DNA of 64,000 bases, taken from positions 246,953,741-247,017,740 of the forward strand of contig CM041465.1 of the NCBI GenBank assembly GCA_023213395.1. The letters run 5' to 3'. This DNA comes from Cycas panzhihuaensis (lineage: Eukaryota > Plantae > Cycadophyta). Under the pieces are notes generated by a model, which did not search any database, had not been told where the DNA came from, and worked only from the letters and a program-made list of their open reading frames with translations. The position numbers were made by a program, and so were the translations under genes. This document shows, one piece after another, positions 1-64,000 of this stretch; the stretch's first letter is position 1, and each line of letters begins with the position of its first letter.

Positions 1-2865
1 TTTAGCCAACAGCCTTAAGAAGATCCTCCTTGCACTTATATTTCCCAGTCAGGATGGCTTAGTCAAGGGCAGGCATGTTTTAGATGGTATAATTGTGGTT
101 CATGAAACTATCCACTCTGTCCACCAGAGAAAGGAACCTAGAATGATAGTTAATATAGATCTCTCCAAGGCCTATGATAGGGTCTCTTAGAATTGCCTGA
201 TGGATTGTATTCATGCCTTTAGCTTTAGAGATCATTGGGGTAACTGGATAAACAATTATATTTCAAAACCAAAGTTTTTAGTTATCATAAATAGCTCATT
301 GTCATCTTTCTTCCTAGGTTTTAGAGGAATGTGATAAGGGGATCCTCTCTCCCCGTACTTATTCATTATAATAATTGAATTGATGAGGAGGACCATGGAG
401 GAGGCTAGAAGGATAAATAAGATTATAGGTTTAGAGCTCACCTCATGAGTAAATAATGTTATTCACCATCACTTTGTAGATGGTAATATCATGTTAGGGA
501 GGGTGGCTATGGTGGAAGCTAGAGTTATAAAGGAGGAGCTTAAAAGGTTTGAAGTTGTAATATATGAGAAGGTTAATTTAAATAAGAGTAGCATTTTTTC
601 CCTAAAAACTAAAGAAAAAAACCCAAAGGGCTATAAGCAGAATTCTCAAAATGCTTATTTAGAAACTCCCCACCCTCTACCTAGGTATGCCTCTCTTTAT
701 TAGAAAAATAGAGAAGGAGTTGTGGAACCCTATTATTGACCAAATACAAAGAAAGTTAGCAGGCTCAAAGGGGGCTATGCTAAGTTAGACAAGGAAACTT
801 CAATTATTGATAGCCACCCTCCAAAATATTTCAATCTACATGATGTCGCTCTTTAGAACCCCATTAAAAATTATAAATATTCTAGAATCTATTTAGAAGA
901 GGTTCCTCTAGTCAAGAGTTAAGGAGTGGGACAAAATTCATTTGATGGTTTGGGAGAAAGTATATGCTCTAAAATAGGCAGGGGGACTTAACATAAAAGA
1001 TATAGCTTACTTGAATAGGGCCCTTGTGGCTAAGTTAAATTGGAGACTATTTGGGGGGAATGAGAGTCTATGGTATAAAATTGTTACCCAAAAATATCTT
1101 AAGTACAAGTAGTACTTGAGGGATGACACTCTAATAAGGTTTGGATCTGTGATATAGAGAAGTCTCATTTATGTGAGAATGATGCTTACGGTAGGCGTTC
1201 AGTGGAAGCTGGGGGGATGGTACTTTGATAAATTTTTGGGAGGATTTTTGGTGTGGATAATCCCAAATAAACAAAAGGATAGACCTTAGACCTATTCAAG
1301 ATATATTTGAGAGGTTATATGGTAAAAAAGTCAATGATTACTAGGAGGTTAGGGAGGGGATAAAAAGATGGAGGAAGTTTGAAAATATCTCCTCAGATTA
1401 TGTCAGTTGGGCCCAAATTAAATCCCTCATATGAGAGTTAGCCAAAAATTATATCCCTAGATTTCCTAAGAAGGACTCTTTGGTATGGCTTTTATCCCCT
1501 TTTGGGGATTACTTAGTGAAATTTGGGTACTTATTCCTAATTTTAGAAAGGGGTATAAGGAAAAATACCAAGTTGGAGGGGGGTATGGAAAATGGGATTG
1601 ATCCCTAAGGTTTTGATTTTTTGGTGGTTATGCCTTATGAATAAAATCCTAACTATGGAAAAGGAGTTTTGCATTGGTAAACAAATACATTTTGTTTTGT
1701 AAAGAGGAGGAATCCCTTGATCATATTTTATTGCATTACTCGTAACCTAGGGTAGTGTGGAAGCGGTTGTGGGACTCCTTTAGAGTTACTTAGGTGTTCT
1801 TAGAACCTGTGAAGGACTTGATACCCACCTGGTTATGCCCCTTTAGATGTAAATCTTTAATATTTCTTTGGCTCATTACACTACCTATGATGATGTGGAA
1901 TCTTTGGAAAGAAAAGAATAGAAGGATCTTCTAAGAGAAATAAATGGATGAAAATAAGCTTTTTGGGTTGATCTTTGTAGTAATGAGAGAGTCCTTGAAG
2001 GAGGAGGAAGAGAGCTTTATTCTCTCAGAGGAAAGGAATAGTTTGAGGAAGTGGGGTATTAGGAATCCCAATATTATTATGAGATCAAAAAGGTTGTGTA
2101 ATTGGACCCCCCACAACCCACCCCCCCGGCGGGGAACTAGGTTAAAATAAATTTTGATGGGGTAGCTAAAGGAAACCCAGGAGAAGTTGTGGGGAGGAGG
2201 GTTCTATAGAAATACCGAAGGCAAGGTGATTTGGGCCTTTACAAATTATTATGGGATCAAGACCAACCATTGAGCTAAGATGGAGGTAATACGTAAGGCT
2301 GTGGACATGATCGATCTATAAGGGCTTAACATAGTGATTTTGGAAGGGGACTCACTAAATGTGATAAAATTACTTAAAGGGAAGATGGACCCTAATTAGA
2401 GGACTACTGCAATTATAAATGATGTGAAGGAGATTCTCCAAATAAAAGCAAAGATCTAGGTGGTCCATACATATAAGGAAGGGAATGGGGTGGATGACAA
2501 ACTGGCAAACACGGGGATTCAGTTTAAAAGAAATGAGGCTTTAGGGGAGTTAATCATAGAAGAGATTTTAAGTGTGGTTAGGAATGATATGGAGGCCATC
2601 AGTTATGGTAGATCCCCATAGCTAGCCACCGAGCATGTCGTGGTAGATTAGGATGATAGATTCTTCAGAGCTAGCCACTAGGCTTGTCGTAGCAGGGGTG
2701 GGTAGTAGATGTTGTAGGTTCTAGTTTTATTTTCTCTTTGGAGCTAGGCCATGTGCTTTTCATGGAAGTTTTTTAAGGGCCTGAATATGCAACTTATGTA
2801 AGAGGGTAGAGACCCCTTTTAAAACCCCTCAACTATTAAACCTTACTAAAAATTTAAAAAAAAAA
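1..2865 (+). mobile_element. L1-type LINE, 3' part (decayed ORF2: RT, zf-RVT, RNase H; A-rich tail); runs off the window start
   Basis: Manual translation: LANSLKKIL..QDGLVKGRHVLDGIIVVHETIHS..IDLSKAYDRVS (2-190), GDPLSPYLFII (~340-370), HHFVDG (~470, FADD box), EESLDHILLH (~1710-1740), KINFDGVAKGNPG (~2145-2180), VILEGDS (~2335), HTYKEGNG (~2465). A-rich tail at ~2847-2865. Many stops and frameshifts. Confidence 0.93.
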
Positions 2866-2999
2866 GGATGGCTCTATTGAAGATTCTTATGTAAAGAATC
2901 CAACTGATTCTACACATGAAGTTTATAATTATAATCCAAATAGAAATACCAAATTTTAACTAGGTCAAATATACTAAAAATTTATATACTTTAATATCA

Positions 3000-3454
3000 T
3001 ATTAAAATGATCTAAAATGACTTATATAGAAGTGTATTATCAAGCAAGATATAATTGTAATATCACAAGGTCAATTAAGTATATAATGAATATAATAAAT
3101 GAATAAGGATAAGGGCATAAGAGATAATAATACAAACATCATATATATGCCATATTTAATATGGAAAACCCATGAATGGGAAAATCACCTTTAAATATTT
3201 ATAAGATCTCTTATTAAGAAGTATAATAAATGAACCACAAGGTGAGTTATTCTACCCTCATAAGGACTAGGAGATCTCTCTCTCTCTCTTTCTTTTCAAT
3301 ATTTATTGCTCTTATATAAATATATCATTGTATGAACATCTAATCATATTTCACCATTTTATCAACCTATTAGATCATGTGTGTAGGAACCTTTCACATT
3401 GACCAAGGATAACCTGACTCATTAATTAAATATTACATCTCTAACACTTCAACA
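3000..3454 (-). repeat. 3' LTR of the 3000-7018 element
   Basis: Aligns by eye end to end with 6511-7018; ends ..ttcaaca next to the PPT. Confidence 0.88.
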
Positions 3455-6400
3455 TTCCCACACTCCTTTAATATTTAATTTATCAGTCTTCAAATCTTTA
3501 TCTTCATGTCTTTATCTTCATGCCTTTATGTGTTTATGTTGGATCACTTGCTCATTTATCTCCTCATTTTACTTATAAATTAATTTGTTAAACTTGTCTT
3601 TACTATGTTTACCTCTTACAAGCAAAACTTATCATGTCATAAATAATGTACCACACCATAACAATGTATCATACCAACCACATCTAAACCATTAATTAAT
3701 CGAATATAACTCATGACTCTTAACTCATCATAATATAGAAAGTTTTCTCCTCATCAACTTCACATCTCCACTTATAAGCTATAAAACCAAACTCATCAAA
3801 ACACCAATAAACAAATTCAATGATGTCCATATAAAATAATAACTATCTACCAAAATGTATGAGTAACTAGTTGCTACAATCACTAGTTATCTAGGATATA
3901 TTTCTTATATATGGTTCATTAGCTTTATAAAAATAAAAATATAACATACTACAATTAACTAAATATATTATATTAGAGTAACCTATGAATCATTTTTTGC
4001 CTCTTGTTGACGAGATATATATGTACTACCTCCATCAATGATTATATATATGTCTTTGCAGGTTTAATGGTAATCTATCTTATTAAACATCTTCTCCAAC
4101 CACTAACTTTGGGAACAAGGAGTACTACCTATTTTATCAAGCTAGTTGTAATAAGGTAATATATAATAATGTGTTTCCATGCATCTTGTCATATGTGGCA
4201 ATTAGATTTATAACTAAAAAATACATATCAATAGAAGTCCTTAATAATTAATACTAGTTTTATAAATGATTCATGACTATTATTTCTAATTTCAATCAAA
4301 CTTCTGAGATTTCTCCTTCATATTATATTAGGTAGATACACATCACTTAATTCATTAAACTCAACCCCAATTGCAATCCATTTCATTCAAGCATCATTCT
4401 TAATTATTCAGGTGATGTCTTTATCATCATTCATTCAACCCATATATCAAATTAGGTGATTACCTTTATTTCTTCATTAATCCATGTCAAATTCTTTTAA
4501 GTAGGGAGATTTAAAAATATGTTTAGCATGTGTCTTTTTGGTTCTCACATGTGTTTCACTTTATTTCTTTGATTTATTAAATGTGTTATAATTGAGTTAT
4601 TTTTATCTATTTTATTAAATTTTCACCCAACCTTTATTTTAAATCCTTTATTAATTATCCATTTGTGTCAACATAAACTTAATAGCTTTTAAGATCACTA
4701 AAAAATTCTAAAACATAACTTAAATTGCTAAAAAAAATAGAACTTTTATCATGCCAAAATTTTCTTACTCGTCTTTATTAATTAAATCTCTATTATTCAA
4801 GCTTTAAACTATGCCTTGTAAGCTTGGTTTTGATTCTCTTTGAACCCTCTTTCCAATGCAACTGATAGCTTGAAAATCTAACTTCATATAATAAATTTAT
4901 ACCTTAAAAACTAGCAATACCTTATGAAAAATCAAAATAGGGTAGAAAATTTAATTGGTACTATGGTCACATGCTTATGCCCATGTAATTGTTTGGCTTC
5001 ATGAAGAGGGCTATGACAAATTTTAAAATAATATGCAAAATAATTAAATTCAATTTTAAACTTTAAAATATATATATATGTATGTCAATTTCATATAATC
5101 ATTTTAAAGTTTTTTCCCAAAATTTCTACATTCATCAATTGTATGCCATATAGGAAATGAGATTTAAAGGATTTAGGTGATGAAATCTATGGGTATCTAC
5201 ATTTAGGGCACCTCAATCTTTACAAGAGGGTTTGAAATCCATGATTTTTTATTGATAAATACTCTTCATACAAATTGTGCATGAGTTATAATTTCATTTC
5301 TAGTTATTAAATCTCCACACTAGAATGGTAATAAAAAACTCAATAAAGAGATCTTAAGTATCCTCTTTCAAACTCCTATTAGTGCATTATGTTATAGATC
5401 CAATGTTTTTCTTTATCAAATATTTGTGAGCCTAATTACCATGTAGACTATGCTCGACCATTTACCTGGATAATATGATGACCTTATTTAATCTTATATC
5501 AACACTAAAGACTTTGTCATTGTATTCTTGTATGTGATTTTATCATTTTGTAACTAGAAATTTTCCTTAATAGATTATTCACATTTATGAATTAAATCTC
5601 TATCACTAGATGGGTGCTCTATGAAATTTATATTATTTTTAATAAGGTATCAAATCTTTGTTGCCAAGGACCTAGTGAAATTGTCATGGAGTTGAGGCTT
5701 AACATCCATAGTATTATGCTACATGGTGTGGTTCCTACCTAGGATTAAAATATTAGTTTCCTATAGAAGATGACTATGGGCTATTGAAAGTTATTATTCA
5801 TGACCAAGATATTCTTATTTTCTCATCATATTTCTCGGTCAACAATGATAATCATGCCAAATATAATTATGAATAAATGATAATTATTGTCCACATAAAC
5901 TTTCCATATAACTTAGTCTTATTATTAGTGCCATATTGCTCTATCAATCTGCTTCTGTTAAACTTAATTTATCTTTCATCAAACTATTGCATATCACTTG
6001 GTATAGGCTTACACCTATTTCACATTCACTAATAGAGTATTGGCTCTTTGTCTCACTCTTACAAGGCGATGAATCCTATTTGGGTGATCAACTTATGGTT
6101 ATACCATTAGACACCTACATGTTCTAGTATATGGCACTAACATGCATTAATTAAATGTCTATAATAAATAGATAAAATGAATAATATTACTCATCAGTAT
6201 CATATCACTCTTTACATTGTATATACAATTTTAACTTCACTTTATCATGCCCTAATATCATAATCACATCATTGATATAACTGGTTTTTGGCTTCATATC
6301 TTTGTCATACTATCTCTCATACTAGCTCATTTTAGCTTTCATACTGCATATATGGATCATCCTTAGATGGTGAAGATTATTACCATGTGTGTGTGGTATT

Positions 6401-6510
6401 CTTCTTTCCTTGCCAACTGTGAACCTACTTCTATTATGTATCTCTATTTCACCAAGATCTTCTTCCTCCTATACTCTAAGATTTTGATCTTGACCTAAGC
6501 TCTGATACCA

Positions 6511-6795
6511 TATTAAACTAATCTAAAATGACTTATGTAGAAGTGTATAACCAAGAAAGATATAACTAAAATATCATATGATTAATTAAATATATAATAA
6601 ACACAATAAATAAATAAGGATAAAGGCATAAGAGATAATAATGCAAATCTAACATGTACGCCATGTTTAATGTGAAAAAACTATGAATAGAAAAAATTGC
6701 CTTTAAATATTCATGAGATCTCATATTGAGAAGTATAATCAATGAACCACATGGTAAGTCATCCCATCCTCACAAGGAGGACTATGATCTCTCTC

Positions 6796-6861
<66 letters not shown>

Positions 6862-7018
6862 CAATACATATTACCCTTATATAAATATATTATTGTATTG
6901 ACATCTAATACATTTTACCATTTTATCAACCAATCATATCATGTGTGTGGGAACCTTTCATGTGAACTAATGATAACTTGACTCATTAATTAAATATTAC
7001 ATCTCTAATACTTCAATG
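6511..7018 (-). repeat. 5' LTR of the 3000-7018 element
   Basis: Directly abuts the Met PBS (6499-6510); homologous to 3000-3454. Confidence 0.88.
6788..6858. repeat. (TC)n microsatellite, about 35 units, inside the LTR
   Basis: Direct reading, one G interruption; the sister LTR has only about 7 units at 3275-3289. Confidence 0.97.
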
Positions 7019-7329
7019 TTTTAACAAAATATACTTTTCATGATCTTTATTCTAGGTGTATCTATAAGCTCTCATTAACCATTTTAATATAGTTAATTGT
7101 TTCAACTAACTATGCTCTCTCTTAACACTAGTTAGGTCCCATACCTTATCCTATTTACTACTAGGGATTGATTGTATGATTGCATTAGAATTTAGTAGAT
7201 TGGTTGGTATGATGGTTGAATGATTTCATTTGATCATGTTTATGCTTGACCAATATTGTGGATGATGTAAAGATCATAAAAGTGTCAATAAATTTGGCTT
7301 ATTCTAACCCCCTTCAAAGCTCTATCTTA

Positions 7330-10300
7330 TGTTATCAACCTCATTAAAAAGTAATTTATTAGTTATATTTTATCGAATAGGCATGTTGAAAAGATGTGAC
7401 TTTTGATAAAAAGGGCCTATAAAAATGGCCATCAACATATTGTAAATATCATTCATCTTTATCAATCAAATATATTTGGTCTTATGACTATTAATCTATT
7501 GACTAGCTCTTGTGTGTTCGTTGGTGCTCTCTAAAATCAATTAATTATACTTCAGTTACGGAATTGGTTTATAACAATTGGTGTCAGAGCTTCACTTCTA
7601 GTACCTAGGGGATAAGAATTAATAGATCCATTATATACAAAGCAATCATCATCTACAAATTAACCTCATATAATAACACTCATATAAGTGAGAACACTCA
7701 ACTTTAAAGTCATCCATTAGATTTATATGTGACAAGGAGTTTTGTCTGAGAATTTAACATATAAGGCAAGGTGTAAAACTTCTATCATAATTATCATATG
7801 AAGAAGTCACAATTCTATGTTGGTGCCTTTGTCAATCTACAAAACCTAAGTTGTATATAGTTCGAATACATCACCTTTAATAGTTGAGTATATACACCAG
7901 ATGCCCTCTATGTAATATCATGTGGAGGAATCATAATTGTAAGTAATTATAGTATGCATATGCTACATTATTCTATAAACTAATATAAATATAATATATT
8001 TCATATAGCCTGCATAAACTTAATATATTATTTATATCCAATGTTGCACTACCACTGCATAACCTTCTTCCTTCATTTTTTTTGTGGATCTATCAGGTCT
8101 GGTTGAGATCCTCCTATCCATGTTCTGTATTTATTATGCTATGATTTTCCCTGCGTCCTTCTTCCATTCGCATCTGCATTGTTCTATTTCCCATCTTGTC
8201 ATCTTCCTATCTTCCCTGCATCACTCTTTCTATCTTTTTTTTCTTTCTATGTCTACGTACCCATTTTGTATAAATTTCCACATTTGCATTGTGTCTGCAT
8301 TACATCCTTCCATTTATCATTTCGTCTTCTACATTCCACATTCCACAGCTTGCACCGTCATTCTTTTGTCGCCCTAATTACACCCCCATAATCCTATATA
8401 TTACATTCTATATAATCATTCAATTATACTACTAACATATTTTATCATAATTGTTTATTACTTATTCCTCTAATATTTGTGCATTTTTATATATTCTTTA
8501 AATATCAATATATACTCATTTTTAATATTTTTCTTATTTCTTATTTATATATCAATTAATTATTATATATATTTACTCTTACCTTTAATAAAGTTGACTA
8601 CAATATTTAATATTCAGTCATAATAATTTATTTATAAGTTATTAATTTCATCAAATTATATTTATTTATATTTTGATAAAATAAATATTCAATCTATCCT
8701 CTCAATCTTCATCCATCTTAATCTACTCATCTCCGTCTAACCTTCTATACCTTGTTCATTTCCATCTATTTATTACATTCCATTCCCTTCACATAAAACA
8801 TATAAGTAACCTTTAATGTGAGTCTCAATTCCTTGCATTACTCCATATAGTTGTATGTTGCTGCCCTTTTGAAATGACTTCTACCATGCTTGTAAAAATA
8901 TATAAAAAAAAAAAAAGAGTATTCCTATCAAAGCACTTATTATCATATGCATTTAAAAATACTAAATTAGATTTATCATTTAATGTTGAAGGCATATTTA
9001 TAACAAGTATATCACTCTGAATTTTACCTCAAGACATGTAGTAAAGATATATTGATAGTGAGAAATAGGTAGGAAAAATTGTAACAACCAATAATCATTC
9101 AATAACATTTAATTTTGATTGTCATCATTCCACTTATGTTTGCAACACATACAAACACCTATTTAAGATAGGAAATCTTGTTTATTTTGGGTCTCAAAAG
9201 TTCTCACTGCACAAGATTTATACATCAATAAAAGAAGTCAAAGAGGTTAATAGGAGAAGCATACACTATCCATTTTCTCTAACAAACCAAACACGACAGT
9301 CAAGTAGTGGAACTGCACATATATAATTATTAAAGTAATGAACACTAAAGATATGGAAGATAACACCATCCAAAAGGATATCATCAAACTAATTACTCAA
9401 GCTGTGCACAAAGCACTCTAGACATCAAATGCTCTCTTAAATCATAGCCACAAGTAGGAAAGAAGATATGATTATTCTAGACTTAGAGGACGAAGTAATG
9501 AGCCGACAATCTTATATCCAAAATCGGGCTATAAAAAATTATTTAGGTCCTCAGATGACTCTAATTAAAATTAAAAAGTAAGCTATTAGAAAATATCTTA
9601 ATGAATATCGAAATTTAACTCTTGAGAAATAGAAAATAATGGGTTTTTAAGCATACTTCAACTACCTTTAAAGTATATAGACACAGAAAAAGAAAAATTT
9701 AGAAAAAATAACAATATAACATTTCAGTATGGAGCAGAAATCACATGAGATGAGAGTATGAATCCAATAAATGGAAAACTACTTTTGTTTAGTGGAGATT
9801 AAACTAATAAAACAAGTTCCTTTAGCCACCCTGCATATGGATGGAATAGCATGTGAATGGTGGCAGTGTCTTGAATGAACTTCTATTCATAATTAACTTC
9901 CAACCTAGAAAGAGTGTGTATTTATTCATCAAATGGTTTGAAATAATATCTAATCATGATTACTATTGTGAGTTATGAAGATTAAAACAAACTGGCTCTG
10001 TGGAAGAATAATGTGCAGCATTCACAAAATTGAGTTATGTTTTGGAAGACATTCCCATGAATCGACTTATCCAATTATATATAGATGGCTTAATCATTGA
10101 AATCCAAGTGGATGTCAAAATTCAAGAGCCTAAGGATCTGAATAAGATAATACAACTTGCCAAAATATAGGAAAATAAGGTTAATGAATTACAGAAAGTA
10201 AAAGTAAGACCATGTATTCCTCCTTATGCTTGATCTAATCCTCCTTCAATAATACGATATGGTCTAGTGCCTAGTAGAGTTACTCGATGAGCTAAACTAG

Positions 10301-13300
10301 TACTTCAAAGGACTATATCTAATTAAGAAGATTTACCAAAAAAGAACCTCTACTTCAAATGTGCCAAAAATGGACACCTAATTATAAATGTTAGAAGAAT
10401 TAATTATATACAATTGAATTATCCCTGGTAGCCAAAAATGAGGAAATTGAACAAGAAGATGATACAAAAAGTGACCAAGAGAATGCTTCAGAAACTTAGG
10501 ATGACCAATATAACCAGGAGGAGGATGTCTTAAAAATGTCATTCTTAGCTATAAGTGGTCTTACAAGATCTAATATGCTTAAACTACAAGGATTTATTAA
10601 AAATTAGGCTATTGCAATCCTAATCGATCTCAAAAATACCCATAATTTCATTAATAGAATCTTGACTCAACACTTAAAATTGTTTTCATATATAACAACA
10701 TATTTTTAAGTAAGTGTTAAGGGTTGCCAAGTTATATCTAGACAAGGATTGATGGAAAACCTTAAGATCTCAATAGGAAATGTCATTATTAAAGAAAATT
10801 TTTATGTACTTGATGTTGGTGAAGTGGATATTATTCTAGGAAGTCAGTGGTTAAGAACCTTGGGAACTTTTAAAATGAACCTTGAGGAATTATTTATGAG
10901 ATATACGAAGGAAGAACCATTATCCTTCAAGGAGAGAAACCAGGAAATAGCCAACTAATATCCTATAAATGAATGAAAAAATTAATCAGGAAATCGTACG
11001 GTGGTATTCTGATTTAACTCTTCTCTATTCAAGCAAAAATAACACTAATAACAAAAGAAAACGATATGTAAAAAGTTATTAAAAAATATAAAGAAGTTTT
11101 TCAAAATATTCTAGCCAAATGACCTCTAGATAGAGGGTTGGAATATCAAATTGAACTTGAAGTAGGTACTAATTTGATTATTATCCAGCCATATAAATAG
11201 CCACATCATTATTAGAATGAAATTAAGAAAATTGTATAAGAATTATTGTATCTATGAGTAATAACCCCTAGTAAAAGCCCTTTTGCAGCTTCTATAATCC
11301 TGGTAAGGAAAAAAATTAAATCTTATCATATGTGCATAGATTATCGAGCACTAAATAAGGTTAGAATAAAAAATAAATTTCCTATACCAAGGATTGATGA
11401 GTTGCTATACGAATTATAAGGAGTCGAATATTTTTTAAAAATAGACTTAAAGTCTAGTTACCACCAAATTCGAATTAAAACAGAGGATACATATAAAACG
11501 ACCTTTAGCACATACCATGGTCATTATGAATTTAAGGTAATGCCCTTTGGCCTAACTAATGCATTGGCCATGTTCTAAGCTATTATGAATAAGATTCTTA
11601 AGCCCTTCTTGCAAAAATTTATCTTAGTTTTTTTCAACGACATATTAGTCTTCATAAAAAAGTGTGAAGAACATGTAAACCGTCTTGACCAAGTACTAAG
11701 CATATTAAAGGAACAAAAGTTTTATGCTAATCAATTAAAATATTATTTCAATTTGAAAGAAATAGAATATTTGGGTCATCTCATTTAAAAAGAAGGGATT
11801 AGAGCTGATCCAAGAAAAGTCAAGGCAATTCAAGAATGGCTGATGCCCAAAAATATTACTAAACTTTGAGGATTTTTGGGATTAACAGGATATTATCGAC
11901 ATTTTATTAAAAATTACATACAGAAAATAATTGACTTAACTTGTTTATTAAACAAGGATTCTTTTTAATGGAATGAAGAAGTTATAATGTGTTTCGAATA
12001 AGTTAAGTAAATAATGACCTAATTATTGATGCTAACATCACCTGATTTTCCTAAAAGTCTTATAATAGAATATGATGCATCTAAAATAGTAATCAGCATA
12101 GTACTGATGCAAGAAGAAAAACACATCTCATTTTAGAGTAGAAAACTAAACAACAAAGAGGTTCTCAAATATGCTTATGATAAAGAAATGTTAGCTATTA
12201 TACTCGCTTTGGTTAAATAACATTAATATCTATTAGGTAGTAAATTATAGTCAAGACAGATCATAACAATTTATAATATTTATTGAAACAAAAAGAGTTA
12301 TCCCCTGAACAACAGAAATGGATAAGTAAAATTCAAGCATTTGATTTTAATATAACATACAACAAGGGTAAAAAAAATGTGGTGGTTGATGCATTGTCTC
12401 AAAAAGATGAAGAAAGTGCAGAATCTCAACTAAAAGCCATCTCAATAATAGAACTAGTATGGATCATGGAGTTATAATCAGAATATGTAAAAGATCCTAA
12501 CATTCAATAACTTATTCAAAGAATTCAACAAGGAAAAGAAGTTAAATTCGAATAGAGAAATGATATCTTATGGTATAAAGGATGAATATTCTTAGGTGCA
12601 AATTCAGCTTTCTGTGCTAAGATAATAAATGAAGCACATATAGTACCTACAGAAGGATATGAAGGCTTCTATAAAACATATCTTTGAGTTAAACAGTCAT
12701 TTTTCTAGAAAGGAATGAAAGAGAAAATTTAAAAATTTGTAACTAAATGCACAGTTTGCTAAGCAAATAAATATAAATGTACCGCTACCCCTAGACTGTT
12801 CCAACCTCTCCCTAGTCTGCAACAAAAATGGGAAAGTATTAGCATGGATTTTATCACTGGTCTACCAAAATTAGAAGTGAAATATGCTATGTATGTGATT
12901 GTGGATCGCTTAATAAAATTTGCTTATTTTACATCCATTCAATCTAATTATAAAGCTCAACAATTAGCTGAAGTGTTTGTCAAAGAAATTTACAAATTAC
13001 ATTATTTTCCACAAACCATTATTAATGATAGAGATCCTAAATTCTTGAGCCATATCTAGCAAGAAATGTTTCGATAAGTGGGTACTAAATTAGAAATGAG
13101 TAGCAATTATCCCCTATAAATAGATAGACAAACTGAAGTGGTTAATAAATATTTAGAAAATTATTTATGGATTTATGTAGTAGATAAATAAAATTCATGG
13201 GTCAAATGGCTACATTTAGCTAAAGCCTAGTATAATTCTTTTTACCATTCATCCATTAAAATGACCCCATATCAAGCATTATACAGATATCAACCAACTC

Positions 13301-14153
13301 AATTAAAGGATTGGTTAAGCAAGGATAATAAGGTTTTGGCAATTAATAACTACCTCCAAGAATTATAAAACATAATTCAAATATTAAAGTGACATTTAGA
13401 AGAAGCTAGAAATCAAATGAAATAACAAGTAGATAAACATTGTACTAAAAGAATATTCAAAGTTAGAGATTGAGTCTATGTGAGACTGCAACCACACAAG
13501 TAATCATCATTAAAAAAATCTCAGAAGGAGAAATTGAGTTCTCAATTTATGGCCCTTTTTGGGTTAAACAAAAAATTAGAGAAGTGGCTTATGCCTTAGA
13601 ACTTCCTACTTCTAAATTACACAATGTGTTTCATGTGTCGCATCTCAAAAAGAAAATTGGAAGTCAAGTATAAGTGCATATGGAATTACATCTCTTAGAT
13701 GAAGAAGGCAAACTAATCCTATTACCAGAAGCTATCCTTGAAGTTCAAGAATGGCATTTGTGGTTGAAGACCATTCGAGAATACTTGATAAAATGGAAAT
13801 AGTTGCCTCATAAAGATGCTTCCTAAGAGTCCTTTGATTTTATCAAACTTCATCCTGATTTAAGAAATGAGAGTTTCATGGCCGAAACATCTTATGGGGG
13901 AGGAATTGTTATGAACCTCCTTAAAAAGTAATTTATTAATTATATTTTATCAAATGGGCGTGTTGAAAAGATGTGACTTTTGATGAAAAGGGCCTATAAA
14001 TATGGCCATCAACATATTGTAAACATCATTCATCTTTATCAATTAAATATATTTGGTCTTATGACTATTAATCAATTGACTAACTCTTGTGTGTTCATTG
14101 GTGCTCTCTAAAATCAAATAATCATACTCCAATTACAGAATTGGTCTATAACA
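7330..14153 (+). mobile_element. Full-length but decayed Ty3/gypsy chromovirus inserted in the Tat-1 5' LTR
   Basis: 247-bp LTRs 7330-7576 and 13907-14153 (TGTTA..TAACA); perfect TSD TCTTA (7325-7329, 14154-14158); PBS tggtgtcagagc 7579-7590; PPT gggggaggaa 13896-13905; empty site visible in the sister LTR at ~51130-51145. Confidence 0.96.
9352..13895 (+). pseudogene. gag-pol pseudogene of the chromovirus (gag, protease, RT, RNase H, integrase, chromodomain)
   Basis: LHMDGIACEWW (~9830); LID..THNFI (~10620); [51 protein letters not shown] (11330-11650); YDAS..YDKEMLA (12070-12200); SMDFITGLP, INDRDPKF, QTEVVNK (12840-13150); YGPF..HNVFHVS (13550-13640); EYLIKWK*LP..DAS*E (13780-13830). Numerous stops. 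Confidence 0.95.
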
Positions 14154-14391
14154 TCTTACTTCCATGATTGCACTCTTTCTAGATCACCTTTAACGTGATG
14201 AATCTTACTTTCCTACCTTTTTTTCTTTTAAGTTCCCCTTTGTACTTTACATAACCCTTCATTGCTTCTAGACGTCACTATTCAACTATTTACTATTTGA
14301 CTTTTTTTTTTACTTTTTTAATGAAACTCTCAGTTTTCAACACTCTTTAATAGGTTATATTTTTTACTGTAGGTTGTACTTTTGGAGTTAT

Positions 14392-14820
14392 CTGAACCCC
14401 GTTCTCCTCATCCTAAGGATCACAGGTTCGATTCTCAATGTGGTAAACAAGAAGAATAGGAGCACCAAAAGTGTTTGGGTGTTGATATTTCTAGCTTCGT
14501 GAGTTCAAGAAAAAACTATGGTCTATATACAATCCTACCATAGGGTATGCAAAGACTCTGGATCCTAATATTAAAATTGAAGTGCCAGATGATAATAATG
14601 GTCTTTATGCAATTTACATGTTGGATCCTTCATGGCTACCCAAAGTTCTTCACATGTCTGAGTTATATTATTTTCATGATATGATTGATATGCTGCTTGA
14701 ATGCGGTTATGAAAAGGGGGTCAAATTATTTGGCTATGGCTATGATTTTTGCCAAAGAAACAGAACTACAAAATTGATGGATGGCTTTAAGAAAAGGTTG
14801 GAGACAGCTTACAAGTCTTC
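14392..14820 (+). pseudogene. LCAT3: Uninterrupted coding fragment of LCAT3-type phospholipase A1 (N-terminal third)
   Basis: LNPVLLI..GSIL..VWVLIFLA..LWSIYNPTIGYAKTLDPNIKIEVPDDNNGLYAIYMLDPSW..YYFHDMIDMLLECGYEKGVKLFGYGYDFCQRNR..KKRLETAYKSS matches the remembered plant LCAT3 sequence (PDDDHGLYAIDILDPSW, FGYGYDFRQSNR). One frameshift; no intron seen. Confidence 0.92.
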
Positions 14821-15095
14821 AATGTTGCCCCCTATTAATGACTGGCATTGACAAAAGCTTATCTATTTCTACTAGAGAAAAAAGCCTGTAAGATTGCCAA
14901 GTTTTCACACATGTGTTGGTTCTAGGGGTGAGGGACAAATGCCTGAGAGCTATAAGGAGAAACAAATTGAGGTTATGTATGATACAACAGTGACAAGTCT
15001 AGATGTTCAAGCACAAACTCTGACAACAGCCTCAAGGAGCCATCTAAAATATAGGTCTCTTATTGTTGCCACTAGTTGCACTGTAGCGAAGTTGC
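14821..15095 (+). pseudogene. MDAR: Uninterrupted coding fragment of plastid/mitochondrial monodehydroascorbate reductase
   Basis: [59 protein letters not shown] matches the remembered MDAR5/6 sequence [52 protein letters not shown]. Confidence 0.92.
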
Positions 15096-15177
15096 TGGAT
15101 AGTATTTTTATTTCTTTTAATAAGGGTTTTTTTTTTTAAGAATGTTATTTGTTAAATGGGAGATTCCTCTCGACGAC

Positions 15178-15423
15178 AAACAGAGGAAGTTGCAACTGAC
15201 TCAAAAACTTTGGAAAGGCCCCTCCCAAGGATGAGGATGATGATGATGACTTGGACCTCTTTGGTGAGGAAACTTGGGATGACGATCTCTGGACTAAAGT
15301 TTCCCAAATGTGTCTCGATGATACAATCATATCATTGATCTTCTAGCTTTAGGATTCCCCGGCAAGGGTGTCAGTGTGAATATAGAGGGAGTCACTTCAG
15401 TTGCTTCACAGGCTTCTGAAACA
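15178..15423 (+). pseudogene. Elongation factor 1B (beta/delta-type) fragment, two halves in swapped order
   Basis: 15183-15274 reads EEVATDSK(frameshift)KAPPKDEDDDDDLDLFGEET (eEF1B acidic motif). 15301-15423 reads FPNVSR*YNHIIDLLALGFPGKGVSVNIEGVTSVASQASET (eEF1B N-terminal domain end). Confidence 0.88.
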
Positions 15424-15431
15424 AGTTTTAT

Positions 15432-15712
15432 ATAGCATAATGGTCTGCAACAATGTCAAATTTTAATATAGAGAAAGAAAATATTGAGAGGCTGAAAAAG
15501 GCATTTATTGACACTTCTTTTAAAAAACTATGAAGTGCTAAAGGAGTACTCGAACTTCTTAAAAACTTCAAAGCTATCAAAAGTGAGGTGCAATCAACAA
15601 GCAAATGATGGATAAGTTCAATGACATTCTTACACAGTTTCTAAAGGAGATAGATCCTACAAGAGGGATTTTTGATCAAAATTTTGCTAAGCCTCCTATG
15701 GCACGTAAGCAG
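15432..15712 (+). pseudogene. Fragment of axonemal dynein heavy chain (inner-arm I1-alpha / DNAH10-like, N-terminal tail)
   Basis: WSATMSNFNIEKENIERLKKAFIDTSFKKL*SAKGVLELLKNFKAIKSE(frameshift)AINKQMMDKFNDILTQFLKEID..IFDQNFAKPPMARKQ matches the remembered DNAH10/DHC1 signature FIDxSFKxLRSAE..AxNRQMMxKFNDIL.QxxxEID..PP. Confidence 0.85.
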
Positions 15713-15845
15713 TAGTGGAGAATATATTGAAGCAAACTTTAGAAAAGATATTATGTTGTTGGGCTACTACGGCCTGATTTCAGGATTCTTAAAAGTATCT
15801 TGATATGAACATGAGCTTCAATGATTACACTCTTTTCTAGTCACC

Positions 15846-17209
15846 AAATGAAAATGCTCATGTGCATTCTCTTAGTCGATTATGTTTGGAGAATGTTGTA
15901 CACCATAGCTCCTTACAAGTTATGGTACATGTGCTAAAATATATGCTAGAGATGTCAAAATATATATATATAATATAAATCTTATAAAAAAATAAAATAT
16001 CAATGTAAGGAGCATGGAAATAAACACTTAATGATCACACATATCTGAACTGAGACAGAGGCATAGATGGTATCATTTTCGTTGGCAAAATAGCATATGT
16101 GTTCAATATTTAACCATACAAAGATTATGCTATAAAACCAGAAATTTTTCAAATATGTTGGAGAAGATTTATCAGAGAACCAAGAAATATATATTGTTTA
16201 AATTTGAAAAAAACTATGAAGAACCTGGTAAGCAGTTGTTGCAGATTTGTAGCAGATTGACTTCCAAAGATGAGATCTCCTTCCACATAAATCAAAGCTT
16301 CAAACAGATTTCTCTAGTAGACAGATCTACTATGATGTATGGATTGTTAGGCTGAATATACACCAAAACTTGCAGATCTGAAAAAGGAACTTGAAAAAAT
16401 GGTCAAATATATGATAAAATATACAGATCTAAAAGAAAACTTTAATAAATATTACAGATCTGAAGTAAGTATTGCAGATCTAAAGTAAATATTGTAGATA
16501 TAAACAAAATAAACTAGAAAAATGATGAAATATTTGATAAAATAAGCAGATTTGAAGAATATATGGTAGATCTAAAGAAAACTTTAAATAAATCTTGCTT
16601 ACAGTTATGCTCCTGCACAGATCTAAAAAAAAGTAATGAACAAATAGATAAAATATACCTAAAAATAGTCAAATATATGATAGAAATATATAAAACTTAT
16701 TGATAAAACCTCTTGTAGAGTGATAAAAACTTGATATTTATTGTTTACAGTTATGCACCTACACAAATTCTTTAAAAAACTTCAAATGGAGATGTAATAG
16801 CCTAGCAACTTGTGGCAACCTTGGCTATGATACCAAATGATGGAAAATAATCGATGGAGAATAGGGCAGAACATAAACAAATAATCATAGATCAATATAT
16901 CATTGTTGTATAAATATAAGATCCTTTGTATTCAATCCATTGTTTGAGAGAGAGCATTACAAATATCCAAAAGTAGGCAATGTTTAAAGACACTAGGGTT
17001 GCAAACCCCTCTAAATATATAGTTTTAGGGAGGAGGAAAACTCCTCAACCTCTAAAATTTAAACAATAATAAAATAATAACTTAAATCAAATCAACCTTG
17101 CCTTATACTTACCTACACATGTGAGCACCTACATGTATAAATTGATGAGAGTGAGGTGTGCACTCTTGGTTGGAAGGTAGGAGTGGGGTGATGTGTATTA
17201 ACCCCAACA
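15846..17209 (-). mobile_element. Truncated LTR-retroelement remnant: single 5' LTR (16838-17209), Met PBS and repeat-rich leader
   Basis: Reverse-complement PBS gctatgatacca 16824-16835 followed by TG..CA-bounded 372 bp with a minus-strand TATA (ctatatattt, ~17013-17022). Leader 16220-16630 holds many degenerate (g/a)cagatct units. No partner LTR in the window. Confidence 0.72.
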
Positions 17210-17217
17210 CTTATAAG

Positions 17218-19735
17218 TAAAAATGTGACTTACTCATAGATTGCATTTTTAGTGTATTTTGGGTCATGGTTTTCATTGTAGCTTATGATTTTCACCGAAG
17301 GTCACATTTTTCATATTCTTCACACACACACACATACACATATATATAGATAGATAGATAGATAATTATAGGGTTTCTTTTCTACCATATAGACATCAGT
17401 CTATAGGAAAATACAACCCCACCTTACCATGGTTTTATACCTTCTATCCCTCTATTTTTTCTGATAAAAATCTATTTATTTTCTTAAGAAATGGAGGAGA
17501 ACATTTGGAGAAATTGAGTGTTACCAAATTTTAGACTCATCCTTGTAACCTTCACTTGCACCTTGAGAAGGATTCTTTAAAGCTTGATTTGGATCCATTT
17601 ACTAAAGAAATCAAAGACTTAGAGTTGCTTACACTTCCCTTCTTCTCTTTTCTTCTCTTCGCTACCTTTCCTTCACATCTCATCTTCTTCTTTAAGTTCC
17701 ATTCTCTGCTCTCACTCTTTCCCTTCTCTTATTTATTACCCCTTTTACTTGTTGTAACTAGTTGGGAGCTTTGATTTGGAGGGCTTGGAAAGACAAGGCA
17801 TAATCCTACATTTTTCTCAAATGAATACTTCTTTATTGGTAAGTCCATGTGTTTTATTTTAAGTTTATTTCTTGTTCCTTATTGAATAGGTAATTAGGTT
17901 ACAATTTTAGCTAATCTTGCAATATATATTAGATTGCTCTTATGATCTTTACACTTGTTATAAGTTTACTTATTCTTTGAGTTTCTATTCAATAGTGGGG
18001 AACTTTTAAACCTTCAAGTTCCTACTCATAAACTAGAGAAAGCCCTAATACATCTAACCTTTGTACTAATGAGCTCTATAAGGAGGTAAGTGACTTAACG
18101 TAGTAGTATAGGATATGGTGGCTTATACTCTTCCTCCATAGGATTCTAAACTCCCTTTTTCTCCTTTCTTTATCCTCTCATAATCCTCTAGGTATAGCCA
18201 AAATATTATTAGGGTTATGAGAGTATAATTCATTTTATAAGAATGTTTCTACAATAATATTTTAATTTGTAGTAAGTACAACTATCTCATTAACATTATA
18301 ACCTTAATTGGATGTTGAAGCTTTTGTTGAAAGACTCCTGTGATAAATGACTATGAGGTTGGCCCCTCTTTACTTATTATTTTCTCCTTACTTTGCTCTT
18401 TCTTTTAGTAAAAGAAATATACACAAAAGGAAAGGAAAAAAGTGACTAAGAAGGATGTCTCTTGAGTGATCATTATTATTTTAGATAGCTTGGTTGAGTA
18501 TTAACTTGGAAACATCATTCTATTTTCTTTTCTTAAAAGAAGAAATAGAAAAGTAACTAGGATAAGTATAAGAGCACTTAAAGGACCCTTTCTTTTTCTC
18601 CCCGAAGATGTGTTAAATGTAAAATTGATTTCTCTTTTCCTTTAAAATAAAAAAGAAAAAAAAAACACAAATGAATTGATTACACTAGCTATGATCATAT
18701 CAAAGAAGGTTAGCTCTTTTTGTATTTGATTGAGTTAATATGTATTTGTTGCTTACATGTACAAGAAAATCACATTTTAGAGCTACATTTGGGATTTGTA
18801 TCTCTTCTTTTTATCTGGCACCCTAGCTTAGTTCCCATCCCTTTTCTTAAGACTTATTTGATTGATTAGAACTTAACATCACTGGCTTACAAACTCATCC
18901 TCTCTTATAGATAAATACCTCTCATCATAAAGGAATATTTGATCAATCAAGACTTCACATCACTAGCATATAAACTTCCCTTTCCTTAGGATTGGTTTTT
19001 CCTACTGTATTTCAAACACTAAAAGTGACAACTTATCATCACACTTTTGGTTAAAAGTGACCATTCTTCTTCATCTATATTCACCTCTAAGGGTAAGAAC
19101 CCTCTAGACTTGGACATGGGTAACCCTTGGTTGTCCATCCTCACCAGTGGATCATCATTAGGTGAGAAAGCCCTAATAGATAACCCCTAATAGGGTCATT
19201 AATTTAGGGTTTGAGCTCTCCTAAGTCCTTACACTCATCAGTCCTCTCCTACTCTATCTAGAACGATATAGATTTTTTACCCTTTGGGTGGGTTAGTGGT
19301 CTAAGTTAGGGATTTTCTTATACAGAGACTTTTGGAAGGGTAGATAAATAGGAAAACTTAGGTTATTTGATTTGGGATAAGGTCCCCTATTGATCCTTCC
19401 ACACATTAGGAGGTTGTTTGATCTCTTCCTTGAATTAAAAAGGGACTTTGCTTATTTGGATTGATTTGATTTAAACTAATTTTCTTTCTTTTTAACCTAG
19501 GCATGTTGCTTCTTAGTTTTGATTTATTTTGTAAATAGTAGAATTGACAAACAACAATCTTTTAGATCTTGTATTTATTTATTTGATACATACATAGGGG
19601 TTCATCCCTTCTCATCAAGAGAAGGGTTGAGGGTTACCCTTGAGCCATATCACCTTTGCCCTCATCCATATACATTCTTTCCTAAGTGGTTTATTATAAG
19701 CCTTTATAAGTGATTTATCCTGAGACCCAAAACCA
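17218..19735 (+). repeat. Main piece of the Tat-1 5' LTR
   Basis: Collinear with 51381-53925 (e.g. cttgagaaggattc..aaagcttgattt at ~17562 and ~51742; tcatcaagagaagggttga at ~19612 and ~53802); ends aaaacca before the PBS. Confidence 0.92.
17321..17363. repeat. Compound (CA)n(TA)n(GATA)n microsatellite
   Basis: Direct reading; absent from the equivalent position of the sister LTR (~51527-51545). Confidence 0.9.
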
Positions 19736-19919
19736 TTTTAGTGAGAATACTAGGGAGTTGCCAAAACTTCCTAATTGCTTATTAGCTATGTTAGTTTATT
19801 GAGATATTTATTGGATACTCATTTGCCTCATTAGTCACACTTCATCCTTTGCCTTGAGTAAGCCTCTTCTTCTCACCTTTTCCCCTCTTCCTTTGGTTTC
19901 CACTTGCGCATTCCTTATA

Positions 19920-22900
19920 TATTTTCATGGATCCCTTCCATGCATACCCCAAGAAGAGAAGGAGGATACAAAGCCTTCTTCTTGAAGGGCCATCCTTCCT
20001 CCATGTTTTAGCCTTTATGCTCAAATATACTAACTATCTATCTTATGACTATATGATAATGTGACTCTTTTCTAAGACTCTTAAAGGTGATGCCTTGAAG
20101 TGGTTATATCAATTAAAGCCCACATTTATCTACTCTTTCTAGTAATTAGTAAATACTTTCATTAGTTATTTTGATGTTGCTCACCTTTTTTATACTAAGA
20201 TAAAAGCTTTATTATCCATTAAACAAGGAGCATAGGAGTCTTCCTATGACTTTGTTCATTACTTCTAAGACTTTGTTTATGCCTCTCAAGACCGCTTAGA
20301 TGATAACTTACTCAGTGACCTATTCACTAGTACCTTAAGACCCTAAGTCCACTTAGAGGTCCTCAAGTTAATGACCATATCATACAAGGATATAATTAAA
20401 AAGTGCCTTGCCTTTTAAGGTCTTTGAAATATATTAAGGAGTCAAGAAGTTAATTGACCCTTTTATTTCTAAAGACAAACTTGGCCCTTCAACAAAATCT
20501 AAGGTGCCTCAAAGTAATCACATATACACTCATCTTACTTTTGCTATTCAAGCTCTTGAAAGATCAATCAATACTAAGTTTCACATTGACTCTACTACCA
20601 TCCCTGAAGTTAAGAAGAAAGTAAGAGTCATCCAATTTGTTGAGTAAAAGAAAGATTAATCTCTGAACACTACTCTCCCTAAGAAGGTGCCATGGTGTTT
20701 TAACTACCAAATAGATACTCATGAAAAAACTACTTCTAGACCTAATCAAGACCAATTAATCCATAAGGACCTATTACTTGACCATACAAAGAAGGAACCC
20801 AAAGATAAAGGTAAGGTTAAAACTCAAGATGATAATGATTCCTCAACCTCTAACTCTGAGCTTATAACCAAAATCTATTACCCTAAGAGGTGTGATCCTA
20901 AAGAGGTTAATGCTCAAAATAAATTGCTAATAAAAGGGGGAGAGCCTAATAAAACCATTAACATAGCAGAAGATTGAAAAACCAAGTCCCTTAATGTAGA
21001 TTTCCCACCTCAGAATAAACCCTTAAACTCCCCCTCTTAATTGTCAGTCAAACCTATTTGCTTTATGTCTATACCACAATTTACCAAAGAAGGCTCTTTT
21101 TCACTTGTAGAGAAATTGGAAACTATTCCTACTAGGATCTTAGTCATGGATTTGTTGAAAACCTACCCTAATCAAAGATAACTTCTTTTAGATACTCTTA
21201 GGGTCCCTAAACCTAGTTTGCCTAAAAACCCTAGCTTGGTTTTAAGAGAGAAATCACAATGAGACCACTTCTTTCTATGTTGAGATTATGAAGGATGGCA
21301 TCCAAATCAAGAGGTGTATAGTAGATGAAGGCTCTTTTGTTAATGTTATCCCCTTATGCCTCCTAAAAGATTTATAGATTTCAACCTATAAGCTAGTTGA
21401 TTAGGTTTGTTAGGGCTATGATGAGAATCAAAAGATCCCAATTATTTAAGTCACTCTCCCTCTTACCCTAGCAGGTAAGATTATTATGGTTGAAGTTATT
21501 GTCATTGACTTTGATCTTGAGTTCAACATATTATTGAGTTGACTATGGATTAGTTAAATATCAATAATATGCTCCTCATTATTTGGTGAACTTAAGTTTG
21601 TCCATGATGGTAAGTTTAAATTTATTAAGTGTAAGAACAAACCCATTCAAAAGTCTATCCCATTAGTCAAAACCATCTAAGAGGAAGAAAAGTCTTTATC
21701 CCCTTTCATCTCTTTAAGGTTTGGTTAATATTTTGACATAGAATATGTGCTCCAACCTAGTCAACATGAAGTGAAATAGATTTATATAATTATCACTACT
21801 TTCATATAGGACAACCCTCTTATTAATCATATTGAAACCTTCACCCTTATTAGATTAATTAGAACTTCATTCTTAATTATCAATTTCCTTAATCATAATA
21901 CACCCCAATCAAGTGTGGAGTCCCAATTCAATTTACTAATATAACTTGGTTAGAGTTTCCCTATTTAAGCAACCCCTTTAAAAGGACACACACCCTTATA
22001 GATATTATCCCTTTTACTCCAGCTTCTTCATCACCAGACTCAACCTCTTTGGGTTGACTACCCGATGCCCCTCCTTGTGATCAGGACTAAGTCTCTAAGA
22101 GCATCCTCCACTTAGATCATTTTGAGAATGATGAGGCTATTCTTAAGCATTTGGCAGGAACCTCCCCTAACCTCTTGCTCAATTATCATAAGCTCAATTT
22201 TGCTAAATGCATCCAACTCAACTCACCTTCCTCAACCCAAGACTATAGCATCACTTTTCTATCTTTACCACTCAACTTGACGCCTCCATGCTTTGAAGAG
22301 GGAAACACCATGCTAGTTGAAAACACCATTGATGTCAAGCTTAGAACTCAAAAGGGGCTTAATATAATCAAATTTGGTGATAATTATTCCCTATTAGATG
22401 TGGAATTTCATTAAACTTTCTTTCATATTTTCATGGGACTATATAGACATGAAAGGCATGTACCTTCATGTTATGGTTCATAACATTACTACTATCCCTG
22501 GGCTAAACCCAAGTATAAAAAATAGAGATATACTTACCACCAACTTCCTATCTCCATCAAACAAGAGGTGGAAAAGTTCCTAAAGGCAAGTTTCATTAAA
22601 TCAATTAGTTACTCCTAGTGGACATCCAACATTGTCCCCATCGCTAAAAAAATACTTCTATATACACTTATATTAATTTTCATGACATAAATGATTCTTA
22701 CCCTAAGGATAACTTTTCTTTTCCCTTCATCAATTAGATTTAGGATTAAATGACTAGATTCAAAGTAATGTCCCTTATGGATGGCTTTCCAAGTTACAAT
22801 TAGATCCTTATTTTTCCCAAGGACTACCATAAGACTACTTTTACCATGCCTTGCAGAACATTTATTTATAAGGTCATGCCATTTGACCTTAAGAATATTG

Positions 22901-25090
22901 GGGTAATCTATCAATGAATGATGGTTTTTATTTTCCATGACCTATTAGGAAGCACTATTAGTGGTCTATCTTGATGATATACTAAGTCTATCTCATCATT
23001 GAGAGGGTCATATCCATGATCTTAGAACTATTTCCAAATGATGACAAAAGTATCAATTTTGCTTAATTCCCAACAAATACATCTTCATAGTGACTTCCAA
23101 AAAGATGCTTGGTAATATCATATCAAGAGATGGTATCAAGGTTAATCCTGAAAAAGTCATAGTTATCATTAAAATGCCTTTATCTCATACCTAAAAACAA
23201 GTCAAATCTTTTCTAGGGAGACTCAACTTTTTACCTTAGTTTCTTACTAGCTTTACCCTTAATGTTAAGCCCTTAACCAACCTTTTTAAAAAGGGTGCTT
23301 CTATTGAAAGGACACTAGCTACACAAGAATCTTTTAATAAGCTTAAACAAGATTTTATCTCATCTCCTACACTTGTTTCGCCATGCTTCAACAAACCATT
23401 CATTTTGTACACTTCTTCTATGGAGGAGTCTCTTGGTGTTATGTTGGCCTAAGAAGACAAGTTTGCACAAGAGCGAGTTATTTACTTTCTTAGTTGCATC
23501 TTAGTTATCATAGAGATTAAGTACTCTCCATCTTAAAAAAAGTATTTAGCTTTGGTTTTTTACACCAAAAAGCTACATCACTACCTATTAGGTAATACTA
23601 CCCTTATCATTGCATAATCTAACCTAATCTATCTTCTCCTTACCAAAATTAATCTTATCTGATGAATTGGTAAATGGGCCCTAGTATTAGAAGAGTTTGA
23701 TTTACAAATGGTTAATCACAAGTTAAAGAAGGGAATGGTCATTGTTGAGCAACTTGTTATGGCCCCACTTTCTAACCATGATTCTAATAGTGTTAACAAC
23801 TCACTCTTAGATGAACATATTCTCTAAGTTAACAGTGTTTCCGTCGAGTCAAATTGGTATAAAGATATTAGGGCTTATCTCTTAGACCAAACATACCCTC
23901 CTAATGTAGATTCTAAGTAAAGAAGAAGGGTAAGGGTGTATAATCATCAATACCTCCTCATGGATGATGTATTATATAAATGTTCCTTTGGCAAGGTTTA
24001 ATTATGATGCCTTTCAACTATAGAAGCTCAAGTTGCCCTAGTTGGGTGTCATAATGACATTTATAATGGTCACTTCAATAGTTAGTCTACAATACTACGC
24101 ATCCTATAAATGAGATATTACTAACCTACTCTATTTAAAGATGTACATTTATATGTACAAAAATATAAGAAGTTCCAAGTGTACTCTATTTTGATATATC
24201 AACCAACCACCCCACTTAGGTATATCATCACTCCCATGGTCTTTTTCTTAATGGAGTCTTGATCTTATCAGCTAAATTTATCCTCCATCTTCTATGGGCC
24301 ATAATCTCATCTTAATTACTATCAAATATTTCACAAAATAGAGTGAATCTATTCCCTTGACCACCACAACTGAAAAGGTAATTATCACTCTCATCTTCCA
24401 ATATACTATTTATAGATTCAATGTTCTTGATATTATTATTATAGATAATGAGACTCCATTATGTAACTCCCATATGGATGAGATTTGTAACTAGTTTCAT
24501 ATCACATATAAGATATCGTGCCCCTATCACCCATAAGAAAATAGTTAGATTAAAGACTTTAATAAAACCTTGGCAAAGATTTTAGCCAAGATAGTTACTA
24601 ATTCCTAGTAAGATTGGCACATCCAGCTTTTTCCTACTTTATGGGCTTATCGCATATCTATCAGAATTGTAACTGAGATGGCCCTATTTTTCTTAGTCTA
24701 TGGGACTAAGGCCATATTCCCATTAGAAATTACAATCCCCTCACTTAGAGTCTTGCTTAAACATTTCATTAATGAGGTGTAGTTAAGATAGGCAAGATTA
24801 CTAGAACTCAAAAAGATAGATAAGACTTGTCTTAAAGCCCATCAAAAGAACCTAGCCTTAAAAAATCAAGCCTAAGTAGCCCATAATTAATATTTGAGAC
24901 CAAGAAAGTTTTATATGGGGTACAAAGTGTTCAAGTCTGAATATCTATATGAAAAGCCATGAAAATTTGATTCTAAGTGGATACTTGATGATCAAAGCGT
25001 TAGAGAATGGAGCTTGTCGTCTGTTTACTCTTGATGGGCTTGAATTTTAGAAGCTAGTCAACTCTCAATTTTTGAGAAAATATTATATAT
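19920..25090 (+). pseudogene. Tat-1 gag-pol pseudogene (gag, protease, RT, RNase H, integrase with GPY/F-type tail)
   Basis: KGDALKWLY (~20085); IVDEGS.VNV (~21320); WTSNIVP (~22620); MDGF.SYN*I (~22780); YKVMPFDLKN (~22870); VYLDDI (~22965); GIKVNPEK (~23130); LHHYLLG (~23575); GHFN (~24070); VYGT..IPLEITIPSLRV (~24700-24750); NSQFLRKYY (~25065). The WxSNIVP and MDGFSGYNQI forms are typical of the Athila/Tat group. Confidence 0.93.
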
Positions 25091-26399
25091 AGCCAATTGA
25101 GGTACTACCCCATAATGAACCTAAATTATGGCTTCAAAAATTCACTTATTAAAGAGCCTAAACTATACTAGGTTAAATACTTTCCCCCTGAGACTCTTGT
25201 TTAGGGAGGCATCACTCTAAAATTTAGTATAAACTATATGTATATACATCACTTTCTAAAAATATAAAAAATTTATAAAATCTCAAAACAACAAAAATAT
25301 GTCTATCTCTTACCCCTTTGTTTCTAATCCTATTATCTGTCTTAGGCCTCCCAAGACTCTACCTTTCCCCAAGCTCAACTTAGTATGGTAGTCTTTAGTT
25401 ATAGATCTAAATAGTTGGCTTCTCTCTTTGGTACCACACTCTACTAAAGTAATTTCTTTCACTTCTAAGTGAGTTAGATGCATATATAACATTATAACTT
25501 TATCTTATTCTATTCACATAAATAGTTCCTTCCATATTTTTAACAATCAAAGGATCATTTAGCTTTTAGCCAATTGGTAAGTCAAGCATTTGATAGTCTT
25601 TTCATCCACCCTTAACAACCTATAAGATATCTTCTCATAGATTGAAATTTAGTTGTATGGGTAACTTTAACTTGTCCCTCTTCTTCTTGGTGCACTATAT
25701 ACCCAATGCTAAAGTGAGCTCCATTGGTTGTACTCCTTCCACTCCCTAGTAGTTAGTCATTCAAGGTTTTCCCTTTCACCCTCAAAGATACTCTGATCAA
25801 ACATCCTATAAATACTTGCAGTTCATCTCTTAAGGGTATAACCTTAGTTTATTTATTACCCATACTTCTTTAGATCCTAATACCTTATGATTTTCTTAAT
25901 TATAATTATACTCTCCAAATTTATTATTCATCCATATCCACTATACCTCAATGAAGATTACATGATGATCATAATCAACCTATCCCTTATTAGGCATGAG
26001 GGTAGATAAAATATGCTATCAAAAAACTAGGTTCAATGATGTGAGGTTTACCACAACCCTTATTTGAATCATCATATGGAGTAATATGCTTCTCTCAAAA
26101 AAAAGGGATTTTTATACATTAATATATGTACCCTCTTGGCATCAAGGGTAAGTTATGTGTTGACTTCATCCTCGCATACAACTTATAATTCAAATCTAAT
26201 TATATGCATCATTCAAGAGCTTCTAATCTAGTTGCTTGGGCCTATCATGATCTTAATTATAATCAAAACTTATTTAACACTCGAGAGGTTATATGTTAAT
26301 TTTGGAAAAGGCAGTTCTAGTAATGAAACCAAACCATAAGGGCTATTTCTCTCATAATTATTCAATTGAAGTTAAGCCATCTAAGTTAGGTCATAACCT

Positions 26400-26870
26400 T
26401 GATAGTTGGTTGCCACATCTTACCCTTATTCATTAGCCTATCTTTGAGTTTTTGTCTTTTTCCCATGTGATTTTGAGCATTTATACTAATAGTGGGAGCT
26501 AAGGGAATTTGGAGACATCTACTATAATATGGGTCATACATGACCATAGGGGGACTATCCTCACTAATGTTGAATTCTTTATACTGCAATTAACTAATAA
26601 CATAACAGAATATTTGGTTGTCATTGGAGCCCTTACTGATGTTTTTCACTTTTGTTATGGGTTGATTAACCTTTTTACAAATTCTCAAATCATAGTGTAC
26701 TAACTCACTCATGTCTACCAAACTTGCTCAAGTCACTTGTGTTACTTGCTCAATATTATCACCTCTCTAATAATACACTTTACATCTATGATTATCTAAC
26801 ATATCTTGTGAATCTAAAATGTTGAAGCTAACCCACTCATCTCCCATATACTTGATCACCATCATTAGTA
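26400..26870 (+). pseudogene. Archaeal-type RNase H (aRH) module downstream of integrase in Tat-1
   Basis: ORF 26509-26703: IIWVIHDHRG..LTNNITEYLVVIGAL..LFTNSQIIVY; downstream HIL*I*NVEAN (~26800-26832). Fits the aRH motifs TNNxAEY / DSxLVV / HIPRxxNxxAD. Confidence 0.8.
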
Positions 26871-27399
26871 GCTTTATCATGATAAGTTGGTGGCATCTAT
26901 TACTTTAAATATAATTTAAGCCTACCTACCCTTCCTCTAGGACCTATACTTAGGGGCATAATCACTCTATAATTAGTATAAACCATGACTCTAAAAATCC
27001 ACCTACTAAAGAGTCTAAACTATGGTAATTATATCTATCCTCATAAATGGATTCTTCACTCTGTAATGAATTTAAAATAATACAAATGCTTTAACTTTGA
27101 AGGCCCATAAAAGGAAAAATCCAAAAACGTTTAAATATTACCAAAATCCAAAAAAAATATTATGACTATAAATACTCATAAGATGTAGCTATGATAAAAG
27201 AAAATATCCATTTATACATCACTAATGACATTGATTATGTTGGGGGGGGGTGGTGTTGGCGGTGAAGATAGGGAGAAACCAAGGTCAGAGTCAATAAATA
27301 TGGTTCTAATTTGATACAAAATATATGTATCATAATGGTACAAAACATATGATACAAGGTGCACTATATAGTAATATAAAGTATAATGTAGCCATATCA

Positions 27400-28090
27400 C
27401 TTCCATGGGCATTAAACATCAAGCTCATCATCAAGCCATACATCGTCCCTTCCCTCTAACCATAGAGTATATTCATGTCCCTACCCTAAAACACTCATGT
27501 CCCACTTATAGTAGCTAGTTTCATGCATTTTAGGGCCATTATGAGCTACCTTGACTGCCCTATATCTAATGTGTATAGGTAAGAGACCCTTCTCCCTTAT
27601 GAGTGCTAACCTGTATTTGGTGAATGCTCTGGCTAGTTAAAGGGGTAGTATGTCCACCTACCTAAAGAATTGTCATCTATTAGAGATATCATCTATCCTC
27701 CTCTATAGCCTTCAATTACACCTCTAACCTCCTTAACTCTATATCCTAAGTATAGTCTTAAGTATCCAACTGCCCGTGAACCTCTATCTCTCACACCACT
27801 ATCCATACTTTTAGCTCTTTATACATATCTCATGCTCTAATAATAGGTGTAAAGTATTGGGTATGAGGGCTTAGGAACTTAAGATCCTTATCCTGCCAAA
27901 TTGGTAGCTCACTTAGCCCATAAACATAAGAAAGGAGACTATCTAGGGTGCACCTCATAAAAGTCATGTCTAACCTATTTCCAACTGCACATACCTATCA
28001 TAAAGAAATTAGTCATCTCTCCACCAAAAAGCCAATAAAAAGAAATTTTAACAAACATAAATTAAGTAAATAAAAATAGCTTAATAAATA
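27400..28090 (-). pseudogene. Downstream exon and intron end of the antisense accessory (PMD) gene of Tat-1
   Basis: Purine-rich decayed coding-like tract on the minus strand resembling Tat-2 42056-42645, preceded by a T-rich tract ending in gatag|gtatg (~27990-28090). Confidence 0.5.
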
Positions 28091-28849
28091 ATGGTATGAA
28101 AAGAGTGGATCTATCATTCATCTCCATGCACTAAACATAAAGGCAAACATGGGAACAAGAGAGACTTGAGAGAAAGAGATAAGTTCTTACAAAATGGGGA
28201 GGTAAGAATGAGCCTCCTCCATTGAGCTTTTACTTTTACATTGAGAAAGGAAGCATTAGAGTTAGGTGAAATGAAATTACACATAATACACATGAAAGTG
28301 TATTTCACTTAAGTAATCTAATTTAAAGTTCACTTAAGACCCTTTTTAGAAATAATCAACTAATATAATGACCTTATGACATTAACCCATTTCAATCTCC
28401 CCCTTAATGGTAGGTGGTCATTTCATCCTATTTTATTCTATCTTATGAGGTCTTTATTTGAGCCTCTTACAAAGCAAACTACTATGACACTTTTGTGGGA
28501 AACTCTCATGGAGAAGAAAACCCATAGATTTTCTAATCTACTAACCTGGCTCAGGTGGCTCTTTAAATGAAGCCAGATAACCAATTAGTACAATGAATTT
28601 TGTAGCTAAAATCTACTGAGTTTCCATATACAGTGTGGTCATTCCCCATGCCCTTTTGGGTTTTCACATGTTCTAATTTTTTAAAATGATACAACCCTCA
28701 TCCTTTCGTGTCCATAAAGGGGTTTTCACGAATGGGATAGAGCAGAGACTTACTTTTATCCTTTCATGCCCATAAGGAGTTTTCATGAATGAGGTAGATT
28801 ATGATGGTCACATTGTCATCTCCTTTAATCAGTCAAAGATGGAGGCCCT

Positions 28850-31800
28850 AAGGCTGAGTTTCCTTCAAAATTATTCAAACTCCACCCTCTTCAATAATTT
28901 GGTGAAGATATCAACCACTTGATCTATTGTGGGGTAGTACTTAAGTTGAATTATGCCATCATGAACTAATTCTTTAATCTTATGGACTTTTGTATATATA
29001 TGTTTGGTATGATCATGAAATATAAGATTTTTAGCTATTTGGATTGTAGATCGATTATCTACATATAAGCTAGTAGAACTTGTTCGGGTGGCATTTAATG
29101 TATTCAACAATTTTCTAAGCCATATCACCTCCTTGATTGTCTTAGAAGTAGCAATATATTCAACTTTGACAGTTGAGTCTGTAACTATCTTCTTCCATCT
29201 AGATCTCCATGATATTGGTATTGTTCCAAGAAATGTTGTGTACCTAGATGTAGATCTTTATGTGTCTTTATCTATGGCAAAGTTTGAGTCTTTGTATACA
29301 TAAAGTTTAAATTTTGCATTAGGTTCATACAACAGACCATATTTGCTAGTCATCTTTAGGTACCTTAACACTTGTATTATAGCTTGTTAGTGATTCTGCT
29401 TAGGATTTGTCATGAATCTTATAAGAATACTAATAGAGTGTGTAATATCTAGCCTTATGTTAGTAGTATAGATGAGATTACCTATAAGTTGCCTATAGAG
29501 TGTTACATCTACCTCCCTAGTGTCACCATTAACTGAGAGTTTAACATTAGGTTCCATAGGTATATCCATTGGTCGAGTACCTTCCAACTGAAACTTTGTT
29601 AGAAGATCATTGATATATTTTTCTTGGGAGAGAAATATTTTGTCATTCTTTTGCATTACTTCAATTCTTAAGTAATATTTCATCAACCCGAAGTCAAACA
29701 ATTCAAAAGTTTTAGTAAGGTCTTTCTTTAATTGGTTGATTACTTGTTCACTATTCCTTGTTATTAGTATATCATCCATAAAGATTAAGAGGTAAGTGAT
29801 TTTATCATTTTGGTGCTTGATGAATAGTGCTACATCAATGTCTTGATAGTCACAAACCTCATATCCATTTTGTCTCATTCTTTTAGACAACTTGGTAAAC
29901 TAAGCATGAGGGGCTTATTTTATGCCATATAAGGACTTTCTGAGCCTGCAAACCTTATGCTTCTAACCGATAATCTTGTATCCTTTTAGCTAAGCCATGT
30001 AAATTTCTTCTTTAAGATCCCCATTAAGAAATATAGTCTTAACATCGACTTGGTGGATTTTCTAACCTTATTGAGCAGCCAAGGCTATAAGAGTTTTGAT
30101 TGTAGGACACTTGGTTATAGGAGCAAAGATTTTTGTGTAGTTGATGCCTTCCCTTTGTGCGAATCCTTTTGCTACTAGCCTTACCCTGTGTTATTCTAGG
30201 GTGACATATGATCTATACTTATTTTTGAAAACCTATTTATTTTAAACTACCTTTCTTCTAAGTGGTAGATTAATAAGCTCCCATGTATCATTCTTGATAA
30301 GAGATTAGTACTCTTCGTTCATGGCATTTCTCCAAGTTGCATGCTTTATAGCTTCTTAGTATGTTAGGGGCTCTTTATTAAGAGTAAGGTGCAGTTCTAT
30401 TAGTTTAACCTCAATGAAAAGTGATTCATGCATCCTTGCTCTATGGGCACTTCTAGTGCTAGTTTTGCATATCTCATATGATCGTATGTCCTTATGTAGC
30501 TGGTAGGCTTTACAAAAACCTCAAGTTGGAAATGAGGTTTTCATTTCCATAGCCTCTTGGTCTTTATTTTGATCCTGGAAAGGATCATGTGAAATGTTTG
30601 GCATGGAGAAAGTTAACGATGCTAGAGAAGATGGCCCTTCTACTATGGATTTACCTTTGTGAACTTGGCTATTCATAAATGATAGTGTTGGATGTGTACA
30701 CATTGGCTGGGAGTCACAACTTATATCCTCTGGGGCTCTATTATCATATTCTAATATTTTGAGCAACTGTTAAGCATCTCCCCCCTTAAATTTTAGAATT
30801 TAGACATCAAATTTAGTAGCATCATTAAATCAATATAAAGGTATCTTAAAGTCAAGTCTGAATAATTGATCTTCAGTCTCTGCAAAGCTAACATCTCTAG
30901 TGATGATAATTTTACGTTGTGAAGGTATAAAAACTTTGTACCTCTTTTTGTCCATAGGGTATCTGACAAAGATACCTTTAAGGGCTCTATCTTAGAGCTT
31001 ATTTATGTGTTCCTCCAGAATGTGAGCATAATAAGTAGAGACAAAAATTCTGAAGTGGGAGATAGAGGGGGTTTCTCCATACCACATTTCATGTGAAGAG
31101 GGGCCAAGATTGGAGGGACTAATAGTGTTGATATAATACATAATAGTCTAGATAGCCTCAGCCCAAAGATAGATAAGGACATCCTTATATACCAACATAG
31201 CATGAGCCATGTTCATGATAGTCCTACTCATGCGCTCGGCAACTCCATTTTGCTGAGGTGTACCTACAATAGTGGTTTGATGCTTGATTCCATGTTGACG
31301 TAGATATAATTAAAACTCATTGGACATGTACTCACAATTATTGTTAGTCCTGAGTATTTTAATCTTGAATCCATATTTATTTTCCACACAGGGCTTGAAA
31401 GCTTAAAACATAGAAAAAGCTTTATCTTTCTTTGCAAGAAAAGCAACCCATTCTTTCTTGGTTAGATTATCTCTAATTACTGGATTTGGGTCCAAGTTGA
31501 TTATTGTGGCCTTGGCCTTGAGACTATTTTTGTTAGAGTTAAGGAGCTTGTTGACCAAGAAGATGTTATCCTTATTGTCTACCTTTACCTCTTCCACAAG
31601 GATTACTACCTCTGCGAGAGTATTGGCCTTGATTTTTAGTATAAAAAATATCTTCTTCCACTTCAAAAATAGCATCAATAGGATCAGATGTAGTGGCAAA
31701 GTTGGTATCAAAGGTCTTATCAAATTCAATGAATTTATCAGTAAGAGCCTTAAAATTTAGGGTCTTCAAAGTGCCACTAAATTAAAGATTTTCTAGTAGA

Positions 31801-32335
31801 TTTTTGTAATCTAGAATATGGAGACATGCCTAATTTAAGAAAGCCCATGTAATACATTAAGTTTTAAAATCTTTATTAATGGCTTACTTGATTGGATGAA
31901 GTAGATTGATTGTCTCACTTGCATATCCTTTTTATATTTTTAATTTGTTCATCTTCAGCACTAAGTGAACAAATTCTAAGTATGATTTAATGTCAAAATT
32001 CTTCTTAAAAACTTCAAGAACTTTCTATGATGTATCATGTATAGCTTCATTAATAAGATTATACAAGGAATAATCAGTGACAAGAAGTATCCCTGCATGA
32101 ATTTTATCATAATCAAGTTCCTATTAGCGTTTAGTTGTAGCTTCAGTGAGAGTAGTTATCACACCTCCAGAAGCAGTTGAGGTAGTTGTAACTGCAATAA
32201 ATAGTGTAAGTTATAAGTGATCTCTCTAAAGACCTTCATACTTTACAATATTTCTAATACCAATGAATCATATGTCCCAATTTTCTTTCCCTTTAAGAAT
32301 GTAGTTTGCATTTTGCTTGAACTATGAAGACATGG
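28850..32335 (-). pseudogene. copia gag-pol pseudogene (gag, partial integrase, RT, RNase H)
   Basis: RNase H LYVDNRSTIQIAKNLIFHDHTKHI (ORF 28871-29128); RT LLIFMDDILITR..YRQLIGNLIY (ORF 29387-29890); RLVAKGFAQREGINY (~30140-30180); integrase QQNGVAERM (~31230-31255); gag ~31550-32335. INT lies before RT, the copia order. Confidence 0.94.
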
Positions 32336-32480
32336 TGTCTTTTGATAAGGGAAGAAATAAATAAGGGACTATAAAAGTGATGGCAATAAATGACCAATAA
32401 TTATTTATAAGTAGTGTAGAAAAAGGAAGGAGAAGTGAGAATGGTTGCTCAAAGATTAAAAGAGCAACTTAGAGAAAAGT

Positions 32481-32684
32481 CACTAACACTTGTGACAAAT
32501 ATTAACCTAATACAACAAGAATATAAGAAGCACTATAATGAAAATTGGCCACTAACACTTATGGCAAATATTAAACTGATGCAGTAGGAATATAAGAAAT
32601 ACTATGATGAAAATTAGCCACTAACACTTGTGGAAAATATTAACCTAATGCAGCAGGAATATGATAAGCATTATGATTATAATT
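32481..32684. repeat. Three tandem 69-bp repeats in the copia leader
   Basis: Units start cactaacactt at 32481, 32550 and 32619. Confidence 0.92.
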
Positions 32685-33585
32685 ACACTATGGATCACAT
32701 TTTACAAATAAGTAAGTGATTAATATACAAGATTATAGGCCAATGTAGAAGCTAACATCATTGGATGTACACAGCTTGAAACACAAATGTAGGATGTCTA
32801 CTCATCCCAATAACCTCTAACTTGTGTTTAACATATAGTTGAGGTTGTTAAAGGGATGCCTAGGCTTATAGTAGAATTAAGTTGGCATTCACCCATGATA
32901 CTTGCAATTGTTCTTGGTGATGAAATCAAAGTCACAACAAAGCCCAGGTACTCCCAATCCTCACCAAGTTCACTAATGAGCAACCATATACCTCCTTTAA
33001 AGAGTGGTACATGTATTACCATGGCTATAATAGATATTAGATTAGGTATATTTTAATCTTATTTTTAAAGTTTCAGTTTTCTTGGTTGGTTATCAAGATG
33101 ATCCCTAATTAAGGCATAATGGTATGACTAACCAAACCTTACCAATATTCTAGTTTAGTCCAGTCCCAACTTAAAACCCATACCTCCTTTATGGAATGAT
33201 ATTCTACCAACTAAGGTATCTCAACCTTGGCAAGTATGTGAACAAGTATAAGATGGAAGAAAATAATGTATGTAATATGTTCCTTTTAGGGAGAGTGAAA
33301 AGATTATCGAATTTACATCAAATGTGCATATAACTAAAGAATATAATGCTTACTTGGAGTGCTTTGGAGTGTTTGCTTGGAGTGTCTTTAAAGTGCTTAC
33401 TTGAAGTGATTTTGGAATTTTGAAATGTAATGTTAACAACTGAGTGAGGACATCAGATATTGCTCTGATCTAAGTGTTTTTTTACTTGCTTTTACAATGG
33501 GATTTTAAGCCTTATAAAAAGAAGGAAGAAAATTTCTTCACTTTTCTTTTTTTAATACAAAAAAGGTAGTCTTTACTAAATTAGT

Positions 33586-33888
33586 AATAACTTTCTCCCA
33601 CAATAACAAAATTGAGTGCCAATTTTTATGCTACAAACTAGACTTAGAGCTTCATCTTTAGGAAGTAGAATTAGGTCCAAATGAGTTCTAGAAAATTTTT
33701 TGTAGTCCTACAAAGTTAGAAGACTAAAAATAATTGTTGTTCACCAAAATAATAATAACTTTCTCATACAACAATGAAATTGAGTGCCAATTTTTGTACT
33801 ATAAAGTAGACTTAGAACCTCATCTTTAGTAATTAGAATTAGTTCAATTGGAGCTCTGTAGAAGATTTTATAGACCTATGAAGTTTAG
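33586..33888. repeat. Tandem duplication (period about 167 bp) in the copia leader
   Basis: taataactttctc..aaattgagtgccaattttt..tagacttaga..catcttta at 33586 and 33753. Confidence 0.9.
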
Positions 33889-34606
33889 CAAGTAAATTTT
33901 ATTTTTACAGAAATTTTAGCTTGTTAATATCTCATTAATACATGATACCATATGAAATTTCCATCATTTTTTTATCACCAAGATCCCAATATAGGAAAGG
34001 TGAGAACATATAATGATGGATATGCTATGATAAGAGGGGAAAGAAAAGAATAATGGGATAGCATAAATGGTCACCAAAGCATTAGAATCCTTGGGCCTTA
34101 CAACTCCTTTCATTATGCTTCCAAACTTGCAAAAGAGAAAGGAAAAGTAAATAATACTAAATATACTATGATAAGAACTTGAAAATATTTCTTAATCCAC
34201 TTTCATAATCTTCTTCACCACATGGATTGTGGGGGAGAAGGAAGTGATGACTCCATTGTAAGTGCAAGTGAGGAATATGAAGGAAGCAAGCTCTAGTACC
34301 ACATGAAAAGAGTGGATCTATCCTTCATCTCCATATATTAAACGTAAAGGCAAGCATGGGAGCAAGAGAGACTTGAGATAAAGAGAGAAGCTTTCACAAA
34401 ATTGGGAGGTAAGAATGAGCCTCCTCCATTGAGCTTTTACTTTAATATTAAGAGAGGGAGCATTAGAGTTAGGTGAAATGAAATTACATATAATGCACAT
34501 GCAAGTGCATTTCACTTAAGTGATCTAATTTAAAGTTCACTTAAGACCCTTTTTAGAAATAATCAACTAATGTAATGACCTTATGATATTAACCTATTTC
34601 ATGGTA

Positions 34607-35210
34607 CATACCATCTCCACCTCTAGCTATATTGCCCTATGGTACTCTTACATCCATCCTTAGTTCCACAATGCCATCAAGTTATTATAATGCCATAATT
34701 ACCTTTGCATTACCCCCATCACCTCCTCCCCCATCCATATGGGCCTTGGCCACCCCTCTATCATCTCTATCTCTATTAAGATCTATTTAAACTTCATGAT
34801 TACTATTACCTCCATCCCCTCTAATGCCCATCTCTTCCCCTTCCTTGTGGTGGAGGGGTGGGGGACCATAAGCAACAACCTCTACCATATATTCCTTATC
34901 ATCAGACCATGGGAGCATCCCCTCATATGGATTCACAATGTATTAGTTGTGTGTTATCATGTTCAATCTAGGGCTATGTAGGGTATGTGGTCTAGCCTCT
35001 CTACGAATCTAAGCTCCCATGTGCCATTGGTTTATTATCGAGTCCATCATTATCAACTTACTTAGCACTCTTACTAGTCGAGTCAATGGTATATAATCAT
35101 ATAACCAACATAATAGTATCAATATCTAAGAGAATCTGCCCTCACCATTATGGTGGATATGGGACAACGAGTGGTGTATACTATCAAGAACATAACCTAC
35201 CCAATTATAA
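34607..35210 (-). pseudogene. Antisense Plant Mobile Domain (PMD) remnant of Tat-1, N-terminally truncated
   Basis: Minus strand gives ILLCWLYDY (~35095-35120) and LD..YIVNPY (~34925-34975), homologous to Tat-2 MLL*CWFFDH (~41380) and LD..YKVDPY (~41525-41565). Ends in a donor-like g|gtatgt at ~34612. Confidence 0.62.
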
Positions 35211-35913
35211 CTCTATTTGAAAAATGTGACCTTGTATTAAAAAATGAGACCTATAAAAACACTAAAAATGTGACCAATATTTTGATTATATATATCTTTT
35301 TATATTATAGGTCATGTTTTTTAAAATAAGCCTACATTCTTTAACTTAAGCTTGTAGTTTTTAATAGGAGCTTGTGTGTTTAAATAGCAAAGTCTAAAAT
35401 TAAAAAAAAAACTTGGAAACCCATTAGATATTACATCTGGTAAACCATCCCTCTGACCTAAGGCTCCTAGTCCTCATAAAATCCTAATCTAATGGTTAGA
35501 TCTCCTATAATGATTAAGGGTTAGCTCTGGTAATACCTCATCTCCTATCTTTAAAATCACCAAAATAAACCTTCTTATCTACTAAAATGGAATATAAACC
35601 CTACCCCTCTAACTAGCATACTATCTAAAGAATCCTAATCCATTGCTTAATCATCTCCAAACAAGTTCCTTATTGATTTTGTATGTGCATTGACCTTATA
35701 CATACTTCTAATCAAGTCTTTAAAGAATTCTTCACTATTATGATCTTTCACTCATATTCAAATGAGAACCTTTTAACTCTGAAAGTGACTTTTTTGAAAC
35801 ATTGCCTTGTTTATAATCTAAAGACTCCATTTTCTCTCAATAACATATTTTTCATAGTTTAGTTGACCCATGTAATCCCTATTATATTTATCCCTCGAAA
35901 GCCTCATAGTATC

Positions 35914-38690
35914 TGGATGCATGTTTACAGGATAGTCACATAGCTCGGTAGGAGTGATGATGGTCGATGGTGGTATTGAGGGTGCAGGTGAAAACCTACA
36001 AGCAAAGTAAGTAACATGTAGGGTACCCCATGCGCTAGAGTGTAAGTTCAAGACTTGAAGATGATACCCAATTACCTTAGGGTGGTCCTTTATCCTAAAG
36101 ATAAAGAGGGAAAACAAGAAAGGCAGTCTGGATAAGCTCGAGAGGAAGATCCTCCCACCCTTAGATGGTCGGAAGGGGAAGAGAGGAGTCCTCAAGGGTT
36201 TCCCTATGATGGAGGGAAACGAGTGGGGACAAAGTAGGCGATAGCCTACTATGAGACCAGGTTCCTCTTGGTTATTTGACCAAGCAAATAAGGCTAAAAG
36301 GGAGAGAGAGAAATGAGAATGGGACAACTAAACCAAAGTTTCCCCTAATGATCCAAAAAAGAAGCAAGAAAGGAAATGAGAATAGGTGTCACACATACAA
36401 GCAAACAATGCTAGGTGGGAATAAACCGAATGGGCAAACTAGGCTTTACAGGCAAAGGAAAAGGAAAGGGTAAGTTTCCCATAGGTCCTTTTCTTATGAG
36501 GGTCAAATGTGCGATATGCAAATATACAAACGTAAATAAAAGATATTATTTCCCCTTTCGCTTTTATGTGCAACCTACTTAACTAACACATAGATCCTAA
36601 ATAAAAGTAAGAAAGGGAAAGCGAGGGTTAAAGGGAGGATGCATGTACCCGAAAGATGTAACGGCCAATGAAGGACCTCACCTATGCACGACGTACGTCC
36701 CTGCATCAATCCAAGGAGGCGTGACTAAGTATTGACGTGTATGACAGGGGCTTCCTTACCTTCCCCTTTATGAAAAGGAAGCGAAAAGAAAAGAAGTAAA
36801 AGTAAGGAAACAAAGCGGTAAACCTTACCCGGATCTAAACACTTTATACCTTTATGAGAGCACCACGACAACCTACACATGCAAGGATTTATCCCTTCCA
36901 AGAAGGGACTGTAAAAGATAAACTATGTATATGCAAGTATATATGTGATATTTATGTTAGAGTGTTAGGAAAAAATAGTTGCTGCAACAAGCTCTAACCC
37001 TCTCTCAAGCAAGGACAAATATTAAGCAAAAATGGGGTAAGGGAAGCCTCAGGATGGCCAACCCTCCATTAGGTTCTCCACACAACTCTCAAGCATAGCA
37101 AGGTGATAATAAAGGTAACTAAGGATAGCGAAGGAGACCCAAGAAAAGGGCAATAAAGCACTAGGAAATATGCAGGATACGGAGTTACTATGGGCAGCAA
37201 TCCGGTGCATAAACCCTTGCCAATGATATCAAGGGGTACCCAACAACACAAGGGATACTACGGGGGTCCAAACAAGAGACGAGCAGGCCTAGAATCAGTG
37301 CAGAAAGGGGCTGCATACGCTGATAATCTAGCACAAGCTTAGGGCTCAATCACTTCTAATAATCCCAAGAAGAGCATGGAGTAAGAGAAGAGAAGGTGGG
37401 AAGGGGTTACCCTTGGAGAGAAGGATTGAAAAGGGGAATTTCCCTGCCTTGCTCTCTTCACCCAACCTTATGATTCTTCTGTCACTACTCCCTTGAAGAA
37501 AATCAGCAGAGAGAAAGGTGGAGCCAGGAGACAACAAGCCAAATATAATGGAAAAACACTTTGCAACGGTGAAACCTAAAGAAACAGGTAAATAAGATAA
37601 GAAATAAGTCTAAAATGGAGTAACTTACCATAAATCCAAAATAGAAGGGTTTGGGAGACCTGCTAGGTAGATATATAGCAGATATGGGCCTATTAACAGC
37701 AAGGAAAAGGACTCTTACGCAGGTTTGTAGGAGAAATTCCAACAGGCAGTTGAAAGGGACGCTTACTGAGCGAGTTGGAGAAGAATCAGCACTAAAATCA
37801 CTTGATAAAACCTGGAGAGAGGCTTTCCACCATGGAAGTAAGGAGTTGCAGGCAAATCCTAGCCTAGGGTGCAGGAAACATAAGTCTGTAAGTACACCTA
37901 TAGTAGAAAGAGCAGGAGAGCAAGAGTTGCAGTAGGAATTGTTGTGTTGGAGAGCAAAAAATAACCTAAGAGATCCTTAAAATGATGAGGGTTTTGATAC
38001 TTATACCCATCCTAGCCCTAAGTAAGCGAATAGGGCATGAATAGGGCTAAGGTGGACGTGAGACCACGTGGTGATTTCATGGGAAACACGAGAATTACCA
38101 CAGAAGATTTTAAAAAATAACTGACAGTAGTCGCACCACGGTAAACTTCGCAGTACCGTGGTAAACTTTGCGGTACCGCTAAGTTTACGGTCTTGGGACT
38201 AGAAGGCCGAATGGCGTGCAGGTTCTAAGAGCTTTAGGAGGTGATGTGGAAGGCTTGGTAAGGGTTGGCCCTCCTATCTAGGTGGCTAAGACAGTCCAAA
38301 ATGCACGTGGACAAAGGCAAGCAAACATCAATGGGCAAAAGGTCCCAGAAATGAGGTGTTAGGAACTCAAGGTCGACGCATGAATGGGCCATACAGTCTA
38401 GCAGACACTTGAGATGGTTTGGAGACATCACAGAGAGTCGTAAAGTGCCATGGAGATGCCTACCTTATAGAAAGGTAGGTCCCACTAGGTCATCATAGGC
38501 TCACGATATGACAGGCAACATGAACAGGCAACAAAATGCAAAGTAATCACGCAAATGAAGCAAGCAACCATGCAGAGAGGTAACACTTTTGTCAACCCTT
38601 CTAACAAAATAATACAAGTGGAAAGAGAGAAGCATACCTGAGCTTATCTAAGTTAACCTACCTGTATCCATTCCCGGTAGCTGGGAAACA
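35914..38690 (-). repeat. 3' LTR of Tat-2
   Basis: tggatgca..ctgggaaaca; collinear with 47648-50434. Confidence 0.96.
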
Positions 38691-39139
38691 CTACCCCCTT
38701 GGCAATAGAGCCTCGCCACTCAGAAGCATGGTACGATGGTGAATGCTGGCAACACAACTATCAGTAGCACATGTGCATGTATATATATATATATATATAT
38801 ATAAATCATGATCATAACAGGAGATAATGGTGCTGGAAAGTGTCATGGCGGAATGCGTAGATCCGAGGACAGGGGTGGAGATGACATAGGGGCTACCTAT
38901 GTGCCACCCGGGAATCAACCGGAAGCTAGAAAGATGAGGGGGCTTCTCCCATCGTAAAAGTGCAAAGAGATGCATGATAAAGTCAGGTAGAAGAGATAAA
39001 TGAGCAAACCTAGTAGTCGCTATAGTTTAACCTCATTAGCAGCCAGCTTTAACAGGTGCAAACAAATCGCAAGGTGGCGTACCCGATGGCCTGAGACTTG
39101 GGTGACAGAGTGACCAGGCAAGTCTCAGCGATAGTTGAC

Positions 39140-39545
39140 AAGAAGAGGAAGGCAGCGCTCAAGGATGAGGCAAACGAGACTATCTGCCTCAGCATTGAGG
39201 GCCCAAGGAATCTATCGAATGTTAATAGACTAAAAATTATCCAGCAGGGATCTGGCAGTCGAAGCAAGGGCTCTCAAGTGAGGGCATCGCACCTGGTAAA
39301 CCTGGGTGAGATGGGACACCACAACCTAGGAGTCATAGAGAAGAGCAATCGATCCGTGATGGAAACAGAGTGTATCAATGAGGGCCTCAATAATGGCCAT
39401 GTACTCAGCTTCGTTATTGGTGGCCTTGGGGAGGAAGATTCCAGAGTGCAAGAAATCATGTCTAGAAGAGCTATGAAGAATCTATACAACAGTAGAAGGT
39501 CCAGGATTATCGTAGCTTCTACCATCGGTAAAGATAAAGAGAGAC
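39140..39545 (-). pseudogene. Archaeal-type RNase H (aRH) module of Tat-2
   Basis: Minus strand: IFTDGRSYDNPG (~39500-39536), KTTNNEAEYMAIIEAL (~39383-39427), DS*VVVSHL (~39310-39335), IPWALNAEADSL (~39175-39212). Confidence 0.88.
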
Positions 39546-40649
39546 ATAGGTGATGATAAAAAATGTCTCAGTAGAGGAAGTATGTAGTAATACAAGAGTC
39601 GAATCACAAAGAGACTCATATGGCAAGTAATAAATGGCCATAAAGGGTAGGAGGACCTAGCAACGAGGCTACCTAAGGATAAGATCAGGCTATCCGGCCA
39701 CTGGCTGAGAGTGGGCAGAAAAATGGCACCCTGGGGTATCAAAGGTTGCTTTGGAAAGCAAAGAATGACTTCGAATGGAAGGAGCATTCCTGTTAAAGAC
39801 CCCAAGGATAGGAATGGGCTACAAAAATGAGTCTAGGATGGCAAAATAAGCCAAACGAGTACAAACTCAAGCATGCATAGGAGTGGCATATAAAACGAGA
39901 TAAAAGAGCCCTATAAAAAATGCATCGGCAAGGTGCCATAAATGCATCCACAAGAAAGAGTGAAACAAAGGCTACGGGAGCACAACGGGAGATAGGTCCA
40001 GAAGGTAAAGATGATCAGGGGTAAGAGATGACCTAAAGGGTTGTCACGAGAGTGGAAATGGAGACAGTGCCTATTGGAGTCCCTGCCTATATAAGGAAAA
40101 TTGATGAAAACAATATTCATTTTCACGGGCTCTCGAGCAAATCCAGATCCATTCCCTTACGCAATGGAGCATTACCCAACTTTGGAGGCACACGGAGGGA
40201 GATCAGGCTATCGAATCAGAGCCAGAGGATAGCCGTCAGGGTCGCGGGGATGAGATGGTGAGCACTAGGCCAGATCCAATGAATGGATCCTAGAAAACCT
40301 CATCCATCTCGCGGTTTCAAGTTTACTGCTTTTCATTGATTTTTGTGTAAGTTTTAGGCCCTATAAGGGTGAAGAATGACCTCCCAGGGCCAAAATTAGA
40401 CCCAGAAAGAGGTGAGACTGGGGCATTAGGTAGCCCAGGTCCCACTGGGCTCGGTTGTAGCCCACCAAAAGGAATTTTTTGGGTTTTTTGGTAGGGAAAT
40501 CCCCCCCTTTTGTGGGGGTGCCGTTCGTACTGTGGCAAAGACCGCAGTATCGCGATCTTTGCCATGGGGCCCTGATCACCATGGGACCCTGGCCAAACTC
40601 CGTGGTACCGTGAAGTTTGTTGCAGTGTGAAGGTAGAACTGCAGAAAAA

Positions 40650-42645
40650 ATGAGATAGGGGCCCCGAATCTCGATCAGGAGGAGCTGAGAAATATCCCTA
40701 AATATAAGGAATATGTAGACTTTGTTTTGATTGATGGGGTTGGCATTTTGCAGGCTATGATTGCGGTAGAAAACTGCGAGAACATAGGGATGGCTATGCT
40801 TAGTTTTATTCAGATAATGACCAGGGAGGATCGGGAGATCCTATGGAGGTGTGGCCTACTGAAGGTCATTAGGACACCCCAGTATATATCAGACCAGTAG
40901 CTATTGATAGACATCGTATCGCATTGGGACAGGAGGAGGCATGTCTTCCACCTACCCCACGTGGGAGATATGTCAGTGACGCCAAGAAATATCAGGAGGA
41001 TACTGGGAGTACCAGCGATGGGGAGGCCGGTGGCACTAAGAGCGTTGCCCAACAATGAGGCAGCACACATGGAGGCATCCATATTTTTCATAGGTTTGGA
41101 TAGATGGGAGAGGTGAGGGATTCCTCTCTAGACCATGGTCATGTCAGGGATTCCTCAAGTGAGGAAGTTGATCACACTATGCATTCTATTCTAAACCTCC
41201 CATAAATAGAATTATAGGGACATACTAGGTGGATGGATGGACGTGGTACGCTGATGTGAGGCAAGCGAGAGGATGGACTAGGCTAGCCTGATAACGGTGA
41301 ACCTTGTCGCATAGCTTGACGCTATCAGGGTAGCAGGCAAGGGAGGACTCTCATATAGTATGCTATTGTAGTGTTGGTTCTTTGACCACTTTGGAGTAGT
41401 GACGTCAGTAGGGGGACCACACCCTATCACAGAGTGAGGGGCCCCGATGGTCCATAGATGGCAGACTAGGCTCAGAGGGACTGAGGACAAGGCACATGTC
41501 CGTCGCTCAGTGGAGGCTACATCACTAGACCTTCTCATCATGATAGATTATAAAGTGGATCCGTACAGGGCGGTGAGGTGGGATAGTGACGATGAGGTAG
41601 GAGGAGCAGGAGTGCCCCCAGGAGGTGATGAGGGCAGTGATGAAGGTGATGGGACTAGCCCATCATGAGCTGTAGGAGAGGTAGGTCCGTCTGAGGCTAC
41701 AGGTGGAGAGGCAGGCCCATCAGGAGCTGCAGACGAGGGTAGGGGCCTAGTGACACGGGCTTGGAGGCTACAGATCATTAGGAGATCTAGAGAGGTAGTA
41801 GCAACACCAACCGCAGAGAGGAGGGATTCTCTAGGAGTTGAGGCCATGGCAGAAGAGGTACCAAAGGAGGAGGTACCGACAGCTGGTGGGGTGCCAGAGG
41901 GAGAGGCAGTCGCCTAAGTCAAGGAGCCGGTAGCTGCACCAAGTGAGACATGACCATTTCCTGTCATCGTTTGATTACCAGATACATACGCATTGTTTGG
42001 TTTTGATTTGATATCCATATATACATGGACTGATATGTGGCATGTTGGATTGCAGGTATGGTAGATATTCAGAGGTCAGTGGAGGTAGTAGTCTGAGAGA
42101 TATTCCCTTGGGCCTACGCGGTCTAGGCTAGTGATGAGCCTAGATCGGTAGGCAGTCACACGGCAGCATTTGCCCCATTGATAAAGGTGAGAGACATATG
42201 GATAGTAGAGTCCTAGGAGCATGAGGCACATATGGGGCGTCTGTAGGTAGAGATGGATGCCATTTGATCTAAGAGGGATGCCCTACAGACATGGGTGCAG
42301 GCACTAGAGGCTCAGGGAGGAGTCGGAGGGGATATAGAGAGCCATATCCTAGTGATAGTGCTGGAGGAGTGACTCTGAGGGATGAAGGAGAGGCTCTGCC
42401 TCATAGAGATGGAGCAGGATCGTATCCAGGTGCGATACGATCAACTGGTGGAGGATATTGCATCAAGGTCAGCATGGAGTAGGACGCAGACTCACACAGC
42501 AATGATGACCCTGAGGAGGCCACGGGATGAGGGAAGTGAGGTAGGGAGCTCACAGAGACTCAGGAGGAGTCTCAGAGGGATGTGGTCCATAGGAGAGGGA
42601 TCACATCGACTAGGAGATGATGCCCCAAGAGTAAGGCAACAATAG
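40650..42645 (+). pseudogene. Antisense accessory gene of Tat-2 with Plant Mobile Domain, acidic/Gly-rich linker, putative intron (41943-42055) and coiled-coil-like tail
   Basis: ORF 40904-41116 IVSHWDRRRHVFHLPHVGDMSVTPRNIRRILGVPAMGRPV fits the PMD hallmark WxxExxTFHLPxGEMTITLxDVxxLLGLPxxGxPV; LL*CWFFDH and VDPY follow; aa|gtgaga..ttgcag|g flank a T-rich segment. Confidence 0.82.
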
Positions 42646-43377
42646 GATAGGGTATATGTATTTGATTTTGATAGGGGAAAGCACAGATCTCTAGGGGGTC
42701 ACCATATATAGTCACATGATTGTACCCCCCCTGCAAGGACACTGGCTTCCCATGGATGATATATCACATCACTTATATGACATGACATATGATTTTTGAT
42801 GTATATGTAGATAGGGTGATTGATACCCCATTTTGACACATGATGACATGTATCATAATGTTTGATGGATGATATATATATTTGTTTACATATTTATGTA
42901 TGTGTGATGGTCCACGGATGCACGAGGATATGTATGGTTGCATTTTGAGTTGATTATCGTATAAGCTTTGTGTTATGACATTTGTTTAGGTTGTGCATAT
43001 TTCCTTTTATGCAGGGCCATATACCTAATAGGAGCACACACGATCACCCTGAGTAGAGGTGATAGACATATGTGGGGTTAGGAAGTAGGGCGACACGTAT
43101 GTCCACATGGGAGCATAGCGAGATATGCAAAGGAAATACCAAACAAGAGGGGAGTGATGATACTCCAGAGCGTCATCCTAGCTGGGGGCTGTCCAAATAG
43201 GAGGATAAGGTCCTAAGGAAAATGGGAACAAAGGTTCCACGAGAGGAACTAGAAAGAAACAAAAGGGGCCATCCTGAGCCGTCATTCCACCTGTGGCTAG
43301 GGTAAATGGAAATGAACTTAAGATGGTAATTTAGGCTCGTTTCAGAGCATGAATAAGGTGAGGACAAGGCCACTATT

Positions 43378-46300
43378 AGAATTTCTTAAGGAATTTCCCA
43401 TTAATGGCTTTTTCAAACTCAAGGCCCTCCAAGGTGGTGATCCTATAGGTGTCATTACCAAGGCTCTCGATGACGACAAAAGGGCCAACCTATTTGGGCC
43501 TTAATTTAGCCAAGCGGTCATGAAGATACTCCAATTTGAGGACATGGTCCCCAAGAAACAAAGCATGAGAATGAAGATGTTTATCGTAGGTCCTTTTTGA
43601 GTAAGCTTTGGATGCGAGGTTAGCCTGGTAGGCGGCTAAACGTCTCTCATCCAAAGCTTCGAGGTCCAGGAGGCAAGCCTGACGGATCAACTCCTCATCG
43701 ATGAGACCCCTAAGAGAGACTCGTAAGGAGGGAATCTCCACTTGGTTGGGTACGAAGCCTACTAAGTGCTCAAGCAAGGCTTCATCATCTTCAAAATAAT
43801 CCACCCCATGGATGACCTTACTTTGAATAGATGAAGTGTTGAAGGAAGTGGGAACAACGGGACCGTGGTGGTCATCAGGCTGTCCAACCTCCTCAGAAGA
43901 CTCTAAGAGAGAGTTAGGAAGGGGCTCCTCGGAAGGAGCGAAAGGAAGTTCCTTGAAACTATCACCTACAGGGGGTGACAGAGAGGAAGAACTAATGAGC
44001 TATGGATCAATACATGCAATGACATGAGACACAAAAGGGTGACTAGTCTCACCAGCGAGAGGGGTTCCAGGTTGGGACCTAGAACAAGAAGGGTGTATCC
44101 TACTGGTGTGAAGGAAAGAAACGGGATAAGGAAAGCCCTCATCCTCATCATGGGACTCATCATCACTAAACGAGATGAGGTACCCATAGCTCCCAACACC
44201 GATAGGAGCGAAACATATGAGACTAGAGGAAGAAGATTCAGGATCTTCTTCAATGTGGGATGGATCAAGTATGCCGATGGAGCAAGCTGAGGTATGAGTA
44301 GAAGGGCCTTGGCTCGCTTGGTTAATCAAATGAGTTTGCTTAACAGGTGGGCATTCACGAGAAATAACCCTCATCCCTCTATCGTGGAAAAATTTAAGTT
44401 GCCCCCAGTGGGTCGAACACACAACTTCCATCTGATCGAGCTATGGTTGACCTAAGAGAAGATTGTAGTTCATGTCAACATCAATGACTACAATTTCAGC
44501 GAGGACAGTCTTGGCCTCGAGGGTGAGCGGGATCGAAACAGATCCTAATGGAGTCTTTTCACTATCGTCATAGCCTTGGCATCACCATTGAATAGGTTCC
44601 AAGGCAGAAATGCCAAGCTCTTGCATAATGTATAAGGGCATGGCATTCACAGAAGAACCATTTTTTATAACAGTCCTTTGAAGAGTACAGTCAGGTGTGA
44701 AAATAGTGATAGTGAATGGGAAGTTCCATTGGCGTTCCCTTTCACACGCAGGGGGAAGGTCTTTAGGGTCGAAGGAAATGGTGGGCTCATGGCTTTGGGT
44801 AACACCCAAAGCATGAATGGGTACGTCATTTGATCCTAAAGCTTCCAAAAGAAGAGTCTGTTGTTTGAGATAACTCCTCAAAAAATCCATTAAGGACATT
44901 CCCGTAGTGATAATATGGAGTTCATCAACGATAGAGAAAGGCTTACAATTCACAGTAGGTTGGGTAAGCACCCTTCGAAAATTGTAACAACTAGGACATA
45001 CCGGTATGGCCTTAGGAAATAGCGGGACTTCTGGAGTGGAGTTTTCTGGAAGAGGATCAGAGTGTGGAGTAAAAGAAGAGGCATCAACTGCCTCTTTAGC
45101 GGCTTGAGACTAAGTAAGGGCATATAAGGGAGTAGCCTTAAGCATTTGGATTACCTTCTTTCCCTTGTTCCAGGACTGCGAAAGTGAAGGAGTACATCGG
45201 TGAGGGAAACGCAAAGAAGAAGACGAATCCTGAATGCCCTTCCCTTTATCGCAGGAAGGACAGGAATTCGGTGATCTTCCCCGGTTTTGGTTGTTTTTGG
45301 GTTGAGTATTACGATCACGTTCCCCATGTTTGGGGAACAGATCCTTATGGACTGGTTGGTCTACATTGGGCCTTGAGGCCCGTTTAGGGGATGAGTCACA
45401 TCGAGGAGCATCCTTAGGATGCTGGGCCCTACAATGTGAGTCATCATGGAAACACTCCTCATGAATGGAACACCACTTCTTCTCAAGTGAGGAATCAGGT
45501 TTCCTCACTTGAGAGGGTTGGGTGTTACCATTCTTAGGGAGGGAGGCTTGAGTAGCTTGTTGTATTTGTTTGTTAGAAGTGGGTGATAAAGGAGCTTGTA
45601 GTTTAAGTTCCTTCATCATACGTTCAAATGAACTTATAGCGGATGCAAGTGGATCTAGGGTCTTCTCAGTTTGATGAGAAGAGGACCTAGAGGATTGTTG
45701 TGGTTTGGTTTCTTTAGTTAGAGGTGGTGCCTCACGTCATTGTGAGGACTTGGGAGGCTTCTTGAGTCCAGCCTAGATTTCAATAGCCTCAAGTGCTAAA
45801 CACTTTACGATGGCAGAGTCGCATGTAGTCACCCCCATCTTAAGGACTTCTACATGGACTTTAGGGCAAAGTGCATTAACGAAGAGATCCCTCTTCAATT
45901 CCTTGGGCAAAATAGCCTTAGTGGAATGAAGAAGGTTATGAAATTGCCGCACAAAGTTACGATTCATCTCATCGTGACCTTGTCTGAGCGAAAGAAGAGA
46001 TTTCATTCCATTTTCGAATGGGCGAGCAACATCAAAATAATTGATGAACTCATCCACAAGTTGCTGGAATGAAAAAATAGAATAAGTTAGCAAGTGATAA
46101 AACCATTTAAGGGCATCGCCTTGTAAGGATCATGGGAATAGTTTCATTAGAATGTGGTCATAGGCCCAGTAATCAATACACGCCATAGAGAAACTATAGA
46201 CGTGCTCCGTTGGGTCTTGTGATGAAGTTCCATCAAACTTAGGAACTTTGAGAGGATGAGGCAATAAGTTGGTTCTTAACGCCTCGACAAATAATGGTGT

Positions 46301-47400
46301 CGATATATAATCCATAAAAGGACGTGCCCTTGCATGGACCTTTTGATCGACAAATGATGTAGGAGGTAATGAACAAGGAACAAATGGGGATGGTAAATCC
46401 ATCCCTCCTTGAGGAAGTGTCCCATGCTAGAAAGGGGCTTAAGGATAAGCACCTTGAAAGGAAACTGGGTTCCCTTGTAAAGACGTAGCATAAGGAGCTA
46501 TGTTGGATGGTGGAAAAGAAGGGTGTGGAATTGAGTTTTGTCCATATGGGCCACCCGTGGGTGGTGTAACCCCATATAGATGTAGCGGGTCCACCCCACA
46601 AGCTGGAATATGATTCCCTTTACCCTGCCCCCAAGGTTGAGAAGTATAACCTGGGGGTATGTAAAGGGAAGGACCATTAGGTTGGTTTTAAGGATACATG
46701 GGAGCAGATCCCACATGACTAGTTGTGGCAGCGTTAGTAGGACCTCTAGGCCTATTAGGAAACGCATGCACCACATTAGGAGGTGGCACATTAGCTTAAC
46801 TCAGAAAAGATATGCTAACCCCAAGTTGGGGGAGAAACACACCACAAAAGGGTCCCGAAGAGCTAGGACCATGATAAGGAATAGAAGGCGCAACATGCAT
46901 CCCCAAAGTAGGTGTAGGAAAGGAGCGAGACGAATGTGCAGGCACAAAAGGGTTACTTGTTGTGGGAGGTGGAGATGCGAATGAAGAAGGTGGGATAGGA
47001 GCAAATGAAGAAGACATTCCACCACGCAAAATACCTTTAAACCATCTGGGATGTGATTGAAGACAAGCTGCTCAAAAGCACTCATTAAGGGCTTCAACCA
47101 CATCGGCAGGAGGGGTATCTACATAATCGTAGGAAGTAGACGAGACTTCATACAAAGTAGACCCCTCGGGATGCTCCTCATAAGAATCACTAACTGGATG
47201 GTGAATCTCGAGAGGAGATAGGCCCTCTACTGCATGAGTAGAAGGATGGGTGTCAAGTGGGTGATGTTGGTCACCCAGGTAGTAAGTAGGATCGTCACCC
47301 TCTTGGGTGGATCCCAGAATAGATGCAGGGAACTGTTGAGTTCCCGAGGCAAATGCATAATAGGCCCAATCAGAAGGGTATCCTTCCATTTTCAAATCGG
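43378..47400 (-). pseudogene. Tat-2 gag-protease joined directly to the integrase C-terminal tail
   Basis: gag LKVPKFDGTSSQDPTEHV..LMKLFP (ORF 46130-46402) and FQQLVDEFINYF (45773-46093); WCSIHEECFHDDSHC (45110-45619); protease VIKNGSSVNAMP (44582-44971); ORF 43490-43804 fuses linker DYFEDDEALLEHL to VEIPSLRVSL..LEALDERRL..KLRPK, then VGPF..INGKFLKKF. Confidence 0.92.
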
Positions 47401-47647
47401 AATCCGACGATTAAATAAGATGATACGCGGGATCTTCTAACAATGGAGGTAAACCAGGTAGGCGATGTGAAAAGTGTTGCATACAAAGCCTGCCAACACG
47501 TTAGAAGAAGAAAAAAGATGCAAAGTGAGTGTGTTGGGGGTTGCCCAACAAAAGATGAAGTGGAGGAGAGCACTAGAAGGTAATAGTATCAACAGGAAGA
47601 GATAGGAACTAGCTCCCTTACTGGCAAGTCCCTAGTATGGTCACCAG

Positions 47648-50434
47648 TAGATGCACATCTATGGGATAATCACCTAGCTCGATAGGAGTGATGATGGTCA
47701 ATGGTGGTATCGAGGGTGCAGGTGAAAACCTATAAGCGAAGTAAGTAATATGCAGGGCACCCCTTGCGCCAGAGCACGAGTTCGGGACTTGCGGATGATA
47801 CCTAATTACCTTAGGGTGGTCCTCTATCCTAAAGAGAAAGAGGGAAAACAAGAAAGGTAGTCCAGATAAGCTCGAGAGGAAGATCCTCCCACCCTTAGAT
47901 GGCCAGAAGGGGAAGAGAGGAGTCCTCAAGGGTTTCCCTATGATGGAGGGAAACGAGTGGGGACAAAGTATGAGATAGCCTACGATGAGACCGGGTTCCT
48001 CTTGGTTATTTGACCAAGCAAATAAGGCCAAGAGGGAGAGAGAGAAATGAGAACGGGACAACTAAACCAAAGTTTCCCCTAACGATTCGAAAAGGAAGCA
48101 GGAAAGGAAATGGGAATAGGTGTCACACATGCAAGTAAACAATGCTAGGTGGGAATAAACTGAGTGGGCAAACTAGGCTTTACAAGCAAAGGAAAATGAA
48201 AGGGTAAGTTTCCTATAGGTCCTTTTCCTATGAGGGTCAAATGTGTGATATGTAAATATACAAACGTAAATAAAAGATATTGTTTCCCCTTTCACTTTTA
48301 TGTGCAACCTACTTAACTAACACATAGATCCTAAATAAAAGTAAGAAAGGGAAAGTGAGGGTTAAAGGGAGGATGCACGTACCTGGAAGATGTAGCGGCC
48401 GATGGAGGACCTCACCCACATGCGACGTACATCCCCACGTTAATCCAAGGAGGCATGACCAAGTCTTGACGTGTATGACAGGGGCTTCCTTACCTTCCCC
48501 TTTATGAAAAGGAAGCGAAAAGGAAAGAAGCAAAAGCAAGGAAACAAAGCAGTAAACCTTACTCGGATCTAAACACTTTGTACCTTTGCGAGAGCACCAC
48601 AACAACCTGCATATGCACGGATTTATCCCTTCCAAGAAGGGGCTGCAAAAGATAAACTATGTATATGCAAGTATATGTGTGATATTTATGTTAGAGTGTT
48701 AGGAAAAAATAGTTGCTGCAATAAGCTCTAAAACCCTCTCTCAATCAAGGATAAATATCAAGCAAAAATGGGGCAAGGGAAGCCTCAGGATGGCCAACCC
48801 TCTGCTGGGTTCTCCACATAACTCTCAAGCACAGCAAGGTGATGATAAAGGCAACTAAGGATAGCCAAGGAGAGCCAAGAAAAGGCCAAAAACGCATTAG
48901 GAAATATGTAGGACACGAAGTTGTTATGGGCAGCAATTTGGTGCATAAACCCTTGCCAATGATATCAAGGGGTACCCAACAACACAAGGGACACTACGGG
49001 GGTCCAAACAAGAGGCGATCAAGCCTAGAATCAGCACAGCAAGGGGCTGCATATGCTGATAATCCAGTGCAAGCCTAGGGTTTAATCACTCCTAATAATC
49101 CCAAGAAGAGCATGGAGCAAGAGAAGAGAAGGTGGCAAGGGGTTACCCTTGGAGAGAAGGACTGAAAAGGGGGGCTGCCCCGCCTTGCTCTCTTCACCCA
49201 ACCTTATGACTCTTCTCTCACTGCTCCCTTAAAGAAAATCAATGGAGAGGAAGGTAAAGGCAGGAGACAACAAGCCAAATATAATGGAAAAACACTTTGC
49301 AACAGTGAAACCTGAAGGAAACAGGTAAATAAGACAAGAAATAAGTGCAAAATGGGGTAACTTACCACAAATCTGAAAGAGAAGGGTTTGGGAGACCTAT
49401 TGGGCAGATATATGACAGATCTGGGCCTACTAATAGCGAGGAAGAGGACTCCTACGAGGGTTTGCAGGAGAAATTCTAATGAGCAACTAAAAGGGATGCT
49501 TGTTGGGTGAGTTGGAGAAGAATTAGCACCAAAATTGCTTGATAAAACCTGGAGAGAGGCTTTCCACTATGGAAGTAAGGAGTCGCAGGTGAATCCTGGC
49601 CTGGGGTGTAGGAAACGCAGGCCTGCAAGTACACCTATAGCAGAAAGAGCAGGAGAGCAAGAGTTGTAGCAGGAATTGTTGTGTTGGAGAGCAAAAAATA
49701 ACCTAAGAGATCCTCAAAATGATGAGGGTTTTGATACTTATACCTATCCTAGCCCTAAGTGAGCAAATAGGGCACGAATAGGGCTGAGGTGGAAGTGAGA
49801 CCATGTGGCGATTCCACGGGAAACGTGAGAATTGCCACAGTAGATTTTAAAAAACAACTGACACCAGTCGCACCACGGTAAACTTCGCAGTACCACGGTA
49901 AACTTCATGGTACTACTAGGTTTATAGCGGTGCAGGACCAAAAGGCTAGAATGGCAGAATTATGGGTTCCGGGGGATTTGGGAGGTGATGTGGCAGGCCT
50001 GGGAGGGGCTGGCCCTCCTATCTAGGTGGTTGAGACAGTCCAAAATGTATATGGATAGAGGCAAGCAAACATCAATGGTCAAAAGGTCCCAGAAATGAGG
50101 TGCTAGGAACTCAGGATCGATGTATGAATGGGTCATACAGTCTAGCAGAAACTTGAGATGGTGTGGAGACAACGTGGAGAGTCTTAAAGTACCATGGGGA
50201 TGCCTACCTTGCAAAAAGGTAGGTCCCGCTAGGTTGTCATAGGCTTACTATATGACAGGCAACATGAACAGGCAACAAAATGCAAAGTAATCATGCAAAT
50301 GAAGCAAGCAGTCATGCAAAGAGGCAACACTTTTGTCAACCTTTCCGACGAAATCATACAAGTGAAAAGGGAGAAGCATACCTGAGCTTACCTGAGTCGA
50401 CTTGCCCATATCCATTCCCAGTAGCTGGGAAACA
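47648..50434 (-). repeat. 5' LTR of Tat-2
   Basis: Adjacent to the PBS; ends ctgggaaaca followed by TSD gtatc. Confidence 0.96.
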
Positions 50435-50592
50435 GTATCATCTGCTGAAGAGATATGAGATGGTCATTAACAAGGTAAAACTATGGTGACCACCCCTCTA
50501 AAAATCAACCACTAAAGAGGTAAAACAATGGTGGGTACCAATACCTCTCAAAATTAACCACTAACAAGGCTAAAATATGGTGGGTACATCTT

Positions 50593-53500
50593 TGTACATA
50601 GGTCCTTGATATTTGTGATGAAAAACACAAAAAGTTAAAAAGACCAAAAAACTTAAAAAAGCTTAGATGTTCCTTTCTTAACACTTAGTCTAGGAAAACA
50701 TGTAAGATTATGTCAAAGACCCATAATCAACCTCACTCATTTACCTCATATGTCCTTTTTTCAATTATCCACATCCTTATCATTCTAAGAAACTCAACAA
50801 ACAGTCTAGGTAGCCTAAGTTCCTGAATAACTTGGTTTTGGCAAGGTTAGCAATATTTACCACCCTACTTCAACTCATTCATAGAGCTTTCATTGCCAAG
50901 GTGGCAAATATTTCAACTAACTACACCTTCTTTTAACACTAGTCATGTCTCATACCTTATCATGTTTATTATTAGGGCTTAACTACATGATTAGATGGTA
51001 ATTTAATAGATTGCTTAGCATGATGGCTGAATAATTTTATATTGATTGTGCTTGTGCTTGACCAATATTATTGATGATGTAAAGATCACAAAATTGCCTA
51101 ATAAAATTGGCTTGTTCCAACCCCTTTCAAAGTTCTATATTCCTTCCATGATTACACTCTTTCCAACTCACCTTTAACATGACAAATCTTTCTTTTCTAC
51201 CCATTTTTTTCTTTTAAGTTCTCCTTTGTACTTTACATAGCCCATTGTTACTTCTAGATCTCAATATTTAACCGTTTATTATTTAACCTTTTTTTTTTGT
51301 TTTTTTGATAAAACTCTTAATTTTTAACACTCTTTGACATATCACTTTTTTTTATTGTAGGTCACATTTTTGGAGTTACCTAAAAATGTGACCTAACTCA
51401 TAGAATATGACCTTCCCGTAACTAAAAATCTAATCTATTTATGGGTCATGTTTTTAGTGTATTTTAGGTTGTATTTTTCACTATAACTTATATTTTTTTT
51501 TCTAAAGATTATATTTTTCATATTCTCATGCAAAAAAATATATAATGGTAGACCATTTTTTTCTATCATACAAATATTAGTTTACGAGAAACTATGACCC
51601 TACCTTCCCATGATTTTATGCCCTCTATCTCTCCATTTTTTCCTATAAAAATCCATCTATTTTCTTAAGAAAAGAAGAAGAACATTTAGAAAGATGAAGT
51701 ATTATCAGATTTTAGACTCATCCTTATAACCTTCACTTACACCTTGAGAAGGATTCCTTAAAGCTTGATTTAGAGCCATTTTTTGGAGAAATTGGAGACT
51801 TGGAGTTGCTTACACTTCTCTTCTTCTCTTTTCTTCTCTTGGCTACCTTTCCTTCACATCTCGCTACCTTCTTCAAGTTTCATTCTCTAACCTTACTCCT
51901 TCCCTTCTCTCATCTCTTACTCCTTTTACTTATTGCAACCAATTAGGAGCTTTGATTTGAAAGGATTAAAAAGATAAGGCACTAATATGAGGTATAATCT
52001 TGCATTATCCTCAAATGAATACTTCTTTGTTAGAAAGTTCATGTGTTTTATTTCATTTATTTCCTATTCCTTATTGAATGGCTAGTTAGTTTACAATCTT
52101 AGCTAATCTTGCAATATGGATTAGATTGCTTTCATGATCTTTTTACTGATTGTGAGTCTACTTATTCTTAAGTTTCTGTTTAAGAGTAGGAAACTCCTAA
52201 GCCTTCAAGTTCCTACTCATAACCTAGAGAAAGCCCCATACACCTAGCCTTTGTGCTAAGGAGCTATTTAGAGAAGTGAGACTTGACTTAGAAGTATAGG
52301 ATATGGTGGCTTAAACCCTTCCTCCATAGGGTTCTAAGGTCTTTTTTACTCCTCTCATAATCCTCTAGGTACAGTTGAAGTGTTGTTGGGATTATGAGAG
52401 TAGTTAATTTTATAAGAATGTTTCTAGGACAATCTTTCAATTTGTGGCTTCTAATGTATATTAGAGTAAGTATAACTATCTTATTCATATTATAGCCTTG
52501 AGTGAATGGTGAAACTATTATCGAAAGAATCCTAAGATAAATAATTTTAAGGTTGGCCCCTCTTTACCTATTGTTTTCTCCTTATTTTTCTCTTTCTTTT
52601 AGTAAAAGAAATATACACAAAAGAAAAAGGAAACAGTAACTAAGAAGAATGTCTCTTAAGTGATCATTGTTATTTTGAATTAATTGGCTAGGCATTAGCT
52701 TAAAAACATCCTTTAAATTATTTTTTAAGAACAAAGAGAAAAGTAATTGGGATAAGTATAAGAGAACCCAAAAGACCCTTTTTCTTTCTCTCTAAAGGTG
52801 TGTTGAATGCAAATATGATTTCTTTTTTCTTTAAAAGAAAAAAAAAATTAAAAAATATAAATGAATTATTTTCACTAGCCATGATCATATCAAAGTAGGT
52901 TAGCTCCTTTTTCATTTAAAAGAGTTGATATTTATTTATTAATTGCATGCAAAAGAAAGCTACATTCGAGACTTATATTTAGGATTTGTATTTTTTCTAA
53001 TTTAGCATCCTTAGGATAGGTCCCATCTCTTCACTTACGACTTGTTTAATTGACCAAATCTTTACATCCTTGCCATACAAACTTATTCTCTCTTAGGGAC
53101 AAATACCTCTCATTGTAAAGGGATTTTTAATCAACCAAGACTTGACATCCCCAGCATATAAACTTCCCTTTGCTTAATATTACTTTTTTCTAATGTGTTT
53201 CAAACACTAAAGGTATAACCTTGTTATCACACTTTGGGTTAAGAGCAATCATTCTTCTTCATCTATATTTGCCTTTAAATGCAAGAACCCTTTTGGATTA
53301 GATGTAGGCATTCCCAAGCCATCCATCCTCATAGGTAGATCATTATTGAATGAAAGAGTCCTTAGTGGCTAACTCCCAATAGGGTTGTTAATCTGGGGTC
53401 CAAGCTCTCCTAAGTCCTTACACTTATTAGTCCTTGCATACTCTAGCTAGATCAATATAAATTCTTTACCCTTTAAGTGGGTTAATGGTCCATGGTAGGG

Positions 53501-53925
53501 CTTTTCCTATAAAAAAACTTTTGGGAGGATAAATGAATAGGAAAACCTAAGTCACTTACTTTGGGTGTAAGGTCCTCTATCGATCTTTCCACATGTTGGG
53601 AGATTATTTAATCTTGATCCTAAACTAAAAGGGGACTTTACTTATTTGGATTAATTTGATTTGAACTAATTATCTTTCTTTTTAACCTAAGCATGCTTCT
53701 TCTTGGTTTTGATTTATTTTGTAAATAATAGAATTAGTAAATAATAATCTTTAAGATCTTGTATTTACTCATTTGACAAGCACTTATGGGTTTATCCCTT
53801 TTCATCAAGAGAAGGGTTGAAGGTTCCCCTTGAGCCATATCACCTTTTCCCTCATCCACCTACAATCTTTTCTAAGTGGTTTACTATGAGTCTTCTTAGG
53901 TGATTTATCCTAAGACTCAAAACTA
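50593..53925 (+). repeat. 3' LTR of Tat-1 (uninterrupted copy; start approximate)
   Basis: Homologous to the three 5' LTR pieces from ~50880 on; start inferred from ggtgggtacatctt|tgtac after the 3'-UTR repeats; ends aaaacta like aaaacca at 19735. Confidence 0.8.
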
Positions 53926-53949
53926 TCAACTTACAAGTATGTCATAATC

Positions 53950-56900
53950 CATCCCTCTTTAAGATACTTCATCCTCAAAGTAATCATTTTATAATATTAG
54001 ATATCTATGTAGTATATTTGTTACTTTTTTAATGGCATCTTCAATTAGTAGTTAATGCCAATTGACTAAGTTTTGTTTTTTTAAATGGTCATTCCATATA
54101 TAATTTTTTGTCATATTTAGATGATAGACTCTGGTATGAGGTTTGACTTCCCTTTCTCATCCAATATTGGTATTTTGGTTTACACTAGTATATATTCTTC
54201 TAATTTCTTTTTTTAACACCAAACATGGAAGATATTATGTATCCTAGTAGAAGTTATAAGTTCTAAGGTATATCTACTTGACCACTCTCCTTCTAAATTT
54301 GATAAGGTCCTTAAAACCTAGGCCTATTTTTTTCTCTTTGCGTTATTGAAGGGAGGATTGCTTATAAGGTTATAGATAAATATATACCTAATCCCCTATA
54401 TCAAATTCCCTCTCTATCGAATGTTTATCTGCTTATTATTGCATTATGTTTTATGTTATTATTATGTGTTCTCTTAAGATTTGCAAGGTCTCTTGAGTAT
54501 GTTATGAGTAATCTCCTATTGCTACTACCTAATTATCCTTAAGTTCTTATGCATTATGGGATATTAGGTCATAACTATATAGAATCTTAAATAGAGACAT
54601 TTGGATGGTTGAATGATATGTGAAATTATACCATATTTTTGTTAGATGCTACCATTTGACCTAAATGCCTTGCTTATTAGTGATGTTATTCCTTAAATAG
54701 CCTTCTAAGCATTTGTTTATTACTTCTATTTATCCATCCATTTATTGGTGATAACTAAAGCATATATTATCACAGTCCCAACTTATTTAAATAATTCTTA
54801 CTAGAAATAACTAAAAATTTTGGGATCTTAATCGTAAATGATTGTGTGTAGTAACCCATGAATACTTCTATAATATGTTAGTGTGTAAATATAGTTAACC
54901 TATTAACTAGCATAAAGTTTATATCCATACCATAAGATATTAACAATATTATCATAAAGTCCATGCTGATGCTTTTCCATTTTTTTTGTAGGATGGGTAG
55001 CAACTATAATAGTCCTTATGGGGCTATATTTTCTTATCTATTTGCTTAGTAGAGGGGACATTCTTCCATGTATTTTTGGATGTTATTCTTCATGTCTTTT
55101 TAGAAGAATGATTATCTACATGTGAGCTATGTCTTAAAAAATTCAGTCTACCTTGCCATTAGTTCTAAGTGATATTCCCTCATAATTTGTGTCTCAAGTT
55201 TAGAATATGAGTTTAAGAAGACTTTTCCCTTATACTAAATCAAATCAATTTTCTATTTATAGTTGTTATATAATCCTTATTGTATATCTCTAACCAATTC
55301 TTGTGTTTTGGTACTTATTGCATATTCAAACTAGCAATTAGTTACCATGCTAGGATTAAGTATAATTATTATATAAATTTAGGAATCTTTGTTTCCTTAT
55401 TTTCTTTGAGAGAATGCATTAACAATAATATTTAGATTTCCCTTCTTATAAAAAATGTTAAGGTCATAAGCTTATAATTTACTAATCCATTTCTATTATT
55501 TTAGGGAGAACTCTTTCTATATTAAAAGATATAAAAGACTATTATAATTTGTTTTAACCATGAATTTGCTCCTTAAGAGATATTATCACCATTTTTGTAG
55601 GGTATATATTATTACTAGTATTTCCTTATTATATATTGAGAGAAGTTACTCTCTTGAATTGAGTTTCCTACTTTCAAAGGCTATATGTCTTCCTTCTTAC
55701 ATAAACATGACCTTAATACCAATTCTTAAGATATCATACTCAAGAAAAATAAAAGGTTTGTGGAAATTTAGTGATGTTAGTATAGGGATGATTGCCATTA
55801 TTTCCTTTAACCACTAAAAGCACTCCTTTAATTCTTTGCCCCACTAAAAGGAGTTCTTCTTTAAGAGGTTTATAAAGGTCATTATTTATTATGTGTAGTT
55901 CTTTTACAAATCATCCATAATACCCTATGAACCATAGGAATCCCCTTAGTCTAGTGATATTCTTAGTTATGATCCATTCTAGGATAGATTTATTCTTTAT
56001 AGGGATTACCTTAATCCATTCTTGAATGATGATATGTCTTAAGTACTCAACCTCTTCTTTAGAAAAATTATACTTGAAGTGTTGTGCATACAAGCAGTTT
56101 TTTCATAGTAAGTTTAAGTCTTCCCTAATGTGAATGATATGTTCCTTTTATCATCTACTGTATATTAGAACATCATCAAAGAAAATAAGCATATTTTTTT
56201 ATAAAAATTATGCTAGAATCCTATTTATAATTATTTGGAATATAGTGGACTATTTATGAGATCAAAAAGCATCACTTTGAACTCATAATAGTTATAATAA
56301 GTACAAAATGCTATTTTTGGAACATCCTCTTTTGTGATCTTAGTCTAGTAGTGATATCTTAAATGAAGGTTATTTTTTGTGTAATATTTAGCTCTATGGA
56401 GCTCATCTCATAGTTCATCAGTTTTTGGAATTAGAAAGTGATTTTTATTGTGGTTTTATTGAAGGCATAATATCAATGTACATACAAAATAAACCATATT
56501 TTTCCCTTGCTAAGATGATTGGTGCATGGTTTAATAAGTGTTGTAGTAGTTTTTATATCTCATTCTTATAGTGATATGGATATTTATAAGGTTTGACCAC
56601 TATAGTGTTTGTGCCCTATTCTAATTTAATTGCATGTTCTATTCTACAATTATGGGATAACCTTATGTCATGGAAAACTTTCTCATATTTATCTATTACG
56701 TCTTACACACGTGATTTATTCTTAATTGCCTCCTTTACTTTTTGCTTGTAAGGAGAATGATTAGGCTATGATACCTCTATTTGTTTGACTTATAAGTTCT
56801 TCCATTTGATATGATAACATTATCTTTATTTTTATTGGTCCTTACCTTTGCAATGACCATTATTTTCTTCTTTGGTTATGGAATAAAAAGCTCATATAAA

Positions 56901-58100
56901 TTTGTTTTAATATTTTTAAGTATTTGTTACCATTGGCATCATAGACTGCATTTACTCCTCCATCTATGATGTAGAAGTTTTGTTTAGTGATATATCTTTG
57001 ATTTCTAGTTTAAGGTTTTTAAGTTTGCCTTGGCATGAGGTTTCCAACCTATCATTGTCACTTACTTGAAATTCGGGTGTCTTTATTAGAAATAACTTTG
57101 GTCATTGGGTTGCAAATCAATCCACAAAATTATAGGTGTTCCTTGGATTTACTATGATTATTATCGGTTCCTTCTTGAGATATTCTCACAACCTAAGTGT
57201 ATTGTACCTTATTAACCCTAACATTATTAAGAAGGATATTTGAGGGGAATCTTCTTCTATGTTAGGGGTTTCTAGTAAGGATTCTAAATTAATTTTATCA
57301 CACTTAATTTCTTCTATTGGTTTTACTTTAATCATATAGAGTTAGTTCCTAGAATATTTATCTGTTAGACCCTACTTTTTTCTATACATAAAATAAAGAC
57401 CCTTCCTTTTAAGTTCTCCTTGTTTTATCTTGGATTGTTGTGGTATTAGTCTCTTTGAAGTTGATGTCTTTTATTATCTATTTATTAGGTCCTCTAATAT
57501 CTAAGGTTTTACTTTTGCTTTCTCATATGAATAAAGAAACATAGATGCTTTACTATAAGTTACACAGAGTATTAACCTTCTTTTCAAAATTATAATCCAA
57601 ACTCATAGCTTTGTTTAAGTTTTGTGGGATGGTAGTTTTAATATATATTTGGATGTCCATGGGAATTCCATCAATGTATAACTAAATTTATCTATCTATA
57701 GGGATATCACTAACTATATATACTAACCTAGATAAAACCTCATTATATTCTTCTACCAAGCCTATCTACCTTGACCTTATCAACTCATAATAGTAGTCTA
57801 TATTTGTCATGGTTTTGTATTTCTCTATAAACAACTTAACAAATTCATTCTAAGAGTGGGGTCTGGTTCATAATGTTAGTTTGTTCTAAGTTTTTCCACC
57901 ATTCATAAATGATGCCATTTAAGTGTAAGGTGATAAAAGGAACCCTCTTGTTCTTCTTACTTTTAACAAATTGAAGGTATTACTCTACTTGTTGATCCTA
58001 AACTTTAGGTTTATGGGAGTCTTTATTAAAGCATTATGTAATTAGTTTTTTTAATTTCTTTTTCTTCTGTGTTTGGATAACTCACAAGCATTAAAAGTAG
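53950..58100 (-). mobile_element. Heavily decayed Ty3/gypsy chromovirus gag-pol, related to the 7330-14153 element
   Basis: Minus strand: HLNGIIYEWW (~57895-57925), IVNP.NTYNFV (~57125-57157), EDVPKIAF..YEFKVMLF (~56265-56330), IFFDDVLIY (~56160-56187), RLRGFLWFIGYY (ORF 55911-56093), SISMDF (~54957-54975), chromodomain-like LVNWH*L..EDA (~54035-54070), PPT-like aagagggatgg (~53949-53960). Confidence 0.88.
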
Positions 58101-58899
58101 TAATTAAATAGAACTATATTTTAGTCCTTTGGTGAAACACTCTTACAGTAGTTTAGTTATCTTATGATTAGTTCATTTATATCTTTGGTCAAGAGATAAA
58201 AGGCCATATTTGTAATTTTGAATTGAGATTGTTAATTCTCTTTAGTATTTTCTCATATTTTACAAAATGACCATTTATGAGAGCTTCCCTATGCATTTCT
58301 ACTATTCCTAGGTTTCATAGTTTTTTCTTGGATCTATACTATTCATTTCTTATACACTACCCATACTTTGAGATTGAGATAAGAGATCTATCATAAATCA
58401 TAGTTGTGTCATTATATCTTATAGCGATTTACTCAATCTTAGATTTTAAACAACATGCACTACTATTTTTAAGATTATTTCTCTTAAATGGCTATTAACT
58501 TCTACAATTTTGCCTACTTGTTCTATGTCTCTTGTTGCACTATCCATGGTGACAACTAGAGCCTAAATTACTATGACTAATAGGCTTGGGAGAATCTCAA
58601 TCAATTACTTAAACTTGGTCGGTTCTCTTATGTGTTTACTAACTCTTGTTTTCTATGCCAAGGTGGACCATGAATGACTAGATTAAAGGTGTGTTGTGAT
58701 ACCCAAGTCCTCTTAGCATTGGAGTTAAGTTCTAGAAAGGAGATAATTAAGAAGGTTTTCTAATTAATGTAGTAAGTTTTTAGGGAATCTGGGACTAGAA
58801 TCCTACTTATTTAAAATGTTAGAATAGTTTAGGTTTAGGTTGGCAAGTGTAACAAATATGAGTGGAATACACTAATTACAAGACTAAAGAATCAATGGA

Positions 58900-59370
58900 A
58901 ACATATCTTGGTCTAATTAACTAGCTAAGAGAAATGAAGAAATAATGAAATGAGGAAAGCTAATAATATAAGTAGGAAAAATAATACTAAGTAAGAGAGA
59001 CGATCAAAACAAATAATAAATAAAAAGAATTGATAAATAAGATAATATCAAATAGCACAGATTAAATAAACTAATGATAACTATTATAAAAGTGTTGAAA
59101 GAGGTAATAATGAGATAATAACAAATCACTTAAAAGAGAAATGAATAACTAAACAACTAACAAATGTAAGGAACAAAAATAAAACCCAAATAATTAAATG
59201 TTAAGCAAACTAATGAATAGTATAATGAGATAATAATATAAGCTAACAAATCTAATAATAAGGCAACAAAATAGAATAAGACAATAATAAGAAAAATAAC
59301 TTAAGTTGAAATAATTTAAAATAAATACAAATCAAATAATAAAAAGTAACAAACAATAAGAAAGAACTAA
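58900..59370. repeat. A-rich low-complexity tract (probable leader of the minus-strand chromovirus)
   Basis: Runs of aataa/aaat units; mirrors the T/C-rich leader at 8000-8800 of the plus-strand relative. Confidence 0.55.
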
Positions 59371-62300
59371 TGTGAACTATGTACCCAGATTCACTATTAA
59401 AGAAATGATGTATGAATGTTCCATAAAACATGGGTAATAGGTAGCTTATTTATATACATGACATGTGATTTTGTCTCTAAATATATTTTTCTTTTGTCTT
59501 TCACACATGGGAAATTCAATTACATCCTTTAATTCCCAATAGTCTGATAAGGTTGTCTACTTACTTGCTCAAATTTCTTCTTATGTTGATTTCTAACTTT
59601 GTCACCATCTTTATTTTACCATAGATGTAAGGAGTGGACTACTCAATTACTCTGAACATGGCTTAAATTATTCATTAACTAAATCACATCTCTTATTTTG
59701 ATTTGAATCATTTAATGCAAGATGATTAAATTATATCTTTTTAAATCCCATCACCATGAGTTTAATGTGTGACAGTTCATGTGATTTGCATTTCAAACAT
59801 CACAAAGTAGACCTAGACACATCTACAAGTAAAGTACCATGATATCACTAGTAAATTTAGATAGTTTGAATCTAAAACAAATCAAAGGACTTTGAACTTT
59901 ATGCATCCTTTTTAAATTCAAATAGATAGAGTAGCTTCCATTTCAAGTTCTATGGTTTCCTTCAAATTTGTTAAAAATGAAAAGCTCACCATGAAGATGC
60001 AAATATACATATGTAATATATATCCTTACTTATGCTTATCACACAAAAATAGAGATACATTTATATACTCAACTCAATCCAGATATCCTCCATAAGTCTT
60101 CTATGATGACATTTATCTCTTTTCCTCTATTTAACTCATGCAATACTTTATATTTATCATGTGAAAACTTTCCTTGCTCTTATACTAATGCAATGAACCC
60201 AATTGAGCCCATTCAAGGAGTTTGTAATTATAGTCCAAAGAGAATATAAAAATTTCAAATAGGTTAAATATATTTTGTATTATCTCCATTCTATATATAT
60301 TTATAGGCTCTCATTGACCATTTCAACAAAGTTGAATTAGAGATGTATTACATTCTCCTCAATCCCTTTCTTCACCATGCTAAGGTTAGTTATGAGTTCT
60401 AACATGGTGTAAATATACAAAGTTATTTTATTAATTACAAAAGAAGAATTTCTTATGATATAAACAAAGGGAAATACAAGCTTAAAATCTCATTGATGTA
60501 TGAATAGAAATTGAATTATTCAAAAGAAAATGGCTTTCCTTCCATGATCTAATTGCCAAGTTTGGTAGTAGTTAAGGCATGATTCACAAGTAGTTATATC
60601 ATTCTTAGTAATAACCTGCACATGTATGTCACGCATTAGTATACATATTATTGCATAATGTCTTACTCATAATAGATCTTATTTGGATTATATATTGAAT
60701 CTTCAACATAACTATAAGTGGATTTTAATTCATGAGCCATCAATTACAAAGTTTCCCTTCTTGCATGCAAATTTATTACTTTAGCAATCAACTCATACAA
60801 CATTAAATTAGAAAGAAATTAATCAAAATACCATGTCAAACCTTAATGCTTCAACATAGTTGGGAGAGAAGAATATATAATATATATCATAGTTATTAGC
60901 CATATCATAAACTTATTAATAATAAATAGTTATTATAAGTATTATAGGAAAGGTAGGTTAATTTAATGAGATTTTTTTTTTAATGTTATTTATTCAAAAA
61001 TAAAAATGTATAACTCGTATAACCTAAGTTGACTATCATCAACCTTATATTATAACAACTTAATTTCTATTATTCTTAGAATAACAAAACCATTCTATAA
61101 TAGATAATCTAATAACTATGGACCTTGCCAATAAGTCTTGAGCTTCTTGGTTTGTATTTAAACTTCTTGTCATAGACCAAACATAATTGCCTTCCTTGAA
61201 ATTTTACATTTTTAAATGTTGATCATGCCTAAGTTTTTATCAAGACTTGGCAATCCTTTATTGCCAACTTATATTCATTCTAGTCCCATCCAAGTTCATT
61301 AATTACATAAGGATTTTATTAATTTCTTATTTATCATCCTTATTCATTATGCCAATAATACATAAAATAGGTATAATGAATTTCATCAACATCACAACTT
61401 CTTCCCATTCTTTTTTATTCTTGATTTTTTTCTTCGAATTATACTAATAGGTCCTAATAAGAATTGACTTTGCATATTCTTGTTCTACATGTGAGAAATA
61501 AGTAATAATTTCTAATTATATTATTTTTACTTTTCTCTCATTAGTTGTTTCTATCTATGTTATTTTAAGTAAATGGAATTATTGACCTACTTCTAAATAT
61601 TCCTAGTCCCATTATTTTTTTCTCATTATCCTCAATTCTTCAAGCCTTGTCCTTAATTAACTCTTCTTTATTGTCTCCCTCCTCCTCCCCACACTTATTG
61701 ACCTAGAACTTTTCTAAGTTAGCCTCTATGTTGACCATGGATTATAGACTACTCATTTGATCAATATCAAATTTGTGTATTTACCTAATTTGAGCGAATA
61801 ATGGAAGCAAATGTTGGACCTCTATAGGGATAGGATGACCATATACATTCTCATTTAATAATTAAGAGGATCTAACTAAGTATTATCATAATATATCATT
61901 ATCTCATTTACTAATCCATTTTATTCTATTCAACTACTACCAATCAATATAATTGCTCTTACTAATCACATTGACTAATAGCTAACACTTACATGATGTG
62001 ATTATTACAGTCTAAGTCCACTAGTTGTGCATAAGTAAACACTATCTCTTTCTCAAGACATATATTTATACTTTCTAAATCCATTATAAGTGTAGTTATA
62101 AGAAATAATTCATGATTAGTTAGCTTATTAACAAACTTGGCTCATGTCAACTAATTGACTTGGATCTTTAAGGTTGGTTAACAAATATTAATGATGTTAA
62201 TTGGCTTCACCTTTGACCCATGTCAACTAGTCAATATGGACATCCAACATTATTTCATTCCAATGATCATGATCAACATCGATAAATAGAATTATAAGTG

Positions 62301-62434
62301 AGATAAAAACATCGACTAATTTATCCAATTAAATTTTTAAGAATTTAATAGTTTTAACTTAGTTTCTATCTAAAAATTGAATCTCATTGAAGAAAGAAGA
62401 TAGAACAACAAACATGGATTAATCCTAAAGGAGT

Positions 62435-62605
62435 GATCTAACCTAGACCTCCACCAAACCATGAAGAAAAGAGCTACATTGTATTAGCAATGGAATGAGA
62501 GGACTAATAAGTGTGAGAATTCAAAAAAGCTTAGACCCTAGATTAACAACCATATAATGGGTTAGTCATTAGGGACTCCCTCACCTAATGATGATCCATC
62601 TATTG
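62435..62605 (-). repeat. Inverted fragment of a Tat-1-family LTR
   Basis: gagaggactaataagtgt..ctcacctaatgatgatcca is the reverse complement of 19147-19250 and 53335-53435. Confidence 0.85.
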
Positions 62606-62610
62606 GGACA

Positions 62611-64000
62611 TATTTTGACACATAAACCTTGAGGAAGACAGAATACAGACTTGTATTGACCAGAGGAATGCAAGTACAGATTGTACAGAGGTACACACCA
62701 TGGAAAAAGATGGAAAATATGCAATATGGGTATGTATAATAGATACATATCCATTTACGTACCCTTTTGGGTATGCATTATAGGTTGTGTACCATTTTTA
62801 GTACGCTAGCAGACAATAAGGTACATATAGACATATCTCACCCAAAGGCACCCAGAAATGATGACATCATCCCAAAAGGATATATGTATGGATGTACAGA
62901 TCAGAAAAGACACCATTAAGGAGACTTAATCATTTGTAAAGTGAAAGTATAACTTGGTGAAAAAAAGGTATAGTTATGACTTTGGGTCATAACCTTTCAT
63001 CCAAAAGGCATCAAAGGGACATATTTAATGATGCTTTGAGGAGCATTCTGGTGTGAGAGCTGAGTGATTCAATCCTATGGTATACTCTCAAGGGGGAGAG
63101 CCAAGTATTCAAATACTCAATGATACAGAAGCTAGTACTTATGACAGCAGCACAGAGCTGTATATAATGATGTGTACCTTCTAGGTACACATGTGATAGC
63201 AGTAGTTTATGTGGTTGGAATGCACAAGGAATGCATTCCAACACCTTGTGTACAAAGACTTATTGCTTAATAAAAGAAGAGTTACGTGGAAATGTTGATT
63301 CTATGTGTTTTATAAAGATTGGATGTTGAATATGTGTTGATTACTGTATTGTTGTGTGTAAACTGTGACATAATTATGTGGAATTATTAATAAGTCTGTG
63401 TGATCTATTTGGATGAATATGTTGATTGTATCATAGACTAGACTACTTGTGTTACCTTAACAAGTGTACCTATCTCACGAGTGTTGTGAGATACCCAAAG
63501 TCAACATTGGTTATGTTGCCTCCGTCCACTGAGGAGGGACTAGGGCCAAGAGTTTCACAAGGGGGAAAATATGCAAAGGACAAAGGACCCTGGCTGTTGT
63601 CATGATGGCATGTTGTAACTAAGCCTTTGGCATCTAGGGGACCTTTCAATGCCACCTAAGAGGCCTTCAAAGGTGGGAGAGCCACAAAAGGATACTTCAC
63701 CTAAGGGGAAAGAAACAAGTAGACAGAGAGCATTATGAATCAAAAGAGTCAAAAGTGAGAAGAGCAAGAAGACTAAGCTCACATAATAATAAGACTAAGG
63801 GATAGTCCATTGAAGAATCTGAGGCAAGTGGAGCCCAGACACCTTAGGAGCAAGGAGAGGGAAATAATGGCAAATGAATAGTATTAACACTAGCCCTAAT
63901 CAAGCATGACCTATTTAGCCCAGAAAGGGAAGAAAAACCAAAAGTGAATGAGGAACATAAAGACACCCTAAGGAAGGAGGATAATATACCTATGGAAGAT
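62611..64000 (+). mobile_element. Probable 5' LTR (~62611-63462) and leader of another LTR element running off the window
   Basis: Abrupt junction with the preceding LTR fragment; TATA-like tgtatataat ~63159, aataaa ~63269 followed by a GT-rich tract, ends ttaaca; purine-rich leader follows. No partner LTR or clear PBS. Confidence 0.45.

Follow-up and report, generated by a model that had tools for sequence, protein, structure and literature searches.

Antisense fragments of host genes behind a single LTR in a cycad repeat: a candidate product of template switching on spliced mRNAs

When the 64-kb window (the whole stretch of DNA analysed here) was compared with itself, two copies of a repeat, designated R, were found to be about 80% alike. 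Copy B occupied 50911–53923. Copy A lay in three parts (7100–7325, 14153–14392 and 17210–19733), having been broken first by a nested LTR element (7330–14153) and then by a block at 14393–17209. To the left of this block, 14153–14392 was 81% alike to 51137–51380 of copy B; to the right, 17219–17300 resumed the copy B sequence, and 17374–19733 matched 51556–53923 at 79%. Copy B was unbroken across the site, with 51379–51555 in place of 14391–17373. The block, assigned to the minus strand, was an insertion of ~2817 bp (~2.82 kb) that read TG...CA and was absent from copy B. At the empty site copy B read ..TTGGAGTTACC|TAAAAATGTGACC.., and copy A around the insert read ..TTGGAGTTATC (insert) CTTATAAGTAAAAATGTGAC... 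The empty site (51360–51392) contained a perfect 12-bp inverted repeat (GGTCACATTTTT / AAAAATGTGACC) with a 9-nt loop, and the insertion point of copy A was inside this loop. Contigs from two public DNA runs (X1 and X2) joined 14368 directly to 17212 and represented insert-free copies of R.

Taking 14392 as the first base of the insert, GTTAT (14387–14391) and CTTAT (17210–17214) agree at four of five bases and could be a degenerate 5-bp target duplication. With the TG (14393) as its start, it is flanked by TTATC and CTTAT instead, and the empty copy with which they can be compared is 20% diverged. An earlier note on this DNA had taken the second repeat copy as an empty site and the block as an insertion, and the continuity of copy B at this place agreed with both. 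It had also called the sister repeat an LTR; the empty site was borne out, and R itself is plausibly an LTR, as both copies end in ...AAAAC(C/T)A. The length given there for the insertion, ~1.45 kb (14392–15845), had to be revised, the measured insert (14393–17209) being about twice as long.

Short contigs from four public DNA runs of four studies, each shallow (~6 Gb), were aligned to the window. The right 1.2 kb of the insertion, read on the minus strand, comprised an LTR, a tRNA-iMet primer-binding site and a leader. The LTR (16838–17209, 372 bp, TGTTGG...CCATCA) was the sole one of the insert and was bounded by TG...CA with short inverted ends. Position 17209 was a terminus of the family, at which 44–59 loose contig ends per run led into unrelated continuations, and the summed contig depth over the LTR was 40,000–75,000. 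Two bases past the LTR lay the primer-binding site TGGTATCATAGCC (16823–16835, minus strand), a tRNA-iMet site with one mismatch. Other copies of the family, as seen in contigs diverging at 16808 (loose ends), read GCTCTGATACCAAATGTAGG at that place, which is the canonical tRNA-iMet site TGGTATCAGAGC beside the LTR end.

The leader of the family (16014–16822, minus strand) was non-coding and AT-rich and contained degenerate repeats of 20 nt and ~123–146 nt. Over 16014–16837 the summed contig depth was in the thousands to tens of thousands, as against ~5–80 over the cassette of host gene fragments to its left; the high-depth family sequence stopped near 16014, and the depth stepped down to about 15712. 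Ten ORFs of the leader and LTR (15861–17044) had no Pfam match, gag-pol being absent, and Rfam and tRNA scans of 14000–17600 gave no match. The carrier is a very abundant, non-autonomous LTR element on the minus strand. The block described in the earlier note is physically continuous with this opposite-strand LTR, primer-binding site and leader, on which that note did not remark.

Nothing else in the insert or in the 64-kb window resembled 16838–17209, and no polypurine tract was found at the left end of the insert, which consisted of LCAT3 coding sequence. Because the second LTR and the polypurine tract are missing, the present copy was not made by the normal cycle. That the element was inserted normally and lost its 3′ LTR later was considered and rejected, as no base of R is missing and such a loss would have had to stop exactly at the edge of the element.

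The fragment at the left end of the insert (14395–14821, + strand) was derived from LCAT3, a phospholipase A1, and corresponded to about residues 24–167 of a homologue, P0006, with a frameshift near 14497 and with stops. The piece at 14495–14848 matched the Pfam family LCAT (E 4.8e-6) and had 147 homologues in a library of 1.84 billion proteins (best E 4e-39, 60% identity), among which the named close relatives were phospholipase A(1) LCAT3. The likeness reached left to 14395 in another frame, where 'NPVLLILRITGSIL..VWVLIFLA' aligned with residues 24–58 of P0006; the left end of the insert fell within the LCAT3 coding sequence, ~70 bases in. A PDB search with the N-terminal LCAT3 piece gave no match. 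A tRNA-like sequence near the left end, GGTTCGATTC, was rejected as it is LCAT3 coding sequence (G-S-I-L), and a SINE at the left end was rejected because that end is LCAT3.

Intron sites of LCAT3 were deduced from exon-limited ORFs (short ORFs on genomic contigs) among its homologues. About 12 of these ORFs broke off after '..ILDPSW' and continued with V.. and unrelated tails, which fits a GT donor site; about 30 broke off after '..DFRQSNR', followed by Y.. and unrelated tails, and others started at 'FVK..' or 'GYTE..'. On P0006, 15 proteins ended at residue 104 and 41 at residue 148, and starts clustered at 74–75 and 106–107. These conserved intron sites mapped to 14635/14636 and 14764/14765 of the window and, in some species, also to 14542/14543. 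The LCAT3 fragment was unbroken across all of these two or three sites, indicating that it came from spliced RNA. Its homology stopped ~4 codons short of the next exon end of the homologues (residue 171), and so the joint with the following fragment, from MDAR, is not at an exon boundary.

The + strand from 14380 to 17230 was translated in three frames and the open pieces were searched one by one. A fragment of monodehydroascorbate reductase (MDAR) was found at ~14825–15115 on the + strand, corresponding to about residues 47–135 with a frameshift near 14880. The piece at 14876–15136 matched solved plant MDARs in the PDB (7bq6, 6krt and 5jci, E 2.7e-15 to 7e-14) over about residues 60–132; the start of the fragment, 'LALTKAYLF', was recognized by eye in another frame at ~14825–14842. 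With LCAT3 homology ending at 14821, the two fragments abut, separated by a few bases at most.

The next fragment, at 15200–15290 on the + strand (..DEDDDDDLDLFGEET.., an acidic run and then DLFGEET), probably represents the central acidic region of eEF1B. A language model (Atlas) gave a match of 0.90, with 186–190 of 256 features in common with EF-1_beta_acid clusters of Streptophyta (land plants); Pfam, PDB and word searches of this piece were all blank. On the same strand, 15291–15425 (..GFPGKGVSV..) is a possible second piece of eEF1B, so read by eye; as ..GFPGKGVSV.. presumably lies upstream of the acidic region in eEF1B, the order in the cassette would be permuted. This piece had no match in Pfam, PDB or Atlas. 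One contig (record 10 of X2) spanned 15141–15486 and carried both putative eEF1B pieces in the same order.

A fragment of an axonemal inner-arm dynein heavy chain (DHC_N1 region, DNAH10-like) was located at 15587–15712 on the + strand by Pfam (DHC_N1, E 1.2e-4) and PDB (8glv, 9fqr and 8j07/DNAH10, E 5e-8 to 2e-7). The confirmed dynein sequence was limited to these 126 bases, and the supposed dynein pieces upstream (15441–15530 and 15534–15605, the latter of 24 aa) had no PDB match. A word-indexed protein search with the MDAR and eEF1B pieces returned no candidate, a blank that is uninformative because the pieces are too decayed. A gene for this dynein heavy chain implies a host that keeps flagella, which fits Ginkgo, cycads, ferns and bryophytes and not flowering plants.

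All fragments were decayed and all were on the + strand. The head-to-tail, single-strand arrangement reported in the earlier note was thus reproduced by translation, as was the spacer-free junction of LCAT3 (to 14821) with MDAR (from ~14825–14842). Three of its four gene assignments (LCAT3, MDAR and dynein) were upheld by Pfam, PDB or homologues, whereas that of eEF1B was more weakly supported, by the language-model match. The claims that the fragments are free of introns and that they descend from reverse-transcribed spliced mRNAs held for LCAT3, which crosses conserved intron sites; the contrary outcome named there, that each fragment equals one exon or retains intron sequence, was contradicted for LCAT3.

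Capture at the DNA level by a Pack-MULE, CACTA element or Helitron was considered, as such transposons often carry several gene pieces in the same orientation. We consider this origin of the block very improbable. The LCAT3 fragment is without its introns. No terminal inverted repeats joined the two ends of the insert, and there was no 9-bp or 3-bp duplication, no 5′ TC and, where one would be expected, no 3′ CTRR beside a hairpin. The right end, which read ...CCCCAACA|CTTATAAGT with no CTRR, was an LTR terminus beside a primer-binding site. A Helitron in particular was rejected from the lack of CTRR and from the left end being LCAT3 coding sequence. Neither end of the insert had an A-run or a T-run.

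In the four runs, contigs 85–97% alike to the cassette crossed its internal joints. One (14499–14677, 16 mismatches) crossed an LCAT3 intron site and another (14635–14980, 26 mismatches) the LCAT3/MDAR joint; others (15141–15486, 43 mismatches; 15304–15637, 44 mismatches; 15362–15650, 35 mismatches) ran from eEF1B into the dynein side. The internal joints were therefore not misassembled. Contigs of this likeness in four shallow runs indicated that the cassette is multi-copy and diverged, and their word depth of 3–8 is more likely to reflect several copies than a single locus. Divergence was even along the block (7.5–14.6%), suggesting that the cassette spread as one unit, for which evenness would be expected.

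None of the contigs listed from the four runs bridged 14392/14393 or 17209/17210 of the present copy, as would be the case if the assembly had joined unrelated reads. Such an artefact is nevertheless highly improbable, since four runs, each of a different study, yielded contigs with the internal joints, and the flanks resume R at one point. Misassembly had been named in the earlier note as a way in which its reading could fail, and for the internal joints these independent contigs speak against it.

Between the cassette and the LTR part, a 30-nt stretch on the + strand (15816–15845) resembled 14162–14190 of copy A and 51143–51172 of copy B (E 0.009). Its score was reached by 2 of 300 shuffles, its counterpart in R sits ~230 bp to the left of the insertion site, and its derivation from R is suggestive. 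A short copy of the nearby flank inside the insert would agree with filler made in place, that is, a double-strand break in the R palindrome patched, through end-joining or synthesis-dependent copying, from cDNA and nearby DNA, which was the second option of the earlier note. So would an insertion point inside the loop of the perfect 12-bp palindrome and the combination of one true cDNA terminus with one arbitrary end, and incomplete Ty1 cDNA intermediates are known to be inserted at breaks in yeast (PMC10802722). However, contigs only 85–97% alike share the internal joints, which implies that the patchwork existed or spread beyond this site; diverged multiple copies argue against a one-off filler, and we consider this origin quite unlikely.

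A somewhat less improbable, still unlikely, explanation is that the insert combines two unrelated events: a processed cDNA chimera (LCAT3-MDAR-eEF1B-dynein) and an LTR element that had been truncated would have been brought together by nested insertion and then deletion, so that the cassette never belonged to the element. The end of the high-depth sequence near 16014 with the depth stepping down to ~15712, the R-like piece between cassette and LTR part, and the lack of a contig joining the two are all in line with it. But both outer limits of the insert fall on one point of R, with no R bases between the parts, and the deletion would have had to end precisely where the earlier insertion had taken place.

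We favour, with moderate confidence, the reading that 14393–17209 is a copy, with one LTR, of a non-autonomous LTR retrotransposon, the cassette of which would have been made by template switching of reverse transcriptase on spliced mRNAs. From right to left, the insert is laid out as the 372-bp LTR, the primer-binding site, a leader of ~0.8–1.1 kb and a 1.3-kb patchwork of host cDNA, in which dynein, eEF1B, MDAR and LCAT3 stand where gag would be. Relative to the LTR and primer-binding site the host fragments are in antisense, and they are not enclosed in sense between two LTRs. Followed 5′ to 3′, the plus strand of the element passes through the LTR, the primer-binding site and the leader and then through dynein, eEF1B, MDAR and LCAT3, and within every piece the direction is from the 3′ part of the mRNA to its 5′ part. 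The strand that reverse transcriptase synthesizes on an mRNA is complementary to it, and in the present insert the complement of the mRNAs is the element plus strand. Template switching by the plus strand would give exactly the polarity observed.

In such a course of events, the plus strand would have started correctly, undergone normal transfer and copied the leader. Past the leader it would have left its own template, hopped among co-packaged spliced mRNAs in turn and run out in the 5′ part of the LCAT3 message. A possible jump back within eEF1B and the R-like stretch of 30 nt, both weakly supported, would be further template switches. The cassette would later have multiplied and decayed, and the present copy would have entered the loop of the palindrome in R through aberrant integration or, alternatively, as an incomplete cDNA that was end-joined into a break. 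The GTTAT/CTTAT flanks hint at a 5-bp integrase-type duplication at entry, and the arbitrary left end and the palindrome-loop site would fit the second route, which is documented for Ty1 intermediates (PMC10802722); entry of this copy by end-joining, as in the filler explanation, may thus have occurred and belongs to the favoured reading. Switching of the minus strand is the usual model and yields sense cargo, as is usually seen (PMC7264820). As an alternative for the antisense orientation, a ready-made chimeric cDNA could have been inserted into the element at the DNA level.

Several points weigh against the favoured reading, among them the missing second LTR and polypurine tract, the evidence of intron loss coming from LCAT3, and the weak support for eEF1B. 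A one-LTR product cannot amplify, yet the cassette is multi-copy, which requires a complete parent element or else a spread of the copies along with R or through duplication. At 4/5 the target duplication is imperfect, and outside the present copy no read joins cassette and LTR family. The cassette is now without coding function; the LTR, if transcribed, would yield at most antisense RNA to the donor genes.

Capture itself is a known process, and this insert is unusual in that its cargo is antisense, its polarity uniform and its LTR single. As one more case of a process counted in hundreds of thousands per gymnosperm genome it changes little. Anatomically it is a clean case, with an empty site, an LTR terminus, a primer-binding site and a spliced donor fragment in one 3-kb stretch. 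If recurrent, the combination of antisense orientation, uniform polarity and single LTR would point to a little-discussed step of reverse transcription as the point of capture, and the list of donors of recurrent antisense cassettes would indicate the cell type in which the elements were active. A broader proposal, which we put forward as doubtful, is that LTR elements in this genome, of a plant with flagellate sperm, may repeatedly capture spliced mRNAs, reversed behind the leader, in that the plus strand rather than the minus strand departs from its template and reads one co-packaged mRNA after another until run-off; this would give antisense intron-free patchworks and one-LTR dead ends, and cargo including sperm-flagellum genes (dynein) would record the transcriptome of male germ cells.

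Among known systems, Pack-MULE and Helitron carriers likewise hold mosaics of several genes in a mobile element, but the present insert has no transposon termini and its LCAT3 introns were removed. Chimeric retrocopies made by LINEs likewise consist of intron-free pieces of different RNAs joined directly in one orientation; unlike these, the insert has no poly(A) at either end and no long target duplication, and one of its ends is formed by an LTR and its primer-binding site. Ty1 inserts at yeast breaks likewise have one genuine cDNA end, one arbitrary end and an incomplete element structure; they are mostly tens to hundreds of bases of element sequence only (PMC10802722), whereas the present insert is 2.8 kb long with four host cDNA pieces, and its cassette is multi-copy.

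Bs1 of maize contains pieces of three host genes, which textbooks put down to abnormal template switching inside the particle (PMC13317346), and a gymnosperm survey of 2026 reported ~400,000 TE-captured gene fragments per genome, with all major superfamilies capturing and 13.7% of carrier TEs holding at least two fragments (PMC13477047). The route suggested in the earlier note, capture of several mRNAs by reverse transcription, is not new. Unlike Bs1, the present copy has no hybrid open reading frame, a single LTR and an end inside host cDNA. For gene transduction by LTR elements in general, the accepted cause is template switching or read-through in reverse transcription (PMC13317346, PMC13477047). 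Bs1 and the cases of such transduction in rice, sorghum and gymnosperm surveys are, like the insert in R, non-autonomous and carry intron-free pieces of several genes head to tail (PMC13317346, PMC13477047).

The insert at 14393–17209 interrupts a host repeat, R, which is present twice, as an occupied copy A and as copy B with the empty site. A perfect 12-bp inverted repeat (GGTCACATTTTT / AAAAATGTGACC) was found in R, and its 9-nt loop was the insertion site. This inverted repeat lies at 51360–51392 in copy B and at 14373–14392 with 17219–17230 in copy A; the site could be a fragile hairpin. Copy A also contains (CA)n and (ATAG)n microsatellites at 17321–17364, both of which are missing at the corresponding position of copy B.

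In the left part of the insert, a run of ~12 T (15128–15139) was located directly past the MDAR fragment, inside a 90-nt spacer (15116–15199). In the right part, degenerate repeats (a 20-nt unit with CAGATCT, and units of ~123–146 nt) make up the high-copy LTR family's leader at 16394–16690, and at contig joints from public DNA runs internal skips were frequent over this segment in other copies of the family.

When 13900–18400 was compared with related copies in contigs from public DNA runs, C>T and G>A predominated (~115–141 places each, against 88–94 for A>G and T>C), an excess that methylated, decaying repeats would be expected to show.

Copy A hosts a second insertion 240 bp leftward of the insert, a nested LTR element (7330–14153) with 247-bp LTRs (7330–7576 and 13907–14153, 92% alike). 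A large element (35930–50434) carries 2.77-kb LTRs (35930–38690 and 47664–50434, 88.7% alike), and copy B starts (50911) ~480 bp beyond its right LTR end. Two further direct-repeat pairs resembling LTR pairs were detected, at 28096–34601 (299 nt, 91%, spacing 6.2 kb) and at 2989–7016 (~480 nt, 82–87%, spacing 3.5 kb). The window is made up of stacked, nested retroelements.
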